In this document: positions 1 through 64,000 of the stretch, piece after piece
Layout: every line of letters begins with the position of its first letter
How positions within the stretch are numbered: position 1 is the first letter of the stretch
Assembly (NCBI GenBank): GCA_022813865.1
Contig: JALDZX010000002.1
Location: forward strand, 496,001 to 560,000
Origin: Xylographa opegraphella
Taxonomy: Eukaryota
Direction of reading: 5' to 3'
Length of the DNA stretch: 64,000 bases
The notes under the pieces: generated by a model
The model's input: the letters and a program-made list of their open reading frames with translations, nothing else
What the model was told of the DNA's origin: nothing
Databases searched by the model: none
Position numbers and translations under genes: made by a program

Positions 1-317
1 GATGGCCAGCTTCAGCATGCTAAAACTCCTCAACTCCGTGAACGGAATACTGTGGTATGTGCACATTTTGCGCTCACAGGCACCACTATCATGCTTTACT
101 ACAATTTGGAGATATCCTATCATCTATGTACAAACAATCTAGTTATACAGGCGGCATCGCGGAGCGACCGAGCGTGTATTCGTGACCCACCCAGATAAGA
201 GATTCACCCCTTGCCATGATCCTCTCCAAGCGCCAGGACACCAAGCCCAACTGCAATACCCATACAACGCCCAGACTGCCTGCCCGTGGTCTACCGAAAC
301 AATGCATTCAGCGCCAA

Positions 318-2643
318 TCATAGCTTAAGGAAGTCATGCTTAACATTGATCAACGCCCCAGGACCACCGTGTTCACTGATGTCACTAACGAGAACCTCTG
401 TTTGCTGGCAGAGCCGCTCAAGCGCTGCTGCCGAAGACTTTCCCAGCGAGACTAAAGCAGAAATCAGCATCCCAAAGACATTCTTAGCGAATTGACTAGT
501 ACCTAGGATTGCAGAATTGAGTTCCTCCGCGACCGGTATCCGGCCGGAATTCTTGATGACGGCCGCCGTCGGAGACTTCCGAGGATCCTCGTATGCGAAC
601 ATTGCGAAAATTGACTCCAGGGTGCTCTTGACTTCTTTGCTGGGATCGTCTTTGTACTCGTACTTCAACTGTTGTGCATAACGCAATGTCTCATTGAGGA
701 TCTCTTCGTATCTCCTCGAATTGTCCATCTCTTCGGTGTCCATTCGATCCCAGTCCTCCCCGTTGGGCATAGGGTCATCGAGCTCCATTGCTTGGCCGAA
801 AACCTCTTCCGCATGGCTATTGGGAGGCTTGGAACGTTTCTCGGAACTTTCGCTGAGCAGCTCGGTAGACTCCCGCATCATCTCAACAAATTTCCTGCAT
901 CGTAAGCGGAAGTGAATGCGTGGATTGTCTTTAAGCACATCCGGGTAGTATGCATTAGTGCGTTTGAGAGCTCTATCAATGTCCCCTTCAAGAATAGCGG
1001 CACGAATTTCTAATGAATTCAATGTTAGTATTGCACGTCATTGCTATAGGCGTAGAAGCACCCACGTTGCCGATTAATAGCATCCAGGTCCTCGTGTGTG
1101 CTGAGATGGTCAAGATGGTCGTCCGATCCTTTATTCAGTGCGTTCGACTCTGATGTTATTTCGGTTGCGAATGCTTTAGCTGTATCAACATATCCCGCGT
1201 GTCGCAGGAATTGCGCAACCAGCTCTTTGACTAGGGCGTCTTCCGATAAGGGTGGGTGTAGCTGTATGGTGTTTGCCGAATTGATAGAACTCATGATGCG
1301 GGATTTCTCGCACTGCAGATGATCAGTATAGCCTAGTAAGCAGGAGCTTTCGACCAGGGATACCCACGGCGACCATGCCGTCTATGTCAAATATGAAAGG
1401 AGATTGGCCGAAGTTCACTCTAAGTTGTGCTCCCGGCCGCTTTGCGCCGACCGAAGGATATAATTTAATGCCTTTGATATCTCGAAATGCATTTCCTGTG
1501 GCGCGATTAGAAGGATCAAGGTCGAAGTTCAAACAGTCAATGCTCACCTTGGAAGACGCCGTTTTTAGTGAAAAATGCAGAACCTGTCAAGAAGTTGACG
1601 CCGCACCCGATGATATCTTGATTTGTAAATGTTGGTCCATATTTCTTCCCAGTCGATTGGCAGCAAAAAGTCATTCCATCATCACCATGATAGGCCCATG
1701 AGTCATTTTCCCAGCCTGGCAGTTTTTCCAAAGATACTTTCGGTCCCGAAAAGCCAATACCAATCATGCTGAACAAGTTAGCAGATGCAGAATAATCGGA
1801 GACCTGCAGTACAAACCCGTCTTTGCCTTTTGAGATTATTGTGACTTCGTAGTAGTAAATGCCACACTGCGACGGCATGGGATGATTTGCCCGAGCAGCA
1901 GCAGCCTCATGCTCGTGGGTTCTAAGAGGACCTGTGTATCGAACCTCATGCCCGTCTCCAACAATTTCTAGCCCTCCATACTTGTCCAGTTCGAGCCACT
2001 TCGATGGCAGCGGAATTGGATCATCAAATACTACAGCGGGTTGGTGTTCAACGATATCGTATGTCATTCCTCGATGTGAAGGTGTCAATTTATGAAGACT
2101 GACACTGCTTGAAGTCTTCGAGAGGGACGCGGATTGTCCATTGTTTTGTTTTACCGTGTTTTCGTTATGTGCAATCACCTTAGCAATATGGGCACTTTCA
2201 AGCCTCTCCATGTACTTCGAGTCTCGTAAATATGTTGGCACGAAAAACCCGCCGGAGCCAGGCACCGCAGTATTATGAGCACCGTAAAAACCCGCTATCG
2301 AATACTGATTCGACCAATGCGTCATCCCATTTGCACTTCCCCATACATTGACGGCAGTCCCGATACGCACTGGGACGATACCTTCGGAAGGTTCCTGGGT
2401 GGTATATGCACGCTGCTGCAACTCCTGTAGCTGCTGATGACCGGGAGAGGGCGGGGTTGGGTTCATCAAGTGTGAGAAAGCGCCCGAACGTGCAGGAGGG
2501 GTTTGATTCGGTAGCGACGCTGCGGCGGTCCCAGCCGCTACGGAAGCGTAGGAAGAGCGACGAGGGGGCATATTTGTATTGGGCCCAGAGTATTGATGTG
2601 AGGAAGGAGCTCCGTCGGAGCCTTGAGGAATGGTATTCGTCAT
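318..2643 (-). CDS. RanBP9/RanBP10-like SPRY-LisH-CTLH-CRA protein (GID/CTLH E3 ligase subunit), multi-exon
   Basis: Consecutive ORF segments give a SPRY domain (CGIYYYEVTI...PGWENDSWAYHGDDG...IGCGVNF...FFTKNG, LYPSVG...VNFGQSPF), a LisH motif (ELVAQFLRHAGYVDTAKAF), a CTLH motif (IRAAILEGDIDRAL) and a CRA motif (FAMFAYEDP...VAEELNSAIL). Confidence 0.9.
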
Positions 2644-3618
2644 GCTGCGCTGAACTTAGCAGACTGTGGTGAGATCCCTCAAGTTTCTTCTGCTACCATG
2701 CACTTCTAAGTGTCCTTGATGTACAGATAGCGGTAGCTTCCACCGCAGTCGCTCTCCTTCAAACGAAAGTCTGGCTGAAGCAAGTAAATCACTCTAAGCA
2801 AGGTGAGAGAACTCGGGCAGGAATACTGTAGTCGAATGATATTCAGCACAGTATTGCAGCCCATCAACTATAGGACAATCATATGGCCAAAAATTCTCGC
2901 AAATAGGTCCAGTGGAGCAGAAGCCGGGTTGATGAACATCCTCGAGAACATGGTTGTCGTGGTTGAGGTGGTATGAGAGATGCTAAAAGCGACCAGCTTG
3001 GGATGTGCAAGAGACTCGCTTCCCCCGCATCCGCCATTTTCCTCAGGCCCCTCCATTTCCGTCAACTTGCAGGAATCTTGAATACATGTAAGCCAAATCC
3101 TGAAGGTATTCAGAGGTCAGATATGAATGATATATTACAGCTCAAATACTGTAGTCATGAGAGCGAGTTGTTTTGAGGTAAACGAAGATTTCTAAATGTG
3201 AACAGGGGCCAGTGTTTGTCCTGGAAGCTTCCTGTCTTTGATCTCGTACTTATATATGCTAGTATCTATATCATACACTGAGTTTAAGCAGTACAAGCAA
3301 TACGCCATGTAAATGGAGCACGTTGTAGATAGTACAGGGCCAGCAAGGCGCGGATCCATGCTGAGACACTGAAGCTCATAACGCTTCCTTCTGCGCCAAG
3401 ATAACACCGGTATAGCATAATACATTTCTTGATTCACCCCTCCATGAATATGCTGGATGTCCATGTCAGTGGGATGCATCAAAAACAGAGCCTCAAGGTG
3501 ATGGTCATCGGGCAGCTTCTGAGCGAGCCACCGAACGGCCACACAGGTTCTGCTGATAGGTGGTAGCAATTCGTACCACTATCGGAGATGTCTGCCTTAA
3601 CGAAAGCAATTGCCTCAT

Positions 3619-4495
3619 TTACCCAGCAGGACTAGCCACAAGGGGCAATGGCGAGCTGGCAGCAATGTCGATATCCATAGCGCCATTGCGGTCGTTTTCA
3701 CTGCCAATATTGCTGCTGCTGTGATTCATTTGGTTCTCACTATTGGAAGTAGGCGTACTGCCGTGGCCAGCTTCATTCTTGAGATCGATGGCGACTTTCT
3801 GTGGAGCGCGCCAGGAAGGAAGCTGCCATGACACTCCGGTAAAACTCTTCACGCTGAAAGTTTTCTTCTCCCACTTGCGACAGGGCTTCCCCTTCCTGTC
3901 TAACGCACGGAGGCCAGCATTGATTGCGCCTTGATTTGCTTTTGGTCCAAGCTTGTGTCCGGCGAGAGGAGCGGGCGTCGTCCAGGGCCTTGCAGCTTCC
4001 TCGTTCCCAAGAGTACCATCCCTATCAGTGATATGTCAGTTTTGTCGCAAAAGACAAGCCTTTAGACTTTGATAAAGGCAAGGAGTGCTCTCACAGTCTA
4101 GGACGCTTCTTCGGTCCAGGCTTCGCGCGTGGCTTGGTGATGCCTTCGGACAATGACCCAAGTTGTCGTTTCGAGCCGGGTTTTGGCCCGCCAACTCCGC
4201 GCTTCTTGACACCATCCACTGGGGTTGAGGTCTTTTCGGCCGGCACGGAAGACACGACATCCTTGACGTCGGAGTTGGATTCTGTCGAGACGGGGGACGC
4301 TTTGGGAGGGATCGAAGTTGAAGGAGGCGAAGCCGCCGGGGAGGCAAGGGGCTTTCGTGCTGGTGGCTCGTGTGGATATTCCGCCAGTTGGGTTGGTGTC
4401 AATTTGAGTGACACGATTTTGGATGGTTTTGATTTCGAGCCCCTTGTTCCCGTGGTCGGTGGTGAGACCTTGGTCGATGAGGTTGCCGATGACAT
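3619..4495 (-). CDS. ies4: INO80 chromatin-remodelling complex subunit Ies4 family protein (2 exons)
   Basis: Exon 1 KIVSLKL...GPKPGSKR...KPGPKKRPRL. After the intron: HKLGPKANQGAINAGLRALDRKGKPCRKWEKKTFSVKSFTGVSWQLPSW, the conserved fungal Ies4 C-terminus. Confidence 0.85.
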
Positions 4496-5827
4496 CGTTC
4501 AGGATGCAGATGAAAGGTGGTAAAATAGGAAGGGTGAGGACTCCGGAATTGATGTGGTGGATTGCGCCCGTGTAGGTTGGACGGGATGTACGGGGGCTGG
4601 TGACCGAGCAGAGGAACGGCGACGGCAAGGTTATGCGTGCATCGTGATGGTTATCGTGATTTGGTAGAATCGTGGAATGGCGGATGGGAAAACAGGGCAG
4701 TGGAGTGATGTGGAGTGTGAGGTGGTGAGATGGAAGAGGGAGGGTGGAGGTGGTGCTGAGGCGAAGGTGGCATTGTCCTTTGGTGGCCCGTCCTTGGTCT
4801 TTTGGCGTTATGCATTATTTGATTATTTTCAGTTTCGCAGTCGGTACCTTGGAGAAATCATTAAGGGAATCGACACAACTTTTAGCAGCGACAGCCTGCG
4901 AGCGGATGGAAGGCGCGGGCTAGCACCTGCGCTACGCCGGAATGGGGTCTAGCATCGGCTAGCGGGGGTGAAGCCTGCGCGCTCTCTTTCCTCCTTTCCC
5001 TCCTTGCCTCTCCGTTGTACTACGGAGTCCCACGTAAGGTACCTAGTGATTCCCTTCTCTGTCCCACACTGTGAATCGCTTTATTTGCTGCTACTATCAT
5101 CGTCACTGCTGTTGCTACTATTGATGGCACCCGCTGTCTTCGGGGGCCTGCCTAGACACAGTACTTTGGAGGAGGCTGATTGGTCACTCACTCCGTCACG
5201 CGTCGTGTGGCCCCCAGCGCGATCGAGCTGACTCGCTCAGCTGAGGCATCATCATCCACTGGCTTCACCACGGTGTGTGTTTGCAATGGCTTTGTTGGCA
5301 TCTGAGAGTCATAGCCCTCTCACACAGCCGGTTCATCACCTCAACTATATGTTGCACTCAATCCCAAGGCCTTCATGACCATGACCATTCCCAAAGGCGC
5401 ACTTGTGTGAGTGCGGTTCGAGGGTGATTCAAACGTGTGTATATAACATATATATCACAAATGACTAGATATCGCACCAGACTTGTACAGAATCTCACTA
5501 ACTTCTCCATGACTGATTAATCTCGCTATGTAGCACTATCGAGGTGACCATCTAGCCTGGGTGGCAGGTGGCTTCCACTGGAATGTGCTTCTCCCTTGTT
5601 GGCCACCATGTACAGCTTCACTCTGCCTACTTGAAACGAGTCATCGTCGGCAATTCATATCTTTCGAAACGCTCACTCTGATGATCTTGGTGAAAGTTGG
5701 CTGCCGATTCACATGCTGCCCATCTATAAAATACCACATTTGCAGCTTCTTCTCATTACTTAATCTTCTCCACTTTCTTTGCTCAAGGACTCTCCTATAG
5801 TGTTGATCACCTCTAGGTTTTGTAAAG

Positions 5828-7535
5828 ATGCTGTTCCATCTACGCTTCTGCGTAACAGTAGCGCTCCTGCTTTCTGGCTACAATACTCCTACAAATGCTG
5901 GTCATTTGCGCTTCCACAGAGATGAGCTTCGAAATATTCATACGCATCGTCGCGCAAGACGCAACCCCATAGGACCCGAAGAACAACATTATTATCTAGT
6001 CAAGCGCAACAACACTGCGATACAAGAATTGCAAAGCGAGGTTGCCTCATTCTCCTCGTCTATGCTCATATGGTTCAGTCAGGTCAACGCGACAACCAGT
6101 CCGTCGTATATATCCCAGCTACAGAATCTGATCCAACCCCACCAAGCTTGGATGAGCGGATGGCTTGGAACAGTCGCTTCCAATCAACCCGAAGCTCAAT
6201 TTCAGCAATTGCAAGCTGATTCTGATGCCTTCAATGGGTGGATGGCTGCGTGGTTTGCTACGTACAGTGGTATGGACCCATCAGCGGCAATTTCTTTGCT
6301 TCAGCTAGAGGTAGAAGCCTACGAATGGTGGCTCAATACCTGGCTGGTCACAGCAGGCGCAGGATCCGTAGTCACCCCTCTCCCTACGATAGCTAGTCCT
6401 GCAGCCGTCTCTGCTTTGGGATCGGCCACATCAAGTTCACTTGTTCCCGTCACGTTGACAGGAACTATAATTCCAACCATGGTGGCATCCACGACGAGCC
6501 TAGAGACGACTCCAACTCCAAGTGCCTCGCCAGCAAGCGGCCAATCCACTTTCAATGCAAAAGCAAAAGACAATGTCATGGTCTACTTCGGAGCATCACC
6601 TCTGACCGGCAAAGTTCCTCTCAGCCAGATTTGCATGGACGATGCTGTCGATGTTCTTACCCTGGCTTTCGTTGATGGATTCTTCCAACCTAATTCGGGC
6701 GGATATCCAACCGTAGATTTCGGTGCTGCGAGCGGAAACATCAATGCTGCACAGACAGCAGCCGGTGCGAATGGTCTCCTCTGGTGCCCTGACCTCGCAA
6801 CCCAGATCGCGGGATGCCAAAAGTTAGGCAAAAAAGTGCTTCTCAGTCTGGGAGGTGCGACAGCTACTGCCAATACCTTTGCGAATAGCAGTCAAGCCGA
6901 AGATATGGCCAGTACTTTGTGGAACTTGTTTGGTGGGAATAGTACGACGGATGTCAATCTACGTCCTTTTGGCTCGGTAGTAATTGACGGATTCGACATT
7001 GGCTAGTCATCCTATACCCCCATCCGACTTCGATGTCTTTCTTGATTTCTAACATTTCCCAACAGATAATGAATCCAAGGACCCATCCTACTACACCGAA
7101 TTCACCAGTTACCTCCGCTCTCACTTCTCCAGCGATCCCACCAAAACCTACTACCTCTCCGCTGCTCCGCAGTGCCCCTATCCTGACGCCTCCATTCCTC
7201 TCGACGCCATGCTGAACATGGATTTTGTGTGGGTACAATTTTTTGACAACCCATCCTGCAACGTTGGCACTCCCGGCTTCCCCGCCAGCGTCCAAACCTG
7301 GTCCTCCGCCCTTAACGCCGGTATAAAGCCGATGTTTTACATGATGGCGTTCGGTGCAGATCCCGGAAGTGGATCCGTAGCGGGCTACATCGATATCGAC
7401 CAACTCTCGGCTGCTATCAAAAATGTGACGGCGCAGAATGTGGCGAATTTCGGAGGCGTCGGGCTGTGGGATGGGAGTACGGCAGTCAATAACAGTAATT
7501 TCCAGGATGGTGTCAAGAGTGCATTGACGGGGTGA
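5828..7535 (+). CDS. Secreted GH18 class III (group B) chitinase with N-terminal 4x30-aa Trp-rich repeat and Ser/Thr linker
   Basis: Signal peptide, KKVLLSLGGA, RPFGSVVIDGFDI|DNE (DxxDxDxE restored by intron 7002-7065), YYLSAAPQCPYPD, DFVWVQF, FGGVGLWD. Confidence 0.88.
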
Positions 7536-9747
7536 GGGATTGAGGTGTACGATGGGAGGGGTACTGGTTGACGTGGTGGGACGGGTTGTTGGATACACTC
7601 GACAAGGGCTTCCTTTGGGTGAGCTGATTTGAGTACCTATCTTCCCTTGTGGCTCTGTTTGCGGGTGGAGACTTCACGATTTGCATGATGCCATGATTAT
7701 CTGCTTGATGCAGCTCACGAATTTCGGTACGCATGTTCGACTTTATGCATAGGTAGTATGTATCTCATGCAGCTGTGTCTGCAAAACTGAAAAATCTGAT
7801 CCTTGTGCAGCTCGATGAACGTGACTTGAGATTTGCCATGTATTCACAGATGAAGTATCGATAGGTGAGACTGATTGTGTAAAAGGCTTGGTTTATGGGT
7901 CTCCTTGAGCATATTTATTTACAACACGGATTGCTGCACTTCCCTCCTGCTAGAAGGGGTTGCTCTCTTGTTTCAACATCATAGTGTAATGACGTTGGTC
8001 TGGGAGGTGGCTAGCAGCACAAACGGTCCTCAGGTTGGCTGGATCCGTGAGTCAAATCATGCCATCTCCTTCCCGGCGGTTCAGAGCTATACTCGCCTTC
8101 TTGCACATCCCAGTTACTGCGATGACTGAGCGCGCGATTCATACTCCGTGGGACGGCTATGAAACGCCTGAACGGGGACGAGATGATGAGGATGCGATGG
8201 ACTTCTAGGCAGTTGGGTAGCCCACTCGTTGGCAGTGATGGTGAGTAGCAAGCTGAGAAGAGAACCTTCGCTCTTTTCGGAAATGGGTGGGTAGACCTTG
8301 CAGGTCTGATACGACAGGACTTGCCACACATGCTTTTTATTCCCATGGCACTTGTCAGTTTGTGTGACGATATGGAGTTTGGCGCTGCGACGTTGCTGAT
8401 CCTACTCTCAATTCTACCAGTGCTTTTCCTTGTGGAGGTGACATTCAATGCCGCTTTGCTTCTAGTAGCAGACAAGGTCAACTCCGACAGCAGCTTTTGG
8501 GATCGATGGATCTGAATCCGGTACTTTGGAAACTACTCTGGGCATATTCGCAATGTGAAGTGGCGGGTGACATTCAGCCTTGGGATATGTGCACAGCGAT
8601 CTGCAGCGATAGAGCGTAAGTTACCGAGACTTGTATTCTTCACCAATGAGATGATCACGCTTAAGCATAAACGATATCTTTGTGAAGAAGATGCCTTGAA
8701 ACCACGTAAGGGAGTGTCATACAGCTGGATTTGTTACTACGCCTGCGCATACCGATATCTATTTATCGCAAACACCGAACAAGACGTTAATACTAACTCT
8801 GCAATCAGACAGTCGGACATTTTTGATCGGACAGGATTGGCTCCTCATGATAGCATATCGCGAATACTTTTACGGCATCGAAAAAGATGTTATATGCCTG
8901 AAGTAAGGGGGAGCTCGCTTTAGAAATGCTCTATGTTGACCAGTATGCACACTGTGCAGCCATCGACACCTTTGTCGAAGGCAGTTCCACGTCAAGACTG
9001 CTGGAGGCACGGTTTTGACTGACGAGAAGGCTGCTGTGGATTGGTTTGAAGCGATTCTGCCACGCTGTGGAGAGATTCCGCGAGACAGCTCTGGCGAATC
9101 TGGGCACTTAGAGTTCTTTATTGCTCTGGCACTGGGTCGGCCACAGCTGTGGGACTCCACAGGGTTAGAATAGTTCCCCAAATCGGGGTTTTCGGCTTAA
9201 TCTCCCTCTCCCAACTCCGTCGCAAGGATTTTGTATATGGAGGGTCCGTATTTCGAACTTAGGGGTACTTGGCTTTATCGTCGTCCGGGTCAATTCTGGG
9301 GAGCGCATGTGCGATTTGGTCAGTGGAATGCACGCAATATGACCCTGCAAGTGCTATCACCCCCCTTTTCAGACCACCACGTCAAGGAAGATTTAAGTGG
9401 CTGAAGTCCAGGAACGGTACTTCGATGGGTGTACCACTCCTTGATCCCACGCAGTTCCCGTCTCTGATGCGATGAGGTATGGGACGTGGAACCTTCTCCG
9501 TCAAGCCCTGATCAAGATCCCGCTACACCCCGACACCCCCCTCCAATCGACTACTTCGACTTTCCGTTGATGATCATGATCACAGCATCCACATTGGCTA
9601 CTATCTCATAGCTGACAAAGCCAGATGTCATCGGGAATCTCTCACATGGCGTCAGTTCCACCAAGATTAGAGACATTCTCACCAAGGCCAACATGCCAAG
9701 TACCGGTTCAGCTGCTCTGATTGTTCAATTCCGAGGTTCCCGTAAAC

Positions 9748-11395
9748 TTATTCCTCTTGTGACTTCGACGACGACAAGTGAGAAGTACTACTCGTAGCAA
9801 TAGGAACAGGACAGACATCAGGCTTAGGACTATGAGGATAAGCAGTTGTAGAGTCAAACACGCGCCTCGCGGGCTTGTCATGTATCAAACCGATCCACAT
9901 GCTAGACTTCAACAGATGCTGCATCTCGCTCCACGACCTAATCTCGCATAAGTTCATGCTAACGAGCAAGACAGGTTTCAGCCACCAGTCGTCCGTGGCA
10001 TCAAATACCAATGCCGCCCCAATCATCAGGAGCCACAGCACCAGGTGCGGGGACATTTGCTGGGAGTTCAGCGTGGTAAGGCAGTTCCTGAAGGCAGAAG
10101 TAAGAAGGGGGTAGGACATTCCCAGGTGTTGCCACTGCAGGAAAACACTGCAGGAAAAGGCGAGCAGACCGAGGCGGATTGCTTCATCGCTGGAGTCAGC
10201 GCCAAAGGTCATACCAAAAAGTCGGTACATGACCGAGGCAACGGTCTCGAGGAGAGTGTCCACCGAGATGCACTGTCCAGAATCGGCAACAAAGTTGATG
10301 ACGGAGCAGAACTCCGACATAATTTTCCAGATCCCGGCTAGGTCGTCGGCCATGTCATCGAAGAGCCTGGCTGACTGATACTGAGAGCTGGTCACGACAG
10401 GCCCCCGTAACTCGAGGAGCAATTTCAGGTTTGGGTATGGTGGATAAGGTTCCTGGGACGAGAAATTGTTGAAAAAGAAGGGTGTGGAGCCGCTGTGAAG
10501 TGCTATGCCCATGTCGCACCTGAGGATTTCGATCAGAAGTTTTGGGTTCTCCTTGAAGGTGGCAACGCCTCCTCTCAAGCTGACTATCCTGCTGAGGCCT
10601 TCCATATGATGTCGGGCGGACTCGGAATTGCCCGTCCACAGTGCATGGCCGGTGAGGCCCATAACAGCTGCCGCCGTAGTGTAGGACAGTCTTGCTTCAT
10701 CGTTACCGTGCGCTAATCTCTCGCGCAGAAGCTTGACCGTCTCCAGAAAATGCGGCAATGACCGCTGGTTAAAAGGGGAGATGTTTTGGGGCAGTATTGC
10801 GTCGAAGAAGTACTGCGAAGTAAAGATCATGGCGTGGAGATAGGCAGGATCGAATGCTAGAGGCGCTATCCACGCTTCGGCCCTCCTCTCGAAGAAGATG
10901 CATGTCTCTAGGGGAAAGAGAATCTTCTTGGCAATGGAAGAGACTGGTGTTTGGATGGTAAGCCGTTCGCCTACCAGAGACAGATAGATGGTACAACGCA
11001 CACTGCAGAACAACCTCAACTGCCGCAGGCTCTACAGCATCAGCAAACCGAATTGTAGACAGATCCGACCCGAACTTGCGGGGCACTGTGACGGGCAGAA
11101 TGTGGCGAGATACCGTTGTCGTGGTGGATGACGCCGGGGATTCGCTTGGGTTTGATGCATCTTGCGTCCTCCTCGGTTTCTTCTTGCGAAGGGGAAGTGT
11201 CTTTCCCCGGTTCTTGCCTAGCATGCAGTGGCTTCGGATGAACTTGCGCAATTCTGGATTCGGCTTCTTCGCGTCGGTCGACACCACGAAATGTAGCCCT
11301 GCCGTTGCCGCACAGGAGAACAAGCACGTTAGAAACGAAGTATCACTAAGTCCTGCCCCGAGTACTCACTCACCTGGCGCCTGGACGGCAGCCAT
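9748..11395 (-). CDS. Fungal-specific transcription-factor-like protein (IRSHxM N-terminal motif, no Zn2Cys6 cluster)
   Basis: FVVST...RKFIRSHCMLGKNRGK N-terminus, then DPAYLHA...ARHHMEGLSRIVSLRGG...LWLLMIGA, typical of this fungal regulator-like family. Start and introns inferred. Confidence 0.65.
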
Positions 11396-12033
11396 GACAC
11401 GCGGCAAGTCCTAGAATCCGTTGACGAAATTCGAAGCGTCTGAAAGCTGCGATGTGCGGGATTGGGATGCTCCAAACGGCAAGCAATATGAACAAGACTG
11501 CGCGAAAAAGACGACGGGCAGACGAGCACGAGCGGGCTGGAGTGGTCTAAGATTGTATGCCTATTTCGGTAAGCAGCTTATAGCTTGTGTCACCCTCCAG
11601 CATGAATCCATGGAAGGGGAGGTGCCATAATTCACGCACACCCCCTGGTGGGGCGGTGAAATTGTCTTCTAAATTTATGAATTCCCTCCACTATTTTTCC
11701 TGGTTAAGCCAGGCGAAGCGCGGGGCAAACGTCCAACGAGATTGTTTGCCGTTTTGGGGATAGCTTCGAATATAAGCCCTATCATGGTCGAAAGGCAGAC
11801 ACAGCTAATTCGTCCGGACCCGCGCTGAATGCATAACAGCACTTTGGAATCTTTTATGCACTTGCAAGGGCCGTGGTATATCACATTGAGACCACCAGAC
11901 ATGGTATGCGCAAACCCGTATATCAATGCCCGCATGACACTTCTTTCTGACAATTTCTAGCGTCTTCCCACTTGTATCTCCATCTGGATTCCACAGAACC
12001 ATACATCGCAGCATCCAACCGCACAGCGTTATC

Positions 12034-13134
12034 ATGGTCGGCTCCAAGGATCTGATGCCTTCAACTGGTTCATTCGGTAAGATCTTCTTCCACAATCAGT
12101 TCCGCGCCAAGCCGCAATGGCCCTCCCCAAAGACAAGTCTCTCGGGCGCGACAGCCATCGTCTCCGGAAGCAACACTGGGCTTGGTTATGAGGCCGCGCA
12201 GCAGCTGTTGGGCCTCAAACTGTCACGTCTGGTCATGGCAGTGCGTTCTCTCGACAGGGGAGAAGCAGCTGCAGCCAGGCTCCATCGACAATACCCCAAA
12301 GCTACTATCGATGTCTGGCAGCTGGATATGAGCGCGTACGACTCGATCCAAGCCTTCGCGGCCCGCGTCGCGAGCCAGCTGTCCCGCATCGACATTGTCA
12401 TTCTCAATGCCGGCGTCATTGGCTTCACCTTCAAGGTAACCAAGAGCACTGGCCACGGGCAGCTTTTGCAGGTCAACTATCTCTCAACGATGCTGCTTGC
12501 CATCCTTCTCCTTCCGACACTCAAGGCTAAACGTCCACCGGACGGCCGACCCGCGCATCTAACCATCGTCAACGCTGCGTTGACTCTGGCTGCCAAGTTC
12601 ACCGAGAGAAACTCAATCCCCCTGCTGGCGGCCTTCGACGACCCCAAGAAGTTCGACCGCGAAGAGACGTACAACTCATCCAAGCTACTGGCCCACATGT
12701 TCCTCTGGAACCTCGTCGACTACGTCTCCGCCGACGATGTCATTGTCAACCTCGTCGACCCAGCCTGGTGCAAGGGCACCGATTTAACGCGCGACGTCAG
12801 CGGCGGGATGAAGGTGGGCGTCAAGATATTTGGTGCCCTCACTGGAAGGCCCCCGAAACTTGGTGCCTCGTGCTTTGTCGACGCTGTGGTGAACAAGGGA
12901 AAGGAGTCTCATGTATGTTTCATCATGAGTTGGCAGATCCATCCGTAAGTTCCAGCAACTTTTCCGGCTTCCCTCATCTTTTCCCGTCCATCAGACGCTG
13001 AACACTCTTGCAGATTCGCCGCCTTCTTGTACACGCCCGAGGGCAGGGCGGTCACGCAACGTTGCTGGGAGGAGACATTGGCAGCGCTTGAATTTGCCAA
13101 TGCTCGCACCGTCCTGGATTCTATGCGAGGATAA
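12034..13134 (+). CDS. Short-chain dehydrogenase/reductase (retinol-DH-like), 2 exons
   Basis: AIVSGSNTGLG Rossmann motif, ILNAG, QVNYLST, YNSSK catalytic YxxxK. Short second exon ends TAA at 13132-13134. Confidence 0.9.
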
Positions 13135-13429
13135 TGTAATTATTTCTCGTCTAAGTGTGCACGAGGATATTGTCGCTCGAGGACATGGTGACATGGAGCA
13201 GAAGCGGACTTCCAGGTCATCAATGGTAGTTGGTAGCTGGTAATGGTGTGGCATATGGAGCAAAAGCGCTACTTAGATTGTTACCTTGAATGGCAGACTA
13301 GCATTCTTAGATACTCAGGACGTAAGCCGGATTATCCTTAACTGTCACAGATGACGAATCCCAATCACAGCATTCTCTGGTAGAATCAGTCTCGAAGATA
13401 CGCTCGCTACTACTCGAGGCGGTATATGT

Positions 13430-13955
13430 ATGGATATTAAGATGACGAATAAGAACCTCGGGCTGTATAAACGTAGTATGATTATCGTCGTACAGCCGGC
13501 TTTAGGATAGAAGGCTCTTATATGCAGCTTGCCAAGGAAGACCTATGCTTTCCATTAGATTCTGGACCGGAAGCACAGATCGGAGGAAAGATCGGTACTG
13601 ATCATTCTGGCACCAATAGATATCGCTATCATACGAAAAAAAGATTGGTTATATCCTTGAGTGTCTATTTTAACAAGGGCACGATCTTTAAGACGAGACG
13701 GCGTCTTGAAGGACCATTGCCGGCTATGATCTAAGAAAGCTCTTCATTTACTAAAGACGGACCTTGAAGTTAGTGACAGAGACTGTCTTAAAGGTCACAT
13801 CGAATCTCGAGAATGTGCAAGTTGCCGTGACTGGTTTCCTATCAATTCAGAATACAGTGGACACTTTAGTAAGGCTCGTTTTGGGTAGGGGATCATGATT
13901 GCTGCCGTCGAGCTACTTGACGAGCAGACAACGAAAGCTGTCAAGCAGAACGGCT
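13430..13955 (+). pseudogene. Decayed fragment of FAD-linked D-lactate dehydrogenase (DLD1-like)
   Basis: Translated pieces IVVQPALG*, LAKEDLCFPLDSGPEAQIGGKIGTDHSGTNRYRY...KGTIFKTR, AGYDLRKLFIY*, IAAVELLDE resemble DLD motifs (VVVQP, FPPDPGPGAxIGGM...SGTNAYRYG, SAGYDL...SEGTLG) but contain stops and frameshifts. Confidence 0.7.
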
Positions 13956-14634
13956 GCAACGAATATGCTGTTCTTGGCCTTTGTGTAAAAACCACAAAAG
14001 CTATGGTTGAAGCGATTCTGCGGCGCTGTGTGGAGATTCCGCAAGGCAACTGCGGTCGAAAGAAAAGCGCTTCGCTGACTATTAGAGGACTTGGCCGAAA
14101 CTTTGGTGCTAAATATCTGCGGTTTTCAAGATTTGACGCCTTTTGAAACAAATGCAAAAAGTAATATAACTTGCATTCGTGTTGCCAGGTAACTAGCTAT
14201 ATTTGATAAATAAGCGAAACTTCCAAGGTTCTTCGTTCGTCATGGCACTAACCCTTAATAGCTTATCCTATTCTAGGACTAGTGTGCCTACGTCTGACAC
14301 GGAGCGACCTAACGCCAACTTCTCCGCATTCTTGGCATAAACCCATCGAGTTCAACGGCTATCCCTCTGTGCACCGTTCGGGTGAATACAAAAGTCCATT
14401 TATCCATTCATGATTGGCATGTAACGACCGACCACGCATCCGCGATCCACTCAACTCTGCATGAGAGGCTTAGGCGTTCGAATGTCATTCCGATCGAACT
14501 CCCGGGGAGTAGGGACCACTTTGAAGAGCTGTTTCCCTTAGGGTTTGGATATCACAGCTATAAGAAGGTCTGTCGGTTGCCATCTTCCAACAACAGCCTA
14601 CTTTCCTTGGCCTTGTGTGAAGACCACAAAAGCT

Positions 14635-17485
14635 ATGATGTTGACTTCAATCTTAGTAACTATTGCGGCTATATCTAATTCCCCGACTCTTGTCGGAGCA
14701 GTGCCACATAGCGGCCTGCACTCGAGACAGGGCACCTCTTACGTGAATTATATCAACGATACTCGTAACAATGCAGCCAATGTCGAGCTCAAGATTTCTA
14801 CCCTGGGTGGTGGCCGCAATGCAACCGCGCCCCTGCTCTATGGGTGGATGTTTGAGGACATCAGCGTTTGTATTCCGGTCTTTTAAGGAACAGTTCCGTT
14901 CACTGAAGGCTCACTAGCATTCTGGAGAGGGCGGACTCTATGCTGAAATGATCGTCAATCGAGCCTTTCAAGGTACTTCCGAGAGCAAGCCTGTCGCGTA
15001 GTGAATACCAATTCTTGATAGGTTCATCTTATAACACCGGCGTTCTTCCCCAGTTCCCAGGGTCATCCATCATATCTGGCGAGGATGGGGCTTCGATCGT
15101 AACGGCTCCTACGCTCCTCGGATATGATTCAATCGGCGGAGCTAGGCTGATGTTGGATAATTACCATCCACTTTCTGATGCGTTGCCGACGGTCATGGAA
15201 GTAGACATTCCCTCAAACGCAACAGGCGAGGTTGGATTTTTAAATCTTGGTATGCCTATAGCTCTTCATCCCCAATCTAGTTTTCGAAGATGTCTTCTCT
15301 CATGATTTCTCCTCATTACTGCTGCGAAGCCGTCCACGGCGCTGAATTCGTTGAATGGAAGCTACATTTAGAAAGAAAACGATCCGCAAAGAGTTCTCTG
15401 GATTCGGTTTTGCACGTTAGTCATGTATAAACCGCTATATTTTGCTTCTAGTATCGCGCCTGTTTCTATCGTACCAAGGCTGACTGTAATAGGCTGGTGG
15501 GGATTTGATGTCTCACCTCAGACATATACAGCTTCGATGTATATACTTGGAGCTAGTGGAGTCCGACAGAATTATGGCAATCTTACTGGCATCAACGTGT
15601 CTCTCCGTTCCAATGCCACTGGGGAAATTTGGGCCACTACCAAGATACCTGTGAGTGGAGGTCTTTCGGACTTTGATTATACATATTTGAATACCACTCT
15701 TGTCAACAACGTTTCCGCTTCTGACGTCAACAATGTATATGCTGTTACTTTCGATGCCGCGGAAGTAAATGGTAGCACTTTTTACTTTGACTTGATCAGC
15801 TTGTTCCCAGAAACTTTCATGAACCGTCCCAATGGACTCCGCAAGGACCTTGCTCAGGCCGTGTATGACTTGAAACCAGCGTTTCTCAGGTTTCCAGGTG
15901 GAAACAACATCGAGGGTAATTCTGTTAGCGATCGCTGGATATGGAACAACACCATTGGGTTAGTCGATCTTGCGGACATCTGTATATTTCACTAAAATGA
16001 TGAAAGCCCGTTGAAGGACCGAAAAGGACGAGTGGGAGACTGGGGTATGGTTTACAGATTTCGGGCAACGCAACCACGCTGACCAAGGTCAAGGTTACTA
16101 CAATACCAATGGTCTCGGACTTTTGGAGTTTCTTCAGTGGACTGAAGATATGTCTTTGGAGCCCGTTCTAGCGGTCTACAGCGGTTTATCATTGGACATC
16201 TTCGGCTATCCAGGTGGTACCTCATACCCTGAGAACAGGATGGGCGATGTTGTTCAATATGCGTTGGATGAACTTGAGTATTGTATGGGTAACACAAGCA
16301 CCTATTGGGGGGCTCGTCGTGCCTCAGATGGACACCCAGAGCCGTTTCAGATCAAGTATGCGATTTTTTGAACTCGTTGTAGTTGATTGCTGACGCTAAC
16401 AAAAGTTACGTTGAACTTGGTAATGAGGACTGGTTCTCCGGCACGTATCCATATAGAGTAGGCTAATGCGTGAGCAAAATGGTTATGGACCTCGCTGAAT
16501 CGGCATACAGTTTCCGGTTCTCTATAATGGACTCAAGGCCGCATATCCAAACATCACCCTCATTTCTACTGCCTATAACGAATCCTTCAGTCAAGGGTAC
16601 AACTGGACGATTGATCTCCCTGAAGGAAGCATGTGGGACACGCATAATTATCAAGAACCCTCGTTTTTCCTGGAAGAATTCAACAATTTCGATAATTGGC
16701 AGGAGCAGACTCACAACCCGAATGTTACTGTACTACTCGGAGAATATTCAGTGTACTCGGTCGATAACCCGAGCGGTATCGTCAACTACTCAAACCCGGC
16801 AAGCGAACATGTCCCATATCCACGTCTTCTCTCCGCCATAGCAGAATCGGTGTATCTTCTTGGCGCTGAACGGAATCCGAACACAGTCAAGATGTCGTGT
16901 TACGCACCAAGCTTTGCCAATCTGAATGCACCCAACTGGACGCCCAATTTAGTCGATTTTACGGCAAGTCCATTGAATACCACCAAGTCCGTCAGCTGGT
17001 ACTCCCAGTCTCTTCTAGCACATTATCGAGGCACAGAGACGCTTCCGGTCACAAACACCGAGGGCGATTTCAATCCGTTGTGGTGGGTCGCGACGATCGA
17101 TACTCCTAGCAATGCGATATATCTCAAGGTATGATGCCTCTCGTTCTTGGGCCAGTCTCCCATTTTCTGATACCGTGAATCTCTCAACTAGGTAATCAAT
17201 TCCGGTAACAATACCATACCTCTCACGGTCGACCTTGACACGAATTACACGGGCATTAATGGAACCATTCTGGTGAGGTTCTCTTCTTTGCTTCATATCA
17301 CCGCAAGGAGCTAATATTATGTGTAGACGAGTCCGAATCTGGACGGGTCGAACTACATCAACAACGAAACGGCGATAGTACCAGTCCCTATCTCGAACCT
17401 GCCATCTTCTAGCTCTAGCAACTCGTGTACCTTGTCATGGGGTGTGCCCCCATACTCGATCTCGGTTCTACAATTCGATATGTAG
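14635..17485 (+). CDS. Secreted GH51 alpha-L-arabinofuranosidase (AbfA-like), many introns
   Basis: Signal peptide, LYGWMFEDIS|HSGEGGLYAEM, RPNGLRKDLAQ...FLRFPGGNNIEG, ELGNEDW (acid/base), LLGEYS (nucleophile), GAERN...CYAP. Confidence 0.9.
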
Positions 17486-18556
17486 ATAGTAGCTAGCAGC
17501 ATCATGACGGGTTAGGGAAAGATTGGCCAACGACCTTTCAACAAACGAGCGCGAAATGATTGATGATTGCAGCCTGGTGGCTAGTATAATCTAGCATATG
17601 ACGAAGGGTCTCCCGTAGCAAAAGTGTGAATAGATTATCATCAACATCCGTGCTGTAAGCTGTTTCATTGCAGCGGTCCGCCGCAACCAGCACCCTTTCG
17701 ACGCCTTGCCCAGCCACAAGGCGCTCGAGCGAGCATTCCACTGGTCGCTCCTTCTTAGACTTGCAGTCCGTAGTCAGACCTTCCAGAGCATCAGCGGTTT
17801 TTATAGAGAATTTTCTTAGCTGTGGGACGGCGCATGATTCTGCTCAACATTGTGTTTGGTGATTAGGCTGCCATCGTAATGATTATCACTGTTGTGGTCG
17901 AGCATGGCAGCTTTATCAGCCAGTAGTGGTTCTACTCAGCTAGTGGGTCTACCAGCCCAGTGCGTTGACTATACCGTGGCTTTCTTTTGGGTGACTGTAA
18001 TACGGTTTGGTAATCACTACTATCTAATGTGTAGGCGTGGATATAAGTATGGGGAATAGTTGAATATGTTCTGGGTATTGCAGCAAGCTTGCTGTAGGTT
18101 AAGGAGTGTGAAGGTGGAATATTGCGAAGCAGGAATGTCTGCACCGCACTCCGTAAAACCAACAGCGACACCAAGGCTTGGTCCATTCGAGTGTACGGAA
18201 TAGATACGAACGTCATTGTCATGGGCGTCAATTCTAGGTGTCAGTTCTGGCTTTCTTTGCGGTCGCTTCCTGTTCCACGACCCATCCAATGGGATTCAAT
18301 TGAAGAACCAGGTGGGGTGCAGGTCTACGAGGCTGCGTGACGCCCACAACCTAACTTCGTGTGGGCGTTCTGCTACGCTCTCCAAGCTGAACAGTTCCTC
18401 GTCGTCTTTCTTCTTCTTTCTCGCTCCAACTGACCTTTCGACGGCTATACTTCCTACGCATTGAGAACATCGCAAAAGACACGACCGTCGACAAAAGGAT
18501 TTCATTCTGCTACATATCTTACAGCTGTGAGCTTTACGCTTTTCTTGATTTGCACC

Positions 18557-19851
18557 ATGAACAACTTCGCCATACCCGGACTCAACAGCGACGACGAGAA
18601 CTACTTCGACTTTGAAGCCGCATCCTCGGACAATTTCTGGCCCAGCACGCGCAACAGTCTTGTTCAGCACACGCCGAGAGATCAAGATGATGAATCAACC
18701 CACACCATGACTCTCACTCACTTCGAGAAAGAAGCCGTCCTCGCGGCGAGAGCCTCAAATGTTCAGGACGACAATCAATCTTGTTACCTGATGCCGCCCG
18801 AGCTCCCACGCCACACCACCAACCTCTTTGGAGCTGAGGAGTCTGGCCCGTCTCTAGACTACGATCAGGCTGGAATCCCATTGGCACCAAACTTTACCAA
18901 CTTCGTCGACTTCGACGCGCCGCATTGCGGAAATACAAAGTTCAACGCATTGGATGCATTCAGGGCCTTCGAGCAGCCTCAGCTTGAGAAGCCGGCTGAA
19001 AAGATTGGGGCACTCACGGATTCTGCGCTATAGAACTATGCCACTGGCCAATCAGGGTAAATTTTTTTTAGAATTACGCTAACGGGGCGTTATCGGGTCC
19101 TCAAACTAGTCGACACATGAAACAAGTTCTCCACAACGACTTCAGCAACAGCATCAATACTTCGCCATTTCCAAACAGCGATCCTATTTTGCAACACAAT
19201 CATTATGAATCGATAAGGCAAGCATGGTCGGTGGGCAATGAATGTCCGTGGCCGAAATGTACTTCGAGAGCGTTGTTCCAGACGAAGGCTTCGTTCAACA
19301 TGCATTTCACTAACATCTATACCAATCCTCTACTGTGCCTAATCGCAAATTGCCCGCAGACAACACCGTTTGGGAGATTGTCCGACCTGAGACGTCATCA
19401 GCAATCAGCACATTCAGTGGAGCGGAAATATGTCTGCACTGTTGGTTCATGTGATGCTCGGATCAAAGAATTCGCTCGAAAGGATCACCTCACCAAGTAT
19501 ATGAGAGAAAGGCACGACAATTACTTCTGTCCGACGAGTCACTGCCGTCACAGCACGAAAAGCAGCTTTGCTAACCCAGAGGCCTTGGCCGAGCATATAA
19601 CCACCGACCACGGGTCTTATGAATGTGCATTGGGAGGTTGTGCGCAAGCGCCGGCGTCCAAATTCACCTATAATTCTTTGTACTTACATTTGTTGAACCA
19701 TCATTGCATGCGCGGATACCGTGCATTCAGAACGGAAAACCGCTTATCCACCACTGTCATCGAAGCCGATCTCCGAGGGGATTCTTACGCCGAATGCAAA
19801 ACCTGCGCAATGCGGTCCAACATCGCTGGACAGGCAGCCCGAGAATCCTAG
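18557..19851 (+). pseudogene. Multi-C2H2 zinc-finger gene, probably pseudogenised
   Basis: About 5 CxxxxC...H...H fingers in 19117-19851. In-frame TAG at 19031-19033 lies before a putative intron donor (~19057), and two ligand His codons read TAT (Tyr). Confidence 0.55.
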
Positions 19852-21051
19852 TGTGTGTACTCAATGCGTAACAGTGGTTATCCACCAGCTACCATGGCTA
19901 TGGTCCACTGCATGGCAAAAGTGCAACCCGAAGCGGAATCCGAAACTGGGAGTTTCACTTTGTTTATCGCGCAATGCCTTTATAATGGAACCTCGGTATT
20001 GCTTTGGGCGTTGAGCTACAAGGACATTTCTTCACGACGCTCATTACCCTTTCGGACATCTTCAGTCGAGCTTCGTTAGTTAACATTGGTCAATTTGGTG
20101 TCGGATATGAAAATCTACTTGCAGACCCTTCCGCTCATTGCCGTCACCTGCTTCGTGACAAGTTACCTGCTGTTGTTAAGCACCACTAGTTGACAGTATT
20201 GGTTCGACAGGAAGTAACACCAAACTATCCTTACCCCCACAACCTAACCAAGGAGGTCCCCAATGGCCATGATGCAAGGCTTTTAACAGCGACTCATCCA
20301 TCACTAGCCAACCCGCTCTATCCACCCTCCTTACCCCCTGTCTCCCCTCCACCCATCAACCAAGCCCCTCTCAAGACTCCCACCCCCACTCCACACCCCT
20401 CTTGCGAGCTATACAATCCGGCTCCCTAACGTCACGTAAACTCAACGTCCAAGCCACAAAGGGCATCCACCCAACCTAAGGCTATCACAGAACCCCTCTA
20501 CATAAAAGCCCTGTATCCTGAATGAACCAGCAGAAGGAGAATTATCCCAAACGGGCAAACGTGGGAAGATAGACCACGGCAAGGTTGAAACCACGAGGGA
20601 GGCGGGAGGCGAAAAAGGGCGTGGTGGGGTGGTAGGGGTGGGGTTGCGCGGCTCGGGCCTGAAAGATAGGGGTGGGGGGGGGGGGGTGTTTCCCTGATCG
20701 GTTAGACTCCCTTATCTAGTGCGATGCTAGACCTTAGCGAGAAGAAGAAGGCCCGAGGGTAATGTATCAGAACTGGCGGAAAACTTCCTCTGCAAAAAAA
20801 CCCAGTCCCGTGGGGAATCCACGCAGTCCTCGTGATTGAACATGTCTCTCAGCACTTCTGCTTTCTCCCGCTTACGTGTCAGGGCAGGCAGGACAAATGG
20901 GTAAGTTCCAGCTCGCGGGATACTTTTGCGCAAGGTGTGTAAGGTACTATATACATGATTGACAGTAACGCTCCCAATGCTAGAGCCACCACATGCCCCC
21001 TGATTCCATTCACCCCCCCGAACCACCCCGGTAGTACCCAACCCCCGCACA

Positions 21052-22930
21052 TCAAGCCCCTATAGCCTGCGGATTCCAAAACACCAGCGCGGGGTCATAG
21101 GTCTGCTTGAGCGCGAGCAGCTTGGCGTAGACGGCATCGCCATAGTACAGGCTATGCGCCTCGGCGGCCGAGTAGCTCGGGTCGACGTAGTTGAGGTACG
21201 CGGTGAAGGTCGTCTGCGGCTGGGCGTTGGGGATGGCGGCGTTGAGGCCGGTGACGAACGGCTCGATGGCGGACGGGAAGGCGCCGGCGGTGTTGCTGGT
21301 GAAGCCGTAGTGCTGGAACACCCAGAAGGAGGAGCGGTCCGCGTAGGCGGAGGAGGAGGGGTCGTGGGTGTTGATCTGCGAACCGGCACCGCCGTAGAGG
21401 TTGATGATGGAGAACCAGGGCTGTTATGGGGGGGGGGAGGGGTTAGTGTGGATGGATGATGAGGGAGCTCGAGAGAGAGGCTTACGTTGGGAGCGCCAAC
21501 GCCATTGGCGATTATGTAGTTGAAATAGCTTGTGAGAGCGTCGGAGGTCAGGGGATCGCTTTCGGGGGAAACTAGGCTCTTGGCGAACTTATGTTTTTGA
21601 TCAGCTGGAGACTGGAGCGCGGCAAGGCGGGAGACTCACAAAGTCGTCGTGCGCATTGTAGTTTGTGAGTGGCTCGGATAATGATGTTGCCGATCCCCCG
21701 GTTGCTTGATATTCGAGGGCGGTGATCCAGTCCACTTCTTGTACTTGCTCGTAATTCGGAGCCGGAATGCTGCGAAGGAGCTCTGGGGCAATCTGTTATG
21801 GTTCGTCGAGTCAGCATACCATGTTTGAGGAATCAAATAGGGTTCTGTTCAGCATACCGCATTGTTGAAGGTGTCAAGGCTTCCGAAGTAGATGCCGCTG
21901 ATGCTGAAATCGCTTCCGTCCATGTGGACGCCGAAGCCGATATCCTGGTCAACGACCGTTGAGTTCAGTGCAAAGTCTTGCCAATGAAGGATGGTATTTG
22001 TCATTGTCTCGCTCGAGGTGTACATGTCGGGAAAACCGTAATGCCAATACACCAAGCTACTCGGTGCAGGCTGCGTTTGCAGATAGAAGTGCGTCACAAC
22101 GCCGAAGGATTCCGCAGCTCCCCGAAGTGCCTGGAATTAGTGGGTCAGATTAGTTGCGCCATGAATGATAACGGTAGCTATCCACGTAGTACGTAGGAGA
22201 CCTGGGCCTGATACAGAGTGTACCAAAGCACTCACATAATAGATATGCGGATAGACCGTGGACGTAGCTTGTATGAAGCTACCGTTTGCGAGGACAACGT
22301 CCATTGCAACGATGGTGTCCAACGCCAGACCCCACTTACGCGAGTCATAGCCGTACCCTCCATGAGTAAAATGGCCTCCAATCCCTACACCAGGACAGGT
22401 CCCATGCGGCAGAGCACGCTGTGCTTGGTTGTAAATACCCAAAGCCAGATTTCCAAGTCTGACGCCGCCACCGACGGTTGCCACTCCATTCTCATCGACA
22501 CTGATGTCCTGGAAATTTTCTAGATCAACCACCATGGCGCCATCTTCGCCCCCAGAGCTGAAAGAAGCGTATGAGTGGCCACCACTTTTGGCCTGGTTAA
22601 CGGTAAGCACAAAGTGAAGAGTCGTCACTTGAGGATTTGAAGTCCGCATACTTGAACTTTGATGCCACTTGCCGCAGCGCATACCACTGCATCACTGATA
22701 TGCTGTGGAGTGGTAGGAAGCACGATGACGACAGGAACATAGGCCAAGCGGAAATTATACGGCTCTGAGAGCTGAGCAAAATTCGAGGACGAAGAATTGC
22801 TGACTGGTACATTTTTTGATGACAGACAGTCTGCGAGAGTACCGTCTCGCGGAGCTAGAGACGGGAAAGGTGATGCGAGTACATCTCCAATGAGGCAAAG
22901 CACGATTGAAACCACATGGAAAGGAAACAT
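21052..22930 (-). CDS. Secreted berberine-bridge-enzyme-like FAD oxidase (CAZy AA7, gluco-oligosaccharide oxidase-like), multi-exon
   Basis: Signal peptide, AKSGGHSY (FAD-linked His), ALPHGTCPGVGIGGH (FAD-linked Cys), ALRGAAESFGVVT, C-terminal BBE motif AYLNYVDP...YYG...LKQTYDP. Confidence 0.9.
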
Positions 22931-24688
22931 TATTAAAGATCGAATCGCACAAAGAGATGCTATTTAGACGCTCAAATGGGCAGCTTTTACTTTGAAGTAA
23001 TCCGCACGATGTGAATTGATTGCGGGTGTTTGAATGAAACGTTCATATTCACTACATATATAGTACCATGTTGAGATATCCGGGATGGGGCCAATTCTGC
23101 ATGACAGGCCACGCGCAAGGCTGGGACATCCAGCTATAGAGCGTCGACACGAATCATAAGACTGATCGACGAATGTCAGCTCGTATAGACGTCAAGGTGT
23201 ACTCTGTACGACCAAAAAATGGAAGGAATTCAGGATTTTAGTCATAGTGCAGGAATGGAGTGAGTAAATCCTCGTATTAAACCTGACCTGGTACACAAAC
23301 TTGGAAGCGTGACATTCAAACATCTAGATTTTGAAGGGCGGCTGTACATGGTACAAGACCTTGAAGAAGGAAAAACCAGGGATAGGTTCGCATTATTATG
23401 TAGAATGGATGCAGGATCGAAATTCAAGTCACCAATTTCGAAGCCTTTAATTTACCCGACGCTTCGAGCCCAGCACCAGGCGCTAAGTCCACTTTAGGAT
23501 AGGTCAGCCTTCATGTGAAATCAGCACCGGCAAGACCCGTGTCATCCGGGCCCCGGAAGACCCTAGTTCCTATGATTCTCTCGCAATATTACGGCGAATC
23601 AAGGTCGTTCAGTTTGACCAATTGGCGTATAGCGAGAAAGGGTGAAAGTATAGTACAGTACGAAGTGAACACGGCTGTACGCCAACCTCGATCAAATGCA
23701 TGAAAGCCGTGCCGCCAGAAGCATGAGACAATGTGGCGAGCAAGTAACTCGCCGCTGCGGGTGGATTCGAGCGACCTCCGTAAAACGCTCTGCCCGACGA
23801 AACGCGCGTAGTTCACTCGTCGAGGCGCGGCTAGGCAATGGCGCTTGCCAAGCCCTGCTTACCCGGCTCCGGCCAATCAGATACAGTCTGGCGGAGCGAC
23901 AGCTTCTGCGAAATAACGCTCGCCTCCGTAGCGGCTTGTCTCCGCCCGCAGTATAGACACATTTTCCTTGCACAATTCGCCGTTTCACATCTTCCTCGAT
24001 CGTGAGTGCTCATTGGCCCTCGGGTCTTGTCGTGAGCAGTCCACTCTCTTGAAGGAGCAATGACATTCAACAATTCGCTCTCCATCGGGCCAGGTCTGTT
24101 GGAAGTATTACTAGCATCGGCTATCTGCCTCTTAAATTCCTGATACATCAATGATTTCTCTTCGGGCAAGAATGGGTTATGATACTATTTGCGAATGTCA
24201 GAGGTATCTTGACCAGCGTTGTTTCTCGGGAAAGTCATGAGTTTACAGGCCCTCTATGCCTGTTTGATATGTTTTGTGGTTGTTCCCAAATCCTAGCCCT
24301 TGATCCAGCTGTGCGAGTTCGCCTCCTTACTAGCTATGCCGCACCCGCCTGAGCACTTGCAGACTCGGTTGATCTCTGATCCGTCTTACTGTTTATATCG
24401 TGGTACCTGGACGAGATTGCAGCAATAAGAATGACAATAGCTCAACTTGCTTATGCGGCATGAGCGGCATGGGATGCAGTCGTTCGCCGCCACCACCGCT
24501 GGTGGCTTTGTCGGATCGACTTTACTTCTCCTGTCATATTACCGTTTGCCTAAGGCACTCAGCCTACAAGTCTCTGGCACAGCGTTGAGCAATAAATATA
24601 CACGAGTCCCTCTGTCTATGTCTGGTCCCTCTGCCATCCTGACCAGGAGCTACAATTTTCACGTTTTGCACCGTACTAGCCAATCATA

Positions 24689-27177
24689 ATGCTACTGAAG
24701 CTCAAAGTTGCCGTGACTGTAGGTCTGGCCATAGTGCCCATGACTGTCGCTCAGGAATCAACGAATACTGCGATTTCTGCTTCCCAGCCTTCCAATCCCC
24801 AAGCAACAGGCTCAGATTCGTGCGGGAGCTTCGCAGCTGCTCAATCTAATTACATGCAGAATAATCCAGGTATGATCCCTCCAGTTCTGTTTCCTTTTGG
24901 ATCTGATGTTTTTGGGATAGGCCTGTTACCAGGGAAGTTCTTAGGCTCTGCGCGAGATGCACATGATTGCCTCGCTTCCATTTCTTTAGTGTCTGCCGAT
25001 GCACTTCAATTGCTTGGTATAGCCGAGCAGTATACACAATTCCATACTACCCTTGAATATTTGAAAGATCCTCCACCAAGCTACCAGCGCGAGGCCGTGG
25101 ACATCATGGGAAAGTTTGAAACACTTCGTACGAAGGTCTCAAATGGCACCATCACGGGACAATATGAGTTTGACCTTGAGCTTCAGTTACTTCTGAGGAG
25201 TGCACACGATGAACATTTCAGGATCGCTGCCGGTGTCTATGGTCTTTTCTCGTTCCAGCTGAGTCAACACGTTGTTTCTGTATCTCCCGATGGGATACAG
25301 CTGCCAAAGCCGTACGCATTGCCTGATATCATGGCCAAAGAGTCTCAAGGCTGGACTGCATCTGCTATACAGTCTATCGAAGGCCAAAGCGCAATAGACT
25401 ATCTTAATACGTGGTCCAATGCAACCGGACAATCTGCCACTATAGAGCCACACGCCGGCTGGAACGAATTGATGTTCAACAGTGCAAAGTATTTTGGAAC
25501 TCAACCGAATGCCGGTCCTCCAACCTCCTTCGCGAACAGTCCCGTCTACACAAAAGATACCCTGAATATCACGTTTGAGAACGGCACGAGTTCGGAGTGG
25601 CATTATTTCGCATGGACCGCGTACAATCTTGCTACAAGCAAATTCGACAGTGCCCAAAATATTTACAATAATTTTGTACTCAAGTCAACAACAACGTCCG
25701 GGACCAGTCTTACACGTCGCCAGTCCACGCCCGCTTCCTTGTCAAGTATCCCCTACCCCGGGTACCCGCCAAACCCCGTTACTTTGCAAGAGTCGTTCGG
25801 CAATGGAGGCTTTGTTTCTGGATATATACTGAATAGCTCACTTGCCGTACTAAGCCTGCCGACTTTTGAATCTTCCAATAGTGTGTCAGATTGTTCGGCC
25901 TCACTGGCGGTGCAGAGTTTCTTACAAAATTGTACTCGGAATAACATCAAGAAGATCCTTATAGACCTGCAAGGCAACGGTGGGGGAACTGTATTACTGG
26001 GCTACGACTTTTTCAAACAGGTAGGGGTATCTGAACAACGCATGGCGATAATTGCTAAACAGCGACCAGTTTTTCCCGAATATTGAACCGTTTGGGGGCC
26101 ATCAACTACGTTCCTTTCCCCAAGTAAATACTATTGGCCAAGCTCTTACTGCAATTACCGTCAATGACCATGGGAATTTTCCTCCGGATGTAGAGCAGGT
26201 TATTGTCCAAAACCAGGTTACACCTTATGATGCGGCTTTCTTCACCCAAGCAAATGGGACCACAATTGGATCATGGGGAGATATATCTGCTAACAATCAG
26301 ATAATGCTCAATGGCGACAACTTCACCCAGACGGTAAGCGTGGCGTAGTGTTTTTACTCTCCTCTGCTGACTTTACCTTCGGTAGTACCGCTTTGATCTT
26401 TCTCGATCAGACGCCTTTGCGCAGAGTCTTGGATGCCCCGTTTTCGGTTACGGTAACAGATCGAACACCGGGCCTCCGCCTTTCCAAGCTGAAGATATTA
26501 CCATCCTCACTGACGGGTATTGTGGCTCCACATGCGCCGTCTTCTCTGAAATGATGAAGACAGACGGTGGTGTCAAGTTCGTGGTCGTAGGAGGTGAACC
26601 ATCATATGGCCCCATGCAAGCCGTGTCCGGCACCCGAGGATCGAGTGTCCTTGCTTACGGTCTCATCGGCTCCTACCAAGACGAGATCAGGAAATACAGC
26701 AGTGAAGCCTCCTCGATTGGCCTTGAGCCAAGCGATATCGCTGCTCTGTTCGACTCGCCTACGACTCTCAACTACAACCTCCGCGACTCCGGAGTCAACG
26801 CCAGGAATCAGGTTCGCCGTGATAGCGAGGTCCCATTGCAGTTCATCTACGAGGCCGCCGACTGCCGCCTCTTCTACACCCCCGCTATGCTACAGGACTA
26901 CACTATTCTATGGCAAATGGCCGTGAACGCGGCGAGTAACAGTAGTCTCTGTGTTCAGGGCTCCACCGGAAACCCCACAGCTGGCAATCTTACGAGCACG
27001 GACGCGCCAGGAAATTCCACTGTGAGCGCCACTTCGTCCGTGGTTGGCATCACAGCTACGTTGCCTCCATCGGCAGTCCCTACAGCGACCGGTGCGCGGA
27101 GCATGGCGGACCATACTCGTTTCGCTGGCCAGCTTACGCTCGTTGCGCTTGGTTTGCTGGCGAGTCTGATGGCCTAG
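24689..27177 (+). CDS. Secreted peptidase S41 family protein with Ser/Thr tail and hydrophobic (GPI-like) C-terminus
   Basis: Signal peptide, AHDEHF, LAVLSLPTF, ILIDLQGNGGG, ILTDGYCGSTCAVFSEMM, VVVGGEP...MQAVSGTRG, PLQFIYEAADCRLFYT. Confidence 0.85.
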
Positions 27178-28389
27178 GGTCCACGGCGTATGCTCGAATG
27201 CTTGTCGTTTCTCAAATTGCGAACCGTTGCTTGCTTCACTGCTATAATACTAGATTCCATTCTTAGAGATCATCGATGCCTACCTAACAAAGACCGCTTT
27301 GGAAGTCTAGTCAATAGGTAGTGTCATCGCGATAGCCCGTAAGGGCGACTTATGAAATACGTTCTCATCCTTGGTCGTGTCCCCTTCGCATGCTGTCGTG
27401 TGGATCGCCCGGTATAGTCTACGGCTTGATCTGATATTTCAGCGTATGGGTGCCGGGTACAATACCTATAAATACCCTTCAAAGTAGGAAGCTAAAGTAC
27501 TTTTTTGTCATTGGGGTATCACGGTGCTCCGACGAACGGTTTTTATGTGTCATGCTATTATATAGCATGCCTCAATACTAAGAACACTTATTCATCATTG
27601 TTTGTGTGCCATGCTACCTGATGCATGTTTCGGATTGTTGGCTGATAAAAACTCAAATGCTTATTTTGCTCCTGATCGGTAACCCTTTCTCCTAAATCCT
27701 CCTCTATCGGGCGTACCAAACACGTAATATGTCACCACGCTTGAAGAACAAGTTTCGGTACTCTGAGCGCGATTGACATAGAAAGAACTGAGTTAATGGA
27801 GCCCTAGGTAAGCTAACCTGAGAGTCGGTACCTCCCAACGGCAGAAGGCAATGGGGTGACAGGAAGAAAGCGTTGCGCATAAGAGAAGGAACGCATCCCG
27901 AGAGAACAATAGAAACGTGTGTGTTCATTACAAGAGTGCGAGGTAATCCCAGAAAGTTGCTTTTATAAAGTCAAGCTGACGGTGCCTAGTTGAAGCTTGG
28001 TTTAGGCTTATCGCTGCGGTGATCTCAAAGGCCGGAGCGTTCTGATTTCATCTATGCAATCTTCTTTCACTCATGAATGCCGTCGCTCTCACGCTCATCA
28101 TTCTCTTCTTCTCATCGGACGGTTTCAGCGGTCAGAGCTGCGTAGATAAGAGATGTTCGCATAGATCCATGTCCGCATAAAGTGATCTACAGAGACTCAT
28201 GCAACCCAGCCTGATGTGGGCGTGTGCTTATTTCCCCCTTCAATGGAGTTGAGCTCATGATAGGCCTGTGTCTCTGAAGCGGGGTTTGGCAGAGCCTCAA
28301 GCGCCAGCCTTGGGTCTCCGGGGAGAGAAAAGTCGTGCTCTTCCTTCGTTTGCCTGCACCAGGCATAGGTGGCATGCGAAAGCTGAAGG

Positions 28390-29481
28390 ATGGAGAAGTT
28401 GCATCAGACGGCTCAGTTGACTTTCTTGCAATGGCAGGACCTCTACAACCGCGAGAAGCCGTTCGAGTTGGTCACTGAAATCCCTAGCGAGGCGTTGGAC
28501 CAACGGCGTACGAACTTGGTTTTCCACACTGTGGGCACTCAAGCCATCGAGGACGTCAGGGGGGACGAGGAGCAGTACACGCTGGACCGGCACGGCTTTA
28601 CGTACAGGAGAGCCCCATTTGCGTTTGCGGGCTTTCACGACAAATCTCAAATCCTTGAGACGTTCCTGCCGTGGGCCGAGCGGATTCTCAGAAAGGAAGT
28701 TGAGGACGTTGGCAGGGTTTTCATATTCGACTGGAGGGTAATATAAGATGTTTAATGCCGCTGTGTACTCTGTGGTGGTACATAGAGTTGACAATTTGTA
28801 TAGCTTAGACGCTCGAATTATGTTCCACGGAGAGTGGATCTTTCGGAATTACATCAATTTCTCCCTGTTTCTACGACTTGTCATGTTGGTGAGTCTGTAT
28901 CTTGTGCAGCCCCAATGACATATGGATTTCTGACCAGAGTCTCCAGATCAAAGTCCATGGGAAATGTTGAAGCGGTGTCAGAAGTTCCTGGGAACGGACG
29001 CTGGGTCCTTACTCAAAGGCAGGGTCCGCATCATCAAGTGTGTTGCTTCAGCAAGGCTCTCAGCTGTTGACTAACGCCGTGTCCAAGTCTCTGGCGACCG
29101 TTATACCATACTATAGAGGACAGACCCTTGACGGTTACCGATGGGAGTACAGTCAACGCAGCGGATCTAATCAGAACGGATTACGTACGACGGGATGACG
29201 TCCAGGAAACCATGTATCTGATGCATAACAGCAAGCAAAAATGGTATTATCTATCACAGCAGACGACAGACGAAGTGCTCTTGCTTAAAATTTACGATTC
29301 AAGCGATAAGGTGGCAGCTAGAAGTAAGACCGACGTGAGGATTTTTCCAACCAGTGAATGAGCTAATATGTAAATAATAGACTGTCCACATTCTTCCTTC
29401 TATCTAAATAAAATTCCACAGGAAGCGAACCCTCGCCAGAGCATAGAGGTCAGGGCGTTTGTGTTTAGCCGTGCTAGCTAG
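28390..29481 (+). CDS. CmcJ/NvfI/AsaB-family oxidoreductase (hydroxylase/desaturase-like), multi-exon
   Basis: EDVRG...TLDRHGF...IFDWR, HVDQS (across an intron), LWRP...PLTVTDG, KWYYLSQQTTDEVLLLKIYDS, PHSSF...RQSIEVRAFVF. Confidence 0.75.
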
Positions 29482-30017
29482 ATGTAAGTGACTGCAACGA
29501 CGGCATTGATATCGAGTTGAGATACAAACGTACCGATATAGAAATGGTCTCCTTCAGGATGAAGCATTAACAAATCCTTCTGCCATCCAGTAATCATCTT
29601 TGGGATTGGCTTTCGAGCCAATCTCTTCACTTTGACTTGCCATATTCGCGGTCGAGTCATTTCGAAGTGCCTCCCACGGCTTCCTACGGCTATCCTCCTG
29701 CGCGGCAGAGATTATAGAATCAGCCAGAGACTCTGATCGTGGGTTATGGTCGATTGCAGCCTCACTAGGCTTGTCGTTGTTGGAAGGCATGCTGAAAGGA
29801 GGCCTACACCACGTTAATCGAGGAGTCGTAATGCTCCCATAGATGACATTAACATACAAGTGCTTCAAGAACTGCTAGTTTTTTGGAGCGATGTATGCGC
29901 AATAGCACTGGAGTCAACGGCTTCGAAAGATGCCTTAAATCATGAACTGAAGCCTATTCTAAGAAGTGGGGTTGGCGGCTGAGAAACCTTCTCGAATAGG
30001 CTTGAGGAGGATCGATA

Positions 30018-30192
30018 TTGTGATAAAAGAGCTCTAGTCTAAACATTGCCCAATGAATGGTGAATGATAGCGAATGTCAACCGGTACGAGCAGTCTGACG
30101 ATCGTCGTGCACCTTCACTAGAGCCTGGAAGCGATCGGCTAAGTGGACTTGTGATAAGAGTGCTTTAGTCTTAGCATTGTCCAATGAATGGT
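30018..30192. repeat. Imperfect 44-bp direct repeat, 131-bp spacing
   Basis: ttgtgataaaagagctctagtctaaacattgcccaatgaatggt (30018-30061) vs ttgtgataagagtgctttagtcttagcattgtccaatgaatggt (30149-30192), 38/44 identical. Confidence 0.7.
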
Positions 30193-30341
30193 AGGCAAAG
30201 CATGCTGGTTATCGTGATGCCCCTCCACCAAGGCCCAGAACTGGCACCAAGATCCCGTAAATCAGGCGGCAGTATACATATGTATGGCTGTAATGCACCG
30301 CGAAAACTAATGCAGTGTCCAACCGTTAATTCAATGCTTGA

Positions 30342-33300
30342 TCATGCTTCATTTTCCAGAGCGGGGTTCCGTAGTTGCGAGTCATGTCGGCCGAATTCGA
30401 CAATACTCGCATCGATGCCGGTGTCTTCAATTTCGAGTGGTCTGACGGGAGGACGTCCAATTCTTGTTCTACCAGCCTTATAGGAGACCATGTATTCATA
30501 CACTTGCATCTGATCATTCAGCTCTCCCTGAAATGCCTCGGCAAATTTAGGAAAAAGCTTATCTCTAATATCTTGTGCCTTGCTGTCAAGTTCCACAGCT
30601 TCTTTTTGACGATGTTGTTCTTTAAGCATTTGGGCCAAGAAATACTGGGATCTTGCACTGTATTCCTCTGTGCATGGATTCTGTTCCAGGTTTGCGAGAG
30701 ACAAACGGAGCATTTTTCTGTCAGGAATGAGCGCGGACTTTACTTTGACAGCGATTGTAAGTACTCACTCGGCTTCCTCGTATTCACGTAACTTGTAATA
30801 AGTCACACCAAGAGCATAGTAGCTGTGCCTAGCCCGGAAAGAGAAAGTGCCAAATAAATTTGTACGTTCTTCAAGTATATCGAGATGCAGATCTTTGGCG
30901 GCTGTCAGATCTGCCGAATCTTCTGAAAGAAGTAGTATTATAGCTTTGAGGAATCTAAAATTTTGGGTTTGAGCCCCATGCCAACCGTTGTGTCTCTCGG
31001 CCAACTGTATGGCCTCGGTCATCATGTCCTTCGCTTCGTCAAACCTCTCTTGCGAGGCCCGCACAACGGAGAGGTTCACGTAGGCTTCAGCAAACATCAT
31101 GGGATTCTCCTTTTTATTAGTGTTCCGTTTCTTGATGGCCAAGGCGTGCTCGAGGTACTGTTCTGCCACTGCATAATCGGCGAATTCGAGAAGACCGCAG
31201 CCAAAGTCGTTCCATGCATTTGCATAAAGCAATTGCTGATCAGGGGTACCCCCTGGTGGCGGAGAATCAATGAATTGCTTCCGAATATTTAAGGTTTTAA
31301 TTAGTTCCTCAAGACCTGTATGGCGTCCACTGATACCATTTTCGAGCTCCATTACTCCCCACAGGCAGTGGGCTTGAGCTTGATCGTTCAAGTCCGGTTC
31401 GCTCATACCGTCAAGTATCTTTACAGCAAGTTTCGATGCCTCAATACCGTCCTTCTGGAAGTTGCGTTCCCAAAAGTAGTTGGCTTCATCCGATAGAAGA
31501 CTTGCAAGAACTGTGCTGACTCTGAGTGCGGGTTGGCTTTGCTGCAATACAGCCTGCAAGCTCAATACATGCGGTTGATATATCTCGTATCTATCCCAGT
31601 TTCGATTGTCTGGCGACATAACGCTAGACTGACGGGGAAAAGCCGTGCGTACAAGCATTACTGCTTGGTCAAAGATTTCTTGTCGCTTCAATATATCTTT
31701 AGAGAGACCAATGCGCAAGTTGAGTTGTAGGGATCGATGCAATGAAAGACTTGCATGTGGTGTCGATGTATCTCGTTGAACGAGCTGCCTTCTGCATAAA
31801 CTGGATCGGATACGCTCAAATCTACTATCATTGTTAAATCGTGCTCCCAGTTTATCATGCAGTTCTATAGCTTACAACCTTTGTTTCGTGAATTCAATAT
31901 CTGGGCTTGAACCAAGGCTCTGGACAAATAGCGATTCTGGAATAGAATCGGGGCTCAGCATTGACAGCACATAGAGAACGTCTGAGGCCTCTTCCCCATC
32001 TTTCCAAAGTTCATCGAGAGCAATACTCCAGACCATATCTAAGCTCTCAAAATACATTTGAGAAGACCAGGTTTTTCTGCTTGTCCAAATATCGTCTGTT
32101 TGTTGCGCTTTGAACTTGTCAAGCGCTTCAGGTAATGTGATCCGAGATGTGAATAAATACCCAGCAATATGGGCAATGGTTATCGGCAGTCCTCCGACCC
32201 TTTCTGAGATTTCAAGAGCCGCTTTATATTCTTCTGTTGTGTGGCGGTCCTTTTGTAACAAATCAAGGAAAAGAGCAGTTCCTTCTTCAGGACCCAGTGA
32301 TTGGATAGATATCTGTGATCGAATAACTTGTGCAAGATCTGCCATCTGACTAGTAACTACGATAGCACCGGCGCAATTTCTCGGCCAGTATGGTTGAATA
32401 GTATCCCATAGTTCAGTATTATCGAATATTAATAGCCAAGTCTTGTCTACTGAAAGCGTCAGTCCAAGGTAATAACGGAGATCGTTTACACAAACCGGTC
32501 GTTTCGAACCACTCTCTCACGAGTTCAATTTTACGACCTAAGCCCATCGATCCAGAACCCGTGATTCCTAGCTTCGATGCAATAGATGCATATCCAACAG
32601 CTAGCTCAGGTGCTCGTTGGGAACCCAACCAGAAGATACAATGATAGAATCGCCGATTTCGGTATGCGTACTCGAGAGCAATTTGAGTCTTTCCCATACC
32701 TCCCATTGCATGAATAAGGCATGATCTAGGCTCAGACTGTACTTCCTGTTGCTTTGGCGATAATCTTTTGTGAATTTGATCCAGCTCACTGGTACGGCCT
32801 CGAAAATACTGATTTTTACTGTAAGGAACATCAAAGACACCATTTGTTGGAATTGATGTTATGATATGTTGAGCATTTGGAAGTCGGTCCTCTAATTCTC
32901 CATGGATAGCGACTACAATCTCGTCGATGTCTGCTCGAGCTTCTTTCTCAAATGTTGTAATATTTGTCTCTATGCGTTGCTGAGTTTTCTGAAAATCTTT
33001 TCGTACACCCCACCATAAAACTTTTCCAAGAGTCACTGCAATCTATCAGCATTTCTATCATACTGTCTCACAGTAAGGACTGGGATATACAAGCCGCCGA
33101 CCGTTTATAGAACTTGATTGTAAATATGCAAAATTGAACATAATCTTCCACAATCTCCCTCGTCAGAGTTTGTAGCCTGCGGTTCCTGGGTAGAAGCTTG
33201 ATGTAACGGTTGACCCTTGTTGTAGTGAATGTGAGACCCTGAAGCATAGTTGTGATATCTTCAAGAGTGCGCCAAAATTCGCAAGCACACTAAACAGCAC

Positions 33301-33642
33301 CTCGTTCAGGCGTTGGTCACTTGAAGAGGCAATGGAAAGACCTACGATAACCACTGCTTGGATTGAACCCCAAACTATCCCCACAGGGTTTGCATCGGCC
33401 TGGATGAAGGTCGATATACTTTCTGTAAACAAGTTTAGCTGTTCGAAAGCCGGCCGCAACTTGTTGAGGCATCTCGTAACCAAGTCAGAGCCATGCCCAT
33501 CTTTCAAAGCGATAAGCTTTGCTTCAATCGTAGCATAGTCGAGCTCGTCAATAATACCACTATATTTGCTCCCATTGAGTTGACTTCTCTTTGTCTGCAA
33601 AGCGAGAGTCCATTCTTGTGCAACCTCTCGGGGCATGATCAT
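30342..33642 (-). CDS. Fungal NLR-like STAND protein: N-terminal helical domain + NB-ARC + TPR repeats, multi-exon
   Basis: N-terminus ...NPVGIVWGSIQAVV, then VPYSKNQYFRGR, P-loop HAMGGMGKTQIALEYAY, IFWL, WLLIFDN, IVVTSQ, VGGLPITIAHIAGY and TPR helices (YANAWNDFG...EHALAIK, AYVNLSVV...FDEA). Confidence 0.85.
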
Positions 33643-34116
33643 GTGAATATCTAGAGTTGACCAATGTTGCAAAACGTGACACCAAACACACACCGAATGA
33701 GACACGTTAGATTAGATCATAGTGCAAATGTACACCTCGGTGCAGAACAGATATATAGTGCAAAGAAGTAGGGCATAAGGGTATATGTGCCCGAGCTGAG
33801 CTGCTGGATATATGGTCGTACTCATTGGATAAGCAAGGTGCAGGACGGCAGGATGACATGCAGTGACACGACATCCCAGTAGCTGCATTATCAAAGAATA
33901 CGGTAGGCAAATGAATTGTAGTCGTTGCTAATTATGTAGCGCCGTAGCCTTGCATAGCTGGGAACTGTCAAGATTCTACCCTCGGCTCCAATTCTCGCTC
34001 GACTCCCCCTCTTTTGCTCGAGAAGGGCCAAGCCTTGCCATCTCCACAAGTCGATATGTGAAAGTCATTCGGTGAAGCATTGTACTCTTGAGAAGCTGTC
34101 ATTCGATATTTCAGTC

Positions 34117-35799
34117 ATGTATGTTGGGACTCCCGCCCATCTAAAAGCTAGGGCCGACTAAGATAAGGCACTAACTTGTTGTAGGCATCTCCATTCGCAC
34201 GAAACCCAGGTGGTGGAGCGACTTCGACAACTCGACACTGAGATAATCGAAATTTGCAAAGTTTCAGGGTCTTCGGGCCTGTCACTTGGAGTCCTTCACC
34301 ACGGAAATGTGATTTATACGGCGCATCATGGCTTCCGTAACATTGAGTCGAGAACTGCGCCTGATTCCGAGACACTGTACAGCATCAATTCTATGACTAA
34401 AGCATTGACGGCTGCGGCAATAGGGATACTGGTAGAAGATGGAAGGCTTCAGTGGGACACACCTGTGCACACAATTCTACCCTGCTTCGCAGAAGGTCAC
34501 GGTCCACTGCAGGAAGCACTCACCATCACGGATTTGTTGTCTCATCGCTCCGGCATAATATCTCCGGACACATTCTTTCTACAGGATAACAATACTCTGC
34601 TTCTAAACAAGCACGAAGCGATAAGAACCTTTAACTACGGGAAAGAGAAAGAAGGGTTCCGCGACTCGTTTCTTTACAGCAACTTTTCATATGCTGTAGC
34701 TGGACTCGTCATTGAGCATCTGTCGGGGCAAGAATATGGCACTTTTCTTCAGGAAAATTTCTTTGCGCCTCTCGGACTTCATAGGACTACCACAGAGGAC
34801 ATATCGAAGGATACGAACATTGGGAAGTCGTACTCTGTACTCGAAGACCGTTCGTTTTGGCCTGTTCCGGGACCTAAGGTTGGCACTGGTACCCTGATGG
34901 AGGGCGCCGCTGGGATTAAAAGCACTGTTAACGATTTACTTATTCTTTACAAGGCATTCATTGAAGCATGTAACGATCAAAGGAAGAAGAACACTACCTC
35001 TACGGATGGTTCTCCATTTCGGCAATGCAACACACTTGTTCTAGGCCATAACTTCCTTGGGGGCACGTACCTTCGAGAACAAAGTTACGGACTTGGATGG
35101 GTGCGATGCCAACTCCCCGGGCCTTTGGGTCGACAAGCAATCAATGCTAGATTGGAGATTGATCTACCCATCACCGGAGATGAGACACGATCCCTTTTCT
35201 GCTTATACCATCAAGGGCTAATGCCAGGTTCTTCGACGGTGGTATACTCCTTCCCAGAGACAGAAACCGCAGTCGTTGTCTTACAAAACGCGACTGCTTT
35301 GAATGACTGCCCAGATTGGGTAGGCCAATTACTGGTTCAAACTATTTTCAACTTCTCCCAAAAGAACGATTATCTTGACCTCGCCACGAGAAGCGCTAAG
35401 AAGTCCTTAGCACTTGTGCCGTCAATAGGATTAAAGCTAGACTCTGAGCGGATACCGAATACCAACTTTAGCTTACCGCTGAATGCCTACACCGGCCGTT
35501 ACTTCAGTCCCATCAAAAACTTCTTCATTGAAGTAAGCTTACATGGGAAAGAGTTGCAGCTCGCCTTTCAGGGTCTTGAATCCCAGACCCATTCGCTGCG
35601 CCATTACCACTATGACACATTTACGTGGCAGATGACACACAATGAAGCAGCCAAAAAAGCTCGCTTAATGGTCAACTATCCCGCCGAATATTTCTTACTC
35701 AGATTCGGGACGAAAGATCATGATAGCATTGATCGTCTTTACTGGATCATTGAAACCACACACCCTAACCCAGAAGTATTTCGGAAAGCAGATGATTGA
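34117..35799 (+). CDS. Beta-lactamase/penicillin-binding-protein-fold serine hydrolase (S12-like) with C-terminal DUF3471-like domain
   Basis: INSMTK (SxxK), DLLSHRSG, FLYSNFSY (YxN), YHQG, C-terminal LNAYTGRY...LRHYHYDTF. Start probably split AT|G by intron 34119-34184. Confidence 0.85.
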
Positions 35800-36760
35800 A
35801 CTTATGAGAGCACAAAGCTGTAGCTGGCGGTTTGCAGCTGAAGTATACTGCATATATTTGGGCTTCAGCAACATGGTGCTCGTCAATCGGCTTGGTCATC
35901 GAGAGACACCGCGAATTGAAATTGACATACAGGTATATACTGTCAGCTGGAAATGGTCTAAAACGTTGCCCAGTCATGGCTGCAATGCTCGGCGCGTGCC
36001 ATGACTCAGGTTTTTCGAATGGCTTCTCATGCTTATTGAACGACACTCTACACCCCTGAATCATTTCTCAACAGATTGGTCAGTAAGGTTAGCTTTGCCT
36101 GGTTATCCTCATGTCCCCTGGCGGTACTCGTGGTCCTTGGGCGGATGGTAATAACGTAAGGGACGCGGTGGGTTTCAAATCTGCCAATGTCTGCTTATAC
36201 GGCCGTCAGCACTGGAAGAGTGGCATCCCATCGTATCGGTGATGATGCTTTTCGGCGTGCTGTTCACAAGTACTACCATCTTTTCGGTGCCGGGTCGGTA
36301 GTATTGCACCTTAATATAGAAAAGGAACAATTCAAGCAAAGCTGTTCATTGTTGTTGCGTGAAGCGTGCAAATTTATAAATGATACCCATGATATAGAAA
36401 CTGTAGGATCATTTTGCAGCGTCCAAGCCTAAGGATAATAGCAGCAGCGATAGGCAGGGGTGACAGTGAGTGCAACTGGCTGGTAGAATACCAGGTGATC
36501 CAGCGTGAGGGGACCTCTCGCTCAATAAGGTAGGTATGCAGCGTCGTAGAAAGCCAAGACCCCCTGGAGCTAAACTTGAATAGGAAATAAAGTATATATC
36601 GGAGCGGATTATCTGCCTCATAGCGCCCCGAAGTTCGATTTGGACCCCCTCATCCTCACCCCACGTTTGGCGCGCTCCCTCTGACTCTTCCTTCCCTCTT
36701 TTTCCATCAACCTTAGCGGTAATACAAACACACTTGTTATCCCTCCTCCTTCCAGTCGAT

Positions 36761-38588
36761 ATGGCCCCGCGTCAAGCAAACCGAAACGTCCAAAAAGTTG
36801 GGCGGCAATGCTCGGTACCGAAAGGCGAACGTAAGTTATTCACATCGTCTTGTGCTTTGACTGATCGTTGATAGAAGCACGGCCACAAGGTATCAAGAAA
36901 GAACGCCCACAATCTTCTCCTCGTAAAAGCCTACGCCTGCAACACCGACAGGAACGCACTGTATCCAAGGACACGAACATCGAACCCAAGCATCAGCTTC
37001 CCTCTGCAATTACCAACACTCCCAGCACAGAGGCATGTCCCTCTCCTCCTACTATGCTCTAAAGCTAAATCAAGTCAAGTTTCCACAGGCTCGAGGACAA
37101 GAACGAAAACGAAAACGACCGCAAGAACCCGAAGGTGCATCCAATCTCGCTCCATTCGAACCCCTTCGAAAGCAACGGCGGACGTCTCGTTCAAATGCTA
37201 CTACTAAGCACACACATAACCAGGGGGCAGTGAGGAGCATCAACAAAAAAAAGACCAATTCCATTGCGTATTGGAGCGAAGAGGGACGCTGGCCTAAGCA
37301 ATACTTCACCCAAGACGATCAGACTAAGAAAGATTTCGAAAATTACAATGGGATACTCTGGGTAGCAGAGATGGGATTGAATCACTTACTTGCGAGGAAG
37401 AGATCGTCGTCTTCTTTTCGTGGTAAACAATCGGAAACTGGCTCTGTCACACCAAGTTCAGCTAGCGATGAGAAGCCGAGGGAGGACAAACACACCCCTT
37501 ATAAGCGTCCAAGCTATGAGACTGTGCTTGCTACCAAAGGTAGCTTTATGGGGAAGTTCGATTTGGGTATTACAGATGCAAGCAAGAAACTCTGTCGAAC
37601 TTTACTTGAGGCAGAACAATCAGTCCCTCAAGATACACTGTTTCGTGACGATCTGTTCGACGAAACTTGCGAGAGCGTGCGAGCGAGAAATGAAGCTATG
37701 GTTGTCCGAGACATTTCCCCATTGATATGTCCATCTGCTCAAGTGCTGAGGATCTATGGCGCGACACATCTCAAGGCTTTAAACGAAAGTGTTAATGAAG
37801 GCTGGAATTGCGCCGAACCCTTTTACGGTCCTCGCCCACAACCCGATTATTCTATAGGGTTCGGACGGTCTGCGTTTATGGATGATCGACTCGAAAAGCT
37901 TAAGCCTTTCGTGGGGGAGGTTCCAGATACATTTACGTCCCATTTCATGGCTACTTGGCAGATGTACTTCCCGTTCCTAACGTGCGAAGTAAAGTGCGGC
38001 GCTGCAGCCCTCGATGTCGCCGATCGACAGAATGCTCACAGCATGACACTCGCAGTGAGGGGCGTTGTCGAACTGTTCAGGATGGTGAAGCGCGAAAAGG
38101 AACTTCATCGAGAGATCCTCGCCTTCTCAGTCTCGCACGATCACCGAACAGTTAGAATATATGGTCATTACCCTGTGATCGATGGAGAAAAGACAACTTT
38201 CTACCGCCATGCGATCCATACGTTCGACTTCACAGCACTAGATGGCAAGGAAAAGTGGACAGCATACAAATTCATGAAGAATGTTTACGATATATGGATG
38301 CCGACTCACCTGAAAAGAATTTGTTCAGTTATTGATGACTTGCCGCTGGATTTTAAGGTCTTACAGCAATTTGAGGCGGCGGAATCTGGACTTTCACAAG
38401 GTTTAGAGAGTCACCATCTCTCTGACCAAACAAGTCATAATACTGCGTCTTTGGACGAAGCTGACAGTCAACCAAGTCACGTTGGTTCGCGAGACGTTAC
38501 CCCTGATACTTCCCTGTCTCAAAGGATGGAGGGGGGCGAATTCAAAAAGCCGAGGAAAAGGGGTCGACCTGTAGAGTTACATCAGTAA
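36761..38588 (+). CDS. Fungal PD-(D/E)XK-like protein (DUF7924-type) with long low-complexity N-terminus
   Basis: RNEAMVVRDI, GPRPQPDYSIGF, YFPFLTCEVKCG...ADRQNAHSM, AFSVSHD...RIYGHY. 5' exons inferred. Confidence 0.7.
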
Positions 38589-39074
38589 GTGGCTTCGCTG
38601 ATCACAAGTCAGTATTTTAAGGCGCATCGTTTGCTATGAAAGGATTTGGGGATGCTGTATGGTTTGAAAGTCAGAATTGTATCTGTTGGAGTGACTGGCA
38701 TACCTACTGAGCAGTTGGCGGCTGCGGAGTCAGAGGTAACTGCTACTGAGTACCTAGGGAAAACTGTACAATGCACCGATGCCTGGGATGGAAATGAAAC
38801 TATAACAGTACATCAATTATTTCCTGCGATCACTTTGCGCCTCACGTCTCCTTACAAAATCACTCTTTATTCCCTTCTCCAGTGTTTCGTCCACGCATCT
38901 GATCCGCTCAATCTTCCTCACTTTGAATGCCGCTTCCCTCAACCATGCCTGCTCCGTTGTTGAGACTGGCCAATAGAAGGAATCCCAGCAGAGCCCTCAA
39001 GACAAGTAGGAACATAGAGCTTGAGTTGCTGCCTGTCCACCTGTGGGAGAAAGCTTTTTTGACTCTCTGCTGTA

Positions 39075-39219
39075 CCATGATCCAGCGCGTGCGTACTGCG
39101 GCCTGAGTCCTGCCTGGGAATTTCTTAAAGATTCATTCCCAAGACTTGTCCTCTTTCTTGTATGCCAGCAAGCGCTGCTCGTTTACAGATTCCTGTTGAA
39201 GTGTATAACGTGAGTTCAT
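39075..39219 (-). pseudogene. Myb-like domain remnant
   Basis: Minus-strand translation ...LLAYKKEDKSWE*IFKKFPGRTQAAVRTRW resembles a Myb/SANT helix-turn-helix, with an in-frame TGA. Confidence 0.35.
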
Positions 39220-40129
39220 TAATCTATGAAGTCTATGGGGGGGGGCTGGGGCCCAGCCACCTAGGATCACCTTGCTTCAACAATTCCCTGGGATATTCAT
39301 CCTTGTGCTAGAACCCTGCCTTTTTTTTTACTTGAACATGTATCATTGTCGCTGCTGAGATTAGGTTCGCTGTCGTTTTGCGAATATTGAACAGCCAGCA
39401 GAACAATTAAATTACAAACTGGTGACGACGATTGTAAAGACGAGATTAAGGGCGGCAGATTGAATCGAATGGCGGAGATGAATTCCTTTGGGAAACAAGG
39501 ACTTACATAGGCGTTGGTCAGGATCGCGAGACTACTGGGGAATTCTTCGGGTAGTGTCAATTAGGCCTTTGTATGTTAGCAAGCTTGTAAATTTTCATGC
39601 AAATGTTTTTAGACCCGAATTGGACACCAATTTTAATTTATCGTTTTAAAGCTATCGAGTTCCCTTGTAACATCCTTCGGCCACTATTCGATGATGTTAT
39701 TAAGAGTACAGGACACTCTGTCAGTTTATGCGAGGAATTTGCACCAGCCACGTTATCACTGAGATTATTTGCCCCTGTTGTAGTTGTAGGTGTCATTGTC
39801 TTGCGAATGTTAAACGAAAATCAGGGTTGCCTTCGTTACAGGATGCGGTATCTGAAGAACAAGGGGCGGCGTTGTTGCTAAGCCTCGATAACACACTGAC
39901 AATATTTACATGATTTATTCGCAGCAATTTGGAATAGCTCAGGAAGGAGTAATCACACGATCTTGCTGGGTTTCTTCTATTGCACGTCGTTACGTCGACT
40001 GATTTTCGACGTCTTACTGCATTTTTAGTATTTGCGCAGCGACGCGGTCACGTCCATCTCAAAACATACAGCCAAGGTAAAGCGTGACTTCTCGTTTGAG
40101 GCCAGCGAACATCGTCTTGCGGTGGGCTT

Positions 40130-41426
40130 TCAATACTTGTAGCACAGCAGCGACGTCTCCGTCGACATGATGTCTCCGACCTTTCGCTCCAAGCCGAGGC
40201 CGTACAGCCTCAGTGGATCTTCCAACGACACGGTCGTCGTATCTTTTAACAAACCCTCCTGCGGCTCCCGAGCGGCGCTATCATAATCTCGCAGCCGAGC
40301 AGCCGGCTCCCGGTGCTGCCACTTCCACCACAGCCTGTCGATCTGCGCGTGGTGCACGAAGAAAATCGGGTCTTTGAAAGAAAGCCTGTCAGTGAGAGTC
40401 ACCATCCGGAAGTAAGGCGGCAAAGGGCACGAACCGTTCGTCGACCACGGCGTCGGCATCTCGCCGCCGATGCCACGATGTATCCATCTGTGGGGGCCCA
40501 GCTCTAGGCCGCTGCGGAACTCGTGATATGTTCTTGCGCCGGCGATCAATCCCTCCACAATCGGGGCCGTGTAGTTTCTACCGTGCATGCCTTCGCGTGC
40601 GAAGTTCCGACGCAAGCAGTGAGGCGTGGGGTATTGGGGTGCCATGTGAGCGAGCGGTCCTCGTTCCACGCACTGCTCCGAAGAGCTCCCGTTGCCGCTG
40701 AACCCTAGCTCATCTGACCATATTGGCGAACTCTCCGGATCAGCCGCGTCCAGAGTCCAGTCCCAGTACCTATACATTTCAGCACAAATCCTTGCTTTGC
40801 TCGGCCGACTCGGCGCGGGAATGGTGTCTCACGCCAGGTAACCCTTGTATCCACACTCATTTCGCAAGGCGTTCTCGTACTGCTGGATGTAATAGCGGTG
40901 CCAAGGCAAAGAGACAGGCACGTTGTGTGCTTGATATCATAAGTTTTGAGTTTTGAGAGGAGGAGAGCCCGGACCTACTGGTGTTGAACATTTGCAAATG
41001 AGAATACACGAAGTCGTCGTATCGAGTGGTGTTGAGCCCCATGCGGGAAGGGCTGTTCGAGAGACACCGAACGGCAGCAATGTAGCTCCGTCTGGCTTCA
41101 AACGGCAGCATTCGCCACTCCTGGCGCAGGGCTGGGTTGCGACCTTGGTTGATCATCAGCTTTTCCCGGTCAGGACTGCCTGGAGTGGCTTCCGGAGAGG
41201 GCTCACAGTCGGTTTTACTCGCCTGGGAGGAGAGAGCGGCATTGATCGTGCTCACAAGCAGCACAAACAATATCGCTGCCGCAGTGCAAACGGCAACGTA
41301 AATCAGAACGCCTGGAGACCGCACATTCGAAGACCGGAGGGCTTTGGCTTCATAACCCTTCTTCAGGAGAAACTCGTAACCCGTGGAGGCCGGGTCCTCG
41401 TCCGAGAGGCTCTCTTCATCTTTCAT
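40130..41426 (-). CDS. Membrane-anchored tyrosinase (UstQ/PhomQ-like), 4 exons
   Basis: N-terminal TM helix, LRQEWRML...YIAAVRCL. Spliced CuA site H-LQMFNTT-H-NVPVSLPW-H-R, ECGY...YWDW. CuB site GPHRWIH...DPIFFVHHAQIDRLWWKWQ. Confidence 0.9.
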
Positions 41427-42429
41427 GGCGACCGGCAATAACGTGGCTTTGCGATGATATCAAAGTCGGGAAGCAAGAAGCGGAAAGAAATCGCTAGACA
41501 CACGGGGCAGATTGCTCTAATTGTTCCATCACAGAATAACAAAACGCTTTTGCACACAAATGCTCCATCATACCCTAGCCAAAATTTGGAACCATTGGAC
41601 TCGATAGTTGTCTGCGGATGTGCAGACGATAGGCCTGGCGCCTTCTACGAGAATACCGAGGAATGCATCGCATAGGTTGTTTTCCAAGCAGGTCGGAAAG
41701 GAGCACAGGTAACGGCATGGGCGATGGATAACGAGTCCGAAGTTCGGTATTCCTGAGGTAGGACAAGGCTTCGGATGGGTGGGTTATTTGCGATCAACCT
41801 TGGCAGAAAGTCACGTGAGTATGTTGTCAGCGACTGGCTCAAGACCACACTTGAACGCAGCCTTGATGCCTTTGGACCACAACGCTATTTTAGGTTGTTT
41901 GACTGCAGTTGAGGTGATTATGTCAAATCGATAGGGGTTCGCGCCATAGCCAGCAGTGCCTTTGCCGTTTAAAATGTCTTGAATGATTTATCGGGATCTT
42001 GTATGCATTGGAATACATATTTGAGTGGTTACTTAAGTACTTGCAAGACAATTCGCAACGTGATTGGATGTAAAGACTAGCGGAAACACTACTATGCTAC
42101 TCGTCTCTCTCGTAATATCGATACGCATTCCGATGCAATACGGGTGAGCAAGCAAGAATCAATGACCCATCATATTGTATGCAAGAGTAAAGTATGAGTT
42201 CATTCAATCGCATGGGAATGACTGTACTTTCCACAAGCTACACGAAATCCCATACTGAAAGAGCGAATGATACATTTTGCTGAGCCCCTTATCAACCTTT
42301 GCACATATCAGAAGCCAGGAGTCATTCTCAACACCTCTCCATACAGTCTCGCCCAGTGACTTGATAGTACTCGCAATCCTTCCATGGTCCTCCATTTCCT
42401 TTTCGAGGTCATGCTCGTGCTAGCTTCCC

Positions 42430-42957
42430 TCAAACGACTGGGCTGAGGACTACATACTGTTAGCTAGGAGATTCCTTACGCTTTTTGCCTGGAGGTCCAT
42501 CCTTACCTGGCTCTTCAACCACACGCTTGGAATTAGGGGACTCAACATCGCGTTTGTAGTATGGGGATTCAACCTCACGCTTGTAGTTTGGAGACTCCAC
42601 ATCGCGCTTGTAATATGGGGACTCAACCTCACGCTTGTAGTTTGGAGACTCCGCATCGCGCTTGTAGTATGGGGATTCAACCTCACGCTTGTAGTTTGGA
42701 GACTCCACATCGCGCTTGTAGTACGGGGACTCGACCTCACGCTTGTAGTTAGGGGACTCAACATCGCGTTTGTAGTTAGGGGACTCGACATCGCGTTTGT
42801 AGTTAGGGGACTCGACATCGCGTTTGTAGTAGGGGGACTCCACGTCACGCTTGTAGTACGGGGACTCGACCTCACGCTTTTCGTCAAGGGATGGCGTGGG
42901 GAGGCCCAGGACCGTGACTGCGCCAACAAGGGCGGTGAAGAAAACGGAGTAACGCAT
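42430..42957 (-). CDS. Kex2-processed repeat protein / dikaritin RiPP precursor (signal peptide + 13 x [DE]-[VA]-ESP-[YN]-[YS]-KR)
   Basis: ATG at 42957, MRYSVFFTALVGAVTVLG signal peptide, LDEKR, then 13 nine-residue KR-terminated repeats. Probable 57-nt intron 42450-42506 (GTAAGG...GCTAAC...TAG) gives the end VVEEPVLSPVV*. Unspliced, it stops at 42460. Confidence 0.9.
42523..42873 (-). repeat. 27-bp coding tandem repeat x13 with a 54-bp higher-order unit
   Basis: Units: EVESPYYKR, DVESPYYKR, 3x DVESPNYKR, then alternating EVESPYYKR / D(V/A)ESPNYKR, last DVESPNSKR. Confidence 0.95.
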
Positions 42958-43273
42958 GATGATAGATATTGAAGATCTAAAGTCTCTGAAGAAAGTGAAC
43001 GAGATTGAAGATGTAGTGGGCGACCTGGCTGGAATCTGATAGTATGACGGAAGCAGTGCTTGGGATTCAATGACCAAGGGAATATCTCCAAGCTTTTATC
43101 CTCAAGCCAGCTTCACGACCTCTGACGTAGCAGTAGTCGCTCTTCGATATCAGCGCTCCTTCCATCGGTGGATTTCTAGGGGTTTCGGATTGGAGCCGAC
43201 TCAGGATAATTCGTCACGTCATGTCGAAGACATCGAAAGCCACGATGAGTACTCAAAATGGATAAGATCGCCC

Positions 43274-43405
43274 CGGAATTGGATTTGCGGCTGCTCGGTA
43301 AATGTATAAATTCATCCGAGCATGCGACGAGTGGCTAACAGACACAGAACCTCTCATAGTAGGGTAAAAGCTGCTTCGGAATTGGAACTGCGGCTAATCG
43401 GAAAA
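43274..43405. promoter_or_regulatory. Duplicated CGG-triplet motif in the precursor/DUF3328 divergent promoter (candidate Zn2Cys6 sites)
   Basis: cggaattggatttgcggctgctcggtaaa (43274-43302) vs cggaattggaactgcggctaatcggaaaa (43377-43405): 24/29 identical, with all three CGG triplets conserved. Confidence 0.5.
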
Positions 43406-43635
43406 GTGTAAAGGCCAAGATTGAAGTGCAGGTAACTGCTATCCGAATCGGAAGGTATTCGGAGATATAACGGGTGACTTGGATATAAGCTAAACGCCGG
43501 CTAGGAAGCAAAGGACAAAACATAATCAGTGCGGCTTTGTCTTTACACTTTGCCTTGTATCTTTATTTTCTCGTTATTTCATATCCTACCTGACTTCAGT
43601 ACGCTGAAATTGGCTGTCAAAGCAAGACGGTGAAT

Positions 43636-44392
43636 ATGGGGTCCTCAACGCCGTTTACACCATGCCGAATAAGCACAGCTTTCTTCTTTTGCTTTGTCGG
43701 CATGATGTTTGTCTTTCAAAGTCAGATAAGAGATGCCGTCAGATCAATGCACCACGAAACCTGCGAAAGGACAGATTATATTCACGATCAGCGATACGGC
43801 CCGAGGACCTTCCCAGAGGTGTCTCCTCTGGAGAGTCTTGGACCCGAGGGGGACGAAGCCTGGGATAGACTTACCACCAGCAGTGGTGGCTTCCTCTGGC
43901 TACAGTACAACGAGACATACGATATCCCCTGGGGGATTTCTATGTTTCATGGCACACATTGCCTGCAGATGCTGCGTCAAGAGTTTCAATCACAGCTTGG
44001 AATTAGTAATGGGGGAGGCCATCACCACCAAAAGCGCAATATTGCCACGAAGCATGACGGGCATAGCAGTGGCCCGGACATTGTGCACCTAGGGCATTGC
44101 CTAGCATACGTTGTCCAGGTAAGTCACCGAGCAAACACCTAGCATTGCTGATCAAGACCAGATGCTCCAATGTACCGGAGACAACACAATCGAACGCCCA
44201 TGGATCAAATTAGATGAGCTCACGGGCGATCTCATTGACCACGGCGTTGACGGTGCAGGTATACAACACCAGTGCCGCGACGTCAATCACATCTGGGCAG
44301 CGGCGGAAGCGACGGAGAGAAAGGCCGCCCCAATGTGGGACCACAAGCCTGGAGATACAGTTGAAATGGTCTTTGGGGATCTTAGAGTGTAG
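43636..44392 (+). CDS. DUF3328 / UstYa-family oxidase #1 (2 exons)
   Basis: N-terminal TM helix, DEAWDRL, SMFHGTHCLQMLR and HLGHCLAYVVQ|MLQCTGDNTIE (two HxxHC motifs), HQCRD. Intron 44119-44161. Confidence 0.9.
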
Positions 44393-44803
44393 ACGCAGGT
44401 AAAGGAAGGCAGTATGGCTTCATAATGTAAGAATAGATAGCCAGAATGACGTCCAGTGGAATCATGGAGAACGGGTGATGCTGCTTCGTATTACTCATTG
44501 AAGGCATAATCTGATCTGTGCATAACCAGGACGTGAGCTCAGAGTGGTCAAGTGCAAAGCTGCGAAATGATGTGGAAAATCGTGAAAAGCCTGTAACTTC
44601 AGCCTGGACGTTGGATTTATGCCAAGCTTTGTGCACACGCTAAAAGGTCGGTTATCTCCGGAGCCAGGAATCCGTGCTGTGGTCGACCGTTCAACACAAT
44701 TCCGAAGAAATTCCCGCATGTTTCATAGATATGGTCCGTCCAGTATCCGCGTTCAGTTGCGCCCAAAACGCTGCAAACACATATCTTGCTGTGAAAAATA
44801 GAG

Positions 44804-46455
44804 ATGGCATCCGACGGAAATGGCAGTCGAGGCTTCCACCAGCAGCGACATAATTCTGGTGAAGAAGAAGTTCTTCTTCTCCAGGCAGATGCAGATGCCG
44901 AATCTCTGGCTTCAGATACACCGTCGACCCTCATCCCGGAGACCCTAGTCTCCACCAAATGGATCACTTTACTCCTTGTCGGCATTCTTGCTCTTTTCTT
45001 TGAGACGGGCAACGCCATGCGCGCGGCAGCACTCATCGCCAGCTATGAGGATATTATTTGCCACAGCCGCGCCGAGATCCGTGCTACGCCCGTGATGCAG
45101 TGCTCGAAGAACCATGAAGTCGAAAGGGAATTAGCGTTGATCTTGGGTGTGTCGCAGTTTCTCGAATGCCTACCGATACTGCTACTGTCGGGCTTTTATG
45201 GTAGCATGGCAGACAAATATGGCAGGCGACCGATCCTTCAACTTGGCTATCTCGGCATGATCCTAAGCTCGACGTGGGTAACCGGTGTCGCCTGGCTGGC
45301 TCCCGCTGTCCCGCTCCGCCTTGTCTGGCTGAGCCCTATCTTCACCGTCGTTGGTGGTGGGCCTGGCGTATCGATCTCCATTCTCATGACAAGTGCAGCC
45401 GACGTCGTTCTGCCGAGTGAAAGGGTCACCATTTACTCTTACATCCATGGCACCGCTCTGGTCGCGGTCATGCTGGGGTCTTTGCTCAGCTCTTTAATGA
45501 TGACATCGCTGGGGAATTTATCACCGCTATTGACGGGACTGGCGCTGATGTGTCTAGCGTTAGCATCGGGTTTCTTCCTGCCCAGTCAAAGAAATACTAC
45601 CAAGTCCTTCACTACGGCATCCGATAGTGATTTTTATCTGAAGCCCTCGGACGATTCGGATGCATCTTCGCCAGTGCAGGCACAGGGAGGTCGAAACTTT
45701 TCGGTGCGAGCACTGAGCCAGTCTTTCCAGAACCTCTGGAGAATCAAAGGCGTCATACCATTGCTGATCGCAGGCTTTGTGTCTATGCTGGGTCAACAGG
45801 TACAGATCTTGGTTCTCCAGTATGTGCCGAATAGGTTTGACGTAAGCATTGCCAAGGTAAGTATTTCCAATATCGCTTCGTGCAATTCTCCATTAACATA
45901 CCCCGTTCTTACTCTAGGCAAATATGTTCAACATTCTGATCTCAGGGGTCAATCTCCTCATATTGTTTGCACTGCTACCTTTAGCGGGTGTACTAATCTC
46001 GCGCCACCTTGGCTATACCACCTTCGTCAAAGACCTAGTACTTGCTCATGCCAGCAATCTCTTGTTTCTTACAGGAGCACTCGTCTTGAGTATGGCGCCA
46101 GTGCTGCCCATAGCATTTATCGGTAGGCTACGACCCAAGCGTATCCTCTTGCCTTGACTTTACCGTGCTCATGAATACAGGTTTTATTATATTTGGCGCA
46201 GGCATTGGCCTAAGTAGTCTTCTACGGTCCATCTTCGTCGAGCTCTTCCCACCAGAGCGCGCGGCATACGCGACCACGGTGATTTCTGCTGTAAAGAGTG
46301 TGGGGGGGAGCTTCTCAGGGCCCATGTACTCCTCCGCACTTGCACTAAGTCTAGGCTTGGAAGGCTTTCTCCAGGGCCTCCCATTCCTAGTCTCTGCTGC
46401 TAGTTTTGCGATCGTGGAGCTCGTGTTGATCACTGTGAGATTCACATATAAATAA
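44804..46455 (+). CDS. MFS transporter (UstT-like), 3 exons
   Basis: Multiple TM helices, MFS motif A GSMADKYGRRPIL, FTVVGGG, ADVVLPSERV, second half RSIFVELFPPE...GPMYS. Confidence 0.88.
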
Positions 46456-46759
46456 ATGCAATCTAGACACGTTTGTAACAGCTGCAATACGGAATATAAT
46501 GTCTCATTCATATACTCGACCCCCTGCGTGCTTCGAGTTAGCCTCTGTGAATGGTCCCACATGTTCGCCAATCTACCACGCTCTGGGATTGCTTTTCGAC
46601 TTTCTAGAAATATCACCTTAATGCCCAATAAATCACAAGATACACCGAATCACTCTGTTGAGTTTACTACCAGAACAAGCTCAAAGAATTTTTATCTGCA
46701 CGATATGATAACCGACCACGTTTAGCTGTCATTCAGCGCGCAACGCATAGCCTTGCTAC

Positions 46760-49474
46760 TCAAGTCAAAGATGGCTTGCCGGGGAGACATTGTGCCGGAC
46801 AAAATTGCTGCGCGATTCCACTCAATTCAACGACCTCAGCCAGTGGAACCACGAAGCCAATCGATAACCTGCCAAAAAGTCCACAGGCGATTGCAAGATA
46901 CGAGATTTCGTCATCATTTGACCACTTGAGAACGACCGCCAGGAAGATTATCCGGACAGCGATAAGGAGGGGGTAGACTAGCGTTCTGAATGCAAGTATC
47001 AGCTCATTCGAAAAGCTGCGATATGCGAGGAACGCCAGGGTACTTGCCTGTTGACCAGAAAGTCCGGTACGCGCACATTTTCATAGCTCTCGAGGATCAT
47101 CTTAGCCGTACTCACACAGCGCTTGCAGGCCTGGCTGCGTTGCTGGTCCGGGGCCTTGGAAAAGGTACTCGGTGGGTACAGCCAGCGGCTGTCCAGCGCC
47201 AGCAGCACCTCGTAGTACTGCAAGTGTAGCTGAAGGAATAGGCGGCGTTCGTGGCCGCGCTCGCGTGCCGGGATACCGCGGCTCCACAGGTGGGGGGGGA
47301 GCTGCGAAACCCACGCGTCTACTTGCTGGTGTAGGAACTCCGTCGCTGTATCTAGCGTGGCTAATGGTGTTGAGACCACGTTTGGACTGTAAAGAGCCTT
47401 TCGGGTCAGCGAGCATAGCTTGGCGTACTGGACTTGCAGCAACAAGTAATCCGTGCGGTCGGCGGCGCGTGAGTTGCTTGCGCTCAGGCACTCCGGAACG
47501 TCGAACTCGATTCTTCCTTCATCGAGGGCCTTGTAAGTCAATCAATCAATCAATCGAAGACCCGAATTGATACAACGGGGTCAAACATACGAATGGCAAG
47601 CCCCATCGCTGACAGAAAGGTTGTGCGAGCGTGTATAAATACCACAACGTTCGCTTGGCGTAAGTTTTCTCCTCGGGGCACAACGAGAGAGCGTCGACTC
47701 CAGCTTTCTGAAATAAACGAAGGCTATAGGCGCAGGAAAGTGCGTTTGTTATTAGTATGGAACAACACCGGAAAAGCGAAAGTTGTTGCATATATAGACT
47801 GTATTAATTAATTACCTGCTGTGTAAATTTGACCCTGAATTGAACACATACCACGACGATTAGTGACTGTGAGATGGTAAGCTGAACTCCGCAGTTAACC
47901 GCAGAACATGTTACTCACTTGAAGTTTCAGAAGCGTATCTTTAGCAAGGAGGACGCCGGTCAACGCAACAAGCGATAGACGAAAGAACGATTCAGAGTTG
48001 TTTTTCTGCCCTTGCGTTTCGTTACGCAAATGGAAGCTAATGGCTATAGCCGAATATACAAGGGCTTTTTTCACGGACGAGTTCGACTTGTTTCTCAATA
48101 CAGATTGAAGCATCTCCTTGAGCCTATCCAGACTTATAAAATTTCTGACCCTAAGCAACAGTCACCTACTGCTCTTTCGCTTATTTTATATATATATTTA
48201 CCCTGTCAGGTCGTTATAGCATTCTGTGATTCCACCAGTAAGTTATTACTCGTATCAAAGATTTTGGTTGAATCTTACCATTAAGGAGCTCATCAAGAAT
48301 AATCGGACTGTACAATTGAAGAGTAGAAGTTTCTAACTCTGTCATATCACAGTCAACGAGGTCGTATTGAGTTGGTTCGAGTCCTTGAAAAGAAGCCGAT
48401 GCCATGCCGTCCGTTGATAGAACGCTTGCTTCGCATTGGGCCCAAGAAAACGCCGATCTGATAGAATGATAAACCGTGCTTTCAAGTACTATTCACCGAC
48501 TTAGCTGATTCGTTCCGAAGCGTGGAAGCTCGATAAGTACGAACCGGTATCAAGTGAAGATGGTATCTATCTCTCTCAAATTCGCTTAACAACAGAGTTT
48601 CATGCTGTCAAATGGAAATACGTACCTGCAACCAGCCACGATCCGAGCTCGACTCCGAATCGACCTCTGGCCCATGCTGCAAAACCTCATCTTGTGATGA
48701 GGGGAAGTGGGACTGCGTTAGAGGTGTATGTAGTCCCTCGGACGATGCATCGAGAAGATCAGTTGAGAAGAGACTAGTAAGAGAATTTCTCGGCAAAGAG
48801 ATGGCATCCTCACCGAAGCCATTAAAGACAACGGTCGGGGCAAGGTTGTTTGAAATTTGGTTCTCGTGAGACCTGATCAGGCTCATAGGACTGCTTGGTA
48901 ATAAATCCATATCGATGTCGGCTAAACCAGGGCTTTGAAGGTCGAAAGTATCCCATAATAAACTGGTTATCGAGTTATCGAGGTCGAACTGATGACTCTT
49001 ATCTGAGAGAAGAGAAGTTTGCAAGGAGGGTAATTCTTTGCGAGTTGATGGTTGTTCAGTATTTATCGAATTCCTCTGCCGCTCGGAGGACAATTTTCGA
49101 GAAGATCTCCCCGAGTCGAAGCTTGAGCGAGCAAAGCGAGCTTGTTGATATATACAATCCTTTTTCAGTCTCTGCCGAGTCGATATCAAAGTCGTATCTC
49201 ATCGACGTGTGGGGGATTAACGTACGTAGCATGGATCGCATGGCCTTGCTCCGTCGCCTATAGTGCAAACGTTAGCTCAATGCTGGTATGATTGCATAGT
49301 CGACATCAACTCACATCGCACCTTCCTCGACTTGCAAGACTCGCAAGCGCCACGACGTCGAGTTAATATCTGTTTCGAGCCATCGGTGCCAGGGGAACAG
49401 GAGCCTGTTGCCGGCAAGAAATCCTTCGGCTGCGACCTGGTATGAAAGGAGGGAGAGTGTGAAACGGAGTCCAT
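46760..49474 (-). CDS. Zn(II)2Cys6 transcription factor with fungal-specific TF domain, multi-exon
   Basis: Splicing gives RRRGACESCKSRKVRC|DGARPCDPCY|RLKKDCIY (C-x2-C-x6-C-x5-C-x2-C-x6-C). Downstream AKRTLWYLY...WGLP and QVDAWVSQLP...LHLQYY. Stop TGA at 46760-46762. Internal exons approximate. Confidence 0.8.
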
Positions 49475-50106
49475 ATCAAGAATAGGGTAAGGCACAACAA
49501 CCATTCGAAGGTGAAGTGATATACTCGTCATCTTCTGACAGACGTCGTTGCCACGACTGTTGTTATGATTACAAAATAAGCGAGAGTAGCATATATGCAG
49601 AACAAGTATGGCATTTTACCATGTTCGACCGTTCTCGTAAGCGGGGTGTTTAGCATCAGAGATCGGGCCGACAGAGCGACTTTATAATGCTGATAGAATA
49701 CTAAAAGTATGAACAAATAACAGCAGTCATGGTATGCAGTACAGGTGACATAACAACAAAGATCAGGCCTATTCAATGAATTGATTGCGATTATAGTAAG
49801 ACAAAGCCAAGGCTTGAGTGAATGTTTAAATTCTACTCTCGATTGAAAATAAAGATGGTTATAAAGAGTACCTTGATCGAGTATCCGAACAATATAGAGA
49901 ACCGATGATTATTGTTTCGAAACTCGGAAACGCACATTAAACACCCGCTGCGGCCTGTTCCGCCCACTAAAAATAAGCGTTGAATTTAAATTATCCGATG
50001 AAAGGTACGATGCGTACTGAAGCGCAGTGGTCATTCTAGCAGAATATATGGGTAAACAAGTGTGTTGTATTAGCTATGAACAACTACGAGACTATATGCT
50101 CGCGCA

Positions 50107-50476
50107 CTAGCGTCACCGGGCCTACGGCGGCCCGATCTCTCGCTTAGCAGCTCTCGCTATCCTGCAGGCAGGCCGGGACTCTATTTCTAACAGTTCGTTT
50201 TATATATTAAATTAAACGTTGATAAATATAAACTTGCAGTTTATAATTATAACAAATTTTTAAAATTTTGATTTCGATTTCGATTTAAATTTTATTTTTT
50301 ACATTAATAATTCTTTTACTTTCGAGAGAAGTTTCAGGTCCATGAAGCATAACATTCGATACGGTAATGTATTTCCTTAATTTCAGCACTAGGATCCCTT
50401 GGAGTGTGACGGCTATGACATCAGTCACAGGTAACAGGGGTCGGGCTGGATCAGGACTAGCACCTTTAGTATATAG
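50107..50476 (-). mobile_element. Probable non-autonomous Helitron-like element (~370 bp, AT-rich core)
   Basis: On the minus strand it ends with the hairpin CGGGCC-gccgta-GGCCCG (50117-50134), 6 nt, then CTAG followed by T. It begins ctatatactaaag. The interior is very AT-rich. Confidence 0.5.
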
Positions 50477-50500
50477 TCTCGCCCATGGAGCAGCCTCACC

Positions 50501-50519
50501 NNNNNNNNNNNNNNNNNNN
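50501..50519. other. Assembly gap (19 N)
   Basis: Run of n in the sequence. Confidence 1.
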
Positions 50520-51067
50520 GGTTGAAATCGTCCACCTAAAGCTTACGTTCTAGGCGTGCTTGTGTGGTGAGTTGATGAGCCGTAACATGGAGTAAGGTGT
50601 AATCGATTGCAACTGTTTAATCTTTCGTGTGATGGCGCTAGAGCAATGTTTTCCCGGCTTACCTCCCTCCTCCCTGGAATGATCCCGCCACGATCCTTCT
50701 CGGAATTCAATACTGTTCTTGCTTCCTGTCATGCATATTATGCCTATCATGCCTAGGAGAAGTAGGTAGCAGAGAATTTTTCTTATCTCGCTGTCGTGTT
50801 GCTGGCAATATGCATCCCCATTCTGCTGTCGTCATTCCCATACGGAGTGCGGATCCCGACGCGGTGCATGCGCACTAGCGACGTTTTTGTTCGTAAAGTA
50901 TTGTTTGCCACTTCCTCTGCAACCGTGAGTGCTAAAGCTGATCTACGGGGCAAAACAGTGTCTTTGCATCCTACGGACCCACGGAACACCTGCCAGCAGC
51001 GCCTTGAATTCCTGATCTCGAAAGGGAAAGGAATCTGCTCCTCAGGTCTGTAGCAGTCATTGTTATC

Positions 51068-54000
51068 ATGGCCACGCATAGAAGTCTCGCCTGCGAACCA
51101 GCTGCTGATGATAGCTTTGGCCCTGTGGTCGACGCCTGTGCCCGCTCATTCGACTTCACCTTGCTCTTTGAGCAAAGTATTCTCTCTGCCGCTCCTACCA
51201 CCGTCTTCCTGCTTCTTTCCTTATGGCGAATATGGAAGCTCCGCATCTCTAGCCATAAGACAAAGCATAGCTGGATGTCAATTGTCAAACCGATTGCGGC
51301 TCTGGCGTTGATCGTCTGCCAAATTACTCTTCTAGCCTTATACACCAGGTCAAACACAATCAAAACTAGGTTCTCTATATCAACCACAGTATTGAGTCTT
51401 TCCGCTGCTATGGCTATTTTGCCACTTTCATACTTGGAGCACACTCGATCTGTGCGACCATCGACACTTCTAACCTCTTACCTTGCTTTCTCAATCATGC
51501 TTGAAGTTCCTCAGATTCGCACGATTTACCTCATACCTGGGCAGCTGGATTTAGCGGCTGCTTTCTCTACGGTGATGGTCGTCAAAGCCGCCCTGCTCCT
51601 GTTTGAGTCATGGAATAAAAGAGTTCTCCTAGAGAGCCAATACTGTTCCCTGGCTACAGAGGCTACAAGTGGTATCTTCAGCCGCAGCCTTTTCCTTTGG
51701 ATGAACAGCCTCTTCTTGAAAGGTTTCGCCAGGGTAATCTCGTTCGATGATCTTGGTCCTGTTGACAGCAAGTTAGATTCAGCCAGACTTCATCAAGTCT
51801 TTTGCGCTGAGTGGGAGTTACAGGATCATAATGTTAAATGGCCCCTTCTGCGTACCTCATGGAGGGCTTTGCGCTGGTCAATACTATCGCCTGTACCTCC
51901 CCGCTTGTGCTATGGAGGGTTTCTTTTCGCACAGCCGTTTCTCATTAATAGGGCCACCGCCTACTTGAGCTCTTCAAGTGGCACTATCGATGATGACATT
52001 GGTTATGGGCTCATCGCTGCTGCGGGATTTGTGTATCTAGGGATAGCAGTAAGAATGGGGATTTATAGCAGCCTCCTCAAAGCTGAAAGGCTAATGTTCA
52101 TAATCTTAGGTTTCGACGGCCTTGTATAAGCATCAACTCTACCGCCATATCACAATAGTCAGAGGCTCACTCGTATCGGTTATCTACTCGCAAAGTCTGT
52201 CTATGAAGCGTCTCCCGGACGATCCATCGGCTGCCGTAACTCTTATGAGCACTGACGTAGACCGAATCTGCCAAAGCTTGGTGTGTTTACATGATACTTG
52301 GTCGCGCCCATTGGAGCTGATCGTGGGGGTCAGTCTTCTAACCTTGCAGATAGGCTGGGTGTCCGTTGTACCACTCATTGTTGTGCTCTTTAGCGCCTTG
52401 GTTGACTCCAAGGTCACTTTGTCAATTGGAGGGAGAGTTGCTCTCTGGACTGACGCAGTTCAGCAACGAATCTCGCTGACGGCAAATGTGCTGTCGTCAA
52501 TGAAAAGTGTAAAGATGTTGGGGCTCGTGAGACCTATGCACGTGATGCTGCAGAATGAAAGGTTACGTGAGCTCAGACTGCAGTCAAAGTTCCGTTGGTC
52601 GACCCTCTGGTTGAACACATTAGGTAAGACCCACTTCCATTCAACATGAAAATATATTTGTCCACATTATATGTCGCAAGTTTGCCCAGAACTCAAAGAG
52701 CCAGCCATAAGACTACTTGAGAACACATGTTCTCAAAACACGTCAAAGACATTATATCTCTTATAAATTTGCTCATCGATGGCTCTCGAATGATTGTATT
52801 AAACTATATTTGAGTTCAGAGATTTAACTAGTTGCTACAGGGAACGTACCTACTGCGCTCACAGCCGCCGTCACTTTCATGACCTATGCGATCAAGGCAC
52901 ACCTACAAGGCTCCACTAACCTTGACGCTTCTCAAGCATTCACAAGCCTGGCGCTCATTTCGCTTGTTACAACTCCTGCTAGCGAACTTCTGACTGCATT
53001 CCCATTCACAGCTGCATGCCTTGGATGTCTGAGAAGAATCCAGGAGTACCTAATGCAACCGAGGTATACCGATCGGAGAGTTTTCACTACAGGAATGGAT
53101 GGATCGTTTGCAGAGAAAGCTAATCGTGTTTCCAACTCGGATACAATCATTGCACGTATATTTCACATAAGCATTCCGGCACTCGTCGGCTCAGGTTCTC
53201 TCATACAGGATTTGGACGTAACGATCCACCGCAATACCCTCACCATGATACTAGGCCCAAGCGGATCAGGAAAGTCGACGCTCTTGAAAGCCATTCTCGG
53301 GGAAGTCAATTACAGTGGATCAATCTCAATCGCTACAACTCGAATCGCCTACTGTCCTCAGAGCCCGTGGTTGTTCACAGGTACTGTCCAGCAGAACATA
53401 TGTGGCTTGGGAGTGGAACGAATCGACAACATCTGGTACCAGTCGGTTCTTTACGCATCTGCACTACATGATGATCTTCTAACCCTGCCGCTTGGTGATC
53501 AGACAAGAATCGAGGGACAAGCTGCCAGTTTGAGCGGTGGTCAGAAGCAACGTATCGCGCTTGCCCGGGCCCTTTACCAGCAACCACGACTTCTTTTGCT
53601 TGACGATATTCTTAGCACTCTGGATCTTCAGACAGAGACACAAATCATAAAAAACTTACTTGATCCGAATGGCCTCCTACGAAACTCCAAAACCGCAATC
53701 GTGCTAGTGACGCACACTAGACGCTACGAACCGTTGGCAGATAATGTTATTATATTCGACGAATCTGGAAATTCGACTCAGTGCTCCCATATATCACCAT
53801 TGGAGGATAGAATCGTCAGCATGATTTCAGAAAAGCCAGAAACCCTGGTACTTCCAACTGATGCAGCAACTTCCAAACAGGACCTGTGCAGTAATAAAGT
53901 AGTCCAAGAGGATCATTCGAGCGCGGTTTCGCTTCAGCTTGATGGTGACACTGCCGATTACTTTTACTACTTCAGGACTATGAAGTGGCAACAAGTATTG

Positions 54001-55686
54001 TTTTTCTTTCTCTTGGTAGCTATTCAGACTGTCTGCTACTATATGTCTCAGGTTGTGTTACAGTGGTGGACAGCAGATCACGGCTTGGAGGAAACCAAGT
54101 GGATGTCGATTTATATCATCTTGGCCGTTGGAAACGCTGTATTCTATGGCTGCATCGTGTGGGCTATGTTCCTCAACATCGTGCCGGAGTCTGCTGCCAA
54201 ACTCCATAAAGTATTGCTAGATACGGTCATGGACGCTCCCTATTCATTTCTTGCAAAAACCGATGCCGGGATTATCCTCAATAGATTTAGCCAGGATATG
54301 ACACTGATCGAGTCGCAATTGCCGACAGGGATAATGTGTACAACTATCTATCTTTTTTGGACAATAGGATCGCTGGCCCTGATATCCACAGGTTCGGTTT
54401 GGATGGCTCTGACGATCCCGGCCGTTTTTATTGCGGTTTTCTTCCTACAGCGGGTTTACCTTCGTACGTCTCGTCGACTTCGTCTAATCGAGCTTGAATT
54501 AAGGAGCCCGACGTACTCACACTTTATGGAGACATTGAAAGGACTGCTGTGTATTCGAACGCTCGACTGGGAAAAGCAGTTCACTAATGCAATGATCGCA
54601 AAACTCGACGCTTCTCAAGTTCCATTCTATTTACTATATTGTGCACAGAGATGGCTACAACTCGTGCTGGACTTAATCGTTGCCGCTCTCGCCATCGTGG
54701 TCATGACGTTAGCTGTGAAGTTGCGTAGTTCCACTGACCCAGGATCTCTTGGACTTTCGCTCAATAACATCTTGAGCTTTAACGAGACGCTGTCTCTTCT
54801 TCTTCAATTCTGGACACAGCTGGAAGTCTCCCTAGGAGCTATCACACGAACCAGAGAATTCTCCAAGGAGGTGCCAAGAGAATCAAATCCACCTTTTCCT
54901 AGCCAGCCCTCTCCGGAATGGCCAGATCGCGGCGGTATTGAAATACGCAATCTTAAGGTCCAGTACACTGAAGCGAAGGTTGCTTTGAGCAATATCAATA
55001 TGTCGATCCGACCAGGAGAAAAGATTGCACTTTGCGGACGAGCTGGAAGTGGAAAGACTTCACTGCTTTCAGCAATCTTGCGTCTGCTGGAACCCTCGCA
55101 CGGCTGTATATTGATCGATGGCATAGATATCAGCTCCGTTTCCCATGAAACGGTCCGTGGCCGCCTACTGACTATCCCGCAGGATCCATTTCTACTTCAA
55201 CGAAACTCTCGCTTCAATTTGGATCCCCTGTCGCACTACAGCGATGCACAAGTTGTCGCCGTTCTGTCCAAGGTCTCCATATGGCCGTTACTTGAGAAGC
55301 GAGGAGGCTTGGACGCCAGCATAAGCTCCGATCATCTGTCACACGGTCAGAAACAGCTCTTTAGTCTCGCTCGAGCTATTCTACGCAAGGATGTCACAGA
55401 GATTGGTGGTGAGAAAGAAAGTAGAGGTAGAGTGCTGCTACTCGATGGAGCAACGAGTAGCGTCGACGCCGATACTCACGCTCTCATGCAGCGTATCGTC
55501 AAAGACGAATTTCCTACGCACACGATGCTAATCGTAGAACACCGACTGGATACAATTCTAGACTGTGATCGCGTTGCAGTACTCGATGCCGGTAGGCTTG
55601 TTGATTTTGACAGTCCTGCGACGCTACTTTCAAGAGATTCGGCATTCTCCGCGCTATATAACGCTCGTGAACGCGAGGCATTATGA
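51068..55686 (+). CDS. ABCC/MRP-type ABC transporter (TMD0-TMD1-NBD1-TMD2-NBD2), 3 exons
   Basis: DDSFGP...FDFTLLFEQSIL N-terminus, LMSTDVDRI. NBD1 GPSGSGKST, LSGGQKQRIALARA, LLLDD. ILNRFSQDM. NBD2 GRAGSGKTS, LSHGQKQL, LLLDGATSSVD. Confidence 0.92.
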
Positions 55687-56040
55687 CTCGAAAGATATAT
55701 ATAGTGGTCACTGTGATCATGAGCTCTAGGGTAGGCTTCGTCATCATTATGCAGTAAATAATTCAACCTCGCCAAAGCCAGCAATTTACTCAAGATGTAC
55801 TTTGTGTAGCTTTTGGTGTTCTTGATCTAAGATAAGAACGCGAAGTTATTATATATACTGACTGGCTATGCGGACGTTTTCTCGCAAAGAAGAACCACCC
55901 TTGAGTTGAATTGTTGCCGGAAACATCAAGCACGTCGTCTAGTCAGACGAGACAGAGATACTGTCACTGGTGTACCTGGTTTGGTTTGGCTACGCGTGCA
56001 ATTGTACGAGTAAAAGTTCTCAGGAGGCTTCCAAATTGAT

Positions 56041-57533
56041 TCAGACTAATGCGATATCGACGAGGTGACTGAGGTTATAATTCCTGATATGTAGCAAATG
56101 ACCACTGCCAGCCTGCACTTCCTCCAGCGATTGCTCGGCCTTGGTGGTACCGTTAGTACTGCACCGGCTCAACATATACATAAGGAAAGAGACGGAGCTA
56201 AAAAGCAACAAGGTCGCTGAATACATTAAGAGAACAAACGGTGTAGTTGGCATACTTCCGCTCGACAATAGCTGCAACTGCTCCTTGTTGGCTCCAATAA
56301 AGAGTAGGCCACTCGCGCCGAGCGACTATTGCTATATCAGTTGAAGTCCTAAAACATTACCATTGTACACTTACGTATGCGGTCAGAAGCCGGAGTAGGT
56401 ATATCTCTTTGGTCATAGCGGCAGCAGATTCTTTCGATGTTCCGGTAAATCCTGCGGCAAGAATTTGAGCCACTCCTGCGGTTTGCATAGAAAACCCCAA
56501 GAACTTGTGCAGGATTGAAGGTGCGGGAAGTGTTGAATGAGTTGCGAGAAACCACCCGCCAATAACGAGCAGGACGCCTGATGAGGCTTTTCGCAATATC
56601 TGAGAGTCTGACATCCAAGCCAACCATGTAATGAAAGCATGGACACAAAGGTACACCAGGCCGGTGATGACAAGGTCGAGAATGGCTCGTTGATGTGTTT
56701 CTTTAGATATCCAGTCTGCAAGCACGACCAGCACACCGCTCATATTGACCAGTGTCGCCAGAACTGCATCCGAATTGGCGAAGGGAGCCGTCAGGCGGTA
56801 GCGCTCGCATTGCTGAATGAAAAGCAGAAGAACTCCTACGCCAATCAAGGCACTCCCAGAGACTGCATGCACCACGCACTGGCCAGTATGGCTGCCGTGG
56901 CAGAATCCCAGCGCCGTGACACCCCCAAGCATTACTTGAAACCAGGACACCAAAGGCATACCGATGCCAAGGACTGCGTGCGCCGCAATTACCGTGCGTC
57001 GTGTCCTGACCCAATACCTATGCTCGAGATGAAGCTTGAGGTAGACGCCGCAGAGGATCTGTACTGCAAGCCAATTTGTCACGAAGCTTGCGAGCTGACC
57101 GTGGGCATTCGACCTGAACTCCCGCCCTCCATGCCCTTTGGCCCAGAAAGTGGCCAATTATGGCACAAACGAAACCTACTGTCTGGACGGGAACATGCCA
57201 ACGAGATCTAGCAACCTGACCTCCAATCAGTCTCTATGATCGGCGCTGTTCCATCACCAGAGGGCAGGCTCACACCCAATACTATTCCTGTAGGGAAAAT
57301 AAGCATCCAGGTGACTGTTTGAATAAAGATGTGAAGCCAAAGTGTAACGTCCTAGATTTGCTTCAGCATTCAAGACCGAGTCAGTATTTGGAGAATTTGG
57401 AAAGTACAATTGGTGCTGCCGATACATGTTCTCCCTTGGGAATATTATGAGCATGATGCTCGTGAGAAAGTGTTGCCCTTGCTAAACAAATAGCAATGAA
57501 CCATAGTTGAGATGCATTCGTGAAGTGCTTCAT
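56041..57533 (-). pseudogene. YTP1-like (DUF2427/Ytp1) multi-pass membrane protein carrying a 1-nt frameshift
   Basis: Spliced reading: signal peptide, SHEHHAHNIPKGE..API|DVTLWLHIFIQTVTWMLIFPTGIVLG|..RSRWHVPVQ..IGHFLG, then (frame shift) HGGREF..GVYLKLHLE..QVMLGGVTALGFCHGSHTGQCVVH and C-terminal LLIGANKEQL, matching fungal YTP1 motifs. There are 7 nt instead of 6 at 57134-57140. Confidence 0.7.
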
Positions 57534-58077
57534 TATGATTCAAGTCAACTTGGATATAGCGTTGACTCTGGGACGCAGATGAGGGACACAACCGGGCTCA
57601 GGACTGATAAAATCATCTTTAGTCTCGGACCATATACGGGTTGATAGATACGGCGATTCTCAATCCAGCCGTAGTGACTTTTGTACACTGCACAGTCTTA
57701 CGAATAAAGTCATTATTTCTCACTAAGGCCCATTGCAGGGTTGTATCTGGTTATCTCGGTAATAATGCAAGGCGTGTATCCCTGTTGATCTCGGAAATCC
57801 TACACGTGACTTATCCGATCGGAAAGGGTAGGTCCGCCCCGAGTTAGCCGCTCGGAAATGGGATACACTAATCGCCAATTCTATTGTCACCGCACCGATA
57901 GCCCAGTGTCACATCGAAGCTACCGATATGCGGTGCACTCGTAGCTTGCGTATGAAGAGCGTTGGGTGCAGGTCAAAATGCTAGTCCCGTCCGAATGAGA
58001 GGTCTTCTGCTCTGTTCCGTATTTTCATTATCTATCGTGCATATGGTGGTGTTATTTCAGTGATATTGTTCCACATC

Positions 58078-59190
58078 ATGTCCTTCTCCCCCAAGTACAC
58101 TCGTCTCGGCCCCAGCGTCATTCCACAGTCTTGTCTAGAGTCACACAACTCCGCTGTTGAATCAGATGGCTTTTTGGAGAAGACGAGTCCAGGCATGAAG
58201 GACCAGCCCTCCTGGCCTAAAAAGATGGCATTTACACTTACTCAAACCTCTCTCAACTTGGTGTGGACGCTTCTGCTCCTACTGACGACCTTTCTTGCTC
58301 TCCTCTCGAAGGAGTACCGAGAACCATGCGTGGAATGGCACGATACCGATATAGGTTAGCAACCTTTTACAAGAAGAATCGCCAGAGGAACCATCAGCTG
58401 ATGCATATCACCAAGAACCCGCGAGGCGCCACATAGAGCGAATACCCGTAAAGTTCACGAGCGGTCTATACTGGAATGAGACGACGGGCGATACTACTTA
58501 CAGAACCTGGAACGAAGGTGAGCCGGTATTCGTGGGCCCGAGAACGCCAGAGCTAGATGCGGCTTGGGACGACATCTCATTACGTATGCATCAATCTTTC
58601 ACAAGGAGCCTCGCACGTTTACTGATGTTTGTGGAAGCGCTGGACCTCTACGTGACAGAGGAAGAGGCCATTAGTATATCCGATATCCCTCAGGGCATGT
58701 ATCAGGACCCAGAAACCGGCAAATATATGGTAGTGTACGGTTTTTGTTCCCATCTGCTGAGCTGCCGTTAGCTGACATCCTTTCCCCTCAGTGTAGAAGC
58801 GATTCACAGCCTTCATTGTCTGGTAATGTACCTAGAATTCTAATTGTTTCTCTTGCTGACAAGGACAACAAGAATATGCTCCGTAAACGCATCTATCTCC
58901 ACGATTATCCTGAACTCGATTCTCGAAACCTTCCGAACCACGTCGGTAAGTCATTGATGCCCTCGATTCAGCGATGGCCCCTTGAGCCGGGCTGATGACA
59001 TCAAGACCATTGCATTGAAGCACTGCGTCAGAACCTGATGTGTACCGCGGACATGACACCCGCACCAATTTTCTACTCGTCAGCCGTCGATAAGGTCCAA
59101 CCAAACTTCGAGATCACGCATTCATGCCGCAATCTCCGGCCGCTGTTGAAGTGGGCAAGAACGCGTAGTGTCCATCAGTCGTACAGCTGA
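58078..59190 (+). CDS. DUF3328 / UstYa-family oxidase #2 (about 6 exons)
   Basis: TM helix, FVGPRTPELDAAWDD, VEAIHSLHCL|NMLRK, NHV|DHCIEALRQNLMCTADMTP, HSCRN (two HxxHC motifs). Stop TGA 59188-59190. Confidence 0.88.
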
Positions 59191-62100
59191 TAGCTATGCA
59201 CTTGGACTCACGGAGAGCGTAATAGTGGTGCCATAGAGCCATGCAAGGATGTGCCGAAAGCAGGATCGGATCTCTGGGTCATCGTATCGACCTTCTGAAA
59301 GTCTACTGCCTAGCCGGAGAGGGAGATCGCTTCGAGTGTTTTATAAAGTGTTCCGACTCCAGCATGGCATATGAAGCAAGACATCGTATTGAATATATTA
59401 GATTATAGTGCGCATATCGAGACTTATACGTACGCCTAAAGTTCAAAGAATAAATGAGTTGAAGGTGTCTTAGTCACTGAGAGCACCACATTGTCCGGCT
59501 GCAGAGTTAAATCTGGGTTCGCATAATTGCTGAAATATATGCGAAATCATGTACTTTGATTCAATTGGAGGGGTGACACAACATGTCAGTGATCCTGCTC
59601 CCATAACTGGCCATTATCTGGAATAGGACGCCAGAGAGTCTTTCCAGTCTTGGGAGCTTGAGGAATTGTCTTCCTAAACCTTTCCGAGATCCCAGGATCG
59701 GGCCTCGTCGAGTTGGGTGAGGAAATGGTTTGCCAGATCTTGAGTGGCTTCTGCACGCGTTTATTGTACCATCCTTATAGTCGTGAACTGAGATTCCGTC
59801 TTGCGGTAGAACGCGAATTTGGCAGATGCGCTCGGCTAGTGCATTCAGGGTTTACTTTAGTCAGGCTTGGCAAGGCATGGCAAGGCATGGCAAGGCTGCG
59901 AAAGACGACAACTCACAGCCAAAGTCACCTATCCATTATAGTCAAGCACGGCTGAGGTAAAGGTGATGTCGCTAGCTTGTCAGCTAATATTAATGTCGCT
60001 AGGTTTATGATAGCTGACTCCTGCCTTGGTCTTAGAGACGCTGCGCATCTGCCTTGTTGACTGCTCTACTCTACATCGTACACGCATACATAGAAGACTC
60101 GCATACCTTGTGAACACATGCACACCCATAAAAAACCGCATGCATGTCAAGAACTCTATTAGGTTGTCCAAGTCCAACACCTCATATCGTATCGGTACAC
60201 ATACAAAAGAAACCCATGACCTCGTCCCTCAGTCAACACCAGAACTGTCGTTCATGGTCAGCGACTGCTCGCGCATCAACTCGAATATATCCAAAGCTAA
60301 ACTTATACCTTATACCAGCAGAACCATGGCCGTATCATTCTTGGAAGCTTTTGATATAGCTCTTGGATCTGGTGCGGCTTACGCCATTACTTCGTCTTTG
60401 ATTATTAACAGGACATGCGCAACGAATGATTTGCAGTGGGTGTCGACAGAGAATTCTTTGTGACCCTCTCGCCACACGTCCGCATGGAGAACAGTGTCAT
60501 TAGCATAAGAGCAAGCATTCGTTCAGCAAAGTAGGAACCAATAGCAGCGATTTCTTTATGACTTTTAGAGGTCACCCCGATGTACCTGATCTCAGTATTC
60601 GTGGGCATTATATCGAGCTCAGATATGAAAACCTGGGTTTCCAGGCCGCCCTCGATTATTTGGTATGTCCATCCAATGAAGATTCGTTGATTTTCAAGAA
60701 GTTCGCCGTCTGACAACAACTCTGCCCTTCCCAACTATAACTTCTTCATGTACTGCCTCTATTTCGGGGTGCTCCTTCAAAGCTTGCTGAAATTCTATGC
60801 GGAAAGTTGATATGTTCGGTCATACTTGGCTTGGAAGATATGCCTTCTACCGTCGAACATATCTAGGTCTTTCGGTTTGGCAATGATTTCGTCTTTATTG
60901 AGTAGTTCATAACCATGGTCTGAAGTTAATTTCACCATCTCTCTGACCTATGGTATCTTCGAGCAGAGATGAAGGGAGGATTATATGAAGCAGCGAGAAG
61001 CAACTAAATACGAGCTTCCCAAAGGAACTGGCTCAAGGGATATAGTACTATCTTATGGAGCGGAGGATAATACTCAAAGTTGGTGTGCTTTGGGAAATTC
61101 TTCGATAGTGTATTGTGGTATAGAGAGAGAGACGTGCTTGAAGGAAAGAATTTGCAATTATTTATACAAGAAGGGACATGATGTCCTTGGGGTCACAGTG
61201 AGGTCAAGCTCGTCTAACTAAGACATGTCACACGTGCGACTTCAGTGCCAGTGAGTGGATATATAAGTGAGTTGGCCTTCTGGATAACAATAACGTAGAT
61301 GGAGCAAGTAGGGCACCCGTAAACCAATGAGAGTGATACGCACAAGGGACATTCTGGGCAAGACACGGTCAAAGCCTCCATCCAAGGGCCGTATAGGACT
61401 AATTAACGCCGATGAGCATTGCGGAACGAGGCAACTGTGCAGAATACGATTTTTGAACACAAAGAGATCACCAGGAGTCCGCGGGGCATTTGCCATCGGC
61501 TGCGCCTCGTGATCTTACCTTACAATGAAAATGGTATCCAAACCTCAACGGCCCATGTGACAGGTCTGGGTTGTGGCGAGGCTCATGCCCAGGCTGAGGT
61601 ATAGGGCCTGTCATGAGATCCTCCAGTAGAAAGAGGCCTCGGGCCTCCACGACGTCGGTCTCGAAACATAGATTCGCTACCAAGGAGATATGAACTGTAT
61701 ACGGTCACACAAGGAAATAAGCTACTGAACTCCTTGCTTGGCTGAGCAAATGAGGCCAAAGAATGTACCCCTCTACGATGATCAGTAGAAGTTTGAGCTG
61801 GCCAAAAGAATCGCACATCAATAACCACGGAACAATCCACTCAAATATACCACGGAGAATCGCAAGCTCTTCTAAACTCTTAAACATCGTAGTGAAAATC
61901 GACGTATGCTATCGAACATGAGACAATTTGTGAATCAATTGGCGCGACCTGCTCAACGTACAGTAATCGCATTAACGTTCTGCATGTATATCTCTTGAAG
62001 CTTCCTCCCTGCAACATGGACAGCACGTACCCCGCCCCAATCTCTCTGAGATATCGGCCAGAGATCGATCCTTCGTGAATAATTGTTCAACAAAACTCCA

Positions 62101-62952
62101 GTTACCTTTAGCTATTTCCACCTGCCGGTTCAGATTGCCCTGTAATACGTCCACCCCGCCCTAGAAGTTCTTATCTCTCATTCTACCGCCCTTTAATATA
62201 CTGTAAGATCGCCGCTCACCCCAGAAGCTTACATTTGTTATCTGAAGCCTGTCCAGCAACGTCGTGACCTTCTCCCGCTAGCCGCAACATATTCGTTCTA
62301 TTTTAACTCCAGTCTATGAACTGATGCTGGTCACATGGTTAACAGAAGCCATGAAGCTCTGGGATTCCCTTTGCCAGACCGATGGTAAGCCAGTCCGCGG
62401 TGAGGGAGGCCGCTTCGGCCCGCGGACTGCTAACAGAACTGCCACTGGCTAGTAATTATGAGGATCGATGTAGACAGCATTTGGGCGCCCAATCGAAGAA
62501 CAAGTTTTGGCAATTTAAAGGAAATTAAGCAACGAAACAGGTACAGTATAGCGGATTATCATATCCCTGCTTATGTCTGGCCTGCAGTCAAACACAGGGG
62601 AGTGATGCTTAAACACCATTGAATAGCTGGTTTAAGATCGCGAGTTTATCGCGTTTACTTTTCTATCCTAGGCTGATATAGTTGCCCGGACAAGGGAGGG
62701 CTTAGTTTCGTTCTTTAGTAGTAGTGTTTAGCATTGGTTGAGTCGAATTTACGTAATAAACAAGTTTCTATATTACATTTCGTAACGGGAGAAGTTTACT
62801 TTGTGTTGTCTTGCATTGAAACTTACAAAAATCAAGTTTAAGAATATTATTGTTATCGTTTCTGTACAGTCATCGATATGGAGATTCTGATGATTATATA
62901 TAATTGTTAATTGGTAGAAGCATCACTTGCTGGTAGGCATATAGGAGGTATA

Positions 62953-63227
62953 TGTCACGTTCACGTGGCCTGTACCGAACTTCACCGAATATACGATTAC
63001 TGTTGCCCCCGCCCTGATCCAAATACACGTGCCTTTTGATAATATCTTTAATTTTATCGTTCGAAATTTAAAATATTATCTCGTTCCCGTAATTTTATAT
63101 TTTAATTAAAACGGCATTACGAAGTGGACTTAGTATGTTTTGAAACGTAGTGCAAAAACGTTAGGGTTCCCGATTATTTCAAACACGTGGTAAAAGTTGG
63201 TGTCAGATTTGCCAAGGTGGTGTCACA
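62953..63227. mobile_element. Possible degenerate solo LTR
   Basis: 275-bp segment bounded by TGTCACG...TGTCACA with an AT-rich interior. No target-site duplication found. Confidence 0.25.
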
Positions 63228-64000
63228 TCAGTCGCATGAACCTATCTCGCCACGCGGTGGTGATACTTGAAATGTTTAGCAATCCACCGAGACGAAGACT
63301 TCTATGGAAGTTCCGTTTTATATGATACATGTTCATTGGGGGTGGATCCTGCACATGTAGTTGTTTTACGGTACTTGAACTTATCGGATGGAAGGTCGGA
63401 GCTGTACTTCCATGTGTGTTGAGCACACGAGCGTTATATTCTACCTCATACACGAACAGCTAATCCAGAGCGAAAATGTCATGAGGACCGCGGTACAGGT
63501 TGAGATCAGCCTCAGGAATTGATCAGATACACAGTGGAAAGGTAGCCGCCCGATTTTTGAGCAGGTTAGGTACAGAATCCTGCATTGTCGGACGGCAGAT
63601 TACTCCACCTTATTCTTAATCGGGTTTCAAAACAACAAGCGATTGTTTGATCTTATCTGATCTTGTAAGCGAGCTCTATCATATGCTGTCTGATACTGCT
63701 CGGCGGCAACGGACTTGGGTCAGTCGACGATGCTGCACTAGAGCAATAGTCAAGGAATCTGCAAGTCAAGCGACCTACTCTCGAAGCTTTTTCTCTTATC
63801 CAGGGAAGCCCAGCCAGGAAGTGATAAAGATGCTACCTTCTTCGTCACACCTTCACAACAGTCCGTCGAGTGCAGAATCTCCGAGATTGGCGGTTATGGA
63901 GCAGAGGTATTGACTCCTAATGGGACCCACTCGTCCAGCATCGGCCGAATCATTACACTATCAAGACAAGACTCCCTGAAACTCAGTATACAAGACTTTT

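Follow-up and report, generated by a model that had tools for sequence, protein, structure and literature searches.

A likely dikaritin-class gene cluster with a previously undescribed repeat core in Xylographa opegraphella

Does a group of eight genes in the genome of Xylographa opegraphella, among them a tyrosinase, two DUF3328 (UstYa-like) proteins and a short tandem-repeat protein, make a cyclic peptide of the dikaritin class, and is the core of that peptide new? The genes occupy positions 40130–59190 of the 64,000-nucleotide stretch analyzed here (the window). Dikaritins include potent antimitotic peptides, the ustiloxins and phomopsins, and to our knowledge products are known for just a handful of the many predicted dikaritin clusters. 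Thousands of similar uncharacterized loci exist. We consider it likely that this locus belongs to the dikaritin-class (UstYa-dependent) RiPP clusters of fungi and that its core is previously undescribed.

Results

All eight genes listed in the first-pass annotation were recovered within 40130–59190, each where it had been placed. We scanned 21 ORF pieces of the cluster genes and 60 intergenic ORFs of at least 60 aa, from 38.6 to 64 kb, with Pfam profiles. On the ORF pieces, PF11807 and PF00264 matched two UstYa proteins and one tyrosinase, all above the curated cut-offs. As anticipated, methyltransferase, P450 and FMO genes were missing (0 of 60 intergenic ORFs and 0 of 21 gene pieces); the same scans of 38.6–64 kb gave no S41 or other peptidase, the interval holds no PKS, NRPS or other scaffold gene, and the cluster lacks a reductase. 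For comparison we used DNA of a second organism (organism B; X2) and three RNA runs (X3, X4 and X5) from wood-decay metatranscriptomes of three studies, representing environmental relatives at 90–100% identity.

The precursor gene (42188–42957, minus strand) encodes 156 aa in two exons (42957–42507 and 42449–42430, intron 42450–42506), and its 3′ UTR runs to a poly(A) site near 42188, seen as a minus-strand T-run loose end in the X5 RNA. By hydropathy and inspection, the protein begins with a hydrophobic signal peptide (residues 3–21, KD mean 1.62), after which come a short pro-region that closes with KR, 13 in-frame units of 27 nt and an 11-residue tail. The units share the nonapeptide consensus [D/E][V/A]ESP[Y/N]YKR, with EVESPYY and DVESPNY present five times each and DVESPYY, DAESPNY and DVESPNS once each, and every one of the 13 is closed by the Kex2 signal KR. 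Tandem Repeats Finder reported periods of 27 (12.7 copies, score 387) and 54 (score 478). No other ORF in the 64-kb window has regularly spaced dibasic sites, and as a secreted protein with dibasic-separated repeats the precursor is a KEP, a Kex2-processed repeat protein in the sense of Umemura 2020.

Glu3, Ser4, Pro5, Lys8 and Arg9 are invariant in the 13 units and Tyr7 is found in 12. Pro5 is encoded by all four codons, and the codon differences among units comprise 251 synonymous vs. 106 non-synonymous changes. The invariant residues, the four Pro5 codons and the synonymous excess together mean that the repeat is under constraint at the peptide level. The SP(Y/N)Y core proposed in the first-pass annotation is indeed present in the repeats, but the invariant motif is E-S-P-x-Y, with a Glu ahead of the SP, and SP(Y/N)Y is therefore just one possible core boundary. 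The proposed novelty of the core stood: protein and literature searches gave no match to the repeat motif, and protein searches found no related precursor. At 9 aa, the units are shorter than the 13- to 14-aa units of UstA and leave little room for a recognition sequence, a point against the dikaritin reading.

The precursor is placed between the tyrosinase and UstYa #1, which is transcribed divergently from it as earlier described, with 678 nt between the two start codons. No motif common to this divergent promoter region (42958–43635, called from geometry only) and the other cluster promoters was found.

The tyrosinase gene (40130–41426, minus strand) has three introns and a spliced product of ~370 aa. 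The PF00264 match at 40133–40828 (minus; E = 2.3e-17) scores 64.5 bits against a cut-off of 22.6, and the copper histidines of CuA (H...H-x8-H) and CuB (H-x3-H...HH) are present. Its identity to Xylographa pallens MMC27_008862 is 99%, and it falls to 32% for a protein labeled "Tyrosinase ustQ" at NCBI; among 45 matches in a PDB search, the closest fungal one was the catechol oxidase 4j3p/4j3q (E ~1e-29). Intron 40372–40434 is spliced out in an X3 RNA contig, and the other two were deduced from GT..AG sites and the X. pallens protein. A hydrophobic segment at residues 40–58 (KD mean 2.93) is a predicted membrane anchor, and all three enzymes, the tyrosinase and both UstYa proteins, have such a segment at the N terminus.

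UstYa #1 (43636–44392, plus strand; 237 aa, intron 44119–44161) and UstYa #2 (58078–59190, plus strand; 276 aa from the first ATG, five introns) match PF11807 at 43594–44139 (plus; E = 2e-09) and 58999–59187 (plus; E = 1.4e-14), scoring 38.1 and 55.0 bits against a curated cut-off of 25. UstYa #1 carries the motifs HGTHC and HLGHC with a His-rich loop between them that is kept in two alignments, and its identity is 99% with X. pallens MMC27_008799 and 63% with Botrytis hyacinthi BHYA_0306g00100; UstYa #2 carries HSLHC and HVDHC. The two are 25% identical over 171 aligned positions, a divergence that resembles the UstYa/UstYb pair of ustiloxin, described as "mutual homologs" (PMC6514808). The minimal enzyme set that had been likened to that of ustiloxin is thus borne out in a tyrosinase with both copper sites and two divergent UstYa proteins.

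The remaining genes encode transporters, a regulator and a membrane protein. The MFS transporter (44804–46455, plus strand; 510 aa, introns 45857–45917 and 46123–46180) matches MFS_1 (E = 4.7e-12) and its spliced frame is open. The ABCC-type transporter (51008–55686, plus strand) comprises three long ORFs (373, 179 and 952 aa) with TMD0_ABC, ABC_membrane and two ABC_tran stretches, and its start codon is provisional and its introns are candidates. The multi-exon Zn2Cys6 transcription factor (46999–49560, minus strand; provisional start codon) gave a weak Zn_clus match (0.0067) because two introns split the zinc-cluster domain; read across them, the pattern C-x2-C-x6-C-x6-C-x2-C is complete. 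The gene has a 14-nt micro-exon (47853–47866), and the joints 46985/47048 and 47799/47919 were seen in X3 RNA. The polytopic membrane protein (56041–57533, minus strand) matches Ytp1 (3.8e-05) and DUF2427 (2.8e-04) weakly, and the Ytp1 family is backed by the Atlas, where the nearest clusters are 100% Ytp1 (scores 0.86 and 0.85).

The cluster is transcribed in decaying wood. Spliced RNA contigs cover seven of the eight genes: intron-free contigs of the precursor and UstYa #2 occur in all three runs, those of UstYa #1, the Ytp1-like gene and the MFS gene in two, and those of the tyrosinase and the transcription factor in one. Precursor contigs join across the intron in X3, X4 and X5 at word depths of 316, 104 and 43, depths that cannot serve to rank genes. 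The UstYa #1 intron and the Ytp1-like intron 56326–56374 are spliced out in X3 and X4, both MFS introns in X5 and one in X4, and five, three and one of the UstYa #2 introns in X3, X4 and X5, respectively. Spliced contigs of several genes co-occur within a run, the contigs being those of mixed communities and not a controlled co-expression series. Spliced transcripts of the Ytp1-like gene are present in the same runs as those of the cluster oxidases.

The signal peptide, the KR-delimited repeats, two UstYa proteins with HxxHC motifs and the tyrosinase sustain the earlier assignment to the dikaritins. A redefinition of 2021, as quoted in PMC12048977, makes the DUF3328/UstYa protein class-defining, and the locus has two with HxxHC. 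From the original five-gene definition of Ding et al., as quoted in the same paper, the tyrosinase is present (PF00264), the methyltransferase is absent, and the place of transporter or peptidase is taken by the MFS and ABCC transporters, without a peptidase. Characterized members also miss single items of that list (PMC12048977). The absence of both peptidase and methyltransferase speaks against the dikaritin reading. By membership, this is an uncharacterized new locus of a known class. By its core it departs from the ustiloxin/phomopsin subgroup, whose cores start with Tyr-x-Ile and are cyclized between Tyr1 and Ile3; the present repeat has no Ile and a C-terminal Tyr.

Discussion

Among characterized systems, the ustiloxin B cluster of Aspergillus flavus and Ustilaginoidea virens shares a signal-peptide precursor, KR-delimited tandem cores with acidic residues before the core, a tyrosinase, two mutually divergent DUF3328 proteins, an MFS transporter and a Zn-finger regulator. 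In that pathway the first cyclic intermediate cannot form without ustQ, ustYa and ustYb, and in A. oryzae these three genes are enough to produce it (PMC6514808). The ustiloxin core Y-[AV]-I-G, in contrast, has Tyr first and lies in 13- to 14-aa units, whereas Tyr is last in the 7-aa peptide here, and the ustiloxin decorating enzymes (methyltransferase, P450, FMOs, PLP enzyme and peptidases) are all absent. The phomopsin cluster (phomA, phomQ, phomM and phomY genes), from which the name "dikaritins" originates (PMC6514808), likewise has a KR-repeat precursor, an essential tyrosinase and DUF3328 proteins, but its core starts with Y-V-I-P, and its methyltransferase and S41 peptidase have no counterpart in the locus. 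The asperipin-2a cluster (aprA, aprY, aprT and aprR) is similarly minimal, and its Tyr-rich core FYYTGY ends in Tyr; ether links from Tyr side chains to beta-carbons are made by its DUF3328 oxidase (PMC6514808). It differs in having one DUF3328 protein, no tyrosinase, a reductase that is lacking here and an unrelated core.

Outside lichens, both enzymes have their closest relatives in Botrytis hyacinthi (BHYA_0306g00070, tyrosinase, 57%; BHYA_0306g00100, UstYa #1, as above), three locus tags apart on one contig of 41,283 bp; a Scytalidium lignicola homolog of the tyrosinase is 59% identical. KEP type 362 of Umemura 2020 has three members, from B. hyacinthi, Botryotinia narcissicola and S. lignicola, all near a DUF3328 gene, and since protein searches with the precursor gave no type-362 match, the type-362 cores probably differ from the present one. 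Among Lecanoromycetes, the Parmeliaceae "Clan R1" clusters of Pasinato & Singh 2025 also combine two UstY homologs and a tyrosinase, but are described with an O-methyltransferase, an FGE-sulfatase and no repeat precursor, whereas the locus here has an explicit precursor and neither enzyme (PMC12048977). The genus Xylographa has 0 occurrences in the main text of that survey, and eight Xylographa genomes are in its supplement.

In the pathway that we propose by analogy, the precursor would enter the secretory pathway via its signal peptide and meet the tyrosinase and both UstYa proteins, whose N-terminal hydrophobic segments would be lumen-facing membrane anchors. These enzymes would oxidize and cross-link the repeats in the lumen, Kex2 would cleave after each KR, and exopeptidases would trim the ends. 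Up to 12 modified peptides derived from [D/E][V/A]ESP[Y/N]Y could be released as two congeners that carry Tyr or Asn as residue 6, comparable to the ustiloxin A and B forms that come from a single precursor. The MFS and/or ABCC transporter may carry the product out of the cell or shield the fungus from it, and the Zn2Cys6 factor may control the cluster. One ustiloxin precursor can encode the two cores YVIG and YAIG (PMC6514808, PMC7329392).

By this likeness the cluster probably makes a macrocycle derived from Tyr, as Y and N congeners, and from UstQ, UstYa and UstYb making the first cyclic ustiloxin intermediate we infer an ether linkage. With low confidence, we suggest that the near-invariant last Tyr is the cross-linking residue and is bonded to an invariant upstream residue; with similar reserve, Pro5 at i-2 may mirror the Tyr1–Ile3 spacing of ustiloxin and phomopsin. 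The linking Tyr would then be the last core residue, whereas it is the first in those two peptides, and a second link is possible in units with two tyrosines. A bolder joint reading takes the locus as a dikaritin scaffold of new topology (a C-terminal Tyr linked to an upstream invariant residue, with Tyr/Asn congeners from one precursor), the Ytp1/DUF2427 protein as a partner dedicated to electron transfer with the UstYa and tyrosinase oxidases of the lumen, and the whole as the first RiPP of a lichen fungus for which the precursor is identified, abundantly transcribed in nature; we think this combination unlikely. We know of no report of a Ytp1/DUF2427-type electron-transfer component in any dikaritin pathway.

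The precursor might instead be an ordinary Kex2-processed repeat protein that yields unmodified secreted heptapeptides with a signaling or pheromone-like role, the tyrosinase and UstYa proteins serving another substrate. For 6,120 of 7,878 KEPs there is no DUF3328 neighbor and many are pheromone-like (PMC7329392), and UstYa proteins also act in polyketide and NRP pathways and are known from non-RiPP clusters such as those of atpenin and astins (PMC12048977). We nevertheless judge this improbable: the 38.6–64 kb interval offers no other scaffold gene, the precursor sits directly between the tyrosinase and UstYa #1 and has its divergent promoter region in common with the latter, Tyr is nearly invariant in the repeat, and spliced transcripts of the precursor accompany those of both UstYa genes in two of the three RNA runs, one of which also has those of the tyrosinase. 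Far less credible still is an acidic Tyr-rich protein that stays uncut and is cross-linked or polymerized by the tyrosinase (through DOPA or dityrosine) into wall or adhesive material. Twelve of the 13 units do hold one or two tyrosines and the tyrosinase gene adjoins, but a canonical Kex2 dibasic site ends each of the 13, the protein has just 156 aa, and two UstYa genes and two transporters would be left unexplained.

A separate matter is whether the dikaritin-class cluster works in the genome of the window itself. A T-run near 47772 interrupts the reading frame of the Zn2Cys6 gene, which meets a stop under RNA-supported splicing, and an A-run at 57139 does the same to the Ytp1-like gene, whose window version also meets a stop; X2 DNA is one base shorter at both places, as is the RNA (X3 and X5, respectively). 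These breaks were overlooked in the first-pass annotation. With both genes out of frame, the cluster may, barring assembly errors, be silent in the window's genome, with functional, expressed copies in sister strains or species, and the two are the only coding indels among 12 of the 15 indel rows. Both differences, however, lie in homopolymers, the usual site of assembly errors, the 19-N run between the transcription factor and ABC genes (50501–50519) indicates an imperfect assembly, and the remaining six genes have no frame-breaking difference in those 12 of 15 rows. We regard inactivity as possible but doubtful. The whole locus is ~97–98% identical in X2, with several large length differences at the intergenic region that holds the N-run.

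The wider setting agrees with the dikaritin reading in several respects: a DUF3328 gene lies within 15 genes of 1,758 of the 7,878 KEPs, tyrosinase genes peak two genes from DUF3328-linked KEPs, and Tyr occurs in 65.6% of the repeats of such KEPs (PMC7329392). The locus is unusually tractable, with four candidate biosynthetic genes, a fully explicit precursor, transcription in natural wood-decay communities and RNA-backed splice sites in the precursor, both UstYa genes and one tyrosinase intron. Its value is that of a good target for heterologous expression and not of a new principle, and its conserved C-terminal Tyr could be used to probe how UstYa oxidases choose a cross-link partner. Neither of the two conserved clans in the lichen RiPP survey is described with a repeat precursor, which the survey calls a "mystery" (PMC12048977); a precursor-defined cluster from a Lecanoromycete relative offers that field a concrete test case. 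Genes nearly identical to those of the cluster occur in X. pallens, a wood-dwelling lichen fungus.

Gene content and the repeat precursor

The gene set, the precursor and the enzyme motifs of the locus support its assignment to the dikaritin class. Using stop-to-stop open reading frames (ORFs) and Pfam, we recovered all the genes named in the first-pass annotation at the coordinates that it gave: a tyrosinase (PF00264; 40130–41426, minus strand), the repeat precursor with 13 KR-ended units (gene 42430–42957, read from 42957 on the minus strand), a first UstYa/DUF3328 oxidase, UstYa1 (43636–44392, plus), an MFS transporter (44804–46455, plus), a Zn2Cys6 transcription factor (TF; about 46999–49560, minus), a TMD0-containing ABCC transporter (51008–55686, plus), a Ytp1/DUF2427 polytopic membrane protein (56041–57533, minus) and a second UstYa oxidase, UstYa2 (58078–59190, plus). 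None of the 60 intergenic ORFs of at least 60 aa between 38.6 and 64 kb matched methyltransferase, P450, FMO or peptidase families, which bears out the earlier description of the cluster as bare. Scanning the 27 ORFs of at least 130 aa in the rest of the window gave no extra UstYa, tyrosinase or scaffold enzyme. Comparison of five cluster promoter regions gave no shared motif: no 7-mer occurred in all five, no word of 8 or 9 nt occurred in four or more, and the spacing of CCG/CGG pairs was inconsistent. The cluster is one of many predicted loci that combine a Kex2-processed repeat protein (KEP) with DUF3328 genes; its attraction lies in the minimal gene set, the explicit precursor, the origin in a lichen fungus and the transcription in situ.

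Apart from the precursor, no ORF in the window has dibasic sites at regular spacing. The spliced precursor model of 156 aa, with a coding sequence starting at 42957, runs from a hydrophobic N terminus through a pro-region ending in KR to 13 nonapeptide units; the repeat period is 27 nt, and a higher-order period of 54 nt is superimposed on it. The heptapeptides predicted to be released are EVESPYY (five units), DVESPYY (one), DVESPNY (five), DAESPNY (one) and, from the last unit, DVESPNS. All 13 units share Glu3, Ser4, Pro5, Lys8 and Arg9, and 12 of the 13 have Tyr7. All four Pro codons are used at Pro5, and the codon differences among units are synonymous in 251 cases and nonsynonymous in 106; conservation in the repeat is at the level of the peptide and not of the DNA. 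The SP(Y/N)Y core proposed earlier survives as one possible trimming product, but the invariant motif of the repeat units is E-S-P-x-Y, so it is not an established core.

Searches for the precursor and its core

Relatives of the precursor were sought in two protein libraries. Of 6,138 candidates drawn from a word index of 5.8 billion proteins (90–289 aa), none scored at E ≤ 0.01; phmmer, run against 1.84 billion representatives, returned 246 matches at E ≤ 0.001. Among the best 150 of these 246 (all 150 screened by script, 20 inspected), there was no signal-peptide KEP with the precursor motif; these matches are low-complexity repeat proteins and were ruled out as relatives. As the precursor is missing from both libraries, its gene is apparently unannotated in public gene and protein sets. 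At 12 metagenome loci around UstYa1 relatives we found no KR-repeat ORF, only one of the loci (1.9 kb) being close, at 66%.

Full-text search of the literature for the core motif returned irrelevant matches only (viral epitopes), and the motif does not occur in three supplementary files of a KEP census (PMC7329392). In the census, KEP type 362 has three members, from Botrytis hyacinthi, Botryotinia narcissicola and Scytalidium lignicola, each with a nearby DUF3328 gene. These may be orthologous precursors. A survey of lichen RiPPs took in eight Xylographa genomes, including that of X. pallens, and describes two conserved clans without a reported repeat precursor but never discusses the genus (PMC12048977), so that the locus is probably already counted among the 987 anonymous biosynthetic gene clusters of the survey. 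Within the literature searched, neither precursor nor core was found in print. The novelty claimed for the core sequence is supported, with no related precursor in the protein searches and no occurrence of the motif in that literature.

Relatives of the biosynthetic enzymes

UstYa1 and the tyrosinase are each 99% identical to a protein of X. pallens (MMC27_008799 and MMC27_008862, respectively), the two genes sitting on different contigs. Short-read assemblies break within the precursor repeats, and contigs of X2, the DNA of a second organism (organism B), end there at 42634 and 42851. The next tyrosinase homologues are from Loxospora ochrophaea (69%), S. lignicola (59%) and Botrytis (56–57%), with those of Talaromyces and Aspergillus ellipticus further off (about 50%); with a protein annotated as "Tyrosinase ustQ", identity falls to just 32%. 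UstYa1 is 63% identical to its Botrytis homologue. Both B. hyacinthi homologues, BHYA_0306g00070 and BHYA_0306g00100, lie on one 41-kb contig, so a related tyrosinase/UstYa locus exists outside lichens. The RiPP cluster of Sclerotinia sclerotiorum and Talaromyces atroroseus (PMC6941272) may also be related to the window cluster, because a T. atroroseus tyrosinase partly matches (60% over 48% of the query).

Transcription and gene models

Of the words of the window, 99% were found in X1, a sequencing run that may be its source, and 53% in X2, with small shares in four wood-decay metatranscriptomes. We aligned X2 and three of the RNA runs, X3, X4 and X5, which come from three studies, over 39500–59400. 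The X2 contigs span the locus at about 97–98% identity, except for gaps at the precursor repeats and around an N-run, and the cluster is therefore conserved in this sister organism.

Spliced RNA contigs with intron-precise joints were found for seven of the eight cluster genes. The precursor intron (42450–42506) was spliced in X3, X4 and X5, with a poly(A) tail at 42188 in X5, and the gene is abundantly represented among the RNA contigs. Introns of UstYa1 (44119–44161) and the Ytp1-like gene (56326–56374) were joined in X3 and X4; for UstYa2, five GT..AG introns were spliced out in X3, three in X4 and one in X5; the MFS gene had two in X5 and one in X4; and X3 alone gave the tyrosinase intron (40372–40434) and two joints in the TF gene, including a 14-nt micro-exon. 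The joints prove that decaying wood contains real mRNAs of the window organism or of its close relatives; they indicate the presence of mRNA, not relative expression. The habit of a lignicolous lichen fungus, X. pallens or a very close relative, fits such a source. No RNA contig of X3–X5 matched most of the ABCC gene or the first two-thirds (5′) of the TF gene. These gaps are not evidence of silence, and they argue that the other contigs do not stem from DNA carry-over. The RNA-based models are 237 aa for UstYa1, 276 aa for UstYa2 and 510 aa for the MFS transporter; the ABCC splice junctions are candidates only. The tyrosinase intron, 63 nt long, keeps the reading frame, contains no stop and is retained as 21 extra residues in the public X. 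pallens protein. It is missing from the RNA contig and from the homologues, and its retention is an annotation error.

Enzymes and proposed biosynthesis

Both HxxHC motifs are kept in UstYa1 and UstYa2, which share only 25% identity. Between the motifs, UstYa1 has a His-rich loop (consensus GGGHHHHKR..ATKHD; residues about 119–142, window about 43990–44060) that is conserved across its subfamily (10 aligned sequences), is missing in UstYa2 and may be an extra metal-binding element. A sequence search of the PDB with UstYa gave no relative at E ≤ 1, and an AlphaFold2 model of a UstYa1 orthologue, built on the 10-sequence alignment, had a mean pLDDT of 41.7, too low to use. The tyrosinase keeps its CuA and CuB histidines; it matches type-3 copper proteins in the PDB, and among the fungal entries catechol oxidases come closest. 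A single hydrophobic segment at the N terminus is present in each of the three enzymes, consistent with lumen-facing proteins meeting a secreted precursor. With the Ytp1-like protein, the PDB search gave chance-level matches only. We take the Ytp1 family to resemble cytochrome b561-like electron-transport membrane proteins, and, if this holds, the Ytp1-like protein may supply the lumenal oxidases with electrons. Its gene lies inside the RiPP cluster, and the runs that contain its spliced RNA also contain RNA of the biosynthetic genes.

As reviewed in PMC6514808, UstA is a signal-peptide precursor with cores flanked by KR, and the genes ustQ, ustYa and ustYb are all needed, and together suffice, to make the first cyclic ustiloxin intermediate; phomopsin requires PhomQ, and the ethers from Tyr oxygen to β-carbon in asperipin-2a are made by AprY. 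By analogy, the repeats would be modified by both UstYa oxidases and the tyrosinase within the secretory pathway, after which Kex2 would cleave behind KR, exopeptidases would trim the ends of the cleaved peptides, and a transporter would export the product. The exopeptidases are presumably Kex1 or Ste13-like. Position 6 of the repeat alternates between Tyr and Asn and Tyr7 is nearly invariant, from which we infer that Tyr7 would form the cross-link and that the cluster would make two congeners. Our guess for the partner of Tyr7 is Pro5 (i−2), which would echo the Tyr1–Ile3 spacing.

Frame breaks, variable stretches and flanking genes

Under RNA-supported splicing, the TF frame of the window reaches a stop, and at a T-run in this gene (47772), X2 DNA and X3 RNA are one base shorter than the window. 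In the Ytp1-like gene, the frame changes at an A-run (57139), where X2 DNA and X5 RNA are one base shorter. The two frame breaks reflect either errors of assembly or genuine inactivating changes in the window genome. Between the TF and ABC genes, the stretch 49628–50588 differs from organism B by lengths of 52, 478 and 188 nt and by small indels, and includes 19 N at 50501–50519; it is variable or poorly assembled.

At 59397, about 200 nt past the UstYa2 stop, X2 DNA and the X4 and X5 contigs depart from the window and continue in a sequence that they share, unlike that of the window. An insertion, a rearrangement or an assembly join at the cluster edge could explain the break; the window sequence from there to 64000 has 44–49% GC and no Pfam-matching ORF. 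Immediately upstream of the cluster lies a lone 553-aa ORF (36927–38588) with a very strong match to DUF7924 (E = 7.6e-110). Further upstream are an NLR-like gene with NB-ARC and TPR domains (30768–33042, minus) and a β-lactamase-family/DUF3471 gene (34162–35799, plus), both of which we judged to be outside the cluster.

Follow-up and report, generated by a model that had tools for sequence, protein, structure and literature searches.

A thirteen-unit peptide precursor between a tyrosinase and a DUF3328 oxidase in Xylographa opegraphella: a predicted dikaritin locus

The DNA analyzed in this study, a stretch of 64 kb from Xylographa opegraphella that is referred to here as the window, contains a short minus-strand gene for a repetitive peptide precursor. 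This gene is directly flanked by genes for a tyrosinase and for a DUF3328 oxidase (UstYa1), and the gene for an MFS transporter comes next after UstYa1 (Table 1). A total of 43 open reading frames of the window were scanned against Pfam, a scan in which short exons could be missed.

Table 1. Precursor gene and neighbouring genes, with positions in the window.
Feature	Position	Strand	Basis
Precursor exon 1, with hydrophobic signal-like N-terminus, the 13 KR-flanked units and the first part of the tail	42507..42957	-	translation; hydropathy
Repeat array, 13 x 27-nt units (D/E)(V/A)ESP(Y/N)(Y/S)KR	42523..42873	-	translation; Tandem Repeats Finder
Last unit DVESPNS, Ser replacing terminal Tyr (TCC at 42531-42529)	42523..42549	-	translation; X1 contig
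Precursor intron, 57 nt, GT-AG	42450..42506	-	joint in X3 and X4 RNA contigs
Precursor exon 2 including stop codon (protein of 156 aa)	42430..42449	-	spliced model
Tyrosinase, 352-aa model with four introns; membrane segment at the N-terminus, six His at copper-site positions	40130..41426	-	PF00264, E 2.3e-17
UstYa1, DUF3328 oxidase, 237 aa, HGTHC and HLGHC, intron 44119-44161, divergent from precursor	43636..44392	+	PF11807, E 2e-9
MFS transporter, probable exporter	44804..46455	+	PF07690, E 4.7e-12
Probable Zn2Cys6 transcription factor	47002..49615	-	PF00172, E 0.0067, below curated cut-off
ABC transporter with TMD0	51008..55683	+	PF24357, PF00664, PF00005
Ytp1-like membrane protein, between ABC transporter and UstYa2	56360-57157	-	PF10355, below cut-off
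UstYa2, second DUF3328 gene, HSLHC and HVDHC	58078..59190	+	PF11807, E 1.4e-14; intron models enumerated

The precursor reading frame starts with an ATG at 42957 and yields thirteen heptapeptides when cut at KR. EVESPYY occurs five times (units 1, 6, 8, 10 and 12) and DVESPYY once (unit 2), DVESPNY was found five times (units 3, 4, 5, 7 and 11) and DAESPNY once (unit 9), and unit 13 is DVESPNS. These are exactly the six YY, six NY and one NS units counted between KR pairs in an earlier note on this DNA. The C-terminal Tyr, described there as invariant, holds for twelve of the thirteen units, where codon 7 is TAC, and fails in unit 13, where TCC encodes Ser. A DNA contig of run X1 (39900-42583) covers this TCC with no other letters, a cover that is not independent because X1 may be the window's own source. 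Glu3, Ser4, Pro5 and the Lys and Arg are constant in all thirteen units while their codons vary synonymously, with four different codons used for Pro. Position 2 is Val in twelve units and Ala in unit 9, and the variable core residue (Y/N) sits between Pro5 and Tyr7, with Pro standing two residues before the terminal Tyr position in 13/13 units. The unit pattern has 13 matches within the window against none in 20 shuffles, and the array is not due to chance. The first 18 residues of the precursor reach a peak 9-residue hydropathy of 2.5, the signal segment being judged by hydropathy alone. A Pfam CTD match on the precursor fell below the cut-off and was dismissed as a repeat artefact.

The precursor intron is removed in RNA contigs X3 and X4, which come from wood-decay metatranscriptomes of two studies, and is retained in the DNA runs X1 and X2. 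The spliced protein ends in VVEEPVLSPVV with its stop codon at 42430-42432; the unspliced reading of 165 aa is excluded by the RNA joints, and the gene end at 42430 given in the earlier note is right only with the intron removed. The UstYa1 intron is spliced in both X3 and X4, and introns 1 and 4 of the tyrosinase in X3 only. Much of the MFS gene had no RNA cover, and such gaps were not counted as evidence. The RNA contigs carry most of the listed differences of DNA run X2, whose organism (organism B) is about 1.6% different from the window over the listed stretch, and the RNA therefore shows expression in close relatives and not in the window's strain. The precursor gene is real, and it is transcribed and spliced in these relatives.

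The order of the units was found to follow a dimer. Tandem Repeats Finder gave 88% matches at a period of 54 as against 81% at a period of 27, and in units 6-13 the YY and N-type units alternate as a 54-nt dimer, with units 7 and 11 identical. Over the array, the YY/N alternation is non-significant (runs test, p 0.12), and 6:6 is the most probable split of twelve units (binomial probability 0.23). The best fit for the last 102 repeat bases of X3 and X4 is shifted by three units, and at least 13 sites differ when they are set against the window's own terminal repeats, as compared with 6 in 264 in the 3' flank. The X2 DNA contig shows 66 differences, of which at least 40 among those listed lie up to 42380 and about 20 are inferred for the last 111 repeat bases. 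Repeat-spanning contigs can be misjoined, and both an NS-last and a YY-last order fit the end of the relatives' array; the repeat order nevertheless differs between the window and its relatives and is not conserved. The earlier note had listed the equal number of the two variants as a feature of the precursor; selection for this equality was discarded on the binomial and runs tests, the dimer periodicity and the differing terminal order of the relatives. Position 1 does covary with position 6, as Glu starts five of the six YY units and none of the seven N units (Fisher p 0.005), although this is also expected from dimer duplication because the units are not independent.

Contig depths were left out of the gene ranking. 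A 45-nt piece of X1 at about twofold depth has two copies in the array as assembled, in agreement with the number of repeats there. At 42624-42850, within the array, contig depths added up to 925 in X2 against about 198 in the flanks, and 326 against about 160 in X1, a weak hint that the array of organism B is longer or more varied.

Both HxxHC motifs of UstYa1 are intact, and the spliced protein is identical over 200/200 aligned residues to X. opegraphella MMC26_000442 (P0011). Relatives of UstYa1 were found in X. pallens (99% identity), Loxospora ochrophaea (79%) and Botrytis hyacinthi (65%). A His-rich loop lies between the two motifs (44014-44036, plus strand), with H129-H131 invariant or nearly so in ten aligned sequences, and the loop might handle copper. 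The UstYa alignment matched none of the solved structures with which it was compared, and the AlphaFold model of UstYa1 exon 1 was set aside at a pLDDT of 44. UstYa2 is 24% identical to UstYa1 and lies 15 kb from the precursor. Neither a methyltransferase nor a Kex2 gene was found among the 43 reading frames scanned with Pfam, and next to the precursor that scan matched no enzyme of the methyltransferase, P450, FMO or PLP type.

Several further genes were observed to the left of the tyrosinase. An S41-family peptidase with a CPAF-like PDZ domain (24680-27174, plus strand) is located 15 kb off with unrelated genes between; S41-family peptidases are typical of dikaritin clusters (PMC6514808), and this one could be the trimming enzyme. 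A beta-lactamase-family hydrolase with DUF3471 (34162-35796, plus strand), 6.6 kb from the precursor, is another possible trimming peptidase. Between this hydrolase and the tyrosinase lies an intron-free DUF7924 gene (36927-38585, plus strand, E 7.6e-110), where the cluster may have its left border. The remaining two genes encode a fungal NLR-like protein with NB-ARC and TPR repeats (30345-33711, minus strand), whose N-terminal exon has no Pfam match, and an FAD-linked oxidase with a berberine-bridge domain (21055-22691, minus strand).

The tyrosinase has its best matches in Botrytis proteins at 56-57% identity (20 matches among 427 candidates), and the Botrytis relatives of UstYa1 are 63-65% identical to it. 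The corresponding genes were found close together by accession: tyrosinase TGO32564, KEP TGO32565 and UstYa TGO32567 in B. hyacinthi; tyrosinase TGO45330, KEP TGO45332 and UstYa TGO45333 in B. narcissicola; and UstYa TGO07053, KEP TGO07055 and tyrosinase TGO07056 in B. tulipae. The order was read from consecutive accession numbers and the KEP rows of Table S2 of PMC7329392, not from DNA, and on this reading the grouping occurs in all three Botrytis species that the protein lists share with the KEP table. UstYa KAM0304123 and tyrosinase KAM0304125 of a B. cinerea assembly flank one further gene, and another locus (L001) has a 64% identical UstYa followed by an MFS-like reading frame judged from translation alone. 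Since the order recurs by accession in Botrytis, we regard tyrosinase-precursor-UstYa as a conserved unit. The Botrytis precursors of this cassette are already catalogued as KEPs (PMC7329392), TGO32565.1 and TGO45332.1 forming KEP type 362 together with the Scytalidium protein RFU25772.1 (Table S2 of that paper). In T. atroroseus and A. ellipticus, none of the catalogued KEPs is next to the tyrosinase relative by accession (0/13 and 0/14 rows), which speaks against a wider spread of the cassette. UstYa1 had ten matches in all, and the cassette enzymes have close relatives in Botrytis and in two lichen genera; this patchy spread may reflect transfer or loss.

Searches with the precursor itself gave no homologue. 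None of 6138 candidates of 90-289 aa was reported by phmmer at E 0.001, in a search whose positive control, the signal with five units, was reported at E 7.5e-38. No match to the unit pattern was confirmed among 138 in metagenome contigs, and SP(Y/N)YKR was absent from the best 150 of 246 matches among 1.84 billion representatives. Three matches with repeated P-x-YKR or ESP-x-Y were by inspection unrelated low-complexity repeats, and the top match to the precursor in the ESM Atlas (0.87) serves as a lead only. The Botrytis KEPs were not matched by the precursor in sequence searches, and their cores therefore probably differ from those of the window, both for KEP type 362 and for B. tulipae TGO07055.1. 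In full-text literature, a scope that leaves out most subscription journals, the strings ESPYY, ESPNY, SPYYKR and SPNYKR gave no paper on fungal peptides by title and no literature on this Xylographa cluster was found; the same core strings are absent from the searched supplementary files of PMC7329392 and PMC12048977. Within the sources searched, the S-P-(Y/N)-Y core is thus new, and the precursor is likely a further member of the known dikaritin peptide family whose product is undescribed.

The assignment to this family draws on the neighbours. The precursor is set between a tyrosinase and a DUF3328/UstYa oxidase that are followed by an MFS transporter, which argues for a dikaritin RiPP precursor. 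An N-terminal signal (by hydropathy) precedes repeated cores with dibasic Kex2 flanks, a DUF3328 gene with two HxxHC motifs (UstYa1) is adjacent, and in relatives the precursor and UstYa1 (X3 and X4) and the tyrosinase (X3) are transcribed and spliced. Taken together, the gene content makes it very probable that the locus is a dikaritin cluster, a fungal RiPP type. The earlier note had proposed a multi-core precursor with Kex2/Kex1-type processing and the C-terminal Tyr as the likely donor, a proposal that gains support from the flanking tyrosinase and DUF3328 genes, the splicing in relatives and the Botrytis arrangement.

The ustiloxin and phomopsin systems (UstA/PhomA, UstQ/PhomQ, UstYa/Yb) resemble the present locus in having a signal with KR-flanked repeats, a tyrosinase, DUF3328 proteins, a transporter and a nearby Zn2Cys6 gene (PMC6514808). 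Ustiloxins A and B come from the UstA of U. virens, in which YVIG cores occur five times and YAIG cores three times, and as in the window its two cores differ at the middle ring residue, Ala or Val between Tyr and Ile (PMC4740483). Two cores in one precursor, highlighted in the earlier note, were thus already known from UstA and also from GigA. On the other hand, ustiloxin and phomopsin have an N-terminal donor Tyr and an Ile acceptor, whereas the Tyr is C-terminal here and none of the thirteen units contains Ile. Of the features of this subtype, the tyrosinase is present and the Tyr-X-Ile core absent, and no N-methyltransferase was found in the 43-ORF scan; the window tyrosinase shares no more than 30-32% identity with a protein automatically named UstQ.

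The asperipin-2a system (AprA/AprY) likewise has a small cluster and short repeats, its core FYYTGY has Tyr as the last residue, and its product contains ethers from Tyr oxygen to beta-carbon (PMC6514808). Its repeats of 8 aa (PMC7329392) with a FYYTGY core place the Tyr directly before the dibasic site. In contrast, asperipin-2a is bicyclic with aromatic acceptors and its cluster has one DUF3328 protein, a reductase and no tyrosinase, whereas the candidate acceptor here is Pro and the tyrosinase is a conserved neighbour; with its different core and adjacent tyrosinase the locus does not belong to this subtype.

The middle residue of OF4949, a compound made by Talaromyces rugulosus (synonymous with Penicillium rugulosum), is derived from Asn. 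A tyrosinase of this species (P0181) is 51% identical to that of the window; no link to the OF4949 pathway is shown by this, as no T. rugulosus protein is among the ten UstYa1 matches. OF4949, a minimal RiPP, is like the proposed ring a tripeptide in which the oxygen of a C-terminal Tyr is joined to the residue two upstream (PMC10929621), and citing papers describe it as recently found to be a RiPP with DUF3328 catalysis (PMC13703928, PMC13185096). Its acceptor is an aryl carbon of Tyr, whereas the candidate here is Pro, and the Tyr-X-Tyr core of that subtype is absent, Pro occupying this position in every unit. The layout called reversed in the earlier note is therefore reversed relative to ustiloxin and phomopsin, while the asperipin-2a core and the OF4949-type link already have a C-terminal Tyr.

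Epichloecyclins (GigA/GigB) also derive from imperfect repeats that give several congeners with a conserved Tyr near the C-terminus, GigA yielding five congeners from four repeats and a GigA-like precursor including a Tyr-less repeat variant (PMC10540207). They differ from the present case in their 27-aa repeats, seven-residue ring, proposed C-N link and Lys methylation, and in a cluster described in that account without a tyrosinase (PMC10540207). KEP type 362 and TGO07055.1, from the computational catalogue of Umemura 2020, occupy by accession order the place of the precursor here, between relatives of the window tyrosinase and UstYa1, and no product of theirs is described in the literature consulted. 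Outside the fungi, plant cyclopeptide alkaloids (burpitides) have four-residue cores in which the phenol of a C-terminal Tyr is joined to the beta-carbon two upstream, often of Pro, as in the proposed ring (PMC11253845); their copper enzymes carry four His (PMC12435403, PMC11253845). They are made by plant BURP-domain cyclases without Kex2 or DUF3328, and the likeness is a functional analogy only.

By analogy with these systems, the 156-aa precursor would enter the ER, where Kex2 would cut after each KR and Kex1 would strip the basic residues, giving heptapeptides that end in Tyr; release of such units by Kex2 and Kex1 is established from known pathways (PMC9769878, PMC4740483). The membrane-anchored tyrosinase would then hydroxylate the terminal Tyr, possibly to DOPA, and UstYa1, a predicted dicopper DUF3328 protein, perhaps with UstYa2, would couple the beta-carbon of Pro5 to the oxygen of the phenol or catechol. 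The resulting ring would span three residues, Pro-X-Tyr, and enclose X (Tyr or Asn); it would be 13-membered if closed via the new meta oxygen and 14-membered if closed via the para oxygen. The acidic N-terminal residues would serve as a recognition spacer and be trimmed to leave (E)(S)P-X-Y products for export by the MFS transporter. Two congener series would result, and the NS unit would be unable to cyclise. The mass difference of about 49.02 Da given in the earlier note for Tyr and Asn residues agrees with the computed 49.0204 Da. Should the YY series also be oxidised at its inner Tyr, the pair would by arithmetic be separated by 65.015 (extra O) or 47.005 (second ring) besides 49.020. The calculated [M+H]+ values, with X as Tyr and as Asn, are 527.214 and 478.193 for S-P-X-Y less 2H, 543.209 and 494.188 for S-P-X-Y less 2H with one O added, 456.177 and 407.156 for P-X-Y so modified, and 672.251 and 623.231 for E-S-P-X-Y so modified.

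This ether, between the beta-carbon of Pro and the oxygen of Tyr or DOPA, is proposed tentatively, at a probability we put a little short of even. It is favoured because Glu3, Ser4 and Pro5 are constant despite codon changes and the sole core residue to vary is the one that separates Pro5 from Tyr7, which parallels the variable residue inside the ustiloxin ring; the conservation of the Pro was assessed within the array of this lineage. DUF3328 proteins are membrane-anchored dicopper oxidases that act on C(sp3)-H bonds in the organelle lumen (PMC12435403), and a tyrosinase together with UstYa/Yb builds the ustiloxin ring (PMC6514808). In plant cyclopeptide alkaloids Pro is a usual acceptor two residues upstream of the C-terminal Tyr oxygen, and meta-linked forms exist (PMC11253845). 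Against this ring, the literature consulted describes no Tyr-O-Pro ring in a characterised fungal dikaritin, and the role given to the tyrosinase is extrapolated, as the known examples with a C-terminal Tyr (asperipin-2a and epichloecyclin) need no tyrosinase.

The sole Pro-Tyr link found for a fungal RiPP in the literature consulted is a C-N bond to an N-terminal Pro, in epichloecyclin, from preliminary NMR (PMC10540207), and this suggests a different closure in which the trimmed N-terminal amine of Ser or Pro would attack the terminal Tyr, either as a tyrosinase-made quinone or as a ring activated by DUF3328. The epichloecyclin closure is proposed to be an amination at the Tyr meta carbon by residue 1, which unpublished NMR confirms for a Pro at the first position (PMC10540207), and a 7-mer that lost two dipeptides would become P-X-Y, with Pro at its N-terminus. 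However, STE13-type enzymes take XA or XP dipeptides (PMC9769878) and only one of the thirteen units starts with XA, and the epichloecyclin cluster as described has no tyrosinase and forms a ring of seven residues (PMC10540207). We consider C-N closure unlikely, at roughly one chance in five.

The terminal Tyr may instead be joined in a larger ring to Val2, Glu3 or Ser4, or the YY core may carry two rings, with the second DUF3328 enzyme acting on the middle residue, and we give these arrangements together the same low probability as C-N closure. Val, found in twelve of the units, shares with the Ile of ustiloxin a tertiary C-H at the beta position, yet position 2 tolerates Ala in unit 9. Bicyclic Tyr ethers are known from asperipin-2a and selanine A (PMC6514808, PMC11253845), and the window does hold a second DUF3328 gene, UstYa2, although at its distance from the precursor membership in the cluster is only putative. 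The tracking of Y/N at position 6 by E/D at position 1 could mean that the N-terminus is kept in the product, an argument that is weakened by the dimer duplication noted above.

It is more improbable still that the peptides are secreted in linear or merely catechol-modified form, or that a single variant is cyclised, with the oxidases serving another substrate. Many KEPs do yield linear peptides (PMC9769878), and DUF3328 enzymes also hydroxylate and halogenate non-RiPP substrates (PMC12435403). Nevertheless, in Botrytis as in the window the precursor is directly enclosed by the tyrosinase and DUF3328 genes, the 43 scanned reading frames gave no match to an NRPS or PKS family, and DUF3328 neighbours are almost never seen for pheromone-type KEPs in the text consulted (PMC7329392). 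An alpha-type mating pheromone precursor was rejected, as only one of the thirteen units starts with XA, a DUF3328 gene is adjacent and the precursor has no match to the Pfam MF_alpha family.

Two variants, their equal number and a C-terminal Tyr are none of them new in themselves. A broader reading combines the Pro-X-Tyr ring with the shared cassette: the tyrosinase-KEP-UstYa cassette of Xylographa-type lichen fungi and Botrytis would define a new dikaritin subtype with a ring from C-terminal DOPA oxygen to Pro beta-carbon, a DUF3328-made fungal counterpart of the plant meta-bridged cyclopeptide alkaloids, and would include an expressed, classical multi-core RiPP precursor of a lichen fungus. 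As a whole this is speculative, and we hold it to be rather doubtful. If the ether of Tyr or DOPA oxygen to Pro is true, unrelated dicopper enzymes would have led fungi and plants to one and the same scaffold, and the tyrosinase and DUF3328 logic of ustiloxin would run in the opposite way along the peptide. The locus offers a compact and testable predicted dikaritin cluster, with exact masses to expect and with expression evidence from relatives in wood-decay samples. Lichen RiPPs have been predicted in large numbers, and a survey whose genome table includes eight Xylographa rows describes, in the text consulted, two conserved clans, both of them without repeated cores (PMC12048977). The Xylographa locus supplies a repeated-core precursor in a lichen-forming fungus, and the culturable Botrytis relatives provide a practical route to the chemistry of the cassette.
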